In this document: positions 1-43,392 of the stretch, in pieces
How positions within the stretch are numbered: the first letter of the stretch is position 1
Layout: each line of letters begins with the position of its first letter
Virus record (IMG/VR): IMGVR_UViG_3300045988_088117
Location: 1-43,392 of that record
Strand: one strand, 5' to 3'
From: a virus
Length of the DNA: 43,392 nucleotides
Program-made: the position numbers and the translations under genes
The notes under the pieces: generated by a model
The model's input: the letters and a program-made list of their open reading frames with translations, nothing else
The model's database searches: none
What the model was told of the DNA's origin: nothing

Positions 1-119
1 GATTGGCCTGCACCGTCTGCATCGCCTCGCGCACGTCGTTTCCTTCCCACTCGATGATGGTCTTGCGCATGTCGGCCACATCGTTTGGGTTTACGCCGCT
101 CCCTTTGCGGATAAAGTGA
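1..119. repeat. Terminal direct repeat, copy 1 (identical to 43274..43392); circular-assembly overlap
   Basis: gattggcctgcaccgtctgc...gcggataaagtga occurs at both window ends, compared by eye. Both copies lie inside the portal coding frame. Confidence 0.95.
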
Positions 120-1117
120 CGCTGTACGCTGCTTTCGCGGGCGTTGTCGTCGATATATTTAATCAGTCGGTCAATGGCCGTCTGCGTATCCCTGTAATCG
201 TGCACCAGCCCCGTGCCGAACGGCTTGCGCCACACTGTCCGGTATTTGTAAAGCACAAACGGGTATTCTCCGTGCGCATATACGCCGTCCGGATAGTCGT
301 TCTCCTTGGCGCCGCCATATGCAAGCTCTGTGCTGTACAACAGCGCTCCGCCCGCCAGCTGAGCCATATGCACCCTGTTTCTCCGCGTCTGCGCGTCGTA
401 TCGGCGATACCAGAACTCGATGAGCGTTGTCTTTTCGTCGCCGTCCGTGATGTGCTGCGCGTCGATCTCCTGCGCATCCTCTGCGTGATCTCCATGCACA
501 TACCCTCGCGCATGCGGGTAATGTTCTTCCACCCATGCTACGCTGGTATGGGTCACCTTGAAGCACGCGCGCCCATCCTGAATGTTTTCCTGCGTCGGAT
601 CGGGGTAAAAGTCTTCCGGGTGCCACGCCTGCACGGAAACCATGCCGTTTCCGTCGTCCGCGTCGTCGTCCCAGAACACCTGCGCAATGCCCGTTCCCGT
701 CACCGCTGCATCCTCCATGATGATCTGGTACACGTCCGGCCACGCAGACTGATAGAGTACAAAGCTCACCACGTCGCTCATTTCGTCGGCGCTGTTAGCC
801 GTGGCTTCTCGTTCCGGCAGCATCAGCGCTTCCGGCATGTTGTCGATCTGATCGGCGATCACGTTGTCGATACACGAGTTCAGCGCATTGCTCGGCGGCG
901 CGGTCATGCTCCGCTCTCTCTGGCTGAGCTGGCGCATTTCCCGTGCATCCCGCATTTCGTCATGCGCTTCCCGCAGCTCGTTGACAAACTCTCTGAACAG
1001 CGAGTAGGCGCGCCTGGTAAGCGCCTTCTGCTGCTCTGTGAGCGGCTGATCGCCTGCCGCAAGCCTCTGCTCCATGCGGATATCTCCCGGCGGAGAATCC
1101 CTCTTCCTTTTCCACAT
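1..1117 (-). CDS. Portal protein, N-terminal part (gene wraps the window junction and continues at 43273 down to 42552; about 612 aa in total)
   Basis: ATG at 1117 sits just after an AAGGAGGA RBS, downstream of the terL stop. My hand translation (MWKRKRDSPPGDIRMEQRL...HFIRKGSGVNPNDVADMRKTIIEWEGNDVREAMQ) stays open to position 1. It joins in frame to the listed ORF 42552..43352. It is missing from the ORF track because it has no stop inside the window. Confidence 0.85.
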   Translation of the reverse strand, partial: MWKRKRDSPPGDIRMEQRLAAGDQPLTEQQKALTRRAYSLFREFVNELREAHDEMRDAREMRQLSQRERSMTAPPSNALNSCIDNVIADQIDNMPEALMLPEREATANSADEMSDVVSFVLYQSAWPDVYQIIMEDAAVTGTGIAQVFWDDDADDGNGMVSVQAWHPEDFYPDPTQENIQDGRACFKVTHTSVAWVEEHYPHARGYVHGDHAEDAQEIDAQHITDGDEKTTLIEFWYRRYDAQTRRNRVHMAQLAGGALLYSTELAYGGAKENDYPDGVYAHGEYPFVLYKYRTVWRKPFGTGLVHDYRDTQTAIDRLIKYIDDNARESSVQRHFIRKGSGVNPNDVADMRKTIIEWEGNDVREAMQTVQAN

Positions 1118-1130
1118 GTTTCCTCCTTCA

Positions 1131-2537
1131 TCAGTCAAGCGGATTCCATGCCGGTTTCTGTTTGGCCGGAACAATGAGCTTTGGCGCAAGCGGACGGCTC
1201 ATCAGGAAATACCGCGTTTCGTCGTAGATATGGTCTTCGCCCGCCGTGTCGATATCCTCAACCTTATGGTCGTCGTAACACAGCGTCGGAATCGTGCGAA
1301 TGAAATCTTTGCAAGTGTTGAATACATACATCATCGGCCTGCCGTCTTCGCCAAAACGAAACCGTTCATGCAGCTGCATCTTGCCCGCCATGCGCGTGTT
1401 GTCGCCCTTGCGGAAGATCACGCCGGAAAACGTCCGCCGCATCAGTTCCTCCACGCTCTGTCCCCGGCTCTCATCCCAGATCGCCGGATCCGCAATGCCC
1501 GTGATGTGAATGCCTTCTCTGAACTCCGGTTCAAGCCACTCTGCCATACGGTTTGCAATCTCTGTCGGGGAAATCATCAGGCCGACGTTTGCCTCGCCCG
1601 GCTTGCATCCGTACAGCTCCTTGTAGCGATACACCCGCCCATCCGGGTCAACCGCCCATGCGCCCAGCGAAAACGGCCTTGAAAAGCCGTGGTCAAAGCT
1701 GACGTACCGCGTCCAGTTAAGCGGAATGTCAAACGGCTCGATGACGTGCGTATGCACACCGTCCATGTAGTGCGCCGGGTCGTTGGTGAACTCCGGGAAC
1801 GCCTGTCCCTCGAAAGCTTCCCACTTGCCATAAAGGAGCGCATCGCGCAGTTTGGCGGGCTTGTTTTGCAGCTCAACGATATACATCTCATCGATATGCG
1901 GGTTGTCATACACAGTCGCCGGAATATATTCGCAAATCGATTTCTTGGTTTTCATCTTGCCGTCTTTGCCCATGATTTCCGTGTCTTTGACAACTGTGTG
2001 CTGTCCAACGTCCGTTGAGTCAACAAACCGCGCTTTTACCCAGCCGTGTCCCGGCCCGCCGGGGTTGCTGGCGCACCGCACGCAGGGCTTCACCTTTAAA
2101 TTTACGGGCGCGCGCACGCGCGTCTTGATGTAGTTGTACATGCCTTCGGAAAAATGCGTCAGCTCGTCGAAGTACAACCACTGAATCTGTGAGCCTTGAT
2201 ACTTGAGCGTGTCGCCCTCGTCGCTCAGATGGCAAAACCGCGCCACGCTTCCGTTGACAAACTGAATCTCATGATTGCCTGCGTAGTACTTGCCCAGCTC
2301 TTCCGGCACAATCGACCGCATGGTTTTGATGAGCGTCTGCTCCAATTCCGGGAAAGTGCGTCTGAACAGATATGCGCTCGTACCCGGATATTTCAGGCAG
2401 CGAATGAACGCGTCCCAGCAGATGGCGTAGCTCTTGCCGCCGCCCGCCGCGCCTCCATACAGAACCTCGTTGCTTCTGCTCGCGTGAAACGCTTTCTGTT
2501 TGGGCGTGGGCCGATAGTCAAACACAATCTGGCTCAT
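1131..2537 (-). CDS. terL: Terminase large subunit
   Basis: 468 aa. Walker A GGAAGGGKS and Walker B-like LYFDELTHF are present. A C-terminal nuclease-like region contains GEDHIYDETRY. The start overlaps the terS stop. Confidence 0.9.
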   Translation of the reverse strand: MSQIVFDYRPTPKQKAFHASRSNEVLYGGAAGGGKSYAICWDAFIRCLKYPGTSAYLFRRTFPELEQTLIKTMRSIVPEELGKYYAGNHEIQFVNGSVARFCHLSDEGDTLKYQGSQIQWLYFDELTHFSEGMYNYIKTRVRAPVNLKVKPCVRCASNPGGPGHGWVKARFVDSTDVGQHTVVKDTEIMGKDGKMKTKKSICEYIPATVYDNPHIDEMYIVELQNKPAKLRDALLYGKWEAFEGQAFPEFTNDPAHYMDGVHTHVIEPFDIPLNWTRYVSFDHGFSRPFSLGAWAVDPDGRVYRYKELYGCKPGEANVGLMISPTEIANRMAEWLEPEFREGIHITGIADPAIWDESRGQSVEELMRRTFSGVIFRKGDNTRMAGKMQLHERFRFGEDGRPMMYVFNTCKDFIRTIPTLCYDDHKVEDIDTAGEDHIYDETRYFLMSRPLAPKLIVPAKQKPAWNPLD

Positions 2538-2971
2538 TCATCCTTGTCCTCTGGCATGTTCACTTCAAACCCGCCGCCCGCAAACGAAATGCTGATATCC
2601 TGCTTGTCCTCCTTCGGCGCTTTGATTCCCGCCCGGTCAAGCACATCCCGGCTCGCGTTCTGCCACAGGTACTGATACGCAGGTTCGTATTCCGTGTTGA
2701 GAATGTCTTCGTTGCGATCCAGTGCCTTTTCCGCCTGTTCAAGGATTCTTAGTTGAGCCGTGGCAAGCCGCGCCTCCCGCAGCTCCTTCATCCTGTCTGC
2801 AAACTCTGCCCTGTGCAGCGCGTTGTAAATCGCTGTTCGGCTGACGCCGTACGCTTCCGCAAGCTCCGTGACCGATTCGCCTTCATCCACATAGCGTCGC
2901 ACGACCTCGATGCACTGCTCGTCTGTGATCTTCTGACAATTCGGCGGCGTTCTCGCCTTTTTCTTAGCCAT
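2534..2971 (-). CDS. terS: Terminase small subunit (HTH-containing)
   Basis: 145 aa with an N-terminal HTH (SVTELAEAYGVSRTAIYNAL). It lies immediately upstream of terL and overlaps it. RBS is AAAGGAGG. Confidence 0.6.
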   Translation of the reverse strand: MAKKKARTPPNCQKITDEQCIEVVRRYVDEGESVTELAEAYGVSRTAIYNALHRAEFADRMKELREARLATAQLRILEQAEKALDRNEDILNTEYEPAYQYLWQNASRDVLDRAGIKAPKEDKQDISISFAGGGFEVNMPEDKDE

Positions 2972-3010
2972 TCCAAAGCCTCCTTTTTTCTACCGTTCCC
3001 TTGGATATAA

Positions 3011-3046
3011 AAAAATTCTGAAACATTGCTCTGTCTCAGAATTTTT
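3011..3046. terminator. A/T-flanked hairpin upstream of terS (bidirectional terminator-like)
   Basis: aaaaattctga...tcagaattttt forms an imperfect stem of about 11 bp, flanked by A and T runs, about 40 nt upstream of the terS start. Confidence 0.4.
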
Positions 3047-3278
3047 TTCAGATGTTTTTGATTCGTTTCTGATTCTGCTTTCTGGTTTGCCCCGGTGGGG
3101 ACACGCCCGCAGGGCGGGGAGGCATATGAAATCGCGTAAAGCCCCGCGCGCAGGTGGTCAATTCGGGGTAGGGGGTGGCCTTTTCCGAAATCTGGTTTCA
3201 AAATCCGATCCCCTCACGTGCGCACGCAAACGCAGAGAGGAAAACACCCCTCGCCGCCCCATTGTGGGCTACAATCCC

Positions 3279-3553
3279 GCAATCTCTCGGCCTGCAATCT
3301 CAACAATATATAGGTTTCGCGGCTCTATTGCGCTCTCCGCGTCATAATCTGCGGCATAATCTCCCGCAATGCGTCCCGCGTCTCAGTGCTCAGCCTCATT
3401 ATATGCGCGTCCCGCGTCAGCATGCGCGCCCCGCGTCGCCGTAGGTGCGCAGCGTGTGCGCCCCCCAGCCCCCGCGCAGATCGCCGAGCGGTGAAGCCTC
3501 CGCGCGTCGCGTCGTCCTCCTGCCTGCTGGTCTCCGCCTGAGCGCGTCGCGTG
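3279..3553. repeat. Cluster of short direct repeats in an ORF-free GC-rich region (candidate pac/cos or ori)
   Basis: GCAATCTC occurs at 3279 and 3294. CATAATCT occurs at 3343 and 3355. GCGTCCCGCGTC occurs exactly at 3371 and 3407, with variants at 3426, 3501 and 3542. Confidence 0.5.
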
Positions 3554-3835
3554 TCGCCGTCTTGCCCAAAAATCGTCGGAATAATAGGAAGCGACCGCAC
3601 AGCGTCCCGCCGTACAGCCGCCCAGGGGTCAAACGTCCGTATAATCGCCCGTCGGACGCGGGCGACGAAGTCCGCGACCTCGTCCCCGTCGTCGAGGACG
3701 ATTATACAATATCATATTGTCAAGCATGCCACAAGGTGTCACACCCTGACAGACCCTGACAGACTTGCGCAAGGGGAGCAGATCGAAGCGAACAAAAAGC
3801 CCCAGCGAGCGTCTGCCCGTCGGGGTTGTCTCATC

Positions 3836-4063
3836 TTATGGGGTTGCGTCTCCGGCAGTTGTGGCCGCTGGAGGCGTGAAACCGTCGCGCTGCATGCGGT
3901 CAAAGCAAGCTTGTATGACGTACGCTTGCACGGATTGCCCAGCAGCAGCGGCAGCCGTGCGAATCGCGCCGCCCTTGTCCTTGGGTGGGCGAATCATGAT
4001 GTTATCCTGCCCTTGCTGGTACTTGCGAACAGCTCTTTTTTGAGCGTCTGTGGCTCTGCCCAT
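3836..4063 (-). CDS. Small ribbon-helix-helix (Arc/CopG-like) regulator
   Basis: Translates as MGRATDAQKRAVRKYQQGQDNIMIRPPKDKGGAIRTAAAAAGQSVQAYVIQACFDRM. This shows the RHH pattern of a basic N-terminus, a beta-strand and two helices. RBS is GGAGGTG. It is divergent from the plus-strand operon. Confidence 0.55.
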   Translation of the reverse strand: MGRATDAQKRAVRKYQQGQDNIMIRPPKDKGGAIRTAAAAAGQSVQAYVIQACFDRMQRDGFTPPAATTAGDATP

Positions 4064-4083
4064 GTCATCACCTCCACGCGGAC

Positions 4084-4112
4084 ATAATACCACAACGGCA
4101 AATCTATGTCAA
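4084..4112 (-). promoter_or_regulatory. Sigma70-type promoter of the RHH gene
   Basis: On the minus strand: TTGACA (4112..4107), 17 nt spacer, TATTAT (4089..4084). Confidence 0.6.
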
Positions 4113-4202
4113 CTCATGCAATATGCACAAAAAGCAGCAGTATATGTTAACTCATATTTGTTTAATATTCCGGTATTGCCTTTTTATGTGAGTTAACATA
4201 TA
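4105..4202. promoter_or_regulatory. Three operator-like sites TATGT(T/C)AACTCA
   Basis: Copies are at 4105-4118 (direct), 4141-4157 (direct) and 4186-4202 (inverted, 16/17 identical to the second). The outer sites overlap the -35 of the leftward promoter and the -10 of the rightward promoter. Confidence 0.6.
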
Positions 4203-4204
4203 CT
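4176..4204 (+). promoter_or_regulatory. Sigma70-type promoter of the plus-strand accessory operon
   Basis: TTGCCT (4176-4181), 17 nt spacer, TATACT (4199-4204). Confidence 0.6.
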
Positions 4205-4282
4205 ATGACCATCACGAGGGGCAAGCGCCCTGGACACCACACAACAGACCGCCGCCGACAGGCGGCAGAAAGGAACGATATT

Positions 4283-4495
4283 ATGACTACTACTACCACC
4301 ACCCGCAAGCCCGCCAACCTCAACCGCATCATCAAGAGCGTAGAGAGCCGCGGCGAATACATGACCCGCCGCTACTACTACACCAACCGCGACATGTGCG
4401 ACCGCCGGGAGATTGTCCGCATCGAGCGCGACGCCCTCGGCACCACCCGCACGCTTGACCGTGACAGCTGGCAGATCGTCGCCGTCATCCGGTAA
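4283..4495 (+). CDS. Hypothetical small protein (70 aa)
   Basis: ATG at 4283 follows a GAAAGGA RBS. The listed start at 4205 lies upstream of the predicted transcription start site. No recognisable domain. Confidence 0.55.
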   Translation: MTTTTTTRKPANLNRIIKSVESRGEYMTRRYYYTNRDMCDRREIVRIERDALGTTRTLDRDSWQIVAVIR

Positions 4496-4605
4496 CGAGC
4501 CGAAACGCCCTTCCGGGCGTCCGCATGGGATTGCCTCCATGCGCTGATGATGGCAGGCTAAGACAACCGCGACAGCCTCCCAACCGAGGGGAAAGGAAAA
4601 TAACT

Positions 4606-5004
4606 ATGAAGACTTATGATAGCATCCGCGAAGAAATAAAAACCCGCAAAGGCCGTAGCGCGTGGGATCGCGGCGTGACGAAGTACGCGCTTGAGCTGGT
4701 GGATCAGCTGGAGACTTACGCCTCTTATGAGGGGCGCGATCCGCAGACGATGGGCGAATGCCGGGCGTGGATGCTCAACGGCGCGAAAGACTGGGCGGCG
4801 TACAGCTGGGGCGGCTCATCCTTGATCTATAACAAGGACATCGCCGCGCGTCTCTGCTCCCCGTCCGAGCTTGCGAAGACCCGCAACGGCGAACGCAGAC
4901 CAAACAGCCGCGAAGAGTGGCTTAACGTACAAGCCCGTGCGCTCTATCAGGCTTGCGACCGCGTGACCCGTATATATGCGCAGGCGCAGACCGCAGAGGC
5001 GTGA
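4606..5004 (+). CDS. Hypothetical protein (132 aa), accessory island
   Basis: ATG at 4606 follows GGGGAAAGGAAA. Composition is protein-like (MKTYDSIREEIKTRKGRSAWDRGV...). Function unknown. Confidence 0.7.
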   Translation: MKTYDSIREEIKTRKGRSAWDRGVTKYALELVDQLETYASYEGRDPQTMGECRAWMLNGAKDWAAYSWGGSSLIYNKDIAARLCSPSELAKTRNGERRPNSREEWLNVQARALYQACDRVTRIYAQAQTAEA

Positions 5005-5088
5005 ACCGCGCCCGAGGTTTTCAGAGCGCCCGACCTGCGGACGCTCTACAAAGCCCCGGAAAGAGGCTAAAATAAGGAGGATAAAACC

Positions 5089-5313
5089 ATGAAAGATTAT
5101 TACAAAATCCCCGTGCACGTCAAAGGCTGCCGCACCGAGTACGGAAGCGGAAAGCATCGTTTAATCATTGACGCTTGCCAGCTCTCGCCCGATCTCTACG
5201 AGGTCATCGCCATGAGGCCAACCGGGGCAGAAATCGAGCTGAACCGTTTCGCGACCGAAGCCGAAGCGCGCGCCGATTATGCGCGCATGGTTGAGCAATA
5301 CAGATCTTGGTGA
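5089..5313 (+). CDS. Hypothetical small protein (74 aa)
   Basis: Strong RBS TAAGGAGGA lies 7 nt upstream of the ATG. Confidence 0.7.
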   Translation: MKDYYKIPVHVKGCRTEYGSGKHRLIIDACQLSPDLYEVIAMRPTGAEIELNRFATEAEARADYARMVEQYRSW

Positions 5314-5386
5314 GGTTTTCCACCCTGCCCGGCTCAGGCTGGACAGGGAAGAAAGCCCCGGCAACGGGTAAGCAAGGAGGCAAAAA

Positions 5387-5485
5387 ATGTTTTGGTTTCT
5401 CTTTTCCGTGATCGCCGCCTGTGATTATATGCGCGATGTTCGCGGCTCGGTGGAAACGCTTTTGCTCTACGCCAATCAACATTGA
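5387..5485 (+). CDS. Possible 32-aa hydrophobic peptide (MFWFLFSVIAACDYMRDVRGSVETLLLYANQH)
   Basis: AAGGAGG RBS lies 6 nt upstream of the ATG. The ORF is below the ORF-track size cutoff, and its N-terminus is hydrophobic. Confidence 0.35.
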   Translation: MFWFLFSVIAACDYMRDVRGSVETLLLYANQH

Positions 5486-5487
5486 TG

Positions 5488-5516
5488 TTGTTATCCCGTT
5501 GGGATGATGATATAAT
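5488..5516 (+). promoter_or_regulatory. Extended -10 sigma70 promoter
   Basis: TTGTTA (5488-5493), 17 nt spacer, TGaTATAAT (-10 at 5511-5516), upstream of the gene at 5557. Confidence 0.6.
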
Positions 5517-5556
5517 ACTTGTATAGCCCCCCAGCAGGGGCGGAAAGGACAAAACC

Positions 5557-5838
5557 ATGAAGAAGCTTAGAATGAAAGATGTCATCACCCGCGAAGGGTA
5601 TGAGTGCCTGACCGCCGAGGAGCGCCATGCGCAGCTCAAGGTTGAGCAAGCCAAGGAGATCAGCGGCCTGCGTCGCTACCCCAGCACTTGCAGCGCCGTG
5701 CTCGACCGCATCCCTGCCGAGTGGTGGAGCAAGTACAGCGCCGAGCACATCGGCGAGGTGATGCAGCTGCTCAAGGCCGCCTATGATGACGGGCGGCAGT
5801 ACCCGGATCGCGACGAGTGGCAGCGGCGCGAGGATTAA
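5557..5838 (+). CDS. Hypothetical small protein (93 aa)
   Basis: RBS is GGAAAGGA. Composition is protein-like. Confidence 0.7.
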   Translation: MKKLRMKDVITREGYECLTAEERHAQLKVEQAKEISGLRRYPSTCSAVLDRIPAEWWSKYSAEHIGEVMQLLKAAYDDGRQYPDRDEWQRRED

Positions 5839-5943
5839 AAAAATAAAAGCAGGAGATTTCTCTCCTGCTTCCCCTTTGTTTAGTAGCTTTGCTATTAAAC
5901 AGGCTAATATTTCAACCCCACACGGAAGCGTTGCTTCCGAGAC
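5838..5943 (-). ncRNA. Unit A: predicted ~105-nt RNA starting with a CRISPR-repeat-like element, then a second hairpin and a terminator
   Basis: Minus-strand repeat at 5943..5909 is GTCTCGGAAGCAACGCTTCCGTGTGGGGTTGAAAT. A second hairpin lies at 5878-5900. The terminator stem GCAGGAGA/TCTCCTGC (5849-5868) is followed by a T-run on the minus strand. Confidence 0.55.
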
Positions 5944-5949
5944 GACTGT

Positions 5950-5979
5950 ATTATACAGTAATCAATGCGGATTTGTCAA
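5950..5979 (-). promoter_or_regulatory. Consensus promoter of unit A
   Basis: On the minus strand: TTGACA (5979..5974), 18 nt spacer, TATAAT (5955..5950). The repeat starts 6 nt after the -10. Confidence 0.7.
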
Positions 5980-5992
5980 GGAGAAAAAAACC

Positions 5993-6361
5993 ATGAAGTA
6001 CTACATAGAGATCACCGTGCGCCGTGAAGACCCCCTGACGCACTACACAAGCGAGGATTTTATCGACCTCAGTTGCCCATGGGTGGATATCGACCCCGCG
6101 CTCATGTCTGACGATTGGGCGAAAGCCCGCCTCATCAGCGAGTATTGGTCAGACTTTGACCCTGCAACACCCGCCCCGCGTATGTGGTGGGAAACCGACA
6201 GCGGGCGCAGCGAGAACAACGATTATTATACATTGGTCGTATATACGGCTACTGATGACGGCGAGCCGGATTTTGACAACATGGTTGCAGGCGCGTCTAT
6301 GGATGCTTGGGGCATCTGGGAAGAAAAAAAGAAAGCGCCAACAAATAAAATCTCCGAATAA
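5993..6361 (+). CDS. Hypothetical acidic protein (122 aa)
   Basis: ATG at 5993 follows AAGGAGAAA. The gene is flanked by ncRNA units A and B. Confidence 0.7.
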   Translation: MKYYIEITVRREDPLTHYTSEDFIDLSCPWVDIDPALMSDDWAKARLISEYWSDFDPATPAPRMWWETDSGRSENNDYYTLVVYTATDDGEPDFDNMVAGASMDAWGIWEEKKKAPTNKISE

Positions 6362-6463
6362 AAAAAGAGCGGGAGAAAAATTCTCTCGCTCTTTTTTGCT
6401 CACTAGCAAAGCTATCGAACAATACAATATTTCAATCCCACACGGAAGCATTGCTTCCGAGAC
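6360..6463 (-). ncRNA. Unit B: predicted ~104-nt RNA starting with a CRISPR-repeat-like element
   Basis: Minus-strand repeat at 6463..6429 is GTCTCGGAAGCAATGCTTCCGTGTGGGATTGAAAT. The terminator hairpin at 6366-6392 has A/T runs on both sides. Confidence 0.55.
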
Positions 6464-6469
6464 AGTTTG

Positions 6470-6498
6470 ATTATACACCATCTGTATACGGCTGTCAA
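6470..6498 (-). promoter_or_regulatory. Consensus promoter of unit B
   Basis: On the minus strand: TTGACA (6498..6493), 17 nt spacer, TATAAT (6475..6470). The repeat starts 6 nt after the -10. Confidence 0.75.
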
Positions 6499-6499
6499 C

Positions 6500-6604
6500 A
6501 AAAAAACGAGAGGAAAATTTTCCCCTCGTTTTTTGTCTTCCGACGGATGTCGGTTGAACAATTTAATGTTTCAATCCCTCATGGAGGTTAGTTTCCTCCA
6601 AGAC
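6500..6604 (-). ncRNA. Unit C: predicted ~105-nt RNA with a divergent CRISPR-repeat-like element
   Basis: Minus-strand repeat at 6604..6568 is GTCTTGGAGGAAACTAACCTCCATGAGGGATTGAAAC. A second hairpin CCGAC/GTCGG lies at 6540-6553. The terminator hairpin at 6506-6529 is followed by a T-run. Confidence 0.55.
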
Positions 6605-6610
6605 ATCTTC

Positions 6611-6639
6611 ATTATACGCTGCATTTTCTCGGATGTCAA
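6611..6639 (-). promoter_or_regulatory. Consensus promoter of unit C
   Basis: On the minus strand: TTGACA (6639..6634), 17 nt spacer, TATAAT (6616..6611). The repeat starts 6 nt after the -10. Confidence 0.75.
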
Positions 6640-6650
6640 CCCTTTATTCG

Positions 6651-6677
6651 CCAAAAAGCCCGGCTTTTAGCCGGGTT
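6651..6677 (-). terminator. Intrinsic terminator after the late-regulator gene
   Basis: Stem AGCCCGGC/GCCGGGTT has the stop codon in its loop and is followed by TTTTT on the minus strand. Confidence 0.55.
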
Positions 6678-7107
6678 TCTTTTGGCTGTTCGCCGCTCGG
6701 ATGATCTCCGATTTGTATCTCCGCGCGGTTCTTTCGGTCACGTTCGCTTCCCTCCACGCTGCTTTCAGCGGCATATCGTCGATATAATACAACTTGAGAA
6801 ACGCCCGCATGCCCTTGATATAGTCCCCCTGTTGAGGCTGGTACATGATGATCCTGTCCAGCGCCCGCAGCGCTTTCTGCTGAGCGCGCAGAAAAGCCGC
6901 ATGCTTTTCATGCAGCTTTTCTTCCGCGTTTTGCTCTTTGATGATCTCGCTGTCCAGCCCCCGCGCCGCGCCGTGCTGTCTGGGCATCCCGTCCATGTCG
7001 GCGCGTCTGGCGTTGCGATTGTCGTATCGCTCGCGCTCTGTCCGATACTCATAAGCCGCAAACCAGCAGTCAATCAACGCTTTCGCGTCCTTTTTGTCGG
7101 CTCGCAT
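6667..7107 (-). CDS. Putative late-gene transcriptional activator (ArpU/RinA-like, C-terminal HTH)
   Basis: ATG at 7107 follows an AGGAGG RBS (146 aa). The C-terminus LKLYYIDDMPLKAAWREANVTERTARRYKSEIIRAA resembles sigma region-4 or ArpU-type regulators. It is the last gene before the packaging module. Family assignment is from memory. Confidence 0.5.
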   Translation of the reverse strand: MRADKKDAKALIDCWFAAYEYRTERERYDNRNARRADMDGMPRQHGAARGLDSEIIKEQNAEEKLHEKHAAFLRAQQKALRALDRIIMYQPQQGDYIKGMRAFLKLYYIDDMPLKAAWREANVTERTARRYKSEIIRAANSQKKPG

Positions 7108-7658
7108 TGCGCCGCCTCCTTTGCGTTTCGCCTCTTGTCCAGCCATGTGACGCCGACCGCCATAGCCTGCCACATGTCCCCGGCAAAGCCGTAAAATACG
7201 TCCGGTTCTTTTTTTGTTCCCTTCCCCGTGGCCGTGTCGTAGCGGGCAAACCGCTGGATCAGCGATGCGCGAATCTGTCCGTCTGCGTGGGCAGGCGTGC
7301 CCGGCGGCAGAGGCGGAAGCCCGTTTTTCTTCGTCGGGATGAGCGCCGACCGCTCGTCCCGGCGGAATATCCAGTCCACCCCAAGCCCCCGCAGCGCCGC
7401 TTGTCGCCCAAATTGTCCCATCCACTTGATCGTCTGAATGGTGCTCGCTCCCATCACCGCGCCCGCCGCGCTCCTGTCCCCGCTGGTGTATCTCGGCTCC
7501 ATGTCCTCGATCACAACTACATCCACCCCCGGCGCGTCGGCAATGATGGCAATCATGGTTTCGTTGTCCACCTTGTCCGCGCTCAAAATCCGGTAGTTTT
7601 CGTCCAGCATCACATACGCGCTTTGCGTCGTGCCCGGATCAATGGCAAGTAGTTTCAC
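7074..7658 (-). CDS. RuvC-like Holliday junction resolvase
   Basis: GTG at 7658 follows an AAGGAGGAAAAA RBS. The N-terminus KLLAIDPGTTQSAYV and VVVIEDME resemble the RuvC-fold acidic motifs. Confidence 0.6.
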   Translation of the reverse strand: MKLLAIDPGTTQSAYVMLDENYRILSADKVDNETMIAIIADAPGVDVVVIEDMEPRYTSGDRSAAGAVMGASTIQTIKWMGQFGRQAALRGLGVDWIFRRDERSALIPTKKNGLPPLPPGTPAHADGQIRASLIQRFARYDTATGKGTKKEPDVFYGFAGDMWQAMAVGVTWLDKRRNAKEAAQCEPTKRTRKR

Positions 7659-7846
7659 TTTTTCCTCCTTTTCTGCTGGTTTAGCCACCACTGCTGGCGG
7701 CTTTTGTTTGTCATCCGCTCGAAGAAAAAATCCTGCCGATTCTGCCGCACTCTTTCGTGTTGTTCCGCATACGCCTTGTATCTCTCGCATCCCGCGTGGC
7801 AGCCGACCTCGCGGCTCACGCAGTCGCGGCATGGCGCGTCATTCAT
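7655..7846 (-). CDS. Small Cys-rich protein (63 aa)
   Basis: Begins MNDAPCRDCVSREVGCHAGCERYK. The start overlaps the upstream stop in an ATGAATGA-type junction. Confidence 0.55.
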   Translation of the reverse strand: MNDAPCRDCVSREVGCHAGCERYKAYAEQHERVRQNRQDFFFERMTNKSRQQWWLNQQKRRKK

Positions 7847-8291
7847 GGCTATCACCTGCCCATGGTGTTCCCCGCCTTTCCGCTTCCGTCGGCTTGCGCA
7901 GCCAGCAGCGCCAGTTTTTACCGTATGTATCGGAGATATCATGCCTCAAATCAACATTTCCATTGCCAGCATACATAAAGCCCTTTTCTACAAACGCTGG
8001 TTCTCCTTCGTAATCAAATCTGTTTTCGTTCCATAGAAAACCAGTATAGACTTCCAGTTCTTCCAGCGTCAGCACGCGGTTCTTCGGCTCGGCGCGGCGC
8101 ATCGCCGCAGCTTGCAGCCGTTCTATAATTTTTTCATTCGACGTGCCGCCGGAAAACTCTATGCGCGGCGATGTGCTCTCACACGTCATGCACTTATACT
8201 GCGCAGATAAAAGCCCCCAATCGGGTGTAGTCAGAGAGACGCGGATCTTCATCCTGTCTCCGCAATATGGGCATTTAGGCGTTTCACTCAT
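7839..8291 (-). CDS. Zinc-ribbon protein (Lar-like N-terminus), 150 aa
   Basis: Begins MSETPKCPYCGDRMK and has a later CMTC pair. A C-terminal WRCWLRKPTEAER motif is common in Firmicutes phage proteins (from memory). Confidence 0.5.
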   Translation of the reverse strand: MSETPKCPYCGDRMKIRVSLTTPDWGLLSAQYKCMTCESTSPRIEFSGGTSNEKIIERLQAAAMRRAEPKNRVLTLEELEVYTGFLWNENRFDYEGEPAFVEKGFMYAGNGNVDLRHDISDTYGKNWRCWLRKPTEAERRGTPWAGDSHE

Positions 8292-8727
8292 CGCTCTTTT
8301 CCTCTCTTTCCGCCTCAAGCTGCTTGATATAGGCGAGCACGTCAGCATTCAGCGCGGACATACATCCCGTCTCGCTCTCGCAATACGGGCAATCCGTGCA
8401 TCTCTCGCACAAAATGCACAAACTCACGGCTTTCTTGATCTCTTCAGGCGTTTTCATCGTTCTTCCTCCCGTTTCCAGCATCCATCGCCCAGATTTAAGT
8501 TGCAAAACCATTTTCACAAGCTCATCATTTGTCACATTTTCCTTGCCAAATAAGGATTTTTTAAGTTGACGGCAAGTTTCAATCGCCGAAATCGCCGTTC
8601 GTTGCTGCTCAATTTGCTCGTCATAAATGGCGGTTCTCTTGGCGTTCATCGGGTTTGCCCGGTATCTAGTAAGAGAGCCAATGTTCTCATTTAGCCATTC
8701 AAGCATACGCTCCTCGGTGGTGCTCAT
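8284..8727 (-). CDS. Hypothetical protein (147 aa), C-terminal Cys cluster
   Basis: Listed ORF with coupled gene overlaps. Contains CILCERCTDCPYCESETGC. Confidence 0.6.
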   Translation of the reverse strand: MSTTEERMLEWLNENIGSLTRYRANPMNAKRTAIYDEQIEQQRTAISAIETCRQLKKSLFGKENVTNDELVKMVLQLKSGRWMLETGGRTMKTPEEIKKAVSLCILCERCTDCPYCESETGCMSALNADVLAYIKQLEAEREEKSDE

Positions 8728-9095
8728 CGCTTTCCCTCCTGCGTCGAAACTTCCATCGCGTCCTCATGCTGCCGTAACCTGTCGCGTAGATGCCCATATC
8801 CGCTGAGCGCCGCGTATACCGTTGCAACAGGGCAGTTATCAAAGACACAATCAACGAGAAACTCGTCCTTTTCCTCGTCAGTCATGGCCTGGTCTGCAAA
8901 TACTGAACATCCAAACTCCGGACAAAGCTTTTTGAAGCAGAAATCCGTAATAGGCATACCATCCGTGCCATCTTCGCTGTAACGGATGTAGCTCCACCCA
9001 TCTTTTCCATAGATCAGATTCAGCATCGTTTCAAAATTGCCCTGTGGGTTATCCGTCACCATCTTCGGTAGTTCAAAAACGGATTTTTCCGGCAT
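8724..9095 (-). CDS. Hypothetical protein (123 aa)
   Basis: ATG at 9095 lies 1 nt after the upstream stop (MPEKSVFELPK...). Confidence 0.55.
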   Translation of the reverse strand: MPEKSVFELPKMVTDNPQGNFETMLNLIYGKDGWSYIRYSEDGTDGMPITDFCFKKLCPEFGCSVFADQAMTDEEKDEFLVDCVFDNCPVATVYAALSGYGHLRDRLRQHEDAMEVSTQEGKR

Positions 9096-9096
9096 T

Positions 9097-9582
9097 TCAT
9101 TCACGGTCTTTGTCCTCCCAATCCATTTCAACCCGCAGTCCCGCGTCATAGGTCGCATGAGCTTCGGCGCGGCCATTCAGATATTGCAAAAACGCTTTCG
9201 TTTCCGCCGAATCACGGATATCCGCCATCATGTCTTCGTCCCAGTCCTCGTATTGCTCGGCGGATTCCATCATGCTTTCCACCATGTCCCGGATATCGTC
9301 CTCCCGGAAATGTGCGACGTTCTTCTCTGCCAAATAAACCACAATTCCGTGCCTGTCTATCTCGCCGTTCTGAATCGCCGCCAGCAGGTCGTCCTTGTCC
9401 ATCACCTCCGGCGTACAGCCCAGCGTGTACGCGCACTCGCCGCCCGTGTAGACCATCAGCTCTCGGTCGTCGTTCAGCTCGCTGAATTTCGGTTGCTTCA
9501 CGCCCTCCATCGCCTTGTTAATCACTTCGGATAGCGCTTCCGCGTATTCTTTCAGGTCAACATTTCCGTATTCGTCACTCAT
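9097..9582 (-). CDS. Hypothetical acidic protein (161 aa)
   Basis: Listed ORF with RBS AAGGAGAAAG. Very acidic composition. Confidence 0.6.
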   Translation of the reverse strand: MSDEYGNVDLKEYAEALSEVINKAMEGVKQPKFSELNDDRELMVYTGGECAYTLGCTPEVMDKDDLLAAIQNGEIDRHGIVVYLAEKNVAHFREDDIRDMVESMMESAEQYEDWDEDMMADIRDSAETKAFLQYLNGRAEAHATYDAGLRVEMDWEDKDRE

Positions 9583-9675
9583 GGCTTTCTCCTTAACTTG
9601 CTCAGCTTTTAACTATCTGTCTTTTCCGTGGCATGATTTAAAAAATAGCTGCATTTTTTAAGTTGCTGGTAACTT

Positions 9676-10050
9676 TCAGCCGTCCGTTTTTTTCTCCGTT
9701 TCTGCGGCAATGCGCTTTTGAATTTCAAGCTCTACGCACCGCTCGTGAAAATCCTTGGGCACAACGTCCTTTGACAGCTTTTCCAGCATGTCGGCGGCTT
9801 GTCGCTTTAAGATACTTCCGCAGCCAGAAAGCTCATAAAGCGCGCAACCGCGGCAGCTAAATCTATCGCAGAGCCTCAGCGTCTTTGCTAGCTCTTTCGC
9901 GCTCAACTGCGGAATTTCGGGCTGCTTTTCGGTATATTCGGCGTATTTGCACACCTCCGGGTGTTCGCTCGTAGGGCATACATCGCCGCAATATGGACAC
10001 TCGCCATTGGTGCAGACGCCTTCAAAATCGGCGTACCATTTACATTTCAT
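9676..10050 (-). CDS. Cys-rich hypothetical protein
   Basis: ATG at 10050 follows a GGAGG RBS. Contains CTNGECPYCGDVCP and CRGC motifs. Confidence 0.55.
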   Translation of the reverse strand: MKCKWYADFEGVCTNGECPYCGDVCPTSEHPEVCKYAEYTEKQPEIPQLSAKELAKTLRLCDRFSCRGCALYELSGCGSILKRQAADMLEKLSKDVVPKDFHERCVELEIQKRIAAETEKKTDG

Positions 10051-10138
10051 TTCCCGTGCCTCCACTCTCTCCCTCGGTTAATCTCCATCTTCTCCCGCAC
10101 CGCCTTATCAATAAGCGCCTCCCGGCTAATGCAATCAC

Positions 10139-10441
10139 TCATTTCAATTCCTCCAAACTAATCTGCCCATCAATGGGCGTATTGTCGGCCTCTTTCCGCT
10201 TCCGTTCCGGGACGACTTCTCGCACAAGGGGCTTGCGGCTTATTGCCCGATTGAATGCCCCACAAGCCATCCATCGGCCCGCCCAGTCCGTCGCTTCACT
10301 ATGGGTAAGCCCGTACACTTTGCATTTGCAAAGCCTTTTATCGTGATACTTGCCCTTTATAAAGTTGCTACACTCCCGGCACGTATGCCCATCCAAAACG
10401 CCAAAAAAACGGTGCATCAGATCAAGTTTACGTAAAGCCAT
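10139..10441 (-). CDS. Cys-rich hypothetical protein (100 aa)
   Basis: ATG at 10441 overlaps the upstream TAA (TAATG junction). Contains CRECSNF and CKCK. Confidence 0.5.
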   Translation of the reverse strand: MALRKLDLMHRFFGVLDGHTCRECSNFIKGKYHDKRLCKCKVYGLTHSEATDWAGRWMACGAFNRAISRKPLVREVVPERKRKEADNTPIDGQISLEELK

Positions 10442-10980
10442 TACTGTTCCTCCGCATAGCACCAGCTCTGGGGCGGGCGTTTGATTATCCGGCCATCACA
10501 TTCCATTTTGGTGTAGTTGTAATGGGGGCAGGCACAGCAATCGGAATCGACTCTACATAGCCCCTTGAATTCGCTCAGCTGTTTCGGGTTATCGTAGATT
10601 TTCAGGTTGGAAATGTGCCAAGCGTACCCATCCTTACCGCCCAGGTATTTTTCAATTTGGGGCGTTGTTAGGCAGCTTTTGGAAAAGTCAAAGGAATCAT
10701 CTATCGTGTGCCCGTTTTTCATCGCGGCTAGCCGAATCCCAGGCAACCCGGAAAAACCGATGTGAGTTAGCCATGTGATCTTGTCACACACAAACTCCCC
10801 AACAACTTTTCCGTGTTTTCCCCACATTCCCATTGCAACGCCGCTATTTGTGCAGTAGATATAGCACTTAAACGGCGTTTCCATATTGGGACGGTTCTTT
10901 CTGACTTCTAGTGTCTTTTCTCCGGCCAGAATCTTTTCCACCCACTCCGGCCGGATGCTGATAAGTACCGCTTTAGCCAT
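10441..10980 (-). CDS. ASCH-domain protein
   Basis: The N-terminus AVLISIRPEWVEKILAGEKTLEVRKN matches the ASCH/PUA-like signature (from memory). Confidence 0.6.
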   Translation of the reverse strand: MAKAVLISIRPEWVEKILAGEKTLEVRKNRPNMETPFKCYIYCTNSGVAMGMWGKHGKVVGEFVCDKITWLTHIGFSGLPGIRLAAMKNGHTIDDSFDFSKSCLTTPQIEKYLGGKDGYAWHISNLKIYDNPKQLSEFKGLCRVDSDCCACPHYNYTKMECDGRIIKRPPQSWCYAEEQ

Positions 10981-10995
10981 GTTCTTTCCCTTCCA

Positions 10996-11451
10996 TCAAA
11001 ACGGCAGTTCCTCGTCGTCCACCTGCGTGAACCCGCCAAAATCATTGTGCGGTTGCGGCGCATAGGCCGTCCCGCTGTCTTTGCTCGCCGCCGTCGTGTA
11101 TGCCCCCGGCGCGCTCTGTGTGCTGCTCTGCTGGTTCTGCGGCGCCAGAAACTCCACCTCGTCGGCGACGATATCCCACGCCGTCCGCTTGCTCCCGTCC
11201 TTCGCCTCGTAGGTTCGGGTCTGGATGCTTCCCGTCACGGCAACCTTGCGCCCTTTGGCAAGATACTTGCCGCACAGCTCGGCCAACTGCCGCCACGCGA
11301 TGACGTTCAGAAAATCCGTTTCCTGTTCGCCGTTCTCTTTCTTAAACCGCCGATTCACAGCGACGGTAAAATTACAAACCGAGATGCCGCTCTGCGTCGC
11401 CCTCACTTCGGGGTCGCGTACCAGATTGCCGATCAAAAAAACCTTGTTCAT
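10996..11451 (-). CDS. ssb: Single-stranded DNA-binding protein
   Basis: Begins MNKVFLIGNLVRDPEVRATQSGISVCNFTVAVNR (OB fold). Has a Gly/Gln-rich linker and an acidic tail DDEELPF. The start overlaps the upstream stop (ATGA junction). Confidence 0.9.
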   Translation of the reverse strand: MNKVFLIGNLVRDPEVRATQSGISVCNFTVAVNRRFKKENGEQETDFLNVIAWRQLAELCGKYLAKGRKVAVTGSIQTRTYEAKDGSKRTAWDIVADEVEFLAPQNQQSSTQSAPGAYTTAASKDSGTAYAPQPHNDFGGFTQVDDEELPF

Positions 11452-11864
11452 GCTCGTCTCTTCCTTTCCTCGCTTGCTCTTCTCATTCTTTCGATCATCT
11501 GCGCAACGTTTTCTTTCTCCTGCGCGCTGGCGGGCTGTCTCACCGCCTCTTTCCTGTGCGTCTTGAGCCGCGCTTTCTCTTCTTCGCGCCGCCGTTTGGC
11601 TTCCAGCGCCTTTTCCTCCCTCGCCGCCGCTCTGCGTTCCATCTCTGCGCGGCGCACTTTGCGCGCCTCTTCTATCGGCTTCTGCGCCACGCGGAAACAG
11701 GTATAGCTGCAATACCAGTTAAACGCCGTCCCCGTGTGCGGTTTGTCGATCTTGTAAGCGTATTTCCGGCTGGCGATGCAAAAGGTCTTTCCGCAGGTCT
11801 TGCATACCTTCGGCGGAATCGTTGTAAAAGTCTCCGTCCCGATCATGTTTCTTCCTGTCAGCAT
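11448..11864 (-). CDS. Zinc-ribbon plus basic coiled-coil protein (138 aa)
   Basis: Contains CKTCGK and CSYTC. The C-terminus is Arg/Glu-rich. RBS is AGGAGG. Confidence 0.6.
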   Translation of the reverse strand: MLTGRNMIGTETFTTIPPKVCKTCGKTFCIASRKYAYKIDKPHTGTAFNWYCSYTCFRVAQKPIEEARKVRRAEMERRAAAREEKALEAKRRREEEKARLKTHRKEAVRQPASAQEKENVAQMIERMRRASEERKRRA

Positions 11865-12667
11865 GGCGTTATAGCCTCCTGCACAGGCGGAATTTTCCTT
11901 TCCGGTCTTTCCGGTGCATATTTATTCAAAAAATAGAGCTGCCCCTTTGGCGTGATGACGGTCGTCGTGCTGAGGAACGTTTTTTCGGCGCTTCCAATCG
12001 TCCGCTCGATCACCCGCATCAATCCCATGTCAACGCTCTTCTGCGTCGGCGCGTTCTGGTCTTTGGCGTTGGCCTTAATCACCCAGCCGTCGCGCCGCAG
12101 AATCTCATACAATCTCCGTTCTCCGACATCGTATCCCCGCTGATTCATCAGTCGAGCCAGCTGACGCACGAGAATGTCCCCTTCCGCTTTCTGCACCGTC
12201 TCCGCAAACAGCACCTTCGGCGCGTCTGCCTTGATCTTTTCGTTCGCCGCTTCAAGCTGCTTGTTCCGCTCGGCAATCTTCCGCTGCGCAACCATCAGCG
12301 CGTTTGCCAGCAGCTGGTCGTCGTCCATCGTTTCCTGTCCGGCGATATACCCGCCCGTCTTGCGAATGGCCGGGATGACTTCATGGGTAATCCAGCGCTT
12401 GAAGGCTTTGGCTTCGGGCTTGCGGCTGCTGAGAACCAAACTGTAAAGCCCCGGCTCGTTGATGATGGTCATTTTTTGTTCGCCGCCAAGGGTGCGGATT
12501 AAAACCGCATCCTTTTCGTCATCATCAAGCCGCGTCGTTGCCGTCCTGCTGTCGCCAATTCCCAGCGCCCTACACACATCCGCCGCAACAAACCACGGCT
12601 CGCCCTCCAGCGTCACGGCGCGCACCGCGCCGAACTCGTCCTTGCGAAAAATCGTTACGTTGTCCAT
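11858..12667 (-). CDS. Antirepressor (BRO-N plus KilA-C/ANT-type C-terminus)
   Basis: Begins MDNVTIFRKDEFGAVRAVTLEGEPWFVAADVCRALG. Later contains KAFKRWITHEVIPAIRKTGGY, typical of Bro-N. Confidence 0.8.
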   Translation of the reverse strand: MDNVTIFRKDEFGAVRAVTLEGEPWFVAADVCRALGIGDSRTATTRLDDDEKDAVLIRTLGGEQKMTIINEPGLYSLVLSSRKPEAKAFKRWITHEVIPAIRKTGGYIAGQETMDDDQLLANALMVAQRKIAERNKQLEAANEKIKADAPKVLFAETVQKAEGDILVRQLARLMNQRGYDVGERRLYEILRRDGWVIKANAKDQNAPTQKSVDMGLMRVIERTIGSAEKTFLSTTTVITPKGQLYFLNKYAPERPERKIPPVQEAITPC

Positions 12668-12674
12668 TATCCTT

Positions 12675-13352
12675 TCACTCCTCATCAAAATTGACCACAT
12701 TGCTCTTAAAATACTTGTGCCGCTCTTCTTTGCTCATCCCGCGCAGTTTCGCGGCGTATTCGTCCATTTCGTCCAACCCGGCTTCCAGATTCAGCGCGGT
12801 TTGTCCGGCGGCGATCATCTGCCTGTCGCGCTCAATCCGCGCCCGAACGTCGCCCGGCATGCGCCGAATGGTTCTGTGCTGTTCCGCCCGCGCGGCGTAA
12901 CTCCGCTGAAAGTTGCTTGCAAGCACGCTTTCGCTCACGCCGTCGTCGCTGATTGCCCAATCGTGAAGCTGGCTCGGCGAGCCGACAACCTCCCGCACCA
13001 CTTCCGGCAGCTCGGCAAACCGCTCTGCGCTGTGATACGCGCTGTCCTTCATGGCTTTTTTGACCAGCCCCCATGCACTTTGCGGTGTCAGCTCAAACCC
13101 GTTCACGGCCTGATTGATCGTGTCCAGCTTTTCCCGGATCTGCCCAATGCTTGGCGGGAATCCTTTGGTGTCGTTGGCGATAAAAGCCTTCACCGCGTCG
13201 TTGACAAGGCTTGCGTCGTCGTCGGCGAAGAAGCCCAGCCACGCGTTGGTTGTCGCCTTGACGTCGTTTGCGCTCATTTTGGCGTAAAACTGTGGGTAGA
13301 TCGCGCTGATGATCGCCAAAACGTCGCTCATCTCCCGAAAGGTCATTCGCAT
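12675..13352 (-). CDS. Putative replicative helicase loader (G39P-like)
   Basis: Lies after the DnaD-like gene. The N-terminal pattern AIISAIYPQFY...TNAWLGFF resembles the G39P loader family (from memory). The start could be 13346 instead. Confidence 0.4.
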   Translation of the reverse strand: MRMTFREMSDVLAIISAIYPQFYAKMSANDVKATTNAWLGFFADDDASLVNDAVKAFIANDTKGFPPSIGQIREKLDTINQAVNGFELTPQSAWGLVKKAMKDSAYHSAERFAELPEVVREVVGSPSQLHDWAISDDGVSESVLASNFQRSYAARAEQHRTIRRMPGDVRARIERDRQMIAAGQTALNLEAGLDEMDEYAAKLRGMSKEERHKYFKSNVVNFDEE

Positions 13353-14062
13353 TCATCCCCTCTCAGTCCAAGCGATTGCAGCGCGAAGGGGTTGTTTGTC
13401 AGCGCTTGCGGCGATTCTCTCGCCGTATTCTCAGGCGGCTTGTCCCTCCAGCTGTACCCCGCCGCCTTTTCCCTGCGCAGAATACCGCCGACGTATCGCC
13501 AGTTCCGGCTTTTTTCCGGCGCGCCTTGCAGCTTCCCGATGGCTTTGAGCAGATTGTCCGCCCCGTGTTCCGCGCGCAGGCTGTCCATGCAATCCTGATC
13601 GGCCAGCGTAGAGGCAGGCAGCCCGACACGCCGAGCCGCCGTTTCCACCTCTGCCCGTTCCTGCCGGATCTCCCGCAGTTCGTCGTCCGTCAGGTCAAAG
13701 GGGGTTTGGGGGTTACTACTATCGTACTCACTCTCTCCCTCTCTCTCTTTCTCACACTCACCCTCTTTCTCTCCCTCTTTCTCCTTGCGCTTTTGTTCCT
13801 GTTTCGTTTCCGTTTCGTTCTCGTTTTGTTCTTCGTTTGTTTTCGTTTTGTTTTTTCGGTTAGACGCTTTGATTCGCCCGCTGTCCAGCGTTGGGCGAAT
13901 CAGCTTAAAGCACGCCGAGCATATACCCGTCAATTCGTTCGGTGTTTGTTCGTCCAGTGCATAGTCCAGTATCGCGAACAAAACCTTCGCCCGTTCCTTC
14001 TCCGGCAGGTCTTTCAGCGCTTCGTAATAGCTTCTGTAAAATGTGAACTGTTCCCGTTTCAT
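13343..14062 (-). CDS. Replication initiator / DnaD-domain protein with a low-complexity linker
   Basis: ATG at 14062 (MKREQFTFYRSYYEALKDLP). The C-terminal RNWRYVGGILRREK resembles a DnaD-like motif. The central linker is E/K/G/N-rich. Confidence 0.55.
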   Translation of the reverse strand: MKREQFTFYRSYYEALKDLPEKERAKVLFAILDYALDEQTPNELTGICSACFKLIRPTLDSGRIKASNRKNKTKTNEEQNENETETKQEQKRKEKEGEKEGECEKEREGESEYDSSNPQTPFDLTDDELREIRQERAEVETAARRVGLPASTLADQDCMDSLRAEHGADNLLKAIGKLQGAPEKSRNWRYVGGILRREKAAGYSWRDKPPENTARESPQALTNNPFALQSLGLRGDECE

Positions 14063-14082
14063 TGGCGCACCCTTCCATCTAT

Positions 14083-14703
14083 TTACAGGTTTTCTCCGTT
14101 CTTCCAGCGCTTGAAGCAATCCCAGCACATCTGCGCGCCGCTTTCCCTGTACGTAAATTCTGCGACTTGCTGCGCCGTGCGCACGTTGCCGCTATTGTCC
14201 CTCAGATCGGTAATCGCCTTTTTGCAGGCAATGCAGATCAGCTGAGGCGGCTCATTCTTCGCCGTGTCAGGCTGCTTCGCAGGCTCAGGCGCGCTTTCCT
14301 CCGGCAGATCTTCGCCGGAATAGATGTACAAGCCGAGTCCATGACGGGCAATCGCTTTGGTGATGCTGCGCTGTATGGCCTTGTTGACGGCAGTAGACGT
14401 AATCTGCCCCGCCGGAATCGGGTTGTTGCGGTTGTCCATAACCGGCAGATACTCGATGGCCTCTTTGCAATAGTCGTCGTCAACCAGCGTAACGCCTGTC
14501 TTAACCCACGCCGTTTTTCCGTCTGTGAAATAAATCCGTCCGCCCTCATCCTCGTAAACGGTCGAATAGCTGTTCGGATAAAGCTCCATCAGCTTCTTCC
14601 ACGCCCAAGTCCACGAAAGATAAGAAAGATTTCCCTTTTTTTCGACATATTCCGAACAGTCAATTTTAGCCAGCTCGGAAAAACGATTTTTTTGTTCTCC
14701 CAT
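14083..14703 (-). CDS. Sak / Rad52-like single-strand annealing protein (DUF1071-type) with a C-terminal Cys4 extension
   Basis: Contains LSYLSWTWAWKKLMELYP, LPVMDNRNNPI and RHGLGLYIYSGEDLP. The tail has CIAC...CWDC. Confidence 0.7.
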   Translation of the reverse strand: MGEQKNRFSELAKIDCSEYVEKKGNLSYLSWTWAWKKLMELYPNSYSTVYEDEGGRIYFTDGKTAWVKTGVTLVDDDYCKEAIEYLPVMDNRNNPIPAGQITSTAVNKAIQRSITKAIARHGLGLYIYSGEDLPEESAPEPAKQPDTAKNEPPQLICIACKKAITDLRDNSGNVRTAQQVAEFTYRESGAQMCWDCFKRWKNGENL

Positions 14704-14706
14704 GAT

Positions 14707-14874
14707 TTACTCCTCGTCCATCGGGTCAGGCACGAAGGGGTTGCCCCCGTCGTCCCAGTCCGATAATGTTCCGTAGTACGGCCTGCCATAGCCAATAGGC
14801 CGTTCGTCCGTCTCTTCGCAGCGGCCGCAGCCGTCGCACTCATCCTTGATGTGAATCACGCATCTGTAACTCAT
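14707..14874 (-). CDS. Small Cys-rich protein (55 aa)
   Basis: Begins MSYRCVIHIKDECDGCGRCEE. The upstream part of the listed ORF is R-rich and looks non-coding. Confidence 0.4.
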   Translation of the reverse strand: MSYRCVIHIKDECDGCGRCEETDERPIGYGRPYYGTLSDWDDGGNPFVPDPMDEE

Positions 14875-15052
14875 CTTTTGCCCCGCTGATAAATCGTCCG
14901 CGCACCCGGCGCGGAATCTGAATCGCCTCGTAGCATCCATCTTTGAGCGTCTGTATCGCATCCAGCACCTCCGGATCGAGTATGTCCAAACTGTCCGCGA
15001 TAAACTCGTTCACCACATTCCCCGCACGGATGAAGTCTTCACTCGTGAGCAT
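14840..15052 (-). CDS. Hypothetical small protein
   Basis: Listed ORF trimmed to MLTSEDFIRAGN.... The start is uncertain. Confidence 0.4.
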   Translation of the reverse strand: MLTSEDFIRAGNVVNEFIADSLDILDPEVLDAIQTLKDGCYEAIQIPRRVRGRFISGAKDELQMRDSHQG

Positions 15053-15362
15053 GGCTCCACATGCTTTCAAAAATCTGGATCGCGTCGTTGTCTAAGCCAT
15101 CTCCGTTCGGAATAAGGTGATTGTAGTCGTCGTACTTGTAGTTCCCGTCCGGGCCGCGCTTGTAAGTCGTATTTGGTCTCAGCACCTTGTCGATGTCGCG
15201 CTTGAGGTCTGTTATCGTTTCGAGCAGTTGCTCGTAGCTCATTTCACCCTCGATAAAGTAGAGGTCAAGCTCGTATCGGGTCTTTCCCCCCTCGCCCAGA
15301 AATGCTGTCAGCTTGATAGCGTCGCCCTCCAGCGTGAAATTCGTGATCCGTCCTCCGTTCAT
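15039..15362 (-). CDS. Hypothetical protein (107 aa)
   Basis: Listed ORF with coupled overlaps and protein-like composition. Confidence 0.6.
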   Translation of the reverse strand: MNGGRITNFTLEGDAIKLTAFLGEGGKTRYELDLYFIEGEMSYEQLLETITDLKRDIDKVLRPNTTYKRGPDGNYKYDDYNHLIPNGDGLDNDAIQIFESMWSHAHE

Positions 15363-15595
15363 CCGTTTTCGCTCCTTTCTCCCACTTCGTGCATGTTCCG
15401 CCGACGATACACCCGACGCATGCCGGGCTGATCGGTCGGCTCAGCGGCCGGCAGTGCGCGCACGTTGCACATACCCTCTCGCTTTTCACGCTCTGCCCTC
15501 AGCTCCTCTCCTACGCGCTTTGCCATGTAGCAAAGCGCAATCAGCAGCGCGCTCAAATCCAGCGCCGCAAGCGTCGTCCATACCATGTCAGTCAT
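15359..15595 (-). CDS. Small membrane protein (78 aa)
   Basis: The N-terminus has a transmembrane segment VWTTLAALDLSALLIALCYMA. Confidence 0.55.
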   Translation of the reverse strand: MTDMVWTTLAALDLSALLIALCYMAKRVGEELRAEREKREGMCNVRALPAAEPTDQPGMRRVYRRRNMHEVGERSENG

Positions 15596-15843
15596 AGCGT
15601 TACCTCCAGCCCGATTGCCCGGCAGATGTCCCGATACGCCTGTATCGGCATCGCCTCCGGCATTTTGAAATATTTGCAGACCGTCGCGCGGCTGATTCCC
15701 GTGTCGGACGAGATCTCGTCAAGCGTCATTCCCGCGTGGTCTTTCCCAATGCGCAGCTTGTCGCGGATGGCCATGTTGCGGTTGCTGTCCGCTTCCGCTA
15801 TCCGCCTTTCTTCCGTCAGCGCTCTGACCTTCGGCATAATCAT
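15592..15843 (-). CDS. HTH DNA-binding protein (early regulator, Cro-like candidate)
   Basis: Contains MTLDEISSDTGISRATVCKYFK, an HTH. It is coupled by an ATGA junction to a 20-codon upstream ORF (15840..15902). Confidence 0.6.
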   Translation of the reverse strand: MIMPKVRALTEERRIAEADSNRNMAIRDKLRIGKDHAGMTLDEISSDTGISRATVCKYFKMPEAMPIQAYRDICRAIGLEVTL

Positions 15844-15903
15844 TCCTCCCCGGCTTTCGGCGTGCAGGTCATGTCCTTGTTAAACCCCTTGTAAGCTTTC
15901 ATG

Positions 15904-15996
15904 TTGATTTTCCTTCCTTTCTGTGCTATACTTGTGGTGCGATTATTCTTTGACCTTTCGCCGTCGGCTTCTGGTACAGGCCGACGGCCTTTTTTG
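15904..15996 (+). ncRNA. Plus-strand promoter plus terminator unit predicting a ~58-nt antisense RNA
   Basis: TTGATT (15904-15909), 17 nt spacer, TGcTATACT (-10 at 15927-15932). Then the hairpin GCCGTCGGC/GCCGACGGC (15960-15988) followed by CTTTTTT. Confidence 0.5.
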
Positions 15997-16000
15997 TCTG

Positions 16001-16285
16001 TCAAGAGAGCTTCCGCTGTGAATTAAAAAACGCCATGGCTTCCTGCGCATCGCCAGTCTGGAAATACCCATCGTCTTCAATATTCTTGTCGGCAAGATCC
16101 AGAAGAATAAGAAGAATATTGAATGCATCCTCTTTCCTCTTATGGCAAGAATCGATCTCTTTCTGTGGCATCGAACATCCAAGCTTTTCCAAATCTTCCG
16201 CCATTGCATCGACAGGCATTCTTGCACAAATGTCAATTTGCGTCGCAATAAACCCGAGAATGTCTTTTTTGCTGTATTGTGCCAT
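16001..16285 (-). CDS. Hypothetical protein (94 aa)
   Basis: ATG at 16285 follows AAAGGAAAGGAGAAAAAC (MAQYSKKDILGF...). Confidence 0.6.
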   Translation of the reverse strand: MAQYSKKDILGFIATQIDICARMPVDAMAEDLEKLGCSMPQKEIDSCHKRKEDAFNILLILLDLADKNIEDDGYFQTGDAQEAMAFFNSQRKLS

Positions 16286-16302
16286 GTTTTTCTCCTTTCC
16301 TT

Positions 16303-16461
16303 TTACGCCGTCTGCGCGGCGGCCTGCTTGCCGAGGTTGTAGCCCGTCAGCATCGCCATAGCGACGGTCTGAACGCTTTCTTCCTTCGCGTCCGGCAGCA
16401 GCTTCAGCAGCGCCGCCAGCGCTTCTTCCTTCTGCTTGCGCGTCGTGTTCTTCTTTGCCAT
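16303..16461 (-). CDS. Small protein (52 aa) MAKKNTTRKQKEEALAALLKLLPDAKEESVQTVAMAMLTGYNLGKQAAAQTA
   Basis: Hand-translated. RBS is AAGGAAG. The ORF is below the track cutoff. It is the first gene of the leftward early operon. Confidence 0.45.
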   Translation of the reverse strand: MAKKNTTRKQKEEALAALLKLLPDAKEESVQTVAMAMLTGYNLGKQAAAQTA

Positions 16462-16534
16462 CTTCTGTCACTTCCTTTCTTTCCTTCCCTTCCGAATCTG
16501 TGCTATACTGTTCAAATGGGAAGGATGTGATATC

Positions 16535-16993
16535 ATGGATTTAACCCGATACCAGTTGAACCTCTTGTCTGCGCTTGGAACCCAGCATATCCGGCTTAGC
16601 GCTTCTCTTGCTCCCGAAGCATATGCCGAACTGAAATTTCTGGAAAAGGCGGGCTTTGTGAAGATCGTTCCGCCTGATCCAAACTTTTCATATCTGCCGG
16701 ATTACAATGCTTCTGATCAGTTCTTCGCTTTGGCTTCTCCCGGCTGGCAAGCCCTGCATTTAGAACAGGATCGCCGCCAGCGCGAAATAGAGGAAGAAAC
16801 CAAGCAGCAGGCAGAGCGTAAAGCGGATCGTGCGAACACTGATAAGGATCGCAAGCTGCATTTCGCTCATGAGTGGAAGATAGCTGTCTACACTTCTTTC
16901 ACCAGCTTCATAGCCGGAGCGATAGCGAACCACTTCTTCGATATAGTAGCGCGTGCTGTTGAATGGTGGACGTCTCTTTTGTCTCACCTGTAA
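16535..16993 (+). CDS. Lysogeny-oriented hypothetical protein with a C-terminal TM segment (152 aa)
   Basis: ATG at 16535 follows GGGAAGGA. An extended -10 TGcTATACT lies at 16501-16509. The C-terminus is IAVYTSFTSFIAGAIANHFF. Confidence 0.6.
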   Translation: MDLTRYQLNLLSALGTQHIRLSASLAPEAYAELKFLEKAGFVKIVPPDPNFSYLPDYNASDQFFALASPGWQALHLEQDRRQREIEEETKQQAERKADRANTDKDRKLHFAHEWKIAVYTSFTSFIAGAIANHFFDIVARAVEWWTSLLSHL

Positions 16994-17001
16994 AGCCTCC
17001 T

Positions 17002-17094
17002 TTCTTGCGTCTGGTAATAGTATACTTTCCAAACGCAAATCTGTCAAGATATTTTTCTATTTTTCTTGCGTTTGGTAAGAACGTGTGATAAAAT
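17002..17094. promoter_or_regulatory. Genetic switch: back-to-back promoters with TTGCGTYTGG operator half-sites
   Basis: Leftward promoter: TTGACA (17047..17042), 17 nt, TATACT (17024..17019). Rightward promoter: TTGCGT (17066-17071), 17 nt, TGaTAAAAT (-10 at 17089-17094). Half-sites lie at 17006-17015, 17029-17038 (inverted) and 17067-17076. Confidence 0.65.
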
Positions 17095-17123
17095 ATGTTT
17101 GTCCATCGAAAGAAGGTGAATAT

Positions 17124-17477
17124 ATGGATCGTAGAATTAAAGAAATCCGAAAGGCTAATGGAAATATAAGCCAAGAGTTGTTCGGAAAACGTCTCGGTTT
17201 GACTGGCGCAACGATTTCCCGTCTTGAATCGGGAGATCGTCAGCCAACGGAAGCGATTATTCTTTCCATGTGCCGCGAATATGATGTCAATGAAGATTGG
17301 CTTCGTACCGGCGAAGGAAAAATGAGACTCAAAGAATCCGCCGAGGATGCGGAACGCATGGTCAATCTCATGCGTGGAATGAGCGAAAACAAAAAGAAGC
17401 TCTTCCGTATCCTTGTGGATATGCCGGATGAGCTTCTGGATGAAATGATTTCCTATATGAAAAAGGAAATCAGGTGA
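17124..17477 (+). CDS. CI-like repressor (XRE-family HTH)
   Basis: Begins MDRRIKEIRKANGNISQELFGKRLGLTGATISRLESGDRQPT. RBS is GAAGGTGA. Confidence 0.8.
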   Translation: MDRRIKEIRKANGNISQELFGKRLGLTGATISRLESGDRQPTEAIILSMCREYDVNEDWLRTGEGKMRLKESAEDAERMVNLMRGMSENKKKLFRILVDMPDELLDEMISYMKKEIR

Positions 17478-17682
17478 CAGGCGGGTACTGCTTGATTTCC
17501 AGTTTGAGCAGCGCTCTCGCCGTTCCGAGCAGGAAGTAGATGTTTTCGCCGTCGGTCAGCATCTCTGCAATGGCGGCGATCTCCTTTCTCTCCTGCTCAA
17601 ATTCTATGGGGATGGGTTTCGGCGCGGTTCTCCGCGCTCTGTGCTGGGTGACGTTCTTCGGGCGGCTCTCTTTCATGTCCAT
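17470..17682 (-). CDS. Hypothetical small basic protein (70 aa; start may be 17676)
   Basis: Listed ORF with a GGAGAGG RBS. It converges on the repressor gene. Function unknown. Confidence 0.4.
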   Translation of the reverse strand: MDMKESRPKNVTQHRARRTAPKPIPIEFEQERKEIAAIAEMLTDGENIYFLLGTARALLKLEIKQYPPVT

Positions 17683-17966
17683 CCTCTCCTTTGTCTTAGT
17701 ATATCCCCCCTTTCGGGCGGCTATGTCTCTTTCGACAAAGGTTCACAAGTTTGTTTTAATATTTGTATGCCGGGTATGTCTTTCGATGTCTTTCGATAAA
17801 AAAAGCCCCCGACTGCGCTGCCGTCGCAATCGGGGGTAAATCCGGGAACCATCCATTCAAACACAGTGAAAGGACAAACATGCAAATGGAAGGAACGCTT
17901 ATAGTATACCATACCTTCCTTCTTTTTGCAACTCGGCAAACTGACGTGTAGAAAGAAGGTTTTTTT

Positions 17967-19046
17967 ATGCCGAAAATCGAGAAAACAAAAACCGGATACC
18001 GCGCCCGCGTCTCTACGGGTGAGCGCCTGCCCTCCGGCGGATACCGCTATATTTCGCTCTCTGCCGCGACGAAAGCCGAGGTAAGGCGAATGGTTGCTTC
18101 CTTTGATGAAAACCGCGAGAACGCCCTTTCCGCGAATCTGGCAGGGCGTGTGACGCTCTCTCAGGCGATGGATAAATACCTCGATACCTGCCGCGCCGCT
18201 GGTCGCTCTCCGACAACCATCCGTGGCTATGTCACCATGAGGCGCAACGGCTTTGAAGCCCTCGAAACAAAACCAATCGCCAAAATCTCCCGCGCCGATA
18301 TCCAGTCTATGGTCAACGACTGGACGCGCTCCGGCGCAACGCCGAAAACCGTCCGCAATAAGCTCAGCTTTCTCTCCTCTGCCATAAAGCACGCCGGAAT
18401 CGAGCCGCCGATGCAGGGCCTAATCCTGCCTGAACCTGACCGCAAAGAGATGACTATCCCGCAGGATGAGGACGTGCAGCGTGCGCTGTTTTATCTCCGC
18501 GCCCATAATACCAACCTCTACGTCGCCGTCGTCCTTGCCGCAACGCTGGGTCTGCGACGCGGTGAAATCGCCGCCCTGACGATGGATGACTTCGACTTCG
18601 ACGCGGGCACGGTCACCATTAGCAAGTCCCTCGCCATGGATGAGCGCGGCGACTACATCACCAAAGCCCCGAAATCCCGAAGCGGTAACCGCGTCCTGCG
18701 TGGCCTGGATGCGCTCGTCGTCTCCGCTGTCCGCAACTTTGGGCATCAGCCGCCGCAGACCATCACCAGCATGACGCCTGCTGCAATCTCCTGCGCTTAT
18801 GCCGATGTATGCGCCAAGCTCAATCTCCCTGGTCGCTTTCACGATTTACGCCACTACGCCGCGTCCGTTATGGCTGCCCTCAACGTCCCGCCCAAGTACG
18901 CTCAGGAGCGCATGGGGCACGCAACCCTCGATATGCTCAACCGCGTTTACCAGCACACGATGGACAAAAAGCGCGATGCCGTAGCCGACGCGATTGCGTC
19001 TCACAATATCGCGCTGCTTGGTGGTGAAGTATGCCAGTACAAATAA
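17967..19046 (+). CDS. int: Tyrosine integrase
   Basis: 359 aa. Contains LGLRRGEI (Arg), HDLRHYAAS (HxxR) and LNRVYQH (Tyr), with an N-terminal SAM-like domain. Confidence 0.9.
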   Translation: MPKIEKTKTGYRARVSTGERLPSGGYRYISLSAATKAEVRRMVASFDENRENALSANLAGRVTLSQAMDKYLDTCRAAGRSPTTIRGYVTMRRNGFEALETKPIAKISRADIQSMVNDWTRSGATPKTVRNKLSFLSSAIKHAGIEPPMQGLILPEPDRKEMTIPQDEDVQRALFYLRAHNTNLYVAVVLAATLGLRRGEIAALTMDDFDFDAGTVTISKSLAMDERGDYITKAPKSRSGNRVLRGLDALVVSAVRNFGHQPPQTITSMTPAAISCAYADVCAKLNLPGRFHDLRHYAASVMAALNVPPKYAQERMGHATLDMLNRVYQHTMDKKRDAVADAIASHNIALLGGEVCQYK

Positions 19047-19068
19047 TTATGCCGCGAATTATGACACG
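19046..19068 (+). repeat. attP-flanking direct repeat 1 (ATTATGCCGCGAATTATGACACG)
   Basis: 21/23 identical to 19268..19290. Each copy contains two ATTATGMC submotifs. Candidate integrase arm sites. Confidence 0.6.
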
Positions 19069-19115
19069 CCAAAACAAAAAGCCTAGTAAAATAAGGGCTT
19101 TTAGGCTGTTTTCGT

Positions 19116-19143
19116 GCGGGTTCGAGTCCCGCTATCCGCACCA
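19116..19143 (+). other. attP core: 3' fragment of a tRNA gene (T-arm, acceptor 3' strand, CCA)
   Basis: GCGGG-TTCGAGT-CCCGC is a T-arm. It is followed by TATCCGC, then A, then CCA. No matching 5' acceptor strand (GCGGATA) lies upstream. Confidence 0.75.
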
Positions 19144-19147
19144 AAAC

Positions 19148-19183
19148 AAGGATTCAAGCGATTGCTTGAATCCTTTCGTTTTT
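19148..19183 (+). terminator. Intrinsic terminator following the tRNA fragment
   Basis: AAGGATTCAAGC-gatt-GCTTGAATCCTT is a perfect stem, followed by TCGTTTTT. Confidence 0.7.
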
Positions 19184-19267
19184 CCTTGCAATATAAAGAA
19201 AAATCAAGTAAAATTCCTCATAACAAAATATAAGATTTTGTACTTGATTTTATCGTTTTATACTTGG

Positions 19268-19290
19268 ATTATGCCTCGGATTATGACACG
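19268..19290 (+). repeat. attP-flanking direct repeat 2 (ATTATGCCTCGGATTATGACACG)
   Basis: See 19046..19068. Confidence 0.6.
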
Positions 19291-19293
19291 GAA

Positions 19294-19572
19294 TCAGCCG
19301 CGCATTTCCTTCTCCAGATGCTCAATCGACGTGTCGATGTGGCATTTGAGCGCTTCGGCAATTTCGTCTCCGCTTTTAGCCTTGCTCCCGATTTCCAGTT
19401 TTTCAAACACGTCGTCCCGATCTCGCTTGAGCATTTCAAGCCGCTGCTCCGCATGACTGATAAACCATCTGCATACGTCCGGCGCAGTCTCTCTGCACGC
19501 GTCGGCGTAGTCCATCAGCATCCGGGTATCCGTTATGCCGTCCATCAAGACGGAAAGCAAATGTTTAACCAC
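19294..19572 (-). CDS. Hypothetical protein (92 aa), cargo region
   Basis: GTG at 19572 lies 6 nt after a GGGGGAA RBS. The start is uncertain. Confidence 0.5.
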   Translation of the reverse strand: MVKHLLSVLMDGITDTRMLMDYADACRETAPDVCRWFISHAEQRLEMLKRDRDDVFEKLEIGSKAKSGDEIAEALKCHIDTSIEHLEKEMRG

Positions 19573-19585
19573 AGGTCGTTCCCCC

Positions 19586-19921
19586 TTATGTCCTGTTGAT
19601 ATAGTCCACAAGCCTGTCCACATCAGCAGCGTTAAAGCGGAACGTGTCCTGCCCTACGTCAAAGCTGATGTACCCGCCGTTTTTCACCATTTGATTTTTG
19701 ATTTCAGCGCCCAGCGCGGCGACGTCAACGTTCTCGTCGTCCGTCATAACGCCGAGAATCTTGAGCGTGGGCTTGTACTTGCCGATGAGGTTGTCCGGCT
19801 TGGCAGCCGCCATACCAACGGCCACGCCGTACAGAATCGCTTTTGCGCCGCTAATGGATGGGCGCACCTCCGAATCGTAGAAGTGCGCCACACCCGCGGC
19901 GATCTGATTTACAGTCGCCAT
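19586..19921 (-). CDS. Hypothetical protein (111 aa), cargo region
   Basis: Listed ORF with a GGGAGG RBS. Confidence 0.6.
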   Translation of the reverse strand: MATVNQIAAGVAHFYDSEVRPSISGAKAILYGVAVGMAAAKPDNLIGKYKPTLKILGVMTDDENVDVAALGAEIKNQMVKNGGYISFDVGQDTFRFNAADVDRLVDYINRT

Positions 19922-19927
19922 ATGATT

Positions 19928-20425
19928 TTAGCCTCCCGTGCTTGCGCCAGCCGCAGCCGCCGTCGGTGCAGTCCACGAATTGTAGCGCGGCATAGGCGGC
20001 GGGCAGATGTTTGTGTCCGGAATGACCGTCTTGGTCATGCCCTGCAATGCCGCAACCTGATTCTGCAAGCAGCCGATGATGCCGTTGTTGGTCGCGTTGT
20101 AGACCGCCTGCTGTGCAATCTGATCTTCGATACCGCGCAGACGGTTGTCGAGATACTGGTACAGTTCCAGCGACTTCTTGTCGGTGTAAACCTCGGCGTT
20201 TTTGTTCGCCAGTTCGCCTTCAAGCTGTGCGATGCGTCCAGCCTGTTCCGCCTCATACCTCGTGACAACGTGATTCTCGCTGCAACCGTCCGCATAACGC
20301 GGATTCCACCCGTTCAGCAGTGCGCCGCCGCCGAGAAGAGTCATGACTGTACCTACGGTACCCGCGATACCCAGACCCAGACCAGCACCGGCAACACCCT
20401 TAGATGCGTATTCCTTATATTCCAT
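19928..20425 (-). CDS. Membrane-anchored coiled-coil protein (165 aa), cargo region
   Basis: The N-terminus is Gly-rich and TM-like (GVAGAGLGLGIAGTVGTVMTLLGGG). A coiled-coil lies centrally. RBS is AAAGGAGGTG. Confidence 0.65.
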   Translation of the reverse strand: MEYKEYASKGVAGAGLGLGIAGTVGTVMTLLGGGALLNGWNPRYADGCSENHVVTRYEAEQAGRIAQLEGELANKNAEVYTDKKSLELYQYLDNRLRGIEDQIAQQAVYNATNNGIIGCLQNQVAALQGMTKTVIPDTNICPPPMPRYNSWTAPTAAAAGASTGG

Positions 20426-20511
20426 TTAACGCACCTCCTTTCTGCCGATATTGTCCCATTTTGGCATCCGCTCGGCGGGTCAGTTTCGGGGCAGATTCAG
20501 GGCGCAGGGCA

Positions 20512-20550
20512 CAAAAAAAGAACCCGGAAGGTTTTTCCCCTCCGGGTTCT
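20512..20550 (-). terminator. Intrinsic terminator ending the late/lysis operon
   Basis: On the minus strand: GAACCCGGAGGG-loop-CCTTCCGGGTTC followed by TTTTTTT. Confidence 0.7.
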
Positions 20551-20551
20551 G

Positions 20552-20818
20552 TCATTTAAATGTTTTGCCGACCTCGACAAAACATTCCGTCTGCCGCCTC
20601 TGTCTCGCTCTGACGCGGTTAATCTTGTCCTGTACCTTTCGCGATTCGCGCTTGACGGTTTCCGGCGAAATGTGCAGCCTTTGCGCCGTTGCAATCAGGT
20701 TGTCCGTCTGCGCGCGGGTGACAAACACCTCTCTCTGCCTGTCCGTCAGCCCGCACGCCTGTATCAGCTCATCACGCTCATCCTTAGTAAATCCCGCAAA
20801 CGTGATCTTGCCGCACAT
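20552..20818 (-). CDS. Small sigma70 region-4 / LuxR-type HTH protein (88 aa)
   Basis: Contains LTDRQREVFVTRAQTDNLIATAQRLHISPETVKRESRKVQDKI. The start overlaps the holin stop (TGATG junction). Confidence 0.55.
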   Translation of the reverse strand: MCGKITFAGFTKDERDELIQACGLTDRQREVFVTRAQTDNLIATAQRLHISPETVKRESRKVQDKINRVRARQRRQTECFVEVGKTFK

Positions 20819-21273
20819 CAGTCTCCCTCCGTGCCCTCGTCGTTCTGTTCCTTAATCTGTTCAAGTGCCTTCTTAATAAACGCAGGGAACGGCACGCCGA
20901 TGATGGCCAGATTCTCGGTGATGCTCAGTCCTTCGTTCGCAATGTAGAACATCGCCATTGCGTCGCGGAAAACCCGCGTTCCTTCCGGCATCACGCGGTC
21001 GAGCTGTGCCGCCATAAAGACCACCACCAGCATGACCGCCTTCTTGAGCAGCCCGTGCCAGCCCGTCTTGCTGTCCAGCTTTCCGCCGTCCGTCTTCGGG
21101 CTTTTGCCAATCGCCCCGCAAATGCACCCTGTCACGTAGTCAATGCCCATCATGTAGCACAGCACGATCAGCAACGTGTCCCAACCTCCCATTGCACCCG
21201 CGATTGCTCCGCCCGCAAGTGCCGCCATCTTGAGTATTTTGTCCCAGATTCCAGACCAGTTGTTCATGGTCAT
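20818..21273 (-). CDS. Holin (phage_holin_4 / TcdE-like family)
   Basis: Has three TM segments. Contains YMMGIDYVTGCICG and FYIANEGLSITENL, characteristic of this holin family. Confidence 0.85.
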   Translation of the reverse strand: MTMNNWSGIWDKILKMAALAGGAIAGAMGGWDTLLIVLCYMMGIDYVTGCICGAIGKSPKTDGGKLDSKTGWHGLLKKAVMLVVVFMAAQLDRVMPEGTRVFRDAMAMFYIANEGLSITENLAIIGVPFPAFIKKALEQIKEQNDEGTEGD

Positions 21274-21280
21274 CCTCCTC

Positions 21281-21601
21281 TTAATCCTCGTAAATAATCG
21301 TCATTCCGTAAGCCTTGGCAACCTCGTGTTCAATTTTGCATCCGCGTGCATTCTCCCAGCCTTTGCAGAAGTAAGCAGCATGACACAAAGACATGTTTTC
21401 AAGCGACTTCGCGAGAAAACACAAGGGAATGTTTTCAACGCCGCGTTTCTTCATGGCTTCCTGCGAATACCATTCGTCGGTGAACAGGGTATTGATGATT
21501 TCATATCCGCGCTCTTTGAGTACGGCAATAGCGCGTTCACGGGTGGCGATAATTTCTTCGTTTGTTTTACCTGCCATAGGCTGAGATAACATAGCTTTCA
21601 T
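21281..21601 (-). CDS. DUF4406-like (nucleoside 2-deoxyribosyltransferase-like fold) protein
   Basis: Contains QPMAGKTNEEI. The C-terminus KGWENARGCKIEHEVAKAYGMTIIYE resembles the DUF4406 end motif (from memory). Confidence 0.45.
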   Translation of the reverse strand: MKAMLSQPMAGKTNEEIIATRERAIAVLKERGYEIINTLFTDEWYSQEAMKKRGVENIPLCFLAKSLENMSLCHAAYFCKGWENARGCKIEHEVAKAYGMTIIYED

Positions 21602-21616
21602 TATAGTTCGCTCCTT

Positions 21617-22435
21617 TCAATCTTCCGCGATTTCCCATTTCCCTGCCATCGTGATATACACGCCGTCGCTTCTGCGAAGGGTCGTCGTGCTGACCTCTAC
21701 ATTTTCAGTGTAGTTCGCGCCATCGTTTTCTTTGGTATTTCCTGCTTTTTTATCGTCCGAGTTGCTGTCAGCGTTGCTGTCAATGCTGCTGTCAAGGGTC
21801 AGATATTCCCCCGACATGTACCCCGCCACGCCGTTTTCCAGCTTGCCGAACACCCAGCCCGTTCCGCCTGCCTCGCGGATGATGTTCACCCGCGCGCCGT
21901 CTGCGGCTTTTGCGATGACCTTTGACCGCGTGCTTGCGCCCTCGCGGATGTTGAGATATCCGCTGGTGATACTCACTGTCGCATTGCCAAAAATCTTTTC
22001 CACTTCGCTCACTTCCGCCTTTCCTCTTTCTGAATAGTCCACACCGATCATCCGATGCGCCCCCAGCCCATTCCAGCCGTTCTTTTCCGTCAGCTCAGTT
22101 TCCACCACACATCCCCGGCTCTTGCTTGAATGGATCACCGTTCCCCGCTCCGTCACCAGCCCAGTGTGGCTCACGTCGCCCGTGCCCACGCCCATGAACG
22201 CCAGCATGCCGGGCTTCGCGCCGGAAATCCCCGTCTGCCGCCAGATCAAATGACGATACTTCGGCACGCTGTCAAAGCTGTTCCAAAGCTCGTTTGTGCC
22301 CGCCGTCGTGTAGTTTTTGTCGCCGCCCGGCGCTGTGCGGATGATCTTCTTGATGAGGTTGATGCAGTCCAGCTCGCTGTAAGGCGTTCCGATCAGCGCC
22401 CGCGCTGTGCGGATGGCCTCGCTTGTTTCAATCAT
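21617..22435 (-). CDS. Endolysin: NlpC/P60 (C40) peptidase plus SH3b-like domain
   Basis: The N-terminus ARALIGTPYSELDCINL carries the catalytic Cys context, and SHTGLV carries the His. The C-terminus GYLNIREGASTRSKVI...GYMSGEYL is SH3-like. Confidence 0.8.
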   Translation of the reverse strand: MIETSEAIRTARALIGTPYSELDCINLIKKIIRTAPGGDKNYTTAGTNELWNSFDSVPKYRHLIWRQTGISGAKPGMLAFMGVGTGDVSHTGLVTERGTVIHSSKSRGCVVETELTEKNGWNGLGAHRMIGVDYSERGKAEVSEVEKIFGNATVSITSGYLNIREGASTRSKVIAKAADGARVNIIREAGGTGWVFGKLENGVAGYMSGEYLTLDSSIDSNADSNSDDKKAGNTKENDGANYTENVEVSTTTLRRSDGVYITMAGKWEIAED

Positions 22436-22458
22436 TGGCTTTTCCTCCTTTCCGTTTT

Positions 22459-22644
22459 TTATCCGAGCAAATGCCCTCGCAGCCGATGGAACTGTTTCAG
22501 CGTCCGTCTGCGGGCTAAAGCATACTTTCGGATGTTTTCTTCCGTCGGTTCGATGCCCCAGCCGTACAGGTAGTCAGTAATGTACTCGATGGCCCATTTC
22601 CGCGCCTGTTTTCTTTGCATTTCATATTCTTTTTTGCTTTTCAT
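22459..22644 (-). CDS. Hypothetical small basic protein (61 aa)
   Basis: ATG at 22644 overlaps the upstream TGA (ATGA junction). Confidence 0.5.
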   Translation of the reverse strand: MKSKKEYEMQRKQARKWAIEYITDYLYGWGIEPTEENIRKYALARRRTLKQFHRLRGHLLG

Positions 22645-22739
22645 TCGTCCCACGCACCTCCCGCGCGGATGAAGCGGCCAACCAGACAGCCGGCCGCGAA
22701 GATGATTGCGCCGCCGACGATGATGCCAAGAATAATCAT
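22641..22739 (-). CDS. 32-aa single-TM peptide (MIILGIIVGGAIIFAAGCLVGRFIRAGGAWDE)
   Basis: Hand-translated. RBS is GGGAGGAGG. The ORF is below the track cutoff. Confidence 0.45.
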   Translation of the reverse strand: MIILGIIVGGAIIFAAGCLVGRFIRAGGAWDE

Positions 22740-22760
22740 GGTTTTGCCTCCTCCCGTTAA

Positions 22761-22934
22761 TTAAGCCTGTTCGGTTGCTTGGCCGCCCAGAATTTCTTCC
22801 AGCTTTTCTCGTCTGATTTTTCCTGATCTAACGCGCTTTTCAAGCTCCGCTTTCACTGCTTCCTTGCGTTCTTCCGGGACTTGATCCCATGTTTTGTCCC
22901 CGGCAATCAACCGATTCGCCCAGATTTTTGCCAT
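22761..22934 (-). CDS. Small conserved phage protein (57 aa; MAKIWANRLIAGDKTWDQVPEERKEAVKAEL...)
   Basis: Hand-translated, with a TAATG coupling junction. The motif recurs in Firmicutes phages near tail-fibre and lysis genes (from memory). Confidence 0.5.
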   Translation of the reverse strand: MAKIWANRLIAGDKTWDQVPEERKEAVKAELEKRVRSGKIRREKLEEILGGQATEQA

Positions 22935-23110
22935 TATTCAACGCCTCCATCAATGTCACACAATGCGTTTTCAATGTCCGCCAGTCTGGCGGTGTAGTTC
23001 TCTTCTAGCTCGCACAGCGCCGCCTCTAACTCTGCGTTGGTGCAAACAGTCTGGGGTTGCAAGTCGTCCCAAGTCAAACCGTTGGCTTTTAACACTTTCT
23101 CAAGCAGCAT
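22934..23110 (-). CDS. Hypothetical small protein (58 aa)
   Basis: ATG at 23110 follows a TAAGGAG RBS (MLLEKVLKANGLTWDDLQ...). Confidence 0.5.
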   Translation of the reverse strand: MLLEKVLKANGLTWDDLQPQTVCTNAELEAALCELEENYTARLADIENALCDIDGGVE

Positions 23111-23117
23111 ATTTTTA

Positions 23118-24911
23118 TCACTCCTTAACGGCTTTCGCAATGTCAACGGCAAACACGATTTCGCTTGGCACCGCCAGCTCAAATCCCTCGTCCAGTTTAG
23201 GGTAGTGCATTTGCACCGTGCCGCCAGATGCTACTGTGAGCAATTCCAGATCGTCCACCCAAGCAGCAGACAGGTCGATGATTTCCGGGGTATCAAGGGC
23301 TGTCCATACGCCGTTCTGGGTCATACTGCCTACATGGTGGTATGACTTTGCCTCAAAGTCGATGTAATTGTAGGATTCAGCCGTTCCCTGACCGTAGTCC
23401 GGGCACAGCGCCAACATTCCCGTCGGCAGGGCAGTGGTGTGGATAACCTCTCTGCCTGCTCTTTTGCTTACCACGCTGTCAATAGAGGCTACAATCAAAT
23501 CGGCGGTATAGGGTTCGAAATGATGTGCCGTATTGCCCGGCTCAAGCATAATGTCTGATATGGTGGTGACGCTGCCGATAGACACTATTTGGTTGGTATT
23601 TCCGAGCAAAACAAATTCGATTTTTGTAAAATCATCTGAAACATCAATCGTTACTTCTTGTGCATTAGATGTCACAGTAGCCTGCAAAATATTTTTTCCG
23701 TCCTGAGAATAAAATCGCACGATCAACCCGCCCGTGCCAACTATTTCGGCGTGCAGCGTATACGTCCCGGCAAGGCCGTTTATGTCTTTCTTTTGGTAGC
23801 TTTGTCGGTAGGTACCTGAGGACAAAGTCGTTAGCGTATAATTATAATTTCCGTTTTTTGTCACGCTTAATTGGGAAGATGACGCAGGGAAATCATCTGG
23901 AAGCACCTGATATCCTTTGCGGCTCATACCGCCGATCTTGCGAAGCCCTGCATAATCTTTCGTTCCGACGGGGACATCAACCTCGGAGCCACTGCCCACA
24001 ACAGTTTTGCAATCGTAGGTGTACCCCTGCTGCATTTTGATAGCATACCGTGCTGCTGCTTCTGCGCGCTCAGCTCGTTTTTCAGTTTTTTCGAGCTTTC
24101 CGGATAGCGCGATAGCATCTCCTGTTATTTGATTGATTGCTTCTCCCGTAGCTTTCGCGTCCGCCGCCTCGCCCTCCTGGGTCAGCGTCGCGTCGATGAC
24201 GGCATCCTTGCCCGGTTCGCCTTTTGCGCCTTGCGGCCCTTGCGGCCCTACCGCGCCTTCCGTTCCTTGCGGTCCGGTTGCGCCCGTGTCACCCTTGGGA
24301 CCTCGCAGGCTTTCAAGTTGTTCGGGCGTGAAATCGTCAAAGGTAAACGCGTCTCCTTTTGCGCCCGTTTCGCCCTGCGGGCCGGTGTCTCCCTTCTCGC
24401 CCCTGTCGCCCTTGTCTCCTTTTTCGCCCTTGGGTCCCTGCGGGCCAATCGGGCCTGTTTCACCCCTGTCTCCCTTCGGGCCGCGGAAGGATTCCAGCTT
24501 GACCTCCATGCTGCTCACATTTTTGGTCTCACAGGTGCATGCAGGGCATCCGTTTGCTTCAAGCACGACAAAACATCCGGGCGGTTCAGGCGTGATCATT
24601 TCCCGATAACCCGTAATCTTTCCGTTGCTTTCCGTCACGTCCAGTGCAAACCGAATCGCATAGGTATATGCTCTGTGCCTTTTGGAGAGGTTCTCCGTAT
24701 CCGTTCCGGAAAACATGAGCTTACAAACGCCGTCGTCATCCGGCGTGACCGTTTTGTTGATGACGATCCTGCCGTCCGGCATTTCCGCCACCATGAAAAA
24801 CATCCGGTCTTGGCTCGTCGGTACATAGCCTGTTGGCACAATCGCCAACAAGCCCGTATCGCCTCGCGTAATGGTAATTTGGCCTTTCCTCGCATCAAAC
24901 ATAGTCGCCAC
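23118..24911 (-). CDS. Tail fibre / receptor-binding protein with collagen-like G-X-Y repeats
   Basis: 597 aa. An N-terminal domain is paralogous to ORF 26581..26946. G-X-Y runs include GPKGDRGETGPIGPQGPKGEKGDKGDRGEKGDTGPQGETGAKGD. Confidence 0.75.
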   Translation of the reverse strand: MATMFDARKGQITITRGDTGLLAIVPTGYVPTSQDRMFFMVAEMPDGRIVINKTVTPDDDGVCKLMFSGTDTENLSKRHRAYTYAIRFALDVTESNGKITGYREMITPEPPGCFVVLEANGCPACTCETKNVSSMEVKLESFRGPKGDRGETGPIGPQGPKGEKGDKGDRGEKGDTGPQGETGAKGDAFTFDDFTPEQLESLRGPKGDTGATGPQGTEGAVGPQGPQGAKGEPGKDAVIDATLTQEGEAADAKATGEAINQITGDAIALSGKLEKTEKRAERAEAAARYAIKMQQGYTYDCKTVVGSGSEVDVPVGTKDYAGLRKIGGMSRKGYQVLPDDFPASSSQLSVTKNGNYNYTLTTLSSGTYRQSYQKKDINGLAGTYTLHAEIVGTGGLIVRFYSQDGKNILQATVTSNAQEVTIDVSDDFTKIEFVLLGNTNQIVSIGSVTTISDIMLEPGNTAHHFEPYTADLIVASIDSVVSKRAGREVIHTTALPTGMLALCPDYGQGTAESYNYIDFEAKSYHHVGSMTQNGVWTALDTPEIIDLSAAWVDDLELLTVASGGTVQMHYPKLDEGFELAVPSEIVFAVDIAKAVKE

Positions 24912-24912
24912 C

Positions 24913-25068
24913 TCAGCCCATGTTCAGCGCTTCGCGGATGGCTTCTAGGTCGTCGGTCGTCAGTGCGGGATAATCCGCCGCGATATCGGCAAAATCCTCG
25001 CCGTTGGCAATGCGAATTCTAAACGCACGGGTCATAATGCGCAGCTTCAAAGCATTCAAAGTTTTCAT
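24913..25068 (-). CDS. Small XkdX-like protein (51 aa)
   Basis: Hand-translated as MKTLNALKLRIMTRAFRIRIANGEDFADIAADYPALTTDDLEAIREALNMG. RBS is GGAGGA. Confidence 0.4.
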   Translation of the reverse strand: MKTLNALKLRIMTRAFRIRIANGEDFADIAADYPALTTDDLEAIREALNMG

Positions 25069-25073
25069 CTTTT

Positions 25074-25448
25074 TTATCCTCCAATCAAATCAGCCATCAT
25101 CAAAATCAGATCGTCGTTTGCGGATTCCAGCGCGTCCGTGCGCTGCTCCACGTTGTTCACGCGCTCCTCAGTCGTCAGCGGCGGCGCGGGCAATGCGTCA
25201 AAGTCCGCGTCCATCTCGGCCTGTGTCCGCTGCGCAACCAGCCCGTCCACGAGCTTGTAGCGGTACACGCCGCGCTCATCCGTGAGCGGCTTGAGCAGAT
25301 AGTTGTTCTGCGCGTGCCGGTATCGGTCGCCCTCGCCCTCGTCGATAGCCGTCCAGCTGTCGCCGCTCACAAACGCGTCGCTGTTGATCGCCGTCACGCG
25401 CCCAGCATCGTCGGTCTGCACCAGCACTTTGCAGCTCTCTGTGTCCAT
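25074..25448 (-). CDS. Hypothetical fibre-associated protein (124 aa)
   Basis: Listed ORF lying between the fibre genes. Confidence 0.55.
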   Translation of the reverse strand: MDTESCKVLVQTDDAGRVTAINSDAFVSGDSWTAIDEGEGDRYRHAQNNYLLKPLTDERGVYRYKLVDGLVAQRTQAEMDADFDALPAPPLTTEERVNNVEQRTDALESANDDLILMMADLIGG

Positions 25449-25460
25449 GTCATCCCTCCT

Positions 25461-26579
25461 TTACAGGTCGGCAGAAATGTCAATATCTCCCTGCGGCGTA
25501 ATCACGCCCGTGCAGATGCCCGTTACAGATACCGCGCACTTGACGGCGACGCGGTTTGCGTTTGTGTTATGCGCCGTAGCCGTCTCTGTCGTCGTTCCCT
25601 GCGCGCTACCCAGCGTGTAGTAAAACTTCCCCCCGCCTGTTACGGTCGGCGCGATCCGCATCGCCTGAGTCAGCGGAATAAACGCGTAAGCCACGCTGCC
25701 CGTGGCGTACCCGGCGAACGTCTGCGCATTGCCCTTAATCTTCCGATAATATCGCAAACATTCGGCCAGTTCCGCCGCGTATCCCTTCGGCACATACGGC
25801 GGCAGGGTCTCCGCCGTGTATTCGCCCTCGTAGAGCGCCGCCCAGCGGACGACCGCCGCCGTGCCGGTGCTGCCTGTGTCCGGCGAAATGTACACGTTCA
25901 CCACTTCGTCCCCGGTCAGGCCATCCGGCTTTGTCAGCTTCAGCACCAGCGTGCGCTCCGCCGCGTCGCCCTGAAAATACGCCGTGCCAAAATTCGTCGT
26001 GCCGCTGCCGATGTAGACAAACAGTCGGCACGGCACCGGAAAAACGCCGCGTACCGCAAACGTCATCACGTCGGCAAACCGTTTCGCCTCGATCCGCTGC
26101 TGAATGCCCGCCGTCCAGCTCGTCTTGTCCGACACGATTTTCAGCCCGTCTGCCGCCTGTGAAACCGTCGCGCCGTTTGTCCGCATCCAGCGATCCACAG
26201 CATACCCGGTCGCGCCGTGCGCCCCGTTCACGCCCGCCTGCGCAACCGGGTGGACAAAATCGCTGTTGTCCAGCAGGTTGTATACGCACGCGCCCGTGTC
26301 GCCCTTTGCCCCGGTTGCGCCCGTATCGCCCTGTGGCCCCTGCTCGCCCTTCGGCCCTTGCGCTCCCTGTGCCTGTACGCCCGTATCCAGTTCGCCGACA
26401 AACCAGTTGCCGTTCTCGCCGATGTACGGCGACGCGCCGGACGGCCCCGTCAGTTCCGCTTTCTGTTCCGGGGTCAGGTCGTCAAAGGTCAGGTTGAACG
26501 TCTCCTTCGCGCGTTCGATGTGAACGCGCATTGGCGCGCACTGTACGCAGCCCGTGCAGCATCTCTCGTTTTCCTTCAT
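25461..26579 (-). CDS. Tail fibre protein with a collagen-like segment (372 aa)
   Basis: ATG at 26579 follows an AAGGAGGG RBS. Contains GAQGPKGEQGPQGDTGATGAKGDTG. Confidence 0.7.
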   Translation of the reverse strand: MKENERCCTGCVQCAPMRVHIERAKETFNLTFDDLTPEQKAELTGPSGASPYIGENGNWFVGELDTGVQAQGAQGPKGEQGPQGDTGATGAKGDTGACVYNLLDNSDFVHPVAQAGVNGAHGATGYAVDRWMRTNGATVSQAADGLKIVSDKTSWTAGIQQRIEAKRFADVMTFAVRGVFPVPCRLFVYIGSGTTNFGTAYFQGDAAERTLVLKLTKPDGLTGDEVVNVYISPDTGSTGTAAVVRWAALYEGEYTAETLPPYVPKGYAAELAECLRYYRKIKGNAQTFAGYATGSVAYAFIPLTQAMRIAPTVTGGGKFYYTLGSAQGTTTETATAHNTNANRVAVKCAVSVTGICTGVITPQGDIDISADL

Positions 26580-26580
26580 T

Positions 26581-26946
26581 TCATCCCTCCTTGAGTGCAT
26601 CCACAATGTCCATTCTCCCCGGCGCGCACGGCGTAATCACCTCGCGGCAGGCCGTCACCTTTCCCTTGGCGTCCACCGCCGCTTCCAGGGCGAACCGAAT
26701 GTCCCAGACATAGCTTCCGGGTCTGAGCCGCGCCGTGTCCGCGCTGACAAACTCGATCTTCACGCGCCCATCCGCCTCCGGCACAATCGTCTTTTCCATC
26801 ACCGCGCGCCGCCCCGGCTTCTCCCGCACCGTGAAAACCGCCCGGTCTTCCGCCGTCGGCACATAGTCTCCTTCGTCCGGAATCACCGCCAGCAGCCCGG
26901 TGTCGCCCGCCGTCATCATGATCTGCATCCCGTTTACGCGAAACAC
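26581..26946 (-). CDS. Fibre N-terminal-domain paralog (121 aa)
   Basis: The GTG start has an AGGAGG RBS. MFRVNGMQIMMTAGDTGLLAVIP aligns with MFDARKGQITITRGDTGLLAIVP of the 597-aa fibre. Confidence 0.6.
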   Translation of the reverse strand: MFRVNGMQIMMTAGDTGLLAVIPDEGDYVPTAEDRAVFTVREKPGRRAVMEKTIVPEADGRVKIEFVSADTARLRPGSYVWDIRFALEAAVDAKGKVTACREVITPCAPGRMDIVDALKEG

Positions 26947-27800
26947 GCCTTCATCCTCCTTGTAAAGACCCGCACGCCGTCCCGAATCAGGCCGCCCGCT
27001 TTCACGCCGTTCAGCCAGATTTCCGAGAGCTGCACGCCGTTGAAAAATACCGGCAGCAGGTCGTCCTGTGTCCCGCGCAGAATCACAATGCCGCTTCCGC
27101 CCGCGGCCGCTTCGCCGCCCATGGTCCCTTCTTCATAACCGCCGCCCGGCCCGCCTGCGCCGCCGCCCGTGCTGACCTGTCCGGGGTGGCCGTAGCCGCC
27201 GTCCACGCCGTCCGTGCCGCCCGTGCCGCCGTTGCCTCCGCCGCCTGCGCCGCCCTTCGCGCCGCCGATCCAGGTTCCGCCGCCGCCGCCACCTCCGCCG
27301 CCGTAGGGGCCGAAACCCAGCACATAGCCGCCGTCGCCGCCTTCCGTTGGCGACGCACCGACCTCGCTGCCGCCCCGGCCGCCTGCACCCGTGCCCGCGC
27401 CCGGCGTGCCGCTGTCCTTCCAGCCCATTTTTCCCGCGCCTTTTCCGCCTGCCGCCGAAACGCCGAGGGCAGAGGTCGTCCCGCCGTCGTTGCCCGCCGC
27501 CCATGCGGCAGGCGCTGCGCCGCCCGCGCCAACCGTGACGGCGTAACCCTTTTTCGCCTCTATGGCGGCTTTGCCGCTGGCCAGATAGCCGCCGCCTCCG
27601 CCGCTTCCACCCGCCGGGTTTCCGGCCTGCCGAACGCAGGCGCTCGACCCGCCGCCGCCCACGCAGCCCACGTCTACGCCCGCTTTCGCATACTCAAAGG
27701 TCAGCGTGCCGGAGGTCGTCAGAAAGATGTACCAGTAGGTGTCGTCGCTTCCCGTGGAGCATTGCCCCGTGTAGCTGAATTTTGGAATCTTCTTCGCCAT
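26934..27800 (-). CDS. Glycine-rich tail/fibre-associated protein (288 aa)
   Basis: Long GGxGG tracts are flanked by ordinary N- and C-terminal segments. Confidence 0.6.
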   Translation of the reverse strand: MAKKIPKFSYTGQCSTGSDDTYWYIFLTTSGTLTFEYAKAGVDVGCVGGGGSSACVRQAGNPAGGSGGGGGYLASGKAAIEAKKGYAVTVGAGGAAPAAWAAGNDGGTTSALGVSAAGGKGAGKMGWKDSGTPGAGTGAGGRGGSEVGASPTEGGDGGYVLGFGPYGGGGGGGGGTWIGGAKGGAGGGGNGGTGGTDGVDGGYGHPGQVSTGGGAGGPGGGYEEGTMGGEAAAGGSGIVILRGTQDDLLPVFFNGVQLSEIWLNGVKAGGLIRDGVRVFTRRMKACFA

Positions 27801-27812
27801 TCTCTCACCCCG

Positions 27813-28601
27813 TCACGTCGTCGTGATGTAAAGCACGGTGCCGCTCAGGGTAAACGTCACCCCCGCCGGGCCTTTCGGCCCTTGCGGCCCGGTTGCGCCC
27901 GTCGCGCCTTTGTCGCCCTTGTCCCCTTTGTCCCCCTTTTCGCCCTTCGGCCCGCGCTCAAGTCCCAGCGTCAGCACCTTCTTTGTCCCGTCATCGGTCA
28001 GCGTCGCCGTGCTTCCGCTCCCGTAGTTGCGTGTCGCGGCCTGCACCGTCATCTTCGATAGGTGATCTGTCTGCGTGTTCGCCGCCTTCGTCGCCTCCAG
28101 CGCGTTCTCCGCCGCCGCGTTCGTCTCCGAAATCGCCGTGTTCATCTTCGAGAGCGTTAGGTTGATTTCCGCCACCAGCGCGTCCCACGCGTTCCCCTGG
28201 CTCGGCGTGACCTGAGACCCCGGCGCAGGGCGGCTGATCGGGGTGAAACTCCCCTCGTAGCAGGTCTTCGCCCGCACTTCATCCTCCGTCGCGCCGTAGC
28301 TCACATAGACAAAGACCTTGACCGCGCTGCTTCTGGTCAGATACGCGTCCGGAATCTCCGCTTCCCAGCAGCCCGTCTGCGCATCGAAAGCCGCCAGCCG
28401 CGTTTCCGTCTGGCTGTCCCCGATGTAGCCGTATTGCGCCTGCACCGTCACCGCGTCGCCGGCCAGAAATTCGTCCATTTCCGCCAATTCTTCCGGCGTG
28501 GGCAGCCCGTGCATCCGCAGCCGCTGACCCGTGTCGTATTGATAAATCCCGCCGATTGCCGCGCTCTTGTGCGTGGCCTGCTCAAAACTCGCTTCAATCA
28601 T
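27813..28601 (-). CDS. Tail/baseplate-type protein with a C-terminal collagen-like repeat (262 aa)
   Basis: RBS is TAAGGAGGG. Contains GPKGEKGDKGDKGDKGATGATGPQGPKGPAG. Confidence 0.65.
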   Translation of the reverse strand: MIEASFEQATHKSAAIGGIYQYDTGQRLRMHGLPTPEELAEMDEFLAGDAVTVQAQYGYIGDSQTETRLAAFDAQTGCWEAEIPDAYLTRSSAVKVFVYVSYGATEDEVRAKTCYEGSFTPISRPAPGSQVTPSQGNAWDALVAEINLTLSKMNTAISETNAAAENALEATKAANTQTDHLSKMTVQAATRNYGSGSTATLTDDGTKKVLTLGLERGPKGEKGDKGDKGDKGATGATGPQGPKGPAGVTFTLSGTVLYITTT

Positions 28602-28613
28602 CGTAAACCCTCC

Positions 28614-31600
28614 TTACTTTTGCTTTTTGATGGTCGTGCCGCCGTTAAGTGTCTTGAGCATGCCCGTCAACAGGCTTTCACCAGTGACCCATTTTTCCTG
28701 ATATTTTGCAAACTCCTGATTGACCTCCAAAGCCAATTCGCACATTTTGGCTCGGATGCGGCTGCTTTTTTCGTATTTTTCCTCGTCCGTCAAATCCGTG
28801 CGTGCGTTGATGGCTTTGATCGTCTCATACCCTTCGCTGATGGTCTTTTTGGCTTCGTAGATCGTTCCGCCGCTGTGCGTCATATCGTAGGCGACGTCAT
28901 ACGCCTTTTGTGCCTGTCTCGGTGTCAGGTCTCCGCGCAGCATGTTCAGTTCGCGTCCGTTGTCTCCTGCCTTGACCACTGTTGTCAGGAATGTATTGGC
29001 GTTGTAGACCTCGCTGACAACATCATTGCTCTTGAGCGGGTCACTCGTCAGCATCTTTTGGGCGTATGCCGTAAATGCCGTCACAGGGCTGTCGCCGCCC
29101 AGTGTCGGAATGGCAACCTGTCCCGCGAATCCTGTGTATTGCTGTGCCATATATTGCAGCATCATCGGGCTGATCTCCGCGCCAGACAACGAATGAATAA
29201 AGCGAGACAATCTGATGAACGCGTCCGGCGTGTCCTCCGTATACTGCGTTGTCGCGTCCCAGCTCTCCATGTAGCTGGGCACGATGCGGCTGCCGTACCA
29301 GTTTTTGTTGGTCTGCGTCGCAATTATCGGGTCAAAAATCGTGCTTCCGACAGGATTAAGGCTATCTACCATCGTCGCAAACGTCGTCGCCATGTCGATG
29401 GTGAATTCGTCCCCCTTGCCGGATTCCAGCGCGTTGAACACCATCGCGTGCGTAAAGTAGTCAAGGGGATTCTGGTCAATGGGGATACGGATGAGCGGCG
29501 CGTCTCCGAATACGTCCGGCGCAAAATTGGGAATGAAGAAATGCCCATTTTTCAGGTCGTCGCTCAAAAACGCAAATTGTTCTTTGTCCTCGTCGTCAAG
29601 GAATTTGGCTCTCAGTCCGGCGCATACCGCCGTAAACAGTCCTGTGTTGACAACAGAGCGCATGACGCGACTGACCACTTGCCCGCGCTCCTGCGCTGTA
29701 AACTGCCGTCCGGTGCGGTATACGCCTTGCAAACTCGCATTCATAAACGGAACGACGTTGCGGATGCCGCGTCCGATGCTGCTTGCGCCCTTTCTGCCAA
29801 AATCGACCGTGCTTTCTTGGGAGGCGCGGTAGGCTTCCGCTCGTCCCTCAGCCGTCGTCAGATCGTGCTTACCATAGAGATATTCGGCTACGCGGGTCGT
29901 TTTCTCGATAAACTCGTTCGGCTTTTGCAGGGTTGCGTATTCCCAGAGTTTTTTTCCTGCCCATTTCGCTGTACCCGCAAGCGTACTCGTATCATAGTTT
30001 TTGAAGTATTCCATGTTCAGCGGCGTCCATTTGCCGTCACTTGTGTGGAATAGCCTTTCCGTTGTATACAACGTGTGCCGCAGGTCTTTAATGCCCTTTT
30101 GGGTTGTATCAATGCGCCCGTCGTTTCCGCCCAGCGCGTCATAGCCCTTTACCGCCTCATCTCCGCTTGCGATTCTGTATGCGGTCATCAGCCATTTCGC
30201 CGCGCCGTCCAGATAACTCTTTGCCCATGTGCCGTAGTTGACACCGTTCTGGAAGTCTCTCGCGAAGTTGCGCAAACCAAACACCGAGTTCGCGCCCGTC
30301 GTCAGGAACGTCATGGCGCGTGTGCCGCGTCCGATAAAGTCCGTAACCTGCTTTCCTCCGTCCGGCGTGTTCGCCATCATCCTGAAAAACGGCTCGTTGA
30401 GGATTTCGATTTTGCTCGTGCTTCCGTCGTCATTCCATACCGTGATGACGTTCTGCCCGTCCGCGCTGCTCTCATCGGCATTGGCACGAATCAAATCACC
30501 GAATTCCCCGTTCAGCGGGTCAAATTGCACCGTCTTATCCGGCTTTGCATCGGTTTCGATTTTGTGCGCGATTTCACCGAGTCCCTCGTGGGTGTCCAAC
30601 AGCATTTCAAGCTTTTGCGCCGCCTGATTAGTCATGTCCTGCCGCACAATCCGCCCGACCATCTCAAGCATGCTGTCCATCGGGTTCAGGATCAGCTCGG
30701 TGCTTCCCTTCGCCTGACGAACGGAGAACCCGGCTTTTTTTGCCTGCTCAAGCGAAAAATCGCCGTCCTTGATGCGATATGTAGGCGCATAATAAGGGTA
30801 GATGCTTTGAAAATATTTCCATCCCGCTTCATCCAGTCTGCCGCTTGATACAAGATACTCGTGCGTAAAGGCGTTCCACGTTTTGAGCAGACTATCAACC
30901 GTCTTTGCGTATTCCGGATGCGTTTTATCCTTTTCCGCGATAAACGCACGCCGTTCCGCGTTTGACGCAAACCCGTCGTCAAATACAGGCTTGTTTTGCT
31001 TGTCCCTGTCGATACTGTCCTTGACAAGCCAATACAGCTCAAAATCCTTGTAATCCTTGCCTTTCAGCCCGCCGTCCTTGATTGCGTCCGCAAAGCTGCC
31101 GCCGATAATCGTGCTGCCGTCTCTTGCTACAAGCCCGTCGCCGATGATATACAGCGCACGCTCGTCCGCTTTGTTCCGCAGCAGCACCGCGTCTCGCAGG
31201 TTCTCGGAAAACGCCACGGTGCTTTCACCAGTCTCCGCCCTGATTTTCGCATTGATCAGTTCCGCCGGGGCGGACGAATCGACAAACTCATAGGTGAGCC
31301 GCATCATCTTTTCCTTGAGCGTTTCCTTTTCCTTCGCGTTTGTGCGGTCTACGACCATGCTTTGCAGCCGATCCTGTGTGCTCTGATTCAGCCATTTGCG
31401 GATGTCGTTTTTGTAAAGGTCGAACGCCTTGTCATATCCGCTCTGCCGCATCTGGTAATCAAACGTGTCGGTAAACGCATCACCCGCGAATCGTCTGCCC
31501 TGCTCGTCGCTCAGCACACGCCGCCAGACGTATTCCGCCATCGCCTCTCCCGCCATCTCCGCATCCGTGTAGTTTTTCGCCCACGATGCGTTTTCGGCTT

Positions 31601-34600
31601 TCAGCGCGGCGACCATTTCCGGCGTGCCGGCAAGTCCGAGCTTTTCGCTCAGGGCGTGACCGATCTCATGGATGACCACATCCACCCGCGACGCGCTCCT
31701 TGCGTCAACGCCCGCGTAACCCACACGGCTTTGGTAATATCCGCTCGCCCCATCCGGCACACGGCTGTCTCCCAGCTTGATTCCAACGCCAAGAGCTTTG
31801 GCGAATCGCTTTGTCGCGGAGTAGATGTTTTCGCCGTAATTGCTTCCGGTCGGCTTGCTCTTCCCTTCCGCCTGCTCAACCTCAACCCCGCGGTACGTCC
31901 GTTTCTGTTCGCCTTCTGCGCTCTTGCCGACATCGCCCTCCATGACGCCCTTTGCCGCCCGGCGGATCTGCGCCCGATCCTGAGGTTTCTCAACCGGGGT
32001 TCTCATGTCGCGGTAGGCCTTTCGCCTCGCCATCATCGCATTCATGATGTCTTCTTCCGGATGCAGGCTGGCTTCGTTCATGTACCCGCCGCTTTGCTGT
32101 GCCAGATCGACATAAAAATGTCCGTCAAGCGGCGTCGCGCCGCGCGCGTTCTCGGTCAGGTTCATGGCGTATGCCCGGTTGACCTGCGGAAGCGACTTAA
32201 ACCCGGTCATATGGAGGATTTCACTCTTCTGAGCGGGATTGACATAGACCTTTTTCGTTCTCAAATCGTTGGCGACAGGGGTCAGCGCGTCATATGTCCT
32301 TTGAGCGTTCACCTTGTCCATGTTTTGGGTCAGATAGGCGTTCATATCAGCCGCCGCGTTGGCCTCGTCTCTGGCTTTGGCGTTATCCGTTTCAAGGCTC
32401 AGCTCTCCAAGCTGATTCATAACGTTGTCGATTTCAGATGCAAACACGTTCAGTGCGTCGTCGCTCAATCCAGAAAGACCCTCGCTTGCCTGTTCCTGCA
32501 CGGCATCGATCCGCTTTTGACTGACGGGCTTTCCGTCTTTCAACGCCTGCGCAAGTTCCTGTGCCGCCCGTCCGGCCTTGACAATCTCGTCCATCTGCCG
32601 AATCTCCGGCGCATACTGCTCCTCAAACGTCGTGTCCGCCACAACCTGTCCGGGTCTTCCGCCGTCCGCAGCGCGCGCTTCTTCCGTCTGCACGGTTGCG
32701 TCGTTCATATCATGTGTTCCGGTGAGCTGAACCTCCGCTTCCGGATTCAGATAGTTCTGCGTTTGCTGGCTCGTCTTCTGCTGTTCATTCCGTCCGGTTT
32801 CGCCCGGATAGAGTTCCTCTTCCAGCGCCCAGTCGCTTCCGCTTTGCTGATAAATCCTTTCTTTGGCCTGCGCCAGTTTGATCTGGTTTTCAATCGCGGC
32901 CTTTGTGTCCGCGTCAAGCCCCAGTTCTTCGCTTTGGCTGAGCGCCTGTTCAAGAGAGATGCGTGTCGCTTTGGCTTCTTCAAGCCCCGGCTCTGCAATC
33001 TCGTTTCTCTTTCTTCTCAGCTCGTGCAGTCTCTCGTCGATGCCCTGCATAACGCTTTCGTCATATCCCTGCGCTTCCGCTTCGGCATAGCTGGCGTTCA
33101 TCGTTTTGATTTCGGCGTCAATGTCGGCGATTTGCGTCATCGTCTCCATTTCCGCCACCCATCTGTCCGTGTTTTGCTGGTTTTCTTCCTGACTGATCTG
33201 CGCGCCGCGCGTTTTCGCTTCGTTCAGTCCTTTTTCATAGGCCTCCCTGGCCGCCTGCCGGTGTTTTTCCTCTGTCTCTCTGTATTCGTTCGCCGTTTTC
33301 TGGTTTTCGCTCATGCGCACGCGCGCCGCCTGCATCTCTTTGATCTTTTCCAAATCTCCGTTCATGACGGCATCTGCATACGATTCAAACTGCGTCTTAG
33401 CCGCGTCCGCCGCCTGCTGAGCGGCTTCCGCTTTCGTCTGCGCGGTTTGCTGCATGTCGGTCTGTTTGTTTCCTTCTTCAAAGTTCTGCGCGCCCACGCC
33501 TGCCATGGCCGCCGCAACCGTATTCTGCGCGTCCTGCGCCTGCTGTGCGGCCTCGTTGACGGCCTGCGCAACCTCCGGTTTTTCAAGTTCCTGCGCGAGG
33601 TTTTCCGTGACTTTCGCGATGTTCTCAACCGTCACGTCCGCCTCTCCGTTCAGCATCTTTTCGCTGATCGTGATGCAGGGCGGCGTATATCCCGGCAATT
33701 TGCGCCGAATGGCAAGCCCCATATGGCCGGACAGGCTGAAAATAATGCTGCCCGCCGCGCCGCCGACAAAGCTGTTCGCGCCGTCGGCCAGCATTTGCGC
33801 AGGGTCAAGGCTCGTCAGTCCGCCGAGAACGTCGGAAAACTGCGGTTTCTGTCCGTTGGTGATCTTCTGCGCCACCGGATACATGGCCGCGTTGTACAAG
33901 TCGGTCAGAAGGCTTTCTTCAACCTCTTCCTTGCCTTCGCTCACGGCCGTTTTCGCAAGGTCTTTGGCGTAAAGTCTGGCCTTTCCCCAAAATGTCGCCA
34001 CTTTGGAAGCGTCCAGCCCGGCCAGCTCCATTTCAAGCAGACTGCGCCCGCCATACAGATTTCCCTCGTTGACGGCCTCGCCTTTGTTGACCACCGTGCT
34101 GATGACGGCGGGTCCAACCGCCAGCGCCGCAGAAACCTGTTTGCTCAGGCCGTTTTTCCGATTTTCTTCAAAGCTTTCATTCCATGTCGTCGTACCGTAA
34201 GCCAGCGCGGACGAAGCCAGCCCGCCAGCGCCCAGCGCGCCTGCCGCTCCGGCTGTCGCCATGCCGGCCGCGCTGTATCCGGCGCTCCACGCATAATTGA
34301 AAGCTTTCTGTTCAAACGCGTTGCCCAGCGCCGCGAAGTCCTGGGCGCTCCGCTGAATGTTATCCAGGGCGCTTGTGAAAGCGCGATATCCGTTTCCCAG
34401 CCAGCCCGCGTCAATCTTGTAGCCCACATCGTAAATGTCTTTTGCCCGTGCGATATCGGCCTTGAGCGCCGCGCTCTGCTCTTCGCTCAAAAGGCCGCTG
34501 TCCGCGTATTGCGTGAGCTGTTCACGGTAGATGGCGCGCCCGTTCACGCCGTATTCGACGTTGTAGCTGTTCATGATTTCGTTGCGGTTCGCTTCATAGG

Positions 34601-37373
34601 TCGCCACATCCACCGCGTTGTACACAGCGCTTGCAAAGCTGTCCACATAGGAGACTGCGCCGCCGCCAACGCCCGCGCCGACTGCGGGGAGAAGCCCGAT
34701 CGTCGCGCCGTCGTCCTGCGCAAGCCCTTCCTGCGCGACGGGGTTGTTCAGAAATTCGCTGCCCTGTCTCACCATGCGGCTGTACGCCATGTCTTCCAGC
34801 TGGTTAAGGCTTTCAATGCCGCACTTGCTCAGGTATTCCTCTGTGGTCATGCCCAGCCCGTTGGCCACATCTGCATATTCGTTCAGCAGTTCGTTGGCCT
34901 GATAGGTCACTTCCCGCCGGAACAGGTCTCTTTTCTGCCCTTCCAACCCCTCGGATGCAGGCGCGCTGTCCTGATTCCAATATTCGCCTTCCTCCTGAAA
35001 GTAGGCGGTATTGAGCTGTGTCCGCAGCGTTTGATAGGTCGTGTCCATCCGCTTGGCGCTGCTGCCGTAGATTTTGGCATCGGCGACGCGCTGCATGTCC
35101 TCTTCGGTCGCGCTTCCGGCCGTCACGCGCTGAACGCTTTCTTTCAGCGCTTCTTCGTCAGCCTGCTTTTGAGCGTCTACTTCGCTTTTCTGCTGCCGAA
35201 TCACGGTTTGCTGCGCGTCTTCAATATTATGCATCACGGCTTTTGCATCGTCGTGCGTGCTGATGTAAACGTTGTATGGGTTCTTCCCGCTCGGAATGCT
35301 GACTTCGCCGTTTTCAATCCATGCATCCGCGTCCTGCATCACCTGAATCAGAGCCAGATAACCAGCCCCTGTGGTTTCGTCATCCAGCATGCCGCTTTTC
35401 AGAATGCCGACTTCTTTTTCAAGCCAGCTTCCGATTTCCGTTGGAATTGTTCCCGGCATGCTCAGCGTTTTGGCCTGTTTTTGAAGTGCTGAAGAAGCGA
35501 TATCCGGTAGTGAGGATGTAGCCCCCTCCCGATTCAGCAGCATCCGGCCTGCATTGCTGTCAAGATAGGGAGAAAGCATCTCCTTTTCGTCGTCCGTCAG
35601 CGCTTCGCCTTTGAGATAAAGCGTCATCGCTTCGCCGGGCGTCTGTACAGATTCCCTTTCGCTCGCCTTCGCTTCCACCTGCGCGGCGGTCTGGTCTTCC
35701 ACGCTGGGTTCCTGTGCCTGCTTGCTGACCCACTGTTCAAAGCTCATCCCTCCCTGAGAGACGATCTTCTCTTCCGGGGTCATCTCCTTTTGCCAAACAG
35801 GGCCTTGAACCTCTTTGGGCGCTTCGTCGTAATAGGCCGCCTGCGCTTCATGCAGCGCTTCGCCGTATTCGTCAAGCCACTGCTTCTGTTCCTCCAACTC
35901 CTTCGGCGTGCCCTGCTTTGAGGCCAGCACCAGATGATCCGGGTCGGCCTCTGCGATGCTCTTTCCGCCCTTCACCGCCTCGGCCACGCGGTCATAATAC
36001 GCGTCCAGCTCTTCCGGGGTCAGCACGCTGCCGTCTTCCCGAATCGGCGTCATCTGCGCCATGAAGCCGTCTTCCGGCGCGCCGTATCCGGTCGTCAGCA
36101 CGGTGGAAACGCCGCCCGGCTCGGTGTAGTCGCCCCAGCCCGCCGCCTTCATCGTTTCATAGCTCACCTGCGGGCGATGGGTCAGATCGACGTTTCCGCC
36201 GTTTTCTTCGCCGCCGAACTGCGCCTGCATGGCCTCGCCGCGCGTCTGACTGTCCTGCTGCTGCGTGTTCTCGTCCGAAACCGCAGGGCTTCCGCCGTTC
36301 TTCTTTTCGTTCTTCCTCTGCTCGTCGCCGAAGAAAAACGCTGCAATGCTGGATGTCGGCTTGCCTTCCGACTTGTCGATTTGCACCTGCTGATTATAAG
36401 CGGCAATATCGTCGTCCGTCGGCGCTTTGCGGCCTGTCGTCTTTTCATAAGCGTCATCCAGCGCCGCCCGCAGATAGCGCTTCTCACGCGTGGAATAAGT
36501 GTTGCCGTCATCCGGGTCCTGGATTTCGCTTACCTTTTCCAAATATGCCAGCACGTTGTCCTCGTCGTGCCCGCTCTCTGCGTAAAAGGCTTTGTCGTAT
36601 TCCTTTACGGCGTCGTTGTAGCTGTCCTCGTCGAAGCCCGCGCCGCCCAAAAATGTATTGGCGGTGTCCTCGTCAAACGTCATGCCGTAAAAACGGTTTC
36701 CGGGTGTCTGCGTCAGCGTATACAGCGCCTTGACTTTTTCTTTTCGGCTCGTGCTGTCCGGGTCTGTACGAATGGATTGAATGACCATCGGCAGGCTTGC
36801 GCCGCGCAGGTCAACGTCGTTTCCGTCCGCGTCCATAAACAGCCCGGAGGAAATCGCCTGCATGGCGGAATTGACCGTGGCCTTGTTCTTTCCCGTCTCG
36901 CTGACGGGCTGCGCAAACAGGCGCGTGCCCAGCAGATCTTCCGCGCCGGAGAGCACCGTTTCGCTGTCCTGTTTGCTGTACTTCGCCCAGTCCTTGAGAA
37001 ATTCCGCTTTCGTCGTCTCGTCGTGCAGCGTGGAGGCAAAATAGGCCGCCTGTTCGTTGCTCTTGATCGAAGAGAAATCGACGCTGATATCGTTGTAGCC
37101 CGTATCCGCTTTCGGGTTGCCCGGTGCCATGCCGTCCCGCGCCGCCATTTCCGCGTCATAGTCCGCGATGATCTGCGCGTCCGTCTTTTTCGCCGTCTGC
37201 TCAAACGGGTTCGTCGGGTGCTCGGCTACAACGTGGTGCTTCGTCGCCTGTATCGCCGCCGCCGTGTTTTTGGCGTAGTCGCGCCCTTCGACGACGGCGG
37301 CTTCCTGCTCGCTCATCGCCTGCCGCGCCTGTTCTTCCTCTTCTCTCTTTCTGCCCAATCCCAATCGTGCCAT
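28614..37373 (-). CDS. Giant virion-associated multidomain protein (2,919 aa) with a zincin HExxH motif; putative ejection or polyvalent protein
   Basis: Single uninterrupted ORF with a CAGGAGGG RBS. HEIGH is encoded at 31670..31656 (about aa 1902). A Q/A/E-rich coiled-coil lies in the middle. Contains a GGNVDLTHRP motif. Confidence 0.8.
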   Translation of the reverse strand: MARLGLGRKREEEEQARQAMSEQEAAVVEGRDYAKNTAAAIQATKHHVVAEHPTNPFEQTAKKTDAQIIADYDAEMAARDGMAPGNPKADTGYNDISVDFSSIKSNEQAAYFASTLHDETTKAEFLKDWAKYSKQDSETVLSGAEDLLGTRLFAQPVSETGKNKATVNSAMQAISSGLFMDADGNDVDLRGASLPMVIQSIRTDPDSTSRKEKVKALYTLTQTPGNRFYGMTFDEDTANTFLGGAGFDEDSYNDAVKEYDKAFYAESGHDEDNVLAYLEKVSEIQDPDDGNTYSTREKRYLRAALDDAYEKTTGRKAPTDDDIAAYNQQVQIDKSEGKPTSSIAAFFFGDEQRKNEKKNGGSPAVSDENTQQQDSQTRGEAMQAQFGGEENGGNVDLTHRPQVSYETMKAAGWGDYTEPGGVSTVLTTGYGAPEDGFMAQMTPIREDGSVLTPEELDAYYDRVAEAVKGGKSIAEADPDHLVLASKQGTPKELEEQKQWLDEYGEALHEAQAAYYDEAPKEVQGPVWQKEMTPEEKIVSQGGMSFEQWVSKQAQEPSVEDQTAAQVEAKASERESVQTPGEAMTLYLKGEALTDDEKEMLSPYLDSNAGRMLLNREGATSSLPDIASSALQKQAKTLSMPGTIPTEIGSWLEKEVGILKSGMLDDETTGAGYLALIQVMQDADAWIENGEVSIPSGKNPYNVYISTHDDAKAVMHNIEDAQQTVIRQQKSEVDAQKQADEEALKESVQRVTAGSATEEDMQRVADAKIYGSSAKRMDTTYQTLRTQLNTAYFQEEGEYWNQDSAPASEGLEGQKRDLFRREVTYQANELLNEYADVANGLGMTTEEYLSKCGIESLNQLEDMAYSRMVRQGSEFLNNPVAQEGLAQDDGATIGLLPAVGAGVGGGAVSYVDSFASAVYNAVDVATYEANRNEIMNSYNVEYGVNGRAIYREQLTQYADSGLLSEEQSAALKADIARAKDIYDVGYKIDAGWLGNGYRAFTSALDNIQRSAQDFAALGNAFEQKAFNYAWSAGYSAAGMATAGAAGALGAGGLASSALAYGTTTWNESFEENRKNGLSKQVSAALAVGPAVISTVVNKGEAVNEGNLYGGRSLLEMELAGLDASKVATFWGKARLYAKDLAKTAVSEGKEEVEESLLTDLYNAAMYPVAQKITNGQKPQFSDVLGGLTSLDPAQMLADGANSFVGGAAGSIIFSLSGHMGLAIRRKLPGYTPPCITISEKMLNGEADVTVENIAKVTENLAQELEKPEVAQAVNEAAQQAQDAQNTVAAAMAGVGAQNFEEGNKQTDMQQTAQTKAEAAQQAADAAKTQFESYADAVMNGDLEKIKEMQAARVRMSENQKTANEYRETEEKHRQAAREAYEKGLNEAKTRGAQISQEENQQNTDRWVAEMETMTQIADIDAEIKTMNASYAEAEAQGYDESVMQGIDERLHELRRKRNEIAEPGLEEAKATRISLEQALSQSEELGLDADTKAAIENQIKLAQAKERIYQQSGSDWALEEELYPGETGRNEQQKTSQQTQNYLNPEAEVQLTGTHDMNDATVQTEEARAADGGRPGQVVADTTFEEQYAPEIRQMDEIVKAGRAAQELAQALKDGKPVSQKRIDAVQEQASEGLSGLSDDALNVFASEIDNVMNQLGELSLETDNAKARDEANAAADMNAYLTQNMDKVNAQRTYDALTPVANDLRTKKVYVNPAQKSEILHMTGFKSLPQVNRAYAMNLTENARGATPLDGHFYVDLAQQSGGYMNEASLHPEEDIMNAMMARRKAYRDMRTPVEKPQDRAQIRRAAKGVMEGDVGKSAEGEQKRTYRGVEVEQAEGKSKPTGSNYGENIYSATKRFAKALGVGIKLGDSRVPDGASGYYQSRVGYAGVDARSASRVDVVIHEIGHALSEKLGLAGTPEMVAALKAENASWAKNYTDAEMAGEAMAEYVWRRVLSDEQGRRFAGDAFTDTFDYQMRQSGYDKAFDLYKNDIRKWLNQSTQDRLQSMVVDRTNAKEKETLKEKMMRLTYEFVDSSAPAELINAKIRAETGESTVAFSENLRDAVLLRNKADERALYIIGDGLVARDGSTIIGGSFADAIKDGGLKGKDYKDFELYWLVKDSIDRDKQNKPVFDDGFASNAERRAFIAEKDKTHPEYAKTVDSLLKTWNAFTHEYLVSSGRLDEAGWKYFQSIYPYYAPTYRIKDGDFSLEQAKKAGFSVRQAKGSTELILNPMDSMLEMVGRIVRQDMTNQAAQKLEMLLDTHEGLGEIAHKIETDAKPDKTVQFDPLNGEFGDLIRANADESSADGQNVITVWNDDGSTSKIEILNEPFFRMMANTPDGGKQVTDFIGRGTRAMTFLTTGANSVFGLRNFARDFQNGVNYGTWAKSYLDGAAKWLMTAYRIASGDEAVKGYDALGGNDGRIDTTQKGIKDLRHTLYTTERLFHTSDGKWTPLNMEYFKNYDTSTLAGTAKWAGKKLWEYATLQKPNEFIEKTTRVAEYLYGKHDLTTAEGRAEAYRASQESTVDFGRKGASSIGRGIRNVVPFMNASLQGVYRTGRQFTAQERGQVVSRVMRSVVNTGLFTAVCAGLRAKFLDDEDKEQFAFLSDDLKNGHFFIPNFAPDVFGDAPLIRIPIDQNPLDYFTHAMVFNALESGKGDEFTIDMATTFATMVDSLNPVGSTIFDPIIATQTNKNWYGSRIVPSYMESWDATTQYTEDTPDAFIRLSRFIHSLSGAEISPMMLQYMAQQYTGFAGQVAIPTLGGDSPVTAFTAYAQKMLTSDPLKSNDVVSEVYNANTFLTTVVKAGDNGRELNMLRGDLTPRQAQKAYDVAYDMTHSGGTIYEAKKTISEGYETIKAINARTDLTDEEKYEKSSRIRAKMCELALEVNQEFAKYQEKWVTGESLLTGMLKTLNGGTTIKKQK

Positions 37374-37391
37374 ATTCTGCCCTCCTGCGCT

Positions 37392-38192
37392 TTATCGCAT
37401 CTGACCGTATGTTTTGGATCTGCCGCCGCCCCTGTTGGTATAGGTGACGCTCGTCGAGTGGCTCGACCCCTCGGTGTGCTGTTCGCCCGTCGTGTCGGTC
37501 GTGCCGCTGGTCTGCTGGCTGCCCGTCGTCTGCTGGCCCATCGCCGCAGAAATCGCCGTCAGGTAGTTGCTGTTCCATTCCTTGCGCTGGTTTTCTTTCA
37601 GTTCCTGCACCTTCGCCGCCAGCTGACTGGCGAAATCCGTATTCAATCGTCCCTGCGTCTGGCTGTTCTGCTGCGCCGCCTGCGTGATCTGCTGCTGAAT
37701 CTGCCCGCTCTGCCGCGTGTTTTCGTCTGTCAGCTGCTGCACCGCCTTGGCCAGCGCGTCGCCCTGGTTGGCCAGCGTTTGCAGCGTGTAGCTGCTTCTG
37801 CCCATGCCGCGACCGAGCGCCGCCGTTTCGACGTTCGCGGCGCTCTTTCTGTACGCCGTGTTCTGCTCGTCGATAGCGCGCGTCAGGCTGGCCGCAAGGT
37901 TTTCAAGTTCCTGCTCCTTGCTCAGCTTCGTGGTTTCATAGTTCTGCCGGCTTTCCTCCAGCGCCGCGTTGAGCTGCGGCCGCAGCAGGTTTTCCGCAAA
38001 CTGGTTGATTTCCTCGTCGGTCATGTTGCGCACCAGACCGCCGAGAATCTGGTTCATCAGGTCGCTGTCCAGCAGCTTTTTGGTTGTGCTCTGGCTGTCG
38101 CTCCTGCTCTGGCTTTGGCTGTGCTCTTTGCTTTTGCTGTCCGATTTCGAGCTTGTATCCGTCTCCGTGATCGAAGATACCCTCAGCGCCAT
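37392..38192 (-). CDS. Hypothetical virion protein (266 aa), Ser/Gln-rich
   Basis: Listed ORF in the structural operon. Confidence 0.6.
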   Translation of the reverse strand: MALRVSSITETDTSSKSDSKSKEHSQSQSRSDSQSTTKKLLDSDLMNQILGGLVRNMTDEEINQFAENLLRPQLNAALEESRQNYETTKLSKEQELENLAASLTRAIDEQNTAYRKSAANVETAALGRGMGRSSYTLQTLANQGDALAKAVQQLTDENTRQSGQIQQQITQAAQQNSQTQGRLNTDFASQLAAKVQELKENQRKEWNSNYLTAISAAMGQQTTGSQQTSGTTDTTGEQHTEGSSHSTSVTYTNRGGGRSKTYGQMR

Positions 38193-38196
38193 GTTC

Positions 38197-38373
38197 TCAC
38201 TTCCCTTCCAGCGCGTCTAAACGCTTTTTGATCTTTTCGATTTCCGCGTCCTTGAGCCTGTCCGCGTTCCAGCTGGCCGTACAGAAATCGCGCAGAAACA
38301 GCGCGATGTTCTTCACGTACCCCGCCAGCGTCCCGCCTGTCTCCTGCGGAACCCTCGGCTGCTTAAATGCCAT
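38197..38373 (-). CDS. Small structural-module protein (58 aa)
   Basis: Hand-translated as MAFKQPRVPQETGGTLAGYVKNIALFLRDF.... RBS is GAGGTG. Tightly packed between neighbouring genes. Confidence 0.45.
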   Translation of the reverse strand: MAFKQPRVPQETGGTLAGYVKNIALFLRDFCTASWNADRLKDAEIEKIKKRLDALEGK

Positions 38374-38375
38374 GT

Positions 38376-39863
38376 TTACACCTCATCCAGCGAATATTCC
38401 ACCTGCACCCCGCCATAGATCCGCCATCCCGCTGCCTTGGCGTGGCTGTGCAGTTTCAGCTTCATCCGCACGCCGCTCACCTGAATCTTCACCCGGTAAT
38501 CCGTCCGCCGCTTTTTGAGCAGCACGACGCGCGTCTTCTCCCGCCTTTCAGTGAGGATCGTCACCTCAAGCGGCACGTCGTCCGCGTCCGCGTCGGCGGT
38601 CAGGCGCAGCACAAAGTCCCGCTTCATGTAGGCCTTGCCCAGATCGAGCCACGGCGTTTCCCACAGGCTTTCCATCGGCACGCCCAGATAGCTCCCGCTG
38701 TCCGGGTCGCCGTAGGAGAGCACCTCGTACGGCGCGTCGGCCTGCGTGAAATACACCTTCCCGCCGACGGCGAAAAAGTCCTTGACGCGCATGCCCTTGC
38801 GAATCATAAACGTCCCGCGCTCCGTGTCGTACTCGATCACCGTGTTGTTTTCGCTCAGCACGTCGCCTTCTTTTTCCTTCACGCACAGCGCCAGATAGTA
38901 GATGTGCTCGTTCACGCAGCTTCTCGCCGTGCCGTCCATCCCGTCCATCCGCATGCGCATCGTCTCATACAGCGCGTCGCGGCTGAGCATCCGCAGCGTG
39001 CTTCCGTCGTAAAGGCCGATGCCGCTCTGCGTCAGGTAAAACATGCTCGTCCTGTCCGTCTGAATGCTCTTTTCCTCCACCGGGCCGTCCGTGCCGTAGG
39101 CCTCCGTGATCGTAAAACTGCCGGGGTCCGTACCGCGGATCTCAAAGATCGTCCGCTGCTTCACCGCCAGCAGATACCCGCCGAAGGGTTCCAGCGAAAT
39201 GAACTTGTCCCCGTCCCACGTCGGCTGATTGATCACCCCGCCGCCGATCTCCGGCGTTTCCGGCACGTCCGTCCATGTGAACGGGTCGTAGGGGCGCGAA
39301 TAGAAGATGCTGTCCGGGTATCCCTCCGCGCCCACGCCCCAAATGCGCTCCGCGTGCCGCCCTAGCTTGGCGAATTTTACGTTTTCGTAGTTCTCGCCGA
39401 GCGTCAGCGTCTTGCGCTCCACCCGAAGGTCGCTTCCGTAGACCGCGATCATCCCGTCCTTTTCGTTGGAAAGAATCAGAATGTCCACCGTCGCGCCGCC
39501 CTCCACGGCCTCGTAGGTCACAAACGACCATACGTCGCTCTTGTATCCCTCGCTGCGCTTCACCCAGCCTTCCGTTCCCATCGTGTAGGTGTAAATCGCG
39601 CCGCCTGCCGCCGCCACATATACGTCCGCGTCGTCCGGCCGGGTTCTGCGGTAAAACCGCGCCAGCGTCTCGATGGGCGCGCCCAGCGACGGAAACGCGC
39701 GGCTCGTGCCGTAGCTGGAAGCCAAAAGCCCCCGCTCCGTGCGGATGTTCTCCGCCCGGTACGCGTAGTCCGTGTTGATGTTCGTGTCGCCCGCCGCCTG
39801 ATAAACCCCTTTCGGCGTGGGAATCGTGAATCGCCCCTGATAGTCGCTGTCTGAAATGCTCAT
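38376..39863 (-). CDS. Large structural protein (495 aa), possibly a tail tubular or nozzle-type protein
   Basis: ATG at 39863 overlaps the upstream TGA (ATGA junction). Follows the adaptor-like gene. Function inferred from position only. Confidence 0.45.
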   Translation of the reverse strand: MSISDSDYQGRFTIPTPKGVYQAAGDTNINTDYAYRAENIRTERGLLASSYGTSRAFPSLGAPIETLARFYRRTRPDDADVYVAAAGGAIYTYTMGTEGWVKRSEGYKSDVWSFVTYEAVEGGATVDILILSNEKDGMIAVYGSDLRVERKTLTLGENYENVKFAKLGRHAERIWGVGAEGYPDSIFYSRPYDPFTWTDVPETPEIGGGVINQPTWDGDKFISLEPFGGYLLAVKQRTIFEIRGTDPGSFTITEAYGTDGPVEEKSIQTDRTSMFYLTQSGIGLYDGSTLRMLSRDALYETMRMRMDGMDGTARSCVNEHIYYLALCVKEKEGDVLSENNTVIEYDTERGTFMIRKGMRVKDFFAVGGKVYFTQADAPYEVLSYGDPDSGSYLGVPMESLWETPWLDLGKAYMKRDFVLRLTADADADDVPLEVTILTERREKTRVVLLKKRRTDYRVKIQVSGVRMKLKLHSHAKAAGWRIYGGVQVEYSLDEV

Positions 39864-40432
39864 CTGCAATACCTCGCGTCCGTCACCTCATACAGGTTCC
39901 TGAACCTCGTCACGCTCCCCATGCCTTCCGGCCGAATCCGCTGCATCGCCTGGTAAAAACTGGTCTGATAGAACTGCGCCCGGCTCTGCTTGGCCAGATT
40001 GCCGCTGGACAGGTGCCGGTAGCAGATGTAGTCCGCCAGCGCCGCATGCGCGTATTCCGGCAGCTGCGGTTCGTCATTTCCGTCTTCCAGCGGGTAAAAC
40101 GCCACCTCGCAGACCGCCCGCAGCGTCTGCCCCGCCAGATCGTCCCGCCAGACGTGAAAGCAGCGCCCGCATGGGTCAAGGTCAAAGCCAATGTCAAACC
40201 CGTTTTTGTCCCGCAGTTCGATGACCCGCACGACCGTCAGCCCCGGCACGGGCGCGTTTCCTTCCTCGTCCACCTCGGTGTAAAAAATCCGCCTCGGTTT
40301 CAGGTATTCGCGAACCGCGATGTCGTAGCCCATGTTCGCATACACCCTGAAACTCTCTTCGTATTCGCTCACGTCCTCCGCGTCTTCGTCCAGCTGGCGA
40401 AGCGCCTGCGCGATGATCTGTGAAAGCGTCAT
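39860..40432 (-). CDS. Putative head-tail adaptor/connector (190 aa)
   Basis: The N-terminus TLSQIIAQALRQLDEDAEDVSEYEE resembles gp6-like connector N-termini (from memory). Lies after the capsid gene. Confidence 0.4.
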   Translation of the reverse strand: MTLSQIIAQALRQLDEDAEDVSEYEESFRVYANMGYDIAVREYLKPRRIFYTEVDEEGNAPVPGLTVVRVIELRDKNGFDIGFDLDPCGRCFHVWRDDLAGQTLRAVCEVAFYPLEDGNDEPQLPEYAHAALADYICYRHLSSGNLAKQSRAQFYQTSFYQAMQRIRPEGMGSVTRFRNLYEVTDARYCR

Positions 40433-40447
40433 GGGCTGCGCACCTCC

Positions 40448-40723
40448 TTAAATCACTTTGCTGTCATGCAGCACATTGAAAAGCGGTTTGGGCATGTCCA
40501 CCGTCTCGCCGCGCATGAAATAAAATTTCGATCCGTTCAGGCCGACAAAAACCACGTCGTCGCCGCTTCCCGGAATGAGCGGAATCATGGTCTTGACGGT
40601 CTCGTAGGTCTTGCAACCCGCCGCCGCCATTCGGCGTTTCATGTCGGTTTTGGTCGCTTCGCATTTTTCCCTCAAGACGGAACTCGCCATCTTCATGGAT
40701 TTAGTCGTATTCATGATTGCCAT
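40448..40723 (-). CDS. Hypothetical head-module protein (91 aa)
   Basis: RBS is GAAAGGAGAA. Lies directly after the capsid-gene terminator. Confidence 0.55.
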   Translation of the reverse strand: MAIMNTTKSMKMASSVLREKCEATKTDMKRRMAAAGCKTYETVKTMIPLIPGSGDDVVFVGLNGSKFYFMRGETVDMPKPLFNVLHDSKVI

Positions 40724-40749
40724 TTTGTTGTTCTCCTTTCAAAATCAAG

Positions 40750-40783
40750 AAAAAAAGCGGACGGGCTTTCTGTCCCGCCCGCG
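40750..40783 (-). terminator. Intrinsic terminator after the major capsid gene
   Basis: On the minus strand: GCGGGCGGG-loop-CCCGTCCGC followed by TTTTTTT. Confidence 0.65.
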
Positions 40784-40787
40784 TAAA

Positions 40788-41738
40788 TCAGGCCGTAAAG
40801 CCGCACTCGATGCGTACAGCAAACTCCGGCTGCAACAGCTTGGCAGCAAAGCCGTCCAGCTTCCAGCCGACGGAAGAAATCTGGTCAAGCGGGTCGCCCG
40901 TGCCTGCGCTGCCCGGATTCTTGGCGATGATGCGCGGATTGGCGCCCTTGAGGCTGGTGATGCCGTAGGCGTACTGACCCAGAACGATGACGCTTGCCAC
41001 GTCCGCGCTGCTCTCGCCCGCGTCCTCGAAGATCTTGGCTTCCGTGCTCTCAACAAAGCGAACGCCGAACAGGCGGCCGACCTCGCCCGTGTAGATGTTC
41101 TCCTTATCCTGATACTGGCTGACCTTCACCCACGCGTCGTCTTCCTGCAAGTCGTAGGTGGTATCCGGACCGACGATGGCGATGTAATAGCCGTTAAACG
41201 TCTGCGCGTGGCTCTTCTTGAGCGTTTTCACCGCCTTGCGGATTTCCTTGCTCGTCAGCTTGTCCGTCGGTGTCAGGGTGGCGCGGGTAGTCTTTCCGTT
41301 GGCATAGATGACGTTGGTACAGGTCGCCAGTTCGTCGCGCACCATCGCGTCAACGCTTCGCGCGCCCGCGTCGCCGAAGAGCTTCGTGCGGCGCATGATG
41401 TTCATGTCAAGATGCACCATGTCCAGCCAGTCGCTGCACAGCGCGTAGTCGCCATACTGCTTGATTTCGGTCGTCACCGCAACTTCGGCAAGCATCTTGC
41501 CCTCGCCCGGATTGCCCTCTTCAAGTGCCGTGGTCTTTGCATCGATGGGAATCAGTTTGCGCATGTTCATCACCACGCCGCTGTTCGCGGGCATGCGGTA
41601 CTCATCGCCAAACTGCAAGTGAACCAGATTCGGTTCAAACGTCCGCAGCAGCTCCCTGTTGTAGTAGGTCTGCATGCCCGGCGTCAGACCGGAACTGGTC
41701 GTCATGTTCGTATTCGTATTGGTATAGGTGTTCGCCAT
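40788..41738 (-). CDS. Major capsid protein (HK97-fold; N4-gp56-like family by N-terminal pattern)
   Basis: 316 aa. Contains GLTPGMQTYYNRELLRTFEPNLVHLQFGDEYRMPANSGVVMNMRKL. Follows the scaffold gene and has its own terminator downstream. Confidence 0.75.
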   Translation of the reverse strand: MANTYTNTNTNMTTSSGLTPGMQTYYNRELLRTFEPNLVHLQFGDEYRMPANSGVVMNMRKLIPIDAKTTALEEGNPGEGKMLAEVAVTTEIKQYGDYALCSDWLDMVHLDMNIMRRTKLFGDAGARSVDAMVRDELATCTNVIYANGKTTRATLTPTDKLTSKEIRKAVKTLKKSHAQTFNGYYIAIVGPDTTYDLQEDDAWVKVSQYQDKENIYTGEVGRLFGVRFVESTEAKIFEDAGESSADVASVIVLGQYAYGITSLKGANPRIIAKNPGSAGTGDPLDQISSVGWKLDGFAAKLLQPEFAVRIECGFTA

Positions 41739-41750
41739 AAAGAATCCTCC

Positions 41751-42521
41751 TTAGATTCTGACTTGCTTGCCCTCCATCATCATTTTCTGCGCCCTGTCAG
41801 AAAAGCGGGCAAACTCTTCGTCCGTCATGTTTTCAATCGGGTTTTCGCCCGTCACGCGGCCGCTTCCGGCCGTTCTGGCCGTCGGCACGCCGCGCTTGTG
41901 GGTTGCGCCGCCGGATTCCGCTTCGCCGCTGACGCGCTGCAAATAAGCCTTTGCCGCCCTGCGGATGCTCACGCCGCTGTTGACCTGACGCGCGACTTCG
42001 GCGTCGCTGCAAAAAGCCTGCATTTCACCAGTTGTCCATCCGTCTTCAATCAACATGTTCAGCTGCTCGGTAATCCGCGCTTTGCGCTCGTCAATCTGCG
42101 ATGCCGCCGCCTTTTCCTGCGCTTCGACAATCTTCTGCGCGGCCTTGGGGCTGATGTCGCTGTCGGCGCTCGAAATCTTCTGCGCGCGGTATGCCCGCAG
42201 CGCATTTGCGATTTCCTCGTCGTTCAGATCGCCCGCAGCGCCTCTCACCCTTGCGGAAAAATCCAGATCCTTCTGGAAACCGCGCTTCTGGTTGGCCAGT
42301 GCGGACGCAATCCGTCTGCCGAATTTGTCCTTGTTGTCTTCCGGTTCTCCCTGCTGCTGATCCTTCGTTTCGGGGCCGCCGTCGCCCTCATGTTCGGCCG
42401 TTTCGTTCGTTTCCGATTCTGCCGCAGTCAGCGTTTCAACCAGTTCGTCAACCGTCACTTCCTGCGCGTCGTCCGCAGGCATATCGTTCATCATTTCGAC
42501 CGCATTTTCCAATTCGTTCAT
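41751..42521 (-). CDS. Scaffolding protein
   Basis: 256 aa, acidic and helical. Lies between the portal and major capsid genes. Confidence 0.55.
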   Translation of the reverse strand: MNELENAVEMMNDMPADDAQEVTVDELVETLTAAESETNETAEHEGDGGPETKDQQQGEPEDNKDKFGRRIASALANQKRGFQKDLDFSARVRGAAGDLNDEEIANALRAYRAQKISSADSDISPKAAQKIVEAQEKAAASQIDERKARITEQLNMLIEDGWTTGEMQAFCSDAEVARQVNSGVSIRRAAKAYLQRVSGEAESGGATHKRGVPTARTAGSGRVTGENPIENMTDEEFARFSDRAQKMMMEGKQVRI

Positions 42522-42551
42522 GTGTTCTCCTTATCGCGCCTTTCCGCGTTG

Positions 42552-43392
42552 TCATTCTTCCTGAGAATCGTTGTCTTGAAGCAGCCCGCTGTAATCCGCG
42601 TTTTGCCGCTTCTGTTCAATCTCGGCGGGCGTTGCGTCCGCCTTTCGGTATTCGTTGAGCACCGCCTGCATGCCCTGATTCTGCGCCATCGCCTGTTCAA
42701 GCTGCTGCTGAAGCTGGGCAATCATGGCTTGCGTCTGGCTGTTCGCCTGTACCATTTTGAGCACGCTTGCTTTCGTGCGGTATCCTTCCATCAGGCTGAT
42801 GACCGATTCCGGCGGAAGCGCCTGTCCGGCCTGCCCGCAAATCTGCGATACCTGCATCAAGAATTCGTTGTCCGCCTGAATTTGCAGTGGGTTGTTCTTC
42901 TGCACCTGGACGCGCACCGTGTACGCGGGCTTGGGCAGCTTCCCTCCGTTCCTGCTTGGGGCAATCAGCTCGACTATCCGGTCTTTCATGTTGCCGCTGC
43001 TGTCCCAGCCGCCGACAATCCTAATTTTCCTTTCCGCGTCCAGATAGTCCGAGAGCACCCAGAGAATCTGCTCGACCATCTTGCGGAAAGCGTTTTTGAA
43101 TCGCTCCGTATGCAGGCGCGTCGTCTTGCCTCCCGCTTCCTGCAAAGCCTGAATCGCGCTCGCCGCCGTCACGCCCAAACCGCCTTCACCGCGCGAAAAC
43201 TGGTTCTGTCCGCTGTCCTGCTTCATGGTGTTGACCAGATAATCAAGCGTCGTGAATACCTGCCCGTTAATCGGATTGGCCTGCACCGTCTGCATCGCCT
43301 CGCGCACGTCGTTTCCTTCCCACTCGATGATGGTCTTGCGCATGTCGGCCACATCGTTTGGGTTTACGCCGCTCCCTTTGCGGATAAAGTGA
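42552..43392 (-). CDS. Portal protein, C-terminal part (same gene as 1..1117; 43274..43392 duplicates 1..119)
   Basis: The listed ORF starts MADMRKTIIEWEGND at a GTG, but the frame stays open upstream to the window end. Position after terL and a combined size near 612 aa are typical of a portal. Confidence 0.85.
   Translation of the reverse strand, partial: HFIRKGSGVNPNDVADMRKTIIEWEGNDVREAMQTVQANPINGQVFTTLDYLVNTMKQDSGQNQFSRGEGGLGVTAASAIQALQEAGGKTTRLHTERFKNAFRKMVEQILWVLSDYLDAERKIRIVGGWDSSGNMKDRIVELIAPSRNGGKLPKPAYTVRVQVQKNNPLQIQADNEFLMQVSQICGQAGQALPPESVISLMEGYRTKASVLKMVQANSQTQAMIAQLQQQLEQAMAQNQGMQAVLNEYRKADATPAEIEQKRQNADYSGLLQDNDSQEE
43274..43392. repeat. Terminal direct repeat, copy 2
   Basis: Exact copy of positions 1..119. 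Confidence 0.95.

Follow-up and report, generated by a model that had tools for sequence, protein, structure and literature searches.

Two kinds of RNA anti-CRISPR have been published. It has been reported that Racrs lie just downstream of promoters and are clustered with acr genes, RacrIC1 for instance adjoining acrIC5 (PMC10651486), and that Cracrs consist of a pseudo-repeat, a pseudo-spacer, and a terminator; arrays of type I-C Cracrs have been described as well, and Cracrs encoded together are directed at variants of a single CRISPR type (bioRxiv 10.1101/2024.10.29.618823). Among protein regulators, Aca14 provides a precedent for an RHH-type Aca (bioRxiv 10.64898/2026.07.27.740549). Three RNA cassettes sharing the architecture of Racrs and Cracrs are present in the phage sequence analysed here, a human gut IMG/VR record (IMGVR_UViG_3300045988_088117) whose full 43,392 nucleotides are referred to as the window. 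The window cassettes differ from the published Racrs and Cracrs in having a hairpin within the pseudo-spacer, a feature that neither of these classes shows.

The cassettes belong to an island of small ORFs, which is located between a late-regulator-like gene and the terminase genes:
6667-7107, minus strand: late-regulator-like gene, flanking the island
2534-2971, minus strand: terS, flanking the island
1131-2537, minus strand: terL, flanking the island

Within the island, six small ORFs (o1-o6), each with a Shine-Dalgarno site, occupy the plus strand, and the minus strand is common to the RHH gene, all three cassettes, and the flanking operons. Thus, the preliminary description, in which the whole island ran opposite to its neighbours, holds for the ORFs and not for the RHH gene or the cassettes. 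The GC content of the cassettes is 38-40% (genome, 56%), and promoter-like sites are enriched in the island (10 vs 2.6 +/- 1.8 in shuffles). Because the cargo of two related phages (L137 and L138) is largely different despite terL and late-regulator genes that are 99-100% and 97-98% identical, respectively, to those of the window, the comparison supports the view that the island holds exchangeable accessory cargo and that its junction is prone to recombination, in agreement with the module-junction site proposed earlier; this is a region where cargo is swapped in and out. Sister islands contain LPD25, a domain that belongs to polyvalent anti-defence proteins. The phage is temperate, since an integrase, an HTH repressor, and an antirepressor are present in its genome, and the CRISPR system of the host is a threat from which a prophage needs protection.

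The preferred explanation, to which we assign a rough probability of 0.58, is that crRNA-mimic decoy RNAs and a separate RHH-controlled small-ORF operon are carried in interchangeable cargo of a temperate phage. The island would then have two functionally separate parts, the minus-strand RNAs and the plus-strand operon, and the cassette RNAs most likely mimic type I-C guide RNAs, blunting the CRISPR immunity of the host. The cassettes are organized as follows:
5837..5979, minus strand: cassette 1 (covariance model 60.3 bits), with a promoter matching 12/12 consensus positions (5979->5950), pseudo-repeat (5943->5909, GTCTCGGAAGCAACGCTTCCGTGTGGGGTTGAAAT), hairpin pseudo-spacer, and terminator (5872->5845)
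6360..6498, minus strand: cassette 2 (62.8 bits), with promoter (6498->6470), pseudo-repeat (6463->6429, ending in GGGATTGAAAT), pseudo-spacer hairpin, and terminator
6500..6639, minus strand: cassette 3 (60.1 bits), with promoter (6639->6611), pseudo-repeat (6604->6568, GTCTTGGAGGAAACTAACCTCCATGAGGGATTGAAAC), pseudo-spacer hairpin, and terminator (6527->6510)

Each of the three promoters (TTGACA-17/18-TATAAT) agrees with the consensus at 12/12 positions and is followed by a type I-C-like pseudo-repeat, a pseudo-spacer of ~35 nt with its own hairpin, and an intrinsic terminator. The covariance model detected exactly three copies (60-63 bits), and the motif GGGRTTGAAAY occurs 3 times vs 0.13 expected at random, which bears out the three interleaved CRISPR-repeat-like cassettes noticed previously. 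The pseudo-repeat has the hallmarks of type I-C, namely a GTC start, a central hairpin, and a GGGRTTGAAAY end. Over the final 11 nt, it shows no difference from the repeats of Clostridial arrays (L079, L095, and L116); Csd1 and Cas7 are encoded in both L079 and L113, Cas5d in L079, and Cas7 and Cas4 in L116. Compared with the canonical I-C repeats of the loci examined, the pseudo-repeat has 2-3 extra nt, and a search of 185,579 species-representative genomes yielded no CRISPR array that contains it in full. The three cassettes carry different handle variants (GGGGTTGAAAT, GGGATTGAAAT, and GGGATTGAAAC), all of which are natural.

Fifteen distinct cassettes of the same architecture were identified in IMG/VR and metagenomes, as well as a sixteenth, more divergent one in L255. 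When 12 versions of the cassette from other gut phages are compared, both hairpins keep their pairing by compensatory changes: the repeat hairpin (8 pairs) has 100% of cells paired and 4 pairs with compensatory change, and the pseudo-spacer hairpin (11 pairs) has 87% and 5, respectively, against 35-49% paired in slid controls, in an alignment that was hand-fitted to the structure and represents about five independent lineages. These observations bear on the possibility that the island is an ordinary moron or secondary-immunity locus with no anti-defence role, in which the RNAs are sRNAs or bidirectional terminators and the CRISPR likeness is coincidental. The divergent RHH gene and accessory operon in the late region do recall P22 immI, where an accessory operon is under the control of the Mnt/Arc RHH repressors; moreover, the cassettes are always placed at the 3' end of an operon and there double as bidirectional terminators, and every protein is of unassigned function. 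However, a conserved, single-stranded GGGRTTGAAAY beside a covarying hairpin corresponds to the requirement of a Cas5d-type recognition site rather than to chance, and a terminator has no need of its own consensus promoter, which makes this explanation doubtful.

It is highly improbable that the cassettes are phage-borne single-spacer mini-CRISPRs, which would borrow host Cascade and Cas3 against competing phages or plasmids (superinfection exclusion). Viral mini-arrays occur, for example, in archaeal viruses. Each unit does combine a repeat and a spacer-length segment with a strong promoter in a temperate phage, and a precedent exists in the viral mini-arrays of inter-viral conflict cited in the introduction of PMC10651486. 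On the other hand, a second repeat is absent, and the pseudo-spacers are homologous between phages and keep their hairpin by compensatory change, the opposite of freely acquired spacers. No protospacers were found in 2.9 million viral contigs or the fetched loci; for the three pseudo-spacers of the window, none was detected in IMG/VR with flipped positions masked, or in ~1.65 Mb of related loci.

The absence of full-length protospacers from the searched viral contigs and loci would fit partial, regulatory matches, as expected if the conserved 5' part of each pseudo-spacer pairs beside a PAM within the promoter that drives the host I-C cas operon or a CreT-like toxin, so that captured Cascade silences it and the three cassettes address three host variants. 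The architecture of CracrVA1 is identical (pseudo-repeat, pseudo-spacer, and terminator), and the type I-C Cracr arrays and the co-encoded Cracrs aimed at variants of one CRISPR type agree with such reprogramming. Furthermore, the pseudo-spacer opens with a conserved ATTRNNYTGTT, in which position 6 is among the variable positions; in type I complexes, spacer position 6 is flipped outwards and left unpaired. Nevertheless, this reading is unlikely: no CreR/CreA-like element or target promoter was found in the I-C loci examined, the covarying hairpin locks most of the pseudo-spacer although a guide would not need one, and the divergent L255 cassette is without the TGTT motif. As a refinement of the decoy explanation, ATTRNNYTGTT might still guide Cascade to repress a host cas or toxin promoter.

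The sequences show the anatomy of the island, its conservation and variability, the covariation in the hairpins, and the joint change of the RHH protein and its operator, whereas all the biochemical steps, including those of the decoy explanation itself, are those we infer. Each cassette would give an independently transcribed RNA of ~105 nt that starts almost exactly at the pseudo-repeat and comprises the repeat hairpin, the 11-nt I-C 5' handle, the ~35-nt hairpin-folded pseudo-spacer, and the terminator hairpin, the last of which would take the place of the hairpin of the next repeat in a real crRNA. Driven by consensus promoters, these RNAs may accumulate in excess and act as RNA anti-CRISPRs: host Cas5d, Cas7, and Cas8c would bind and perhaps process them, thereby being drawn off the phage-targeting crRNAs as in a Racr-type decoy, and the three handle variants could broaden the coverage of I-C systems. 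On the crRNA-mimic reading, a CRISPR system of type I-C, or another one with a ATTGAAAT handle, would be expected in the natural host.

The second part of the island is preceded by a divergent regulatory region:
3836..4063, minus strand: RHH-type regulator gene, 75 aa, with weak RHH-family matches, divergent from the ORF operon
4112->4084, minus strand: RHH promoter, TTGACA-17-TATTAT with an upstream TG, 11/12 consensus positions
4105..4204, no strand: operator region with half-sites and an inverted repeat
4176..4204, plus strand: ORF operon promoter, TTGCCT-17-TATACT, 9/12 consensus positions

The regulator shows weak matches to NikA-like, ParD, and MobA proteins and matches phrog_13890 (E=1.7e-5). 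Half-sites TATGT(C/T)AACTCAT are present at 4105-4117, a copy that contains the -35 box of the RHH promoter, and at 4143-4155, and the arms of a 19-nt inverted repeat (4139-4157 and 4186-4204, 95% complementary) lie on either side of the -35 box of the operon promoter and extend into its -10 box. The core of this promoter (GGCAATACCGGAATAT, read on the RHH strand) is kept in 7/7 related loci with small differences, and the operator repeat sequence and the RHH N-terminus change together among seven loci. Because inverted repeats are found at both promoters and co-vary with the N-terminus, the RHH protein very probably represses the divergent six-ORF operon in an operator-specific manner, through these repeats.

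The operon contains the following features:
4283-4495, plus strand: o1, 70 aa, basic, an ORF call with no family matches
4498-4562, plus strand: hammerhead type II ribozyme (Rfam RF02276), separating o1 from o2
4606-5004, plus strand: o2, 132 aa, from a conserved and very large gut-phage protein family
5013..5059, plus strand: intercistronic stem-loop after the o2 stop codon (CGAGGUUUUC...AAAGCCCCGG)
5089-5313, plus strand: o3, 74 aa, function unassigned
5311..5361, plus strand: second stem-loop copy, which differs in its inner helix and overlaps the stop codon of o3
5387-5485, plus strand: o4, 32 aa, a peptide whose N-terminus is hydrophobic and whose start is conserved
5488-5516, plus strand: internal promoter TTGTTA-17-TATAAT with an upstream TG, upstream of o5
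5557-5838, plus strand: o5, 93 aa, helical, tail-to-tail with cassette 1
5993-6361, plus strand: o6, 122 aa, acidic (pI 4.2), tail-to-tail with cassette 2

A small RHH gene (3836-4063, minus) divergent from six ORFs of 32-132 aa, and the promoter at 5488-5516, are as previously described; in L137, this promoter block lies in front of another ORF. The strong promoters of their own proposed for several ORFs agree with the excess of promoter-like sites, except that none was detected for o6, whose ribosome-binding site abuts the -35 box of cassette 1. The reported lack of recognizable domains was confirmed, with no significant match for o1-o6 in Pfam, NCBIfam, or PADLOC, and PHROGs gave two marginal matches (o2, E=0.055; o4, E=0.016), both to families of unknown function. 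No homologue of o1, the least certain gene of the island, was found in related loci. Homologues of o3 are 89% identical in L011 and L234, and in L137 a 74% identical copy forms the N-terminus of a 187-aa protein. The o4 start (MFWFLF...) is kept 3' of the stem-loop in several loci.

A classical acr-aca locus, in which some of the six ORFs encode Acr or other anti-defence proteins, the RHH protein is an Aca-type autoregulator, and the RNAs are accessory, is a possible, if tentative, alternative. It is favoured by small domain-less proteins in a hypervariable island, inverted repeats that overlap promoters and co-vary with the RHH, the existence of Aca14, the clustering of acr genes with Racrs, the linkage of o5 to cassettes, the strongly acidic o6, and LPD25 in sister islands. 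In addition, the distant homologues of o5 are fused to HTH domains, like bifunctional Acr-Aca proteins. However, phmmer searches against all PDB chains found no solved Acr relatives of o2, o5, o6, or the RHH protein, and the structure prediction and Foldseek check proposed earlier yielded no PDB fold match for the models of o5 (pLDDT 86.8) or o2 (pLDDT 78, helical). The o2 family is very large (3874 clusters, still 65-70% identical to o2) and in other phages occurs in plus-strand mini-islands adjoining terS, a size and conservation that are atypical for Acrs, which evolve fast and spread narrowly. Regarding the autoregulatory Aca layout suggested in the preliminary description, inverted repeats and co-variation were found, but the RHH gene is divergent, whereas in canonical acr-aca operons the regulator is co-transcribed downstream of the acr gene. 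An anti-defence role is therefore partly supported, the case being made by RNAs with Racr/Cracr architecture and guilt by association and not by the proteins, since those tested (o2, o5, o6, and the RHH protein) resemble no solved Acr.

Under the decoy explanation, o5 and o6, which usually abut a cassette, would be the strongest candidates to act as partner proteins, whether as Acr proteins or as RNA cofactors, with o5 as the top candidate for a partner or Acr. The narrow o5 family comprises 72 clusters when grouped at 90% identity and 38 when grouped at 50%. In nearly all cassette loci o5 shares the island with the cassette, in most cases tail-to-tail, and the backbones concerned include at least two that are unrelated. 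When sampling proceeded from o5 outward, a cassette was present in 3/6 lineages, and the other 3/6 had o5 homologues (63-72% identity) without one; conversely, cassettes occur without o5 in L138 and L231. The link may simply reflect the position of cassettes at the operon 3' end. The o6 family (32 clusters) also supplies the cassette-adjacent gene in L004, L188, and L251. A type I toxin-antitoxin pair was ruled out, as o5 is modelled as a soluble helical protein and the RNA overlaps only the o5 terminator.

The hammerhead ribozyme and the two stem-loops found where o2 and o3 end were absent from the preliminary description. The ribozyme scores 52 bits (gathering score, 37) with an intact core (CUGAUGA, GAAA, and GUC), its family recurs in sister islands, and it probably cuts the operon transcript into pieces. 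The conserved stem-loops may be processing sites as well; the first has an identical copy in 7 loci, and the second has a folding energy of -32.1 kcal/mol (z-score -2.5).

The window looks like the genome of a temperate siphovirus-type phage of the human gut. It encodes a tyrosine integrase (17967-19046), an HTH_3 repressor, a Bro-N/ANT antirepressor (11858-12700), a Sak annealing protein and a G39P-like loader. No cultured relatives were found by blastn or by tblastn with terL, and the best terL relatives, which are 41-45% identical, are "Bacteriophage sp." records from human faeces. The structural region contains one ORF of 2919 aa (28614-37373, minus strand). The features of the accessory island between terS and a late-regulator-like gene, together with its immediate surroundings, are as follows.

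Features of the island and its flanks
1131-2537, minus strand: terL
2534-2971, minus strand: terS
3000-3835: GC-rich non-coding stretch of ~830 nt between the RHH gene and terS
3836-4063, minus strand: RHH-like regulator gene with its own promoter (11/12 consensus matches)
4283-4495, plus strand: o1, small ORF of 70 aa with a Shine-Dalgarno site
4498-4562, plus strand: hammerhead type II ribozyme (RF02276, 52 bits against a gathering score of 37)
4606-5004, plus strand: o2, 132 aa, with a Shine-Dalgarno site
5013-5059, plus strand: conserved stem-loop, copy 1, starting 9 nt after the o2 stop codon
5089-5313, plus strand: o3, 74 aa, with a Shine-Dalgarno site
5311-5361, plus strand: conserved stem-loop, copy 2, overlapping the o3 stop codon
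5387-5485, plus strand: o4, 32 aa, with a Shine-Dalgarno site
5557-5838, plus strand: o5, 93 aa, with a Shine-Dalgarno site
5837-5979, minus strand: RNA cassette 1 (c1)
5993-6361, plus strand: o6, 122 aa, with a Shine-Dalgarno site
6360-6498, minus strand: RNA cassette 2 (c2)
6500-6639, minus strand: RNA cassette 3 (c3)
6667-7107, minus strand: late-regulator-like gene (weak phrog_36 match)
7074-7832, minus strand: ORF of 252 aa, RuvC-like as judged by eye

The inventory in the preliminary description was right as far as it went, but the hammerhead ribozyme and the two conserved stem-loops had been overlooked. Its statement that the island runs opposite to the flanking operons holds for the plus-strand ORFs but not for the RHH gene and the cassettes, which are oriented like the flanks. 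The promoter it placed at 5488 (TTGTTA-17-TATAAT with an upstream TG) is present, and promoter-like sites are enriched in the island (10 found versus 2.6 +/- 1.8 in shuffles). The GC-rich stretch at 3000-3835 contains no convincing gene, is conserved in the related locus L137, includes a palindromic TTGACAATATGATATTGTATAA near 3700-3722, and could be a site for a late promoter or a packaging site.

Comparison with related loci (designated by L-numbers) agreed with the earlier view that accessory cargo is inserted at this junction, since loci with identical or nearly identical terL hold largely other cargo. The terL, terS and late regulator of L137 are 100%, 99% and 98% identical to those of the window, respectively, and its island contains different ORFs, an o3-like domain and an RHH protein with 85% identity, with no cassette. 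In L138 (99% terL identity), two cassettes are accompanied by other ORFs, including a J-domain protein. Such differences in content despite 99-100% terL identity show that the island is accessory and recombines freely. A second, unrelated phage backbone (L004, L188, L202, L218 and L251) carries o5, a cassette and sometimes o6 plus an LPD25 protein; here the cargo adjoins a CI-like HTH_3 gene, and this gene and the cassette are transcribed divergently. In the window, the -35 box of c1 abuts the ribosome-binding site of o6 (5974-5995), no plus-strand promoter for o6 was detected, and o6 directly follows the preceding gene in L004 and L251; thus, c1 looks inserted between o5 and o6.

All three cassettes share one architecture on the minus strand. 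A predicted promoter (TTGACA-17/18-TATAAT, 12/12 consensus positions) is followed after 6-7 nt by a pseudo-repeat of 35-37 nt, then by a segment of ~35 nt (the pseudo-spacer) and an intrinsic terminator. The pseudo-repeat is GTCTCGGAAGCAACGCTTCCGTGTGGGGTTGAAAT in c1 and GTCTTGGAGGAAACTAACCTCCATGAGGGATTGAAAC in c3; that of c2 matches c1 except for AAT in the loop and a GGGATTGAAAT end. Three natural handle variants (GGGGTTGAAAT, GGGATTGAAAT and GGGATTGAAAC) occur in one phage. The units are solitary, each being followed by a terminator and no second repeat, and their neighbours are terS, terL, the RuvC-like gene and the late regulator. Their GC content is 38-40%, compared with 56% for the genome.

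Pattern scans revealed further cassettes in IMG/VR (L004, L007, L011 and L012) and in metagenomes (L144, L154, L158, L188, L193, L202, L214, L218, L227, L231 and L234), giving 15 distinct versions in total, with a 16th, more divergent one in L255. Base pairs were counted on a hand-registered, N-padded, register-preserving alignment of 12 versions, which was used because MAFFT with RNAalifold misplaced the hairpins. On this alignment, which was fitted to the structure and represents about five independent lineages, the repeat hairpin (8 pairs) is paired in 100% of cells with compensatory changes at 4 pairs, and the pseudo-spacer hairpin (11 pairs) is paired in 87% of cells with compensatory changes at 5 pairs; sliding the 3' partners as a control gave 35-49% pairing and 0-1 compensatory pairs. 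Variants of the repeat-hairpin arms include CGGAAGC/GCTTCCG, CGGGAGC/GCTCCCG, TGGAGG/CCTCCA and TGGAGATG/CGTCTCCA, and those of the pseudo-spacer hairpin include TAGC/GCTA, CCGAC/GTCGG and GTAGC/GCTAC. Conservation of sequence is found in the single-stranded handle and the start of the pseudo-spacer (ATTRNNYTGTT). An alternative helix between handle and pseudo-spacer is compatible with the sequences but backed by one-sided changes only, and was dropped. The covariance model found exactly three matches in the window, the same three CRISPR-repeat-like copies that had been noticed by inspection, and detected no divergent cassettes in the cassette-less loci L137, L239, L242, L244 and L248.

The form of the pseudo-repeat (GTC, hairpin, GGGRTTGAAAY) is that of type I-C repeats. 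Its terminal 11 nt are identical, among the matches listed, to the array repeats of the Clostridial loci L079, L095 and L116; the L079 array adjoins Cas5d, Csd1 (Cas8c) and Cas7, the L116 array adjoins Cas7 and Cas4, and the array of a further locus, L113, adjoins Csd1 and Cas7. In the part of the SRU table of the Racr paper (PMC10651486) that was compared, a repeat of this style is typed as I-C, and the window cassette sequences do not occur. The repeat-end motif is found three times in the window versus 0.13 expected, and the full pseudo-repeat frame never appeared in shuffles. Searching 185,579 GTDB species-representative genomes with the exact pattern recovered no array with the full pseudo-repeat, and a looser two-repeat pattern yielded, among the matches listed, mostly unrelated type I-B, I-D and III-like arrays, besides the Clostridial type I-C arrays with the shared 11-nt end. 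Neither the CRISPR-DR families nor any other Rfam family matches the cassettes; weak Rfam matches to Bacillus sRNAs and the SR6 antitoxin were set aside as terminator-driven noise.

Two published classes of RNA anti-CRISPRs resemble the cassettes. Racrs are solitary repeat mimics located right after promoters, which sequester Cas proteins (PMC10651486); RacrIC1 lies beside acrIC5 in a Bifidobacterium prophage, in a bicistronic arrangement (Camara-Wilpert et al., Nature 2023, PMC10651486). The cassettes likewise are solitary, arrayless, phage-borne mimics of a type I-C style repeat (hairpin plus handle) directly after a strong promoter, lie in an accessory locus with small uncharacterized genes, and would presumably also act by competing for Cas proteins. 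However, Racrs mimic the repeat only, whereas the cassettes continue with a spacer-length segment, which has its own conserved hairpin, and with a terminator in the position of a 3' handle, so that they resemble a whole crRNA. Three separately promoted paralogues are present per phage in the window, and they are convergent with the neighbouring ORFs, unlike RacrIC1, which is co-transcribed with acrIC5. On the other hand, Cracrs consist of a pseudo-repeat, a pseudo-spacer and a terminator and steer the captured effector to a cas or creT promoter; arrays of type I-C Cracrs are known, and units encoded together are directed at variants of a single CRISPR type (bioRxiv 10.1101/2024.10.29.618823). 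Their hallmark is a match of at least 9 PAM-proximal nt to the host cas/creT promoter together with similarity to host CreR/CreA (Liu et al., bioRxiv 10.1101/2024.10.29.618823). The layout of CracrVA1 (single pseudo-repeat, pseudo-spacer, rho-independent terminator) is that of the cassettes, several variants are multiplexed in one phage, and both are tied to one protein gene (type I-F Cracrs to acrIF24, the cassettes to o5). The likeness of the cassettes to Cracrs thus lies in layout, multiplexing and gene linkage. In contrast to Cracrs, they are independent transcription units with no array, and their pseudo-spacer is mostly double-stranded. The covarying pseudo-spacer hairpin has no counterpart in Racrs or Cracrs as published, and what sets the cassettes apart is that they mimic a whole crRNA from a promoter of their own, that their pseudo-spacer is structured, that one phage holds three handle variants, and that they are tied to a new protein family.

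We favour the reading that the cassettes are RNA anti-CRISPRs acting by crRNA mimicry, with a decoy function as the primary one and reprogramming as a possible one, and assign it a probability of roughly 0.58. The spacer length of type I-C systems is about 35 nt. The distance from handle to terminator hairpin is likewise ~35 nt, which suggests that the RNA imitates a mature crRNA in full, its terminator standing where the 3' handle would be. Such mimics would compete for and sequester Cas proteins in the manner of Racrs, and the captured effector might in addition be steered to a cas or creT promoter in the manner of Cracrs. In the few type I-C loci examined, neither pseudo-spacer matches nor CreR-like elements were found, including by covariance-model search. 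The cassettes could instead be viral mini-CRISPR arrays targeting other elements, as a repeat followed by a spacer-length segment might suggest. This explanation was rejected, because each unit has a single repeat and no protospacers were found for the three window pseudo-spacers, either in 2.9 million IMG/VR viral contigs (the cassette itself aside, presumed flipped positions masked) or in ~1.65 Mb of related and fetched loci. Moreover, pseudo-spacers of different phages are homologous to each other and structured, unlike acquired spacers. A type I toxin-antitoxin pair formed by o5 and its overlapping cassette was also considered and rejected, as o5 is a soluble, all-helical protein of 93 aa and the overlap comprises the shared terminator hairpin only.

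If crRNA mimicry is correct and the RNAs inhibit type I-C systems, the known RNA anti-CRISPRs would come to include those from phages of uncultured Clostridia of the human gut, and the cassettes would represent an undescribed design, namely a separately promoted whole-crRNA mimic with a structured pseudo-spacer and three handle variants. Given that genome editing makes use of type I-C systems and that gut phages attract therapeutic interest, compact RNA inhibitors or guide scaffolds could be useful. A far more specific proposal, which we regard as improbable, is that the cassettes form a distinct class of full-length crRNA mimics. With their conserved, self-folded pseudo-spacer and a terminator standing in for the 3' handle, they would lock type I-C Cas proteins into a dead-end complex, functioning jointly with the co-inherited o5 (a new helical fold, fused to HTH domains elsewhere). 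Under this proposal, the same islands may also harbour a new ribozyme or element for RNA processing, namely the GAGGUUUUC...AAAGCCCC stem-loop at hammerhead positions.

The anti-defence role suggested earlier for the whole locus stands up unevenly: the evidence is good for the RNAs and circumstantial for o5 and o6, and none was obtained for the other ORFs. As anticipated from inspection, o1-o6 contain no recognizable domain, with no significant match in Pfam, NCBIfam or PADLOC; two marginal PHROGs matches (o2, E=0.055; o4, E=0.016) are to families of unknown function. No sequence match was found for o2, o5, o6 or the RHH protein among all PDB chains, including solved Acrs. In nearly all cassette loci, o5 and a cassette are present in the same island, usually tail-to-tail; when sampled from the o5 side, a cassette is found in the island in three of six lineages. 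The o5 family is narrow (72 clusters at 90% identity and 38 at 50%, among 1.8 billion representatives). Its AF2 model (pLDDT 86.8) is all-helical and has no fold match in PDB or BFVD. In distant homologues (P0225, P0226, P0229, P0239 and P0251), the o5 domain is fused at either end to HTH_3 or HTH_17, and six stretches of a 1256-aa protein without a Pfam domain match it as well. By analogy, the fusions recall bifunctional Acr-Aca proteins, and they are also compatible with a sensor or dimerization domain of a regulator. The CI-like HTH protein that adjoins the cargo on the second backbone showed no similarity to o5. The acidic o6 (pI 4.2) also belongs to a narrow family (32 clusters) and also abuts cassettes. 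Both o5 and o6 may be considered candidate type I-C anti-CRISPR proteins or RNA cofactors.

The intergenic region 4064-4282 contains three copies of TATGT(C/T)AACTCAT, one of which overlaps the -35 box of the RHH promoter, and the other two form a 19-nt inverted repeat (4139-4157 and 4186-4204) that brackets the -35 box of the operon promoter and overlaps its -10 box. The promoter core GGCAATACCGGAATAT (RHH strand) differs only slightly among seven loci, in which the repeat sequence changes together with the first ~20 residues of the RHH protein: the window and L214 share one operator/N-terminus pair, and L137, L138, L227, L234 and L253 each have their own. This co-variation, together with the inverted repeats at both promoters, makes a good in-silico case that the RHH protein specifically represses both, and marks it as a candidate regulator with easily readable operator specificity. 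Pfam gave only sub-threshold RHH-type matches.

The proposal that this protein is an Aca-type autoregulator acting on palindromic operators is supported in silico as far as the operators are concerned, but the gene is divergent with its own promoter and is not co-transcribed with the operon. An RHH-type Aca is known (Aca14, bioRxiv 10.64898/2026.07.27.740549), and the likeness of the window protein to it lies in the RHH type and the predicted mode of action. As in acr-aca loci, a small DNA-binding regulator is combined with predicted inverted repeats overlapping promoter elements, and it probably controls its own promoter and the adjoining operon of small uncharacterized genes. Unlike in acr-aca loci, it is not the last gene of an acr operon, and there is no validated Acr homologue among the window proteins compared (o2, o5, o6 and RHH, against PDB). 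The immI region of phage P22 contains the RHH repressors Mnt and Arc with the ant operon. In that region too, the RHH gene is divergent from an accessory operon near late or packaging genes of a temperate phage, and it is the N-terminal part of the RHH protein that determines which operator is recognized. The differences are that the window island has no antirepressor homologue (the Bro-N/ANT protein is encoded elsewhere) and possesses CRISPR-repeat mimics and a ribozyme. By analogy, the arrangement recalls Mnt/Arc of immI as much as Aca.

The operon itself appears to be punctuated by RNA elements. The predicted hammerhead ribozyme lies between o1 and o2, starting 3 nt after the o1 stop codon, and its core elements CUGAUGA, GAAA and GUC are intact; judging from the alignment, cleavage would occur after C4521. 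Intercistronic hammerheads were also identified in sister islands (L007 153-225, L214 1768-1840, L227 2297-2370, L234 5794-5866, L244 6216-6290, L251 5049-5126, L253 2663-2736 and L188 3230-3307). Like other RF02276 members, the window copy is full-length, above the gathering score and situated between phage operon genes, and the ribozyme itself is ordinary; what stands out is that it recurs together with an unclassified conserved stem-loop at equivalent intercistronic positions. This stem-loop (47-51 nt, YGAGGUUUUC-[variable inner helices]-AAAGCCCCRG) sits ~25-30 nt before the next ribosome-binding site and has no Rfam match. Twelve versions were found in 10 loci, including three in L137 (from 10302, 9657 and 9260, minus strand), two in L239 (at 5816 and 8179), and others in L007, L144, L214, L227, L234 and L253. 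Its inner helices vary yet keep pairing (AGAGCG/CGCUCU, AGACUG/CAGUCU and CCCUG/CAGGG). Because it occupies hammerhead-like positions, the stem-loop may mark a site of processing or be an as yet unclassified ribozyme, and the operon transcript might be processed into pieces. The combination of an RHH or HTH regulator, a ribozyme-punctuated operon and a repeat mimic at the 3' end offers a searchable signature, which could be used to mine metagenomic phages for anti-defence loci.

Among the remaining proteins, o2 belongs to a large family (>3800 clusters, still 65-70% identical to o2), whose members in other gut phages are found in plus-strand mini-islands beside terS; such strong conservation argues against a typical Acr, and its AF2 model (pLDDT 78) has no fold match in PDB. 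With regard to the cargo of sister islands, Pfam recognized nothing beyond J-domain and LPD25 proteins. One o2-family member (P0116) carries a J-domain (DnaJ), and other J-domain proteins are encoded in L138 (9685-10311, minus strand) and L253 (2760-3266, plus strand). LPD25 (PF18840) is a domain of polyvalent proteins in phages and conjugative elements. A 360-aa protein with this domain is encoded in o5/o6 operons of L244 (6327-7409) and L251 (5163-6245), and L188 contains a 360-aa ORF of the same length and position (2111-3193, minus strand). In addition, L248, an unrelated phage of the gut, has a consensus promoter (TTGACA-17-TATAAT) in the gap that precedes an o2 homologue (4850-5300); it is followed by ~300 nt of hairpin-rich non-coding DNA, which may encode a different small RNA in a similar island.

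Follow-up and report, generated by a model that had tools for sequence, protein, structure and literature searches.

Do the three short minus-strand units that lie among the accessory genes of this phage produce RNAs that imitate CRISPR repeats and, if so, what might such RNAs do inside the host? The window that we analyzed, meaning the whole stretch of 43,392 nucleotides, is a circular, 43-kb phage genome with terminase, capsid, and integrase genes; its source is a temperate human-gut phage. A sequence-only reading had singled out the three units as candidate RNA anti-CRISPRs, and we asked how far their anatomy, their conservation, and their likeness to known repeats bear this out.

Anatomy and setting of the three cassettes

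The units, named A, B, and C, share one order on the minus strand: a promoter, 6 nt, a repeat-like element of 35-37 nt, a conserved linker, a second hairpin, and a terminator. In unit C, the promoter (TTGACA-17-TATAAT, 6611..6639) is followed, 6 nt past its -10 box, by the 37-nt element GTCTTGGAGGAAACTAACCTCCATGAGGGATTGAAAC (6568..6604), which consists of hairpin 1 and a 12-nt tail; then come the linker ATTAAA with hairpin 2 (TTGTTCAACCGAC-ATCC-GTCGGAAGACAA, 6533..6567) and an intrinsic terminator (6502..6532) with its core stem at 6527..6510 and a T-run. Unit B has its promoter (TTGACA-17-TATAAT) at 6470..6498, the 35-nt element GTCTCGGAAGCAATGCTTCCGTGTGGGATTGAAAT at 6429..6463, the linker ATTGTAT and hairpin 2 (TGTTCGATAGC-TTT-GCTAGTGAGCA) at 6397..6428, and an intrinsic terminator at 6358..6396. 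The corresponding parts of unit A are the promoter (TTGACA-18-TATAAT, 5950..5979), the 35-nt element GTCTCGGAAGCAACGCTTCCGTGTGGGGTTGAAAT (5909..5943), the linker ATTAGCCT with hairpin 2 (GTTTAATAGC-AAA-GCTACTAAAC, 5878..5908), and an intrinsic terminator (5838..5877, stem 5872..5845). The terminators of A and C are called by a simple scan, and that of B is visible only on folding. Every feature of the three-cassette layout that the sequence-only reading described is found in its place, with the GTCT elements running 5943..5909, 6463..6429, and 6604..6568.

The promoters had been described as perfect, and indeed each one matches the sigma-70 consensus at 12 of 12 positions, with spacers of 17, 17, and 18 nt in units C, B, and A. 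Across the whole window, on both strands, a perfect TTGACA-N16-18-TATAAT occurs only at these three sites, where about 0.016 would be expected by chance. The distance from the -10 box to GTCT is exactly 6 nt in all three window units, and 16 of 16 copies in related contigs likewise have a 12/12 promoter, 6 nt, and then GTCT.

The start-to-start distances are 520 bp between A and B and 139 bp between B and C; the interval between the B and C elements is 104 nt and has a terminator and a promoter inside it. None of the three has a full or partial repeat within 100 bp, the spacing that defines a solitary repeat, and all are intergenic, virus-borne, and preceded by a promoter 6 nt upstream. No cas genes were found among the scanned ORFs of the phage genome. 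With single copies only, spaced in this way and separated by private promoters and terminators, the locus is not a normal array, as had been argued.

Two small plus-strand accessory genes are interleaved with the units, one of 93 aa (5557..5838) and one encoding an acidic protein of 122 aa (5993..6361). The terminators of A and B abut these convergent genes, touching the stop codons of the first and the second, respectively. Every unit sits where minus- and plus-strand transcription meet, and unit A lies antisense between two genes that share a single operon in the relative L001. This arrangement might mean that the units act mainly in cis, their convergent promoters and bidirectional terminators insulating the interleaved accessory genes or regulating them by antisense. 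We consider this highly improbable: insulation leaves unexplained the invariant tail, the covarying hairpins, and the fixed 6-nt spacing, and the neighboring genes differ among phages. The relatives are human-gut phage contigs in which we found six unit types, at one to three copies per phage, adjoining different genes in different phages; one metagenomic relative, L110, adjoins mnmG and tRNA-Pro(GGG), where its prophage junction lies, and a near-identical phage, L021, has no cassettes.

In relatives, a perfect promoter precedes the two plus-strand genes, which make up a single operon, and an HTH_3 gene comes after them; small proteins with a downstream HTH gene resemble an acr-aca operon. We found no known Acr or Aca families near the units. 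The neighboring proteins have no sequence matches in PHROG, Pfam, or PDB, and the AlphaFold prediction for the acidic 122-aa protein (pLDDT 82) matches no PDB fold significantly; we dropped them as known anti-CRISPRs for want of matches of either kind. BLAST searches of INPHARED phages and of PLSDB plasmids, with the region and with a 53-nt core as queries, returned chance-level matches only.

RNA structure and likeness to type I-C repeats

The RNAs of about 103-107 nt are predicted to fold into three hairpins, namely hairpin 1, hairpin 2, and the terminator, with a conserved single-stranded stretch between the first two and with Z-scores of -4.4 to -5.8 against dinucleotide shuffles for the three unit RNAs. 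Hairpin 1 leaves GT unpaired and has a stem from C3 onward in which 100% of cells are paired. Of its eight pairs, three, Y5-R26 among them, carry changes on both sides, as do four pairs of hairpin 2. The tail is invariant, is predicted to be single-stranded, and ends GG(G)RTTGAAAY. Conservation among the unit types extends to ATT...YTGTTY, just past the repeat, and to hairpin 2, and the linker has an alternative pairing with the tail, for which 97% of cells are paired over all unit types.

Because compensatory changes support both hairpins, what is conserved here is RNA and not protein. The earlier statement that no credible ORF fits inside the units needs qualifying, since ORFs do overlap them; these have TTG or GTG starts or are antisense shadows of the gene at 5993..6361, and a conserved protein is excluded by the compensatory stem changes taken with element lengths that vary among relatives (35, 37, and 38 nt). 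The units are best explained as self-contained genes, each specifying one non-coding RNA of about 105 nt.

Comparison with Rfam covariance models gave no gathering-level family for the units and nothing meaningful at E<=10. None of the Rfam CRISPR-DR families matches hairpin 1; at 14.9 bits and E 4.9, a hit of CRISPR-DR22 to hairpin 2 of unit A is weak and was judged to be noise. Likenesses of hairpins 1 and 2 to Cas12a, Cas13d, and Cas9-scaffold RNAs were dropped on misfits in the defining stems and positions. The sole gathering-level Rfam match in the window is a Hammerhead_II, which lies outside the units.

Type I-C repeats are processed by Cas5c and yield an 11-nt 5' handle; their canonical tail of 11 nt reads (T/G)GGATTGAAAY. 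The units resemble these repeats in their GTC start, in a stem-loop that begins at nt 3, and in a tail of the form ...GGATTGAAAY, and they are oriented in the crRNA sense. The CRISPR-repeat-like layout proposed earlier is supported by the unpaired GT, the stem from C3, and the tail. Moreover, the tail closes with 11 nt, GGGATTGAAAT/C, that recur unchanged as the final 11 nt of the I-C-like repeats in the phage-borne mini-arrays of L030, L041, L050, and L057, which have GTCGC, a 7-bp stem, and a 4-nt loop. The units differ from usual I-C repeats in being 35-38 nt long rather than 32-33 nt, in having a post-stem tail of 12 nt rather than 11, in starting with GTCTY rather than GTCGC, and in lying outside arrays with no cas genes nearby. 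The exception to the start is the type F unit of the relatives L137 and L138, which sits at the position of unit A, begins with the canonical GTCGC, and has G4.U22 in place of a T.T mismatch.

The earlier claim of an I-C-like 3' end holds for these last 11 nt. Identity is at most 0.71-0.78 in a panel of 55 typed repeats, taken from the Camara-Wilpert tables and from arrays found here (the complete repeat database numbers 17,823). No single subtype comes out on top: A and B are closest to I-C, and C and D to a 37-nt III/I-B-like class.

Solitary repeats with the same layout and the search for an array

Solitary repeat units (SRUs) are a kind of element described in 2023 (Camara-Wilpert et al., Nature, PMC10651486). 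More than 2,000 have been published, I-C being a common type in the part of the data considered here, and they sit immediately downstream of promoters (PMC10651486). The tail positions that vary among our units (A/G at -8, T/C at -1) are those that vary among published I-C SRUs, again in the part of the table that was covered. We scanned viral contigs for TATAAT, 6 nt, and GTC...GGRTTGAAAY, requiring nothing else, and obtained about 12 distinct canonical I-C-type solitary elements on unrelated viral contigs. Their stems begin at nt 3, and their tails measure 11-12 nt. Although the pattern made no demand on a -35 hexamer, at least eight have one with a match of 5/6 or more at a distance of 16-18 nt, and several have a downstream T-run or terminator hairpin. 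Variants among them include 35-nt elements with a 9-bp stem (L082, L125, L145) and one with a 12-nt tail (L135). Repeated GGGATTGAAACATT sites in L023 were also considered as SRUs and rejected; they are palindromic operator/promoter regions of protein genes.

Our units share with these repeats a -10 box, 6 nt, a repeat, about 35-40 nt, and a terminator. Given that about a dozen canonical repeats have the same 6-nt spacing and that type F starts with GTCGC, the units belong by architecture to the published SRU class (Racr/Cracr candidates), and the proposal that this is the architecture of phage RNA anti-CRISPRs finds its support in the same elements. Like SRUs and Racrs, especially I-C SRUs and RacrIC1, each unit is a lone intergenic phage element away from cas genes, directly downstream of a strong promoter, in the crRNA sense, and among small accessory genes. 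They depart from I-C SRUs in the longer tail (12 nt versus 11), in a longer stem with a T.T mismatch, and in their conserved linker and second hairpin; this second hairpin is an unexplained feature within a known kind of element. RacrIC1, which inhibits a I-C system, is co-transcribed with acrIC5 (PMC10651486), whereas the window has three copies, each with its own promoter and terminator.

A further difference lies in the match to array repeats. SRUFinder sets both identity and coverage at 90% or more relative to a repeat of known subtype; the best identity of the units, 0.71-0.78 in the 55-repeat panel, lies below this. The sequence-only reading had proposed to look for a similar repeat in arrays of the host or related genomes; here the outcome goes against it, since degenerate-pattern scans found no array with the repeat core in 185,579 GTDB species genomes, in the metagenome collection, or in IMG/VR. 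A peptide query made from six-frame translations of the repeats, aimed at spurious ORFs across arrays, found no match, and TGGGATTGAAA is absent from the SRUs in the part of the published table covered here. When the literature was searched for the tail sequence as a string, the one match was an unrelated 30-nt repeat of Carboxydothermus. Arrays of Chloroflexaceae and Saprospiraceae, with a 37-nt repeat ending in CCCCATGGGGGATTGAAAC and about 20 nt in common with unit C, were rejected as cognates: their hairpin abuts ATTGAAAC, so the layout differs, and the scan picked them up only through spacer ends that filled in the pattern by chance. The candidate cognate repeat would have the form GTC(T/G)Y...CCRTGTGGGRTTGAAAY and lie next to cas5c-cas8c-cas7.

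These results bear on the idea that the units are unrelated trans-acting phage sRNAs, in which the conserved single-stranded stretch pairs with host or phage mRNAs or binds another protein. Base-pairing sRNAs in general are built, as the units are, from a 5' hairpin, an unstructured conserved core, another hairpin, and a terminator, and this idea also draws on the missing cognate array in GTDB species genomes and metagenomes, on identities to typed repeats of 0.78 or less, and on the lack of an Rfam match. However, it needs several coincidences together: transcription that starts at GTC, a stem that begins at nt 3, the I-C-like last 11 nt, and the crRNA sense; it must also reproduce the -10-to-repeat spacing of about 12 canonical I-C-type solitary repeats, and it leaves the canonical GTCGC of type F to chance. 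We regard both the sRNA idea and the coincidental resemblance on which it depends as quite unlikely. In one candidate for such pairing, GAACAATCCGAGAC in the 5' UTR of L001 complements the RNA 5' end and linker; we rejected it, since the window's own UTR lacks it and significance is lost after counting the possible 'collapsed' forms.

Searches for SRUs that demand at least 90% identity to a known repeat would probably miss these units, so the true number of repeat mimics is likely underestimated. The pattern of a -10 box, 6 nt, and GTC...GGATTGAAAY provides a search handle that finds canonical cassettes without a repeat database.

Decoy and guide models

Each of the RNAs begins with a copy of a type I-C-like repeat, and the units are therefore probably RNA decoys against host CRISPR defense. 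That they are CRISPR-repeat mimics that engage host Cas proteins, in the broad sense, is likely. The best explanation that we can offer is more specific, namely type I-C-like repeat RNAs that tie up host Cas proteins, and this we hold with only about even confidence; pure, Racr-like sequestration as the mode of action we likewise put at even odds.

On this decoy model, host RNA polymerase would read the sigma-70-type promoter and begin the transcript at the first base of the repeat. The Cas5c and Cas7 proteins of a host type I-C system would recognize hairpin 1 and the GG(G)RUUGAAAY tail as pre-crRNA, the candidate partner being Cas5c/Cascade of the host or of a I-C system with the GGGAUUGAAAU handle. 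What the sequences show is the anatomy, the conservation, the RNA structure, and the cassette layout shared with canonical I-C-type solitary repeats; Cas binding, cleavage, and inhibition of immunity we infer. The proteins would cut 11-12 nt from the 3' end of the repeat and then assemble on the RNA. The RNA would offer no useful guide, with a conserved hairpin at the 'spacer' position and the terminator hairpin where the hairpin of the next repeat would be, and the Cas proteins would therefore be held in non-targeting or aberrant complexes. Inhibition by RacrIF1 is dose dependent and relies on its strong native promoter (PMC10651486); three copies with perfect promoters could supply the high dose that competition needs. 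If active, the units would be compact, strongly expressed RNA inhibitors of a type I-C-like CRISPR system in Clostridia-type hosts of the human gut, a setting rich in I-C SRUs of which almost none has been examined by experiment.

A pure decoy does not obviously need the conserved ATT...YTGTTY after the repeat or hairpin 2, and the 12-nt tail, where 11 is canonical, counts among such features. An alternative is a regulatory, Cracr-type crRNA-like RNA that is loaded onto host Cas, with the ~34-40 nt after the repeat or their first ~12 nt (ATTnnnYTGTTY) serving as a partial guide, a reading that we think unlikely. CracrVA1, a type V-A Cracr from an uncultured phage of gut Ruminococcus, carries a spacer-like part whose match lies beside a PAM in the cas12a promoter (Liu et al., bioRxiv 10.1101/2024.10.29.618823). 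The units have exactly the CracrVA1 layout, a single repeat-like sequence, a spacer-like sequence, and a rho-independent terminator, with a spacer-like 34-40 nt between repeat and terminator hairpin; ATT and TGTT are conserved right after the repeat, with variable bases beside them. They too come from an uncultured gut phage. I-C Cracr arrays exist. The type I Cracrs described so far have two flanking repeat-like sequences (bioRxiv 10.1101/2024.10.29.618823). Several Cracr versions can share one element, those encoded together hit different variants of one system type, and the phage likewise has three distinct versions. It is conceivable, though again improbable, that Cascade is directed to repress a host cas promoter or the promoter of a CRISPR-guarding toxin, and the notion that three different units cover three host variants seems to us similarly doubtful. 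Against a guide stand the would-be seed positions 4-6, which differ in every unit type, and the spacer region, which unlike that of CracrVA1 is a conserved hairpin kept by compensatory changes that a guide does not need. The first 16 nt after the repeat have no match in the phage or its relatives, and targeting of the phage itself or of competitors by these 16-mers was rejected on the same search.

The same region could also be a true spacer, the units being single-repeat mini-CRISPR guides whose 31-40 nt after the repeat, of spacer-like length, are aimed at phages or plasmids in conflicts between mobile elements. Phage-borne mini- and orphan arrays with I-C-like repeats and no cas genes do exist (L030, L114, L116), and a spacer of L030 matches its own contig. 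Those arrays, however, have at least two repeats flanking true spacers, whereas each unit lacks a second repeat and has a private promoter and terminator. The 'spacers' of the six unit types are homologous and structured rather than independent acquisitions, and we found no protospacer in the related phages examined. Such guides are, in our judgment, very improbable.

Returning to the decoy model, the additional features might turn the RNA into a 'poisoned crRNA', in which the longer tail, the hairpin at the spacer position, and the tail-pairing linker trap Cas5c and Cas7 in dead-end complexes, or in which the RNA switches between a masked and an exposed state. We put forward the pair of variants only tentatively and doubt that they hold. 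Under this reading, the mimics would have drifted more than 20% from any array repeat and would therefore escape homology-based SRU searches. The second hairpin and the tail-pairing linker may be the features that separate the decoy, guide, and switch models.

The three cassettes and their RNAs

The minus strand of 5838..6645 carries three cassettes, units A, B and C, each headed by a promoter that matches the consensus at 12 of 12 positions in our promoter scan: TTGACA-18-TATAAT at 5979..5950 for unit A, and TTGACA-17-TATAAT at 6498..6470 for unit B and 6639..6611 for unit C. A regular-expression search of the whole window found no further perfect TTGACA-N16-18-TATAAT on either strand; about 0.016 are expected by chance. 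Exactly 6 nt past each -10 box, a GTCT start opens a repeat-like element of 35 nt in units A (5943..5909) and B (6463..6429) and 37 nt in unit C (6604..6568), and the spacing from unit to unit is 520 and 139 bp. In the predicted fold of each RNA, about 103-107 nt long, hairpin 1 is followed by a single-stranded segment, hairpin 2 and the terminator hairpin (Z-scores of -4.4 to -5.8). These results confirm the three cassettes described in the sequence-only reading, down to the perfect promoters, the 6-nt distance, the second hairpin and terminator, and the spacing.

We counted pairs on an alignment of nine distinct sequences registered by hand to the structure, which favours that structure: all cells are paired in the eight pairs of hairpin 1, with three pairs altered on both sides, and 85% of cells in the 12 pairs of hairpin 2, with four such pairs. 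The double changes in hairpin 1 include Y5-R26, lengthening the stem down to C3-G28. Slid controls on the same alignment are 33-45% paired, with almost no double changes. Variation falls in the stems, the loops and three bases of the linker; the tail (W)GGGRTTGAAAY, the ATT after it and TGTT are invariant. Because the elements measure 35, 37 or 38 nt, no reading frame can be conserved, which also excludes a conserved protein across the units; they encode structured RNA, not protein.

The tail (RUUGAA.YA) is also complementary to the linker plus the 5' arm of hairpin 2 (UG.UUYRR.U; alignment positions 33-56, 6415-6437 in unit B). This pairing is formed in 97% of cells over all unit types, the sequence versions of the cassette, and its variation is entirely wobble-compatible. 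Hairpin 2 cannot form at the same time, and in four of five types the fold with hairpin 2 is the more stable one, by 2.5-8 kcal/mol.

Type I-C-like repeats and solitary cassettes in other phages

Like a type I-C repeat, the unit element has an unpaired GT, a stem from nt 3 and a single-stranded 3' tail, and it is transcribed in the crRNA sense; its post-stem tail is 12 nt, versus 11 in the type I-C repeat. The CRISPR-repeat layout proposed earlier holds and most resembles that of type I-C, but against a panel of 55 repeats the identity reaches only 0.71-0.78, with no single subtype consistently best. The tail polymorphisms (A/G at -8, T/C at -1) are those among the published I-C solitary repeat units (SRUs; PMC10651486). 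Repeats starting with GTCTC occur there too, including GTCTCCCTCCACCCGGAGGGAGTGGATTGAAAT, which also builds arrays of 23-26 repeats; TGGGATTGAAA is not among the SRU table entries listed. The last 11 nt of units B and C are those of I-C-like repeats in phage-borne mini-arrays on four contigs (L030, L041, L050, L057).

On the phage contig L030 (3771-3803 and 4157-4256), a two-repeat I-C-like mini-array (GTCGCCTTCCTCACGGAAGGCGGGGATTGAAAT) has a spacer that matches a stretch of L030 itself, about 400 bp upstream. Mini-arrays are dispersed in large numbers over very large phage contigs from the gut (L087-L107; for example IMGVR_UViG_3300023499_000220, 346 kb), with at least 10 sites in one genome; in each, a 34-nt repeat labelled I-C (GTTGCAACCC....GGGTTGCGTTWGATTGAAAT) occurs 2-4 times at a spacing of about 62-76 nt, mostly 68-70. 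On contigs L114 (7848 onward) and L116, the I-C-type repeat GTCTCCCTCC....GGAGGGAGTGGATTGAAAT is present 23-26 times; on the phage-like L114 the array comes after the endolysin gene, with a collagen-like protein and a GH25/M15 endolysin upstream and no cas gene in the upstream 7.8 kb.

The decisive comparison came from a final viral scan for TATAAT, six bases, GTC, 17-27 bases and GGRTTGAAAY, with nothing else specified. Besides the units' own family, the matches included about twelve different solitary elements of canonical I-C type on unrelated viral contigs (for example GTCAGCCCCTCGTGGGCTGTGGATTGAAAT, GTCGTACCTGCAAAGGTACGTGGATTGAAAC and GTCGCCCCGGAAACGGGGTGTTGGATTGAAAC), with the stem from nt 3 and a tail of 11-12 nt; among the variants are elements of 35 nt whose stem has 9 bp (L082, L125, L145) and one with a 12-nt tail (L135). 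At least eight have a -35 hexamer matching at five or more of six positions at 16-18 nt, a feature outside the scan pattern, and in several a T-run or a recognisable terminator hairpin follows after 50-70 nt. Two relatives of the window phage that align to window 5546..5997 (L137, L138) carry unit type F, GTCGCGGGGGCGTCGCTCCCGTGTGGGGTTGAAAT, which has the canonical GTCGC start and G4.U22 in place of the T.T mismatch, followed by the family linker, hairpin 2 and terminator.

Together, the canonical cassettes and type F show that a strong private promoter, a repeat from the transcription start and then a terminator is a recurrent phage design, of which the three units are members by architecture. 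SRUs and RNA anti-CRISPR (Racr) candidates are the published class for this design (PMC10651486), and the crRNA-like regulatory RNA (Cracr) CracrVA1 has the same layout (bioRxiv 10.1101/2024.10.29.618823). The earlier assignment to RNA anti-CRISPRs or SRUs is therefore right as to the kind of element, by this shared architecture, and a candidate reading as to cognate system and function. Within a class already published (PMC10651486), what is new comes down to the divergence of this I-C-like family, which identity-based searches would probably miss, the presence of three independent copies in one genome, and the conservation of a second hairpin and a tail-complementary linker.

The search for cognate arrays and a proposed mode of action

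Scanning 185,579 GTDB species genomes for GTCTNGG-N11-19-CCNTGNGGGRTTGAAAY gave chance overlaps only and no cognate array. A metagenome scan that also allowed an 11-nt tail returned phage cassettes only, arrays of any kind sought in IMG/VR by GTC...GGGRTTGAAAY repeats proved to be of other repeat classes, and a peptide search found no spurious ORFs called across such arrays. Thus an array with a similar repeat, to which the sequence-only reading had tied its case, was found in none of these collections by exact degenerate patterns; the GTDB and metagenome patterns demanded GTCT, so a cognate repeat with a GTCGC start or a fixed-base change would escape them. This result favours an unrelated sRNA whose likeness to CRISPR repeats is coincidental, a reading that is now unlikely.

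In the best-supported reading, we infer for all steps past transcription that host type I-C proteins take the unit RNA for pre-crRNA. Hairpin 1 and the tail would serve as the binding site for Cas5c, which would cleave 11-12 nt from the end of the repeat, and Cas7 would occupy the RNA further downstream; because it lacks a useful guide, the RNA would compete with real crRNAs. Competition by RacrIF1 is described as dose dependent and needing the strong native promoter (PMC10651486); the presence of three copies, each with a perfect promoter, is in keeping with such dose dependence. Among CRISPR-based readings the chief rival is a partial guide of the Cracr kind, as the conserved bases after the repeat and the three versions per phage would suggest, but the would-be seed is variable at positions 4-6 and the hairpin covaries.

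Relatives and genomic neighbourhood

All matches of the pattern scans to the element lay in phage contigs from the human gut: four in IMG/VR, which come from one metagenome, seven ENA/metagenome contigs, and L137 and L138, found later. Together these give six unit types (A-F). The perfect promoter and 6-nt spacing occur in every copy listed with upstream sequence, type F included, and the terminator in every copy of one of these listings; with a profile search, no additional diverged copy came up in the window or in related loci. The cassettes are accessory: contigs carry 1-3 copies, a near-identical phage (L021) has zero after the same regulator gene, and the neighbours vary (regulator, AP2-like gene, XRE gene, 93-aa gene).

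An exact 119-nt terminal direct repeat (1-119 and 43274-43392), an assembly overlap (record name k119_...), indicates a circular genome of ~43.3 kb (about 43,273 bp), and genes for terminase, major head protein, integrase, anti-repressor, holin and endolysin indicate a temperate phage. Interspersed with the units is a plus-strand island of small genes that lack functional assignment. In relatives, one operon, led by a further perfect promoter and followed by an HTH_3 gene, is formed by the genes for the 93-aa and acidic 122-aa proteins (plus strand 5557..5838 and 5993..6361 in the window). This acr-aca-like arrangement is only suggestive, because neither protein matches a known family or solved fold.

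Related phages also have in common a second kind of cassette with a conserved perfect promoter, TTGACAAGTAAATTAAAAWGATGTATAAT, and a shared purine-rich 5' UTR (minus strand of L001, 8610-8640 and 10800-10830; L018, 3072 and 5536; L020, 105 and 2569), which drives small accessory operons that include homologues of the 93-aa and 122-aa proteins. On contig L110 (1-651), a relative of the 93-aa gene adjoins host mnmG (GidA) and a tRNA-Pro(GGG) gene, likely a prophage junction and a handle for host finding. The accessory island also holds a type II hammerhead ribozyme (4498-4562, plus strand; Rfam RF02276, 52 bits where gathering requires 37), placed after the stop codon of ORF 4205..4495 and ahead of the following gene (ATG about 4606), where it would cleave a polycistronic transcript. 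Elsewhere in the window, the minus-strand stretches 24200-28000 and 28614-37373 hold long collagen-like 9-nt periodic repeats in tail-fibre-like genes, and a single 2,919-aa ORF, and the early region has a short CT-rich low-complexity repeat (ACTCACYCTCTYTCTC...; 13726-13783).

Follow-up and report, generated by a model that had tools for sequence, protein, structure and literature searches.

The giant gene of this phage genome encodes a further member of the already known class of giant polyvalent proteins of short-tailed phages, and sequence and homology indicate that this protein probably travels inside the virion and enters the host together with the DNA. The fuller reading, of a giant virion-packaged polyvalent/ejection protein in a temperate phage of podovirus type whose host is a spore-forming member of the Bacillota, is put forward as reasonably probable. 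The diagnostic domain is LPD38, which according to Iyer et al. 2017 is restricted to phage-type polyvalent proteins. It is the sole curated domain match of the giant protein, scores well over its cut-off (Table 1), and falls within the C-terminal region in which the initial annotation had recognised no motif. The protein is large and multidomain, with at least six separable regions, and its gene lies beside virion genes. As for disparate activities, the zincin is the one putative enzyme that can be recognised in it, and sister proteins carry ART-PolyVal, MuF_C or LPD3. In many podovirus genomes one-fifth of the length goes to a giant LPD38 protein. Such proteins are found in virions, one of them is required for infection, and they pose the question of how a particle can store and then expel a chain of 300 kDa. 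The module that contains LPD38 is now placed in phages of spore-forming gut Bacillota, i.e. hosts with a thick wall and one membrane but no periplasm.

The window, meaning the whole stretch of DNA that was analysed, is 43,392 nt long and bears a 119-bp terminal direct repeat; thus the phage genome is closed, at 43,273 bp. The giant gene is an uninterrupted frame read from 37373 to 28614 and occupies 8,760 of the 43,273 bp (20.2%), in agreement with the single minus-strand ORF and one-fifth share described at the outset. Its ATG start is confirmed by homologues, which open with the same M-A-R. A gap of 18 nt separates it from the end of the upstream gene and one of 12 nt from the start of the downstream gene, therefore the three lie in a tight late operon. 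Plus-strand ORFs at 30996-35492 and 35934-38231 were dismissed as shadows, homologues and a Pfam match existing only for the minus-strand product. No internal repeats were found in the 2,919-aa protein. Two motifs read by eye were recovered where they had been reported, GGNVDLTHRP at aa 392-401 and HEIGH, the only HExxH in the protein, within the segment VDVVIHEIGHALSEK (aa 1897-1911).

Table 1. Coordinates in the window of the giant gene, its neighbours and the regions of its product.
Feature	Residues (aa)	Position (nt)	Strand	Remark
Upstream virion genes, 4 ORFs		37392..40432	minus	same set 5' of giant gene in relatives
Shine-Dalgarno AGGAGGG		37380..37386	minus	6 nt 5' of giant-gene ATG
Giant LPD38-type polyvalent (putative ejection) protein gene		28614..37373	minus	2,919 aa
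N-terminal conserved domain	1-375	36249..37373	minus	no family match
Optional GNVDLTxRP cassette	385-520	35814..36221	minus	in 36/120 relatives
Lineage-specific scaffold	570-1240	33654..35666	minus	26-34% identity in distant relatives
A/E/Q/K-rich, Pro/Gly-poor helical region	1241-1660	32394..33653	minus	from composition
Small alpha/beta domain	1679-1789	32007..32339	minus	AlphaFold, pLDDT >90
Zincin-like domain	1849-2010	31344..31829	minus	modelled fold, pLDDT 73-94
HEIGH	1902-1906	31656..31670	minus	on modelled helix 58-73 of module
EAMAE	1943-1947	31533..31547	minus	E1947 = candidate third zinc ligand
Conserved C-terminal module	2025-2907	28653..31301	minus	mostly helical
Most conserved module core	2357-2550	29724..30305	minus	no Pfam or PDB match
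Hydrophobic helix	2574-2592	29598..29654	minus	followed by acidic DDEDKE motif
Pfam LPD38 (PF18857)	2603-2759	29097..29567	minus	E = 8e-18, 65.6 bits, cut-off 27
Downstream collagen-like and glycine-rich tail-fibre genes		23118..28601	minus	adjoin giant gene

The giant gene belongs to the virion module, as first proposed, and is flanked by adaptor/structural genes on one side and tail-fibre genes on the other. The upstream set comprises an adaptor of 190 aa (weak SU10_adaptor match), a 497-aa structural protein, a 58-aa ORF and a 266-aa Q/S/T-rich protein (DUF7934, weak). The phage has a P22-like portal, an SU10-like adaptor and a capsid related to that of the Bacillus podophage Pony (MCP 34% identical). 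The phage is temperate and podovirus-like and its host is probably a spore-forming Bacillota of the gut; a GTDB genome scan returned two loci only, which did not name the host. In phages T7 (gp14/15/16) and P22 (gp7/16/20) the ejection/internal-core genes lie between adaptor/nozzle and fibre genes, and it is this podovirus position that the giant gene occupies. The T7 and P22 ejection proteins are separate and smaller, unlike the single giant protein, and the PDB sequence and profile search, the nearest test against them, gave no significant match.

A conserved C-terminal module of about 1,050 aa begins with the HExxH motif and is composed of the zincin, about 900 mostly helical aa and LPD38. 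Using HMMER against 1.84 billion representatives (E <= 1e-3), the module was found in 1,706 protein clusters, nearly always at the end of giant proteins of 2,100-5,000 aa; in full-length giants it ends no more than 150 aa from the C-terminus in 109 of 117 and includes the zincin in 114 of 117. Residues T2359, N2369, D2373, E2490, R2494, E2497, F2525 and G2529 of the core are 97-100% conserved in 126 clusters, Q2745 is conserved to the same degree, and the conserved core (aa 2330-2600) had no Pfam match in ten diverse members. An equivalent of the hydrophobic helix, more hydrophobic than here, stands about 330-350 aa from the C-terminus in all cultured homologues and in three diverse metagenomic representatives checked. 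AlphaFold models were moderate (pLDDT 65 and 70), and a fold search of the module with Foldseek in BFVD gave 63 matches (best 3e-29, TM 0.5-0.6), PTXU04 among them. Searches with the whole protein against PHROGs and, by sequence and profile, against the PDB gave no match; with the protein split, PHROGs returned only phrog_9854 (function not assigned) and a weak peptidase match. Nor did the giant protein show a peptidoglycan hydrolase domain. An HMM made from the full-length alignment was silent on the cultured giants, even in regions matched by the module HMM, and was set aside as a filter/weighting artefact. Of the roughly 900-aa region between zincin and C-terminus, LPD38 accounts for no more than about 160 aa; the region is common to short-tailed phages of Gram-negative and Gram-positive bacteria. 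The core of this region may be enzyme-like or channel-like, with one conserved membrane-type helix. That the whole of it constitutes a single, undescribed genome/protein delivery machine is a tentative and rather doubtful proposal.

Evidence for packaging comes from cultured homologues. The family HMM matches the C-termini of the virion giants JC1 gp69 and phi24B gp47 over about 900 aa (E = 1e-53 to 1e-60), and the module is common to these, Pony gp20, Ralstonia AhaGv and the Vibrio 252E42.2 giant, with Vibrio giants matching at about 1e-53. Protein gp47 of Stx phage phi24B (2,807-2,811 aa) resembles the giant protein in its place at the end of a podovirus structural module, in LPD38, in HExxH motifs and in length, and its C-terminal 900 aa or so score E = 6.5e-60 with the family HMM; it differs in an unrelated N-terminal 1,900 aa with LPD5 and LPD1, in HExxH motifs located farther upstream of the module, and in its Gram-negative host. 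It is abundant in the virion proteome, invisible in cryo-EM and absent from the resolved tail, and its authors propose that it is an encapsidated ejection protein (bioRxiv 10.64898/2026.04.10.717836). Burkholderia JC1 gp69 (4,515 aa), virion-associated by MS, and Ralstonia AhaGv (4,497 aa) have the module at their extreme C-terminus (E = 1.5e-57 and 6e-53, respectively); these 'DarB-like' proteins of Bcep22-like phages each take up about 20% of a podovirus genome, as does the giant gene here. Their name derives from N-terminal methylase and helicase regions, both absent from the giant protein, thus the label 'DarB-like antirestriction' is not transferable to it. A DarB-like antirestriction protein was likewise rejected on domain searches (Pfam, E <= 1), which found neither the dyad of adenine methyltransferase and SF2 helicase nor LPD36, the likeness being confined to the C-terminal module.

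PTXU04 gp25 (2,198 aa), from an E. coli phage and compared by structure alone, is a top-tier structural match of the module (E = 2.6e-26, TM 0.55). LPD38 is its sole annotation; it is shorter than the giant protein and its host is Gram-negative. Knock-down of gp25 strongly lowers plating, i.e. the protein is needed for efficient infection. Pony, which infects the Gram-positive Bacillus megaterium, is the closest cultured capsid relative, and its gp20 (1,679 aa; module match E = 8.9e-55) occupies the same position, closing the structural genes ahead of the lysis genes. Pony gp20 has half the length of the giant protein and, like Vibrio p0009, lacks HExxH; a separate SLT/NlpC-P60 virion lysin is encoded 5' of it, which the phage described here does not have. 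The virion RNA polymerase of coliphage N4 (gp50) is also a giant that is packaged and injected, with glycine-rich hydrophobic segments in its N-terminal injection domain and a HExxH zincin in its C-terminal encapsidation region; packaging of the present protein is proposed by homology. An N4-like virion RNA polymerase was rejected, the giant protein having no RNAP domain and no significant similarity to N4 gp50; homology was not supported either, with no HMM match, an hhalign probability of 0.3% and no LPD38 in N4 gp50.

The zincin peptidase domain claimed from the HExxH motif was retained in part. The AlphaFold topology of aa 1849-2010 is a helix, three strands, the HExxH helix and a Glu helix. 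H1902, E1903 and H1906 are invariant in 38 family members, and HExxH is intact in 101 of 126 representative clusters. E1947, 41 residues past H1906 on modelled helix 98-115 of the module, is invariant in the family, kept in 103 of the 126 clusters and would act as a zinc ligand; E1943 is nearly invariant in the family. Catalytic residues are lost in about 10% of clusters. Among PDB entries the IrrE-like domain of PrpR matches best, with a Foldseek probability of 0.94 but E = 0.34; a first AlphaFold model (aa 1660-2160, pLDDT 65) gave no fold match. Profile matches are sub-threshold (Pfam E = 0.06-0.1, PHROG peptidase E = 0.01), and those covering HExxH are metallopeptidase families in every case; in relatives the equivalent domain scores above threshold for DUF6782, which Pfam lists as a putative metallopeptidase family. 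The invariant HExxH with E1947 and the zincin-like topology thus stand, the fold and profile statistics are weak, and the domain is described as zincin-like (gluzincin-type), with putative peptidase activity.

The N-terminal 1,850 aa form a scaffold that is specific to the lineage and is joined by recombination to different C-terminal halves; they gave no match to a known ejection protein or to any Pfam, PHROG or PDB entry. Identity over aa 1-375 is 58-92% within the LPD38-type family and about 27-40% in a P0070-like subgroup. The protein is Gly/Ala-rich and hydrophobic over aa 1000-1240, and conserved segments of this kind lie in the scaffold at aa 889-910, 1076-1098 and 1202-1222; similar hydrophobic segments are present in the N4 vRNAP injection domain and other giants. 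The long coiled coil placed at aa 1150-1500 by the initial annotation holds as a helical A/E/Q/K-rich region (about aa 1240-1660, with A+E+Q+K up to 55% and Pro+Gly down to 4-5% over aa 1300-1500); heptad periodicity is not outstanding and gives a canonical coiled coil no clear support. The small alpha/beta domain, for which a fold search gave no match, is kept even where relatives carry the other C-terminal half.

Sister phages have the same N-half without the LPD38 module and instead a C-half with ART-PolyVal and MuF_C (RNase-like) or LPD3 domains, therefore this lineage can do without the module, which may be cargo rather than machinery. Breakpoints of recombination between N- and C-halves lie at about aa 1500-1680. 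The alternative C-half also begins with a zincin and has a hydrophobic helix about 300-370 aa before its end. Remote homology between it and the LPD38 module was probed by profile-profile alignment, and the one match took in no more than some 41 columns at the HExxH motif (E = 8e-4, probability 24%). The comparison of lengths among relatives suggested in the initial annotation gave a narrow range, 2,693-3,125 aa, held across the two unrelated C-halves. Replacement of a whole half by an unrelated, similar-sized, zincin-led half would point to two analogous ways of meeting one task. The gut-phage family is a natural dissection, with one N-scaffold joined at the zincin to two unrelated C-halves, total length tightly fixed, and a cassette with recent recombination.

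In the proposed mechanism a few copies of the giant protein would be packed into the capsid during assembly and, on opening of the tail, would leave by way of the portal channel, ahead of the DNA or along with it. Insertion into the host membrane would fall to the glycine-rich hydrophobic segments of the N-half and to the conserved hydrophobic helix of the C-module, while the long helices would lengthen the short tail across the cell wall, by analogy with T7 gp14-16, P22 gp7/16/20 and the N-terminal domain of N4 vRNAP. Self-cleavage of the polyprotein by the zincin, at or near the junction of the halves, would give pieces that act separately.

The giant protein could be mainly a carrier of anti-defence or host-takeover effectors, after the Iyer et al. 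model and DarB, injected without any structural delivery role and with the LPD38 module and the GNVDLTxRP cassette as swappable weapons. The exchange of the C-half in sister phages and the recent recombination of the cassette are in line with this, as are the enzyme-like look of the strictly conserved polar residues in aa 2357-2550 and the fusion of homologues elsewhere to methylase, RelA/SpoT and lytic transglycosylase domains. However, the zincin is the only recognisable effector enzyme here, the module keeps its position from Gram-negative to Gram-positive podophages, and the requirement for the LPD38-only PTXU04 giant in efficient infection of a laboratory host would be unusual for an accessory anti-defence factor; an effector carrier is accordingly held to be unlikely. 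Far less credit still is given to a tape measure or an external tail part (central fibre, needle), which great length, long helices, glycine-rich hydrophobic segments and the tightly constrained length in the lineage would all suit. The initial annotation had preferred an internal or ejected multidomain protein of polyvalent type, stating that tail tube, chaperone pair and obvious tape measure are lacking, and LPD38, module homology, gene position and the absence of tail-tube genes support that preference. The scan on which this depends covered about 30 larger ORFs and gave no match to tail tube, sheath, tail-assembly chaperone or tape-measure families. The portal, adaptor and capsid types likewise speak against a tape measure, as does the absence of the homologue phi24B gp47 from the resolved tail.

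Self-processing by the zincin competes with action on a host substrate, either cell-wall peptides or a defence/regulatory protein (cf. ImmA/IrrE-type site-specific proteases). The IrrE-like best structural match points that way; N4 vRNAP and ArdC-type proteins that have zincins of this sort reach the host unprocessed, and the phi24B authors suggest that the gp47 peptidase helps the conduit to get across the peptidoglycan (bioRxiv 10.64898/2026.04.10.717836). Against this, the searches matched none of the known HExxH+E peptidoglycan peptidase families, several homologues do without the domain, and its invariable place at the boundary of variable N-terminal parts and conserved module fits processing. 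A host substrate is considered quite improbable.

The GNVDLTxRP cassette bears the marks of recent recombination: compared with one relative its nucleotide identity is 94-100%, whereas that of the flanks is 40-48%. A word-index protein search with the cassette gave fragments only. Other large phage proteins carry distant copies (GNIDLxxRP), and the position of these varies.

The giant protein, the product of one uninterrupted minus-strand ORF (37373 to 28614, 2,919 aa) as the initial annotation had described it, was proposed there to be an internal or ejected multidomain polyvalent protein rather than a tape measure. Gene context, LPD38 and homology to giant virion proteins support that proposal, and on such sequence-based grounds it adds a new member to an already recognised class, the LPD38-type giant polyvalent/ejection proteins of podoviruses.

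An exact 119-bp direct repeat occupies both termini (1-119 and 43274-43392). With either copy deleted, the portal gene becomes continuous across the junction and 43,273 bp remain, so the window is a closed complete phage genome. The giant gene has a Shine-Dalgarno sequence, AGGAGGG, 6 nt ahead of its ATG and shares its start codon with homologues; the long plus-strand ORFs overlapping it are shadows. The reported lack of tail tube, chaperone and tape-measure genes was borne out, with no matches to tube, sheath, chaperone or tape-measure families among the ~30 larger ORFs scanned. An integrase, anti-repressor, Sak, SSB and resolvase are encoded and point to a temperate phage. The nearest relatives of the capsid protein are in human-faecal phage contigs (46%) and Bacillus megaterium Pony/Page-group podophages (34%), and a related prophage in a 549-kb contig adjoins SpoIIP and a sigma factor; on this basis a spore-forming Bacillota host is probable.

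Minus-strand gene series of the window and regions of the giant protein, the latter divided by mapping 120 relatives on the query
Feature	Position	Strand	Remarks
Genes 1-2: small terminase, large terminase		-	
Gene 3: portal		-	P22-like
Gene 4: 256-aa protein		-	scaffold possible
Gene 5: major capsid protein		-	
Gene 6: adaptor		-	SU10_adaptor match weak
Genes 7-9: 497-aa structural protein, 58-aa ORF, 266-aa Q/S/T-rich protein		-	
Gene 10: giant gene	28614-37373	-	
Genes 11-14: four fibre genes		-	collagen-like or glycine-rich
End of series: SH3_3 endolysin, Phage_holin_4_1 holin		-	
N-terminal domain	aa 1-375		identity 58-92% in LPD38-type family, only ~27-40% in subgroup like relative P0070
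Optional cassette	aa 385-520		
Scaffold	aa 570-1500		long helices, plus three hydrophobic segments that are conserved and Gly/Ala-rich; 26-34% identity in distant relatives
Small domain	aa 1679-1789		modelled, pLDDT >90
HExxH region	motif aa 1902-1906		HEIGH
C-terminal part			~1,000 aa; restricted to 60 closest relatives

The 120 relatives, found by word-index search and many of them from 43-45-kb contigs, are 2,693-3,125 aa long. The length comparison that had been suggested shows tight constraint despite two types of C-terminal half (SD 59 aa in one group, 79 aa in the other). The remaining 60 have one HExxH at the equivalent position followed by an unrelated half in which the LPD38 module is absent; this half carries MuF_C (aa 1859-1966) and ART-PolyVal (aa 2020-2160) in P0061, and LPD3 in P0079. 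Breakpoints between differently related halves lie at ~aa 1500-1680. The alternative halves of P0061 and P0070 likewise begin with a zincin and have a strongly hydrophobic helix ~300-370 aa from the C-terminus; no homology between them and the LPD38 module is detectable. The coiled coil placed by the initial annotation at aa 1150-1500 is an A/E/Q/K-rich, Pro/Gly-poor stretch at ~aa 1240-1660, supported as helical but not as a true coiled coil.

The C-terminal region, initially described as having no recognised motif, contains the only Pfam match of the protein, LPD38 (aa 2603-2759, E = 8e-18), which according to Iyer et al. is uncharacterised and confined to phage-type polyvalent proteins. The most strongly conserved part, aa 2357-2550, lies upstream of the LPD38 limits and lacks Pfam matches (T2359, N2369, D2373, E2490, R2494, E2497 and F2525 at 97-100% in 126 clusters). 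Searching 1.84 billion representative proteins by HMMER, with aa 1720-2919 as query, yielded 1,706 clusters at E <= 1e-3, of which 266 reach E <= 1e-30; the match nearly always spans ~aa 1850-2907. Of 117 full-length giants (2,103-5,056 aa), 109 have the module ending no more than 150 aa from the C-terminus and 114 have the zincin within it; 895-3,866 aa of other sequence precede it. The family HMM matched the C-terminal ~900 aa of proteins from five cultured phages: phi24B (2,807 aa, E = 6.5e-60), Burkholderia JC1 gp69 (1.5e-57), Bacillus phage Pony gp20 (8.9e-55), Vibrio phage 252E42.2 p0009 (8e-54) and Ralstonia AhaGv 'DarB-like' (6e-53). An AlphaFold model of aa 1840-2919 (pLDDT 70, pTM 0.59) had 63 BFVD matches (best 3e-29, TM 0.5-0.6 across ~1,000 columns), E. 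coli phage PTXU04 among them; the matched entries represent the C-terminal ends of giant viral proteins whose remaining parts are annotated as methylase, RelA/SpoT or lytic transglycosylase. Sequence and fold searches of the PDB with the module gave no match apart from the zincin. A hydrophobic helix (aa 2574-2592) has a counterpart, more hydrophobic than the window's own, at the same relative position in all cultured homologues and the three diverse metagenomic representatives checked. The labels 'DarB-like' and 'tape measure' were both rejected for the giant protein.

HEIGH, correctly located by the initial annotation at about aa 1902, is the only HExxH in the protein. No variation is seen at H1902, E1903, H1906 or E1947 among 38 sequences covering both C-half types; of 126 representative clusters, 101 keep an intact HExxH and 103 keep the Glu, ~10% being degenerate. 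The aa 1840-2919 model, built with the deeper alignment (zincin region pLDDT 73-94), gives, in module numbering, a helix (11-22), three strands (25-28, 39-42, 47-50), the HExxH helix (58-73) and the Glu helix (98-115), the zincin core described by Iyer et al. The best PDB match is the IrrE-like metalloprotease-fold domain of MtPrpR (6CZ6; probability 0.94 but E = 0.34). Pfam matches overlapping HExxH in the window's own domain are all to metallopeptidase families and all sub-threshold, and the equivalent domain of relatives passes DUF6782, a putative metallopeptidase family. Taken together, conservation, modelled topology and these weak matches make the domain a probable divergent zincin.

Mass spectrometry has shown JC1 gp69 to be virion-associated, and the virion proteome of phi24B contains abundant gp47, yet cryo-EM does not reveal it; the phi24B authors proposed an encapsidated ejection protein forming a conduit (bioRxiv 10.64898/2026.04.10.717836). 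PTXU04 plated far less well when its LPD38-only giant was knocked down. Iyer et al. proposed that zincins process polyvalent proteins, and noted that the N4 vRNAP also bears a zincin, is packaged uncleaved and requires its zincin-bearing region for encapsidation. The giant protein has no detectable homology to N4 vRNAP. The best-supported reading is that the giant protein would be produced late from the structural operon, packed within the head, expelled via portal and tail upon infection, and would aid DNA passage across wall and membrane. Its hydrophobic segments and long helices could let it insert into the membrane and extend its reach; the zincin may cleave the chain where the two halves join. 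The main counter-evidence is that sister phages do without the LPD38 module, which keeps alive the alternative of an exchangeable effector role for the module. Modular swaps in this lineage offer a useful test case for a recognised but unsolved class.

GGNVDLTHRP, expected near aa 390, is at aa 392-401 within the optional cassette (window 35814-36221), which 36/120 relatives carry and which matches no Pfam or PHROG family. The cassette matches that of prophage L011 (gene 10001-19378) at 94-100% nucleotide identity, which extends to third codon positions, and that of L012 (3551-12652), another relative, at 80-84%, against flanks of 40-48% and ~46-55%. Such near-identity beside divergent flanks indicates recent recombination, and by these comparisons the single giant gene is a sharp recombination mosaic. 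Other large phage ORFs contain distant copies (GNIDLxxRP...STV...PTV...LH) at aa 133, 305, 419, 627 and 1499; in podophage CVT22 the copy forms the C-terminus of a 720-aa protein adjoining a 1,573-aa protein. A shorter form without a curated family (GNIDLxNRP...DGSISTVRS...LIPTVSDDG...AYAExLH) is seen on unrelated viral contigs (L018, L020, L022, L023, L025, L026 and L004, which is CVT22), its position varying among the ORFs that carry it, which span 720 to >2,300 aa. Residues 1-100 are likewise 94-100% nucleotide-identical to the L011 gene, with adjoining segments at only 40-48%.

The head module is rearranged between the window (37392-43392 plus 1-2971: terminase, portal, capsid, adaptor) and L011 (1866-9982: capsid, portal, terminase, adaptor). 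Two ORFs adjoining the integrase, of 470 aa (19535-20947, +) and 141 aa (19031-19456, +), lack Pfam and PHROG matches and could be lysogeny-associated cargo; their strand is uncertain because local base skew favours the minus strand. A DUF4406 gene (21281-21601, -; E = 3e-7) lies between endolysin and holin. GC reaches 62-67% across the fibre genes (25000-28600) versus ~55% elsewhere, probably a compositional effect of Gly and Pro codons rather than a mark of foreign origin. A near-identical giant gene at the end of ENA contig_2747 (750 kb) is broken into 235, 138, 330, 833 and 1,250 aa, which could reflect assembly frameshifts or a decaying prophage.
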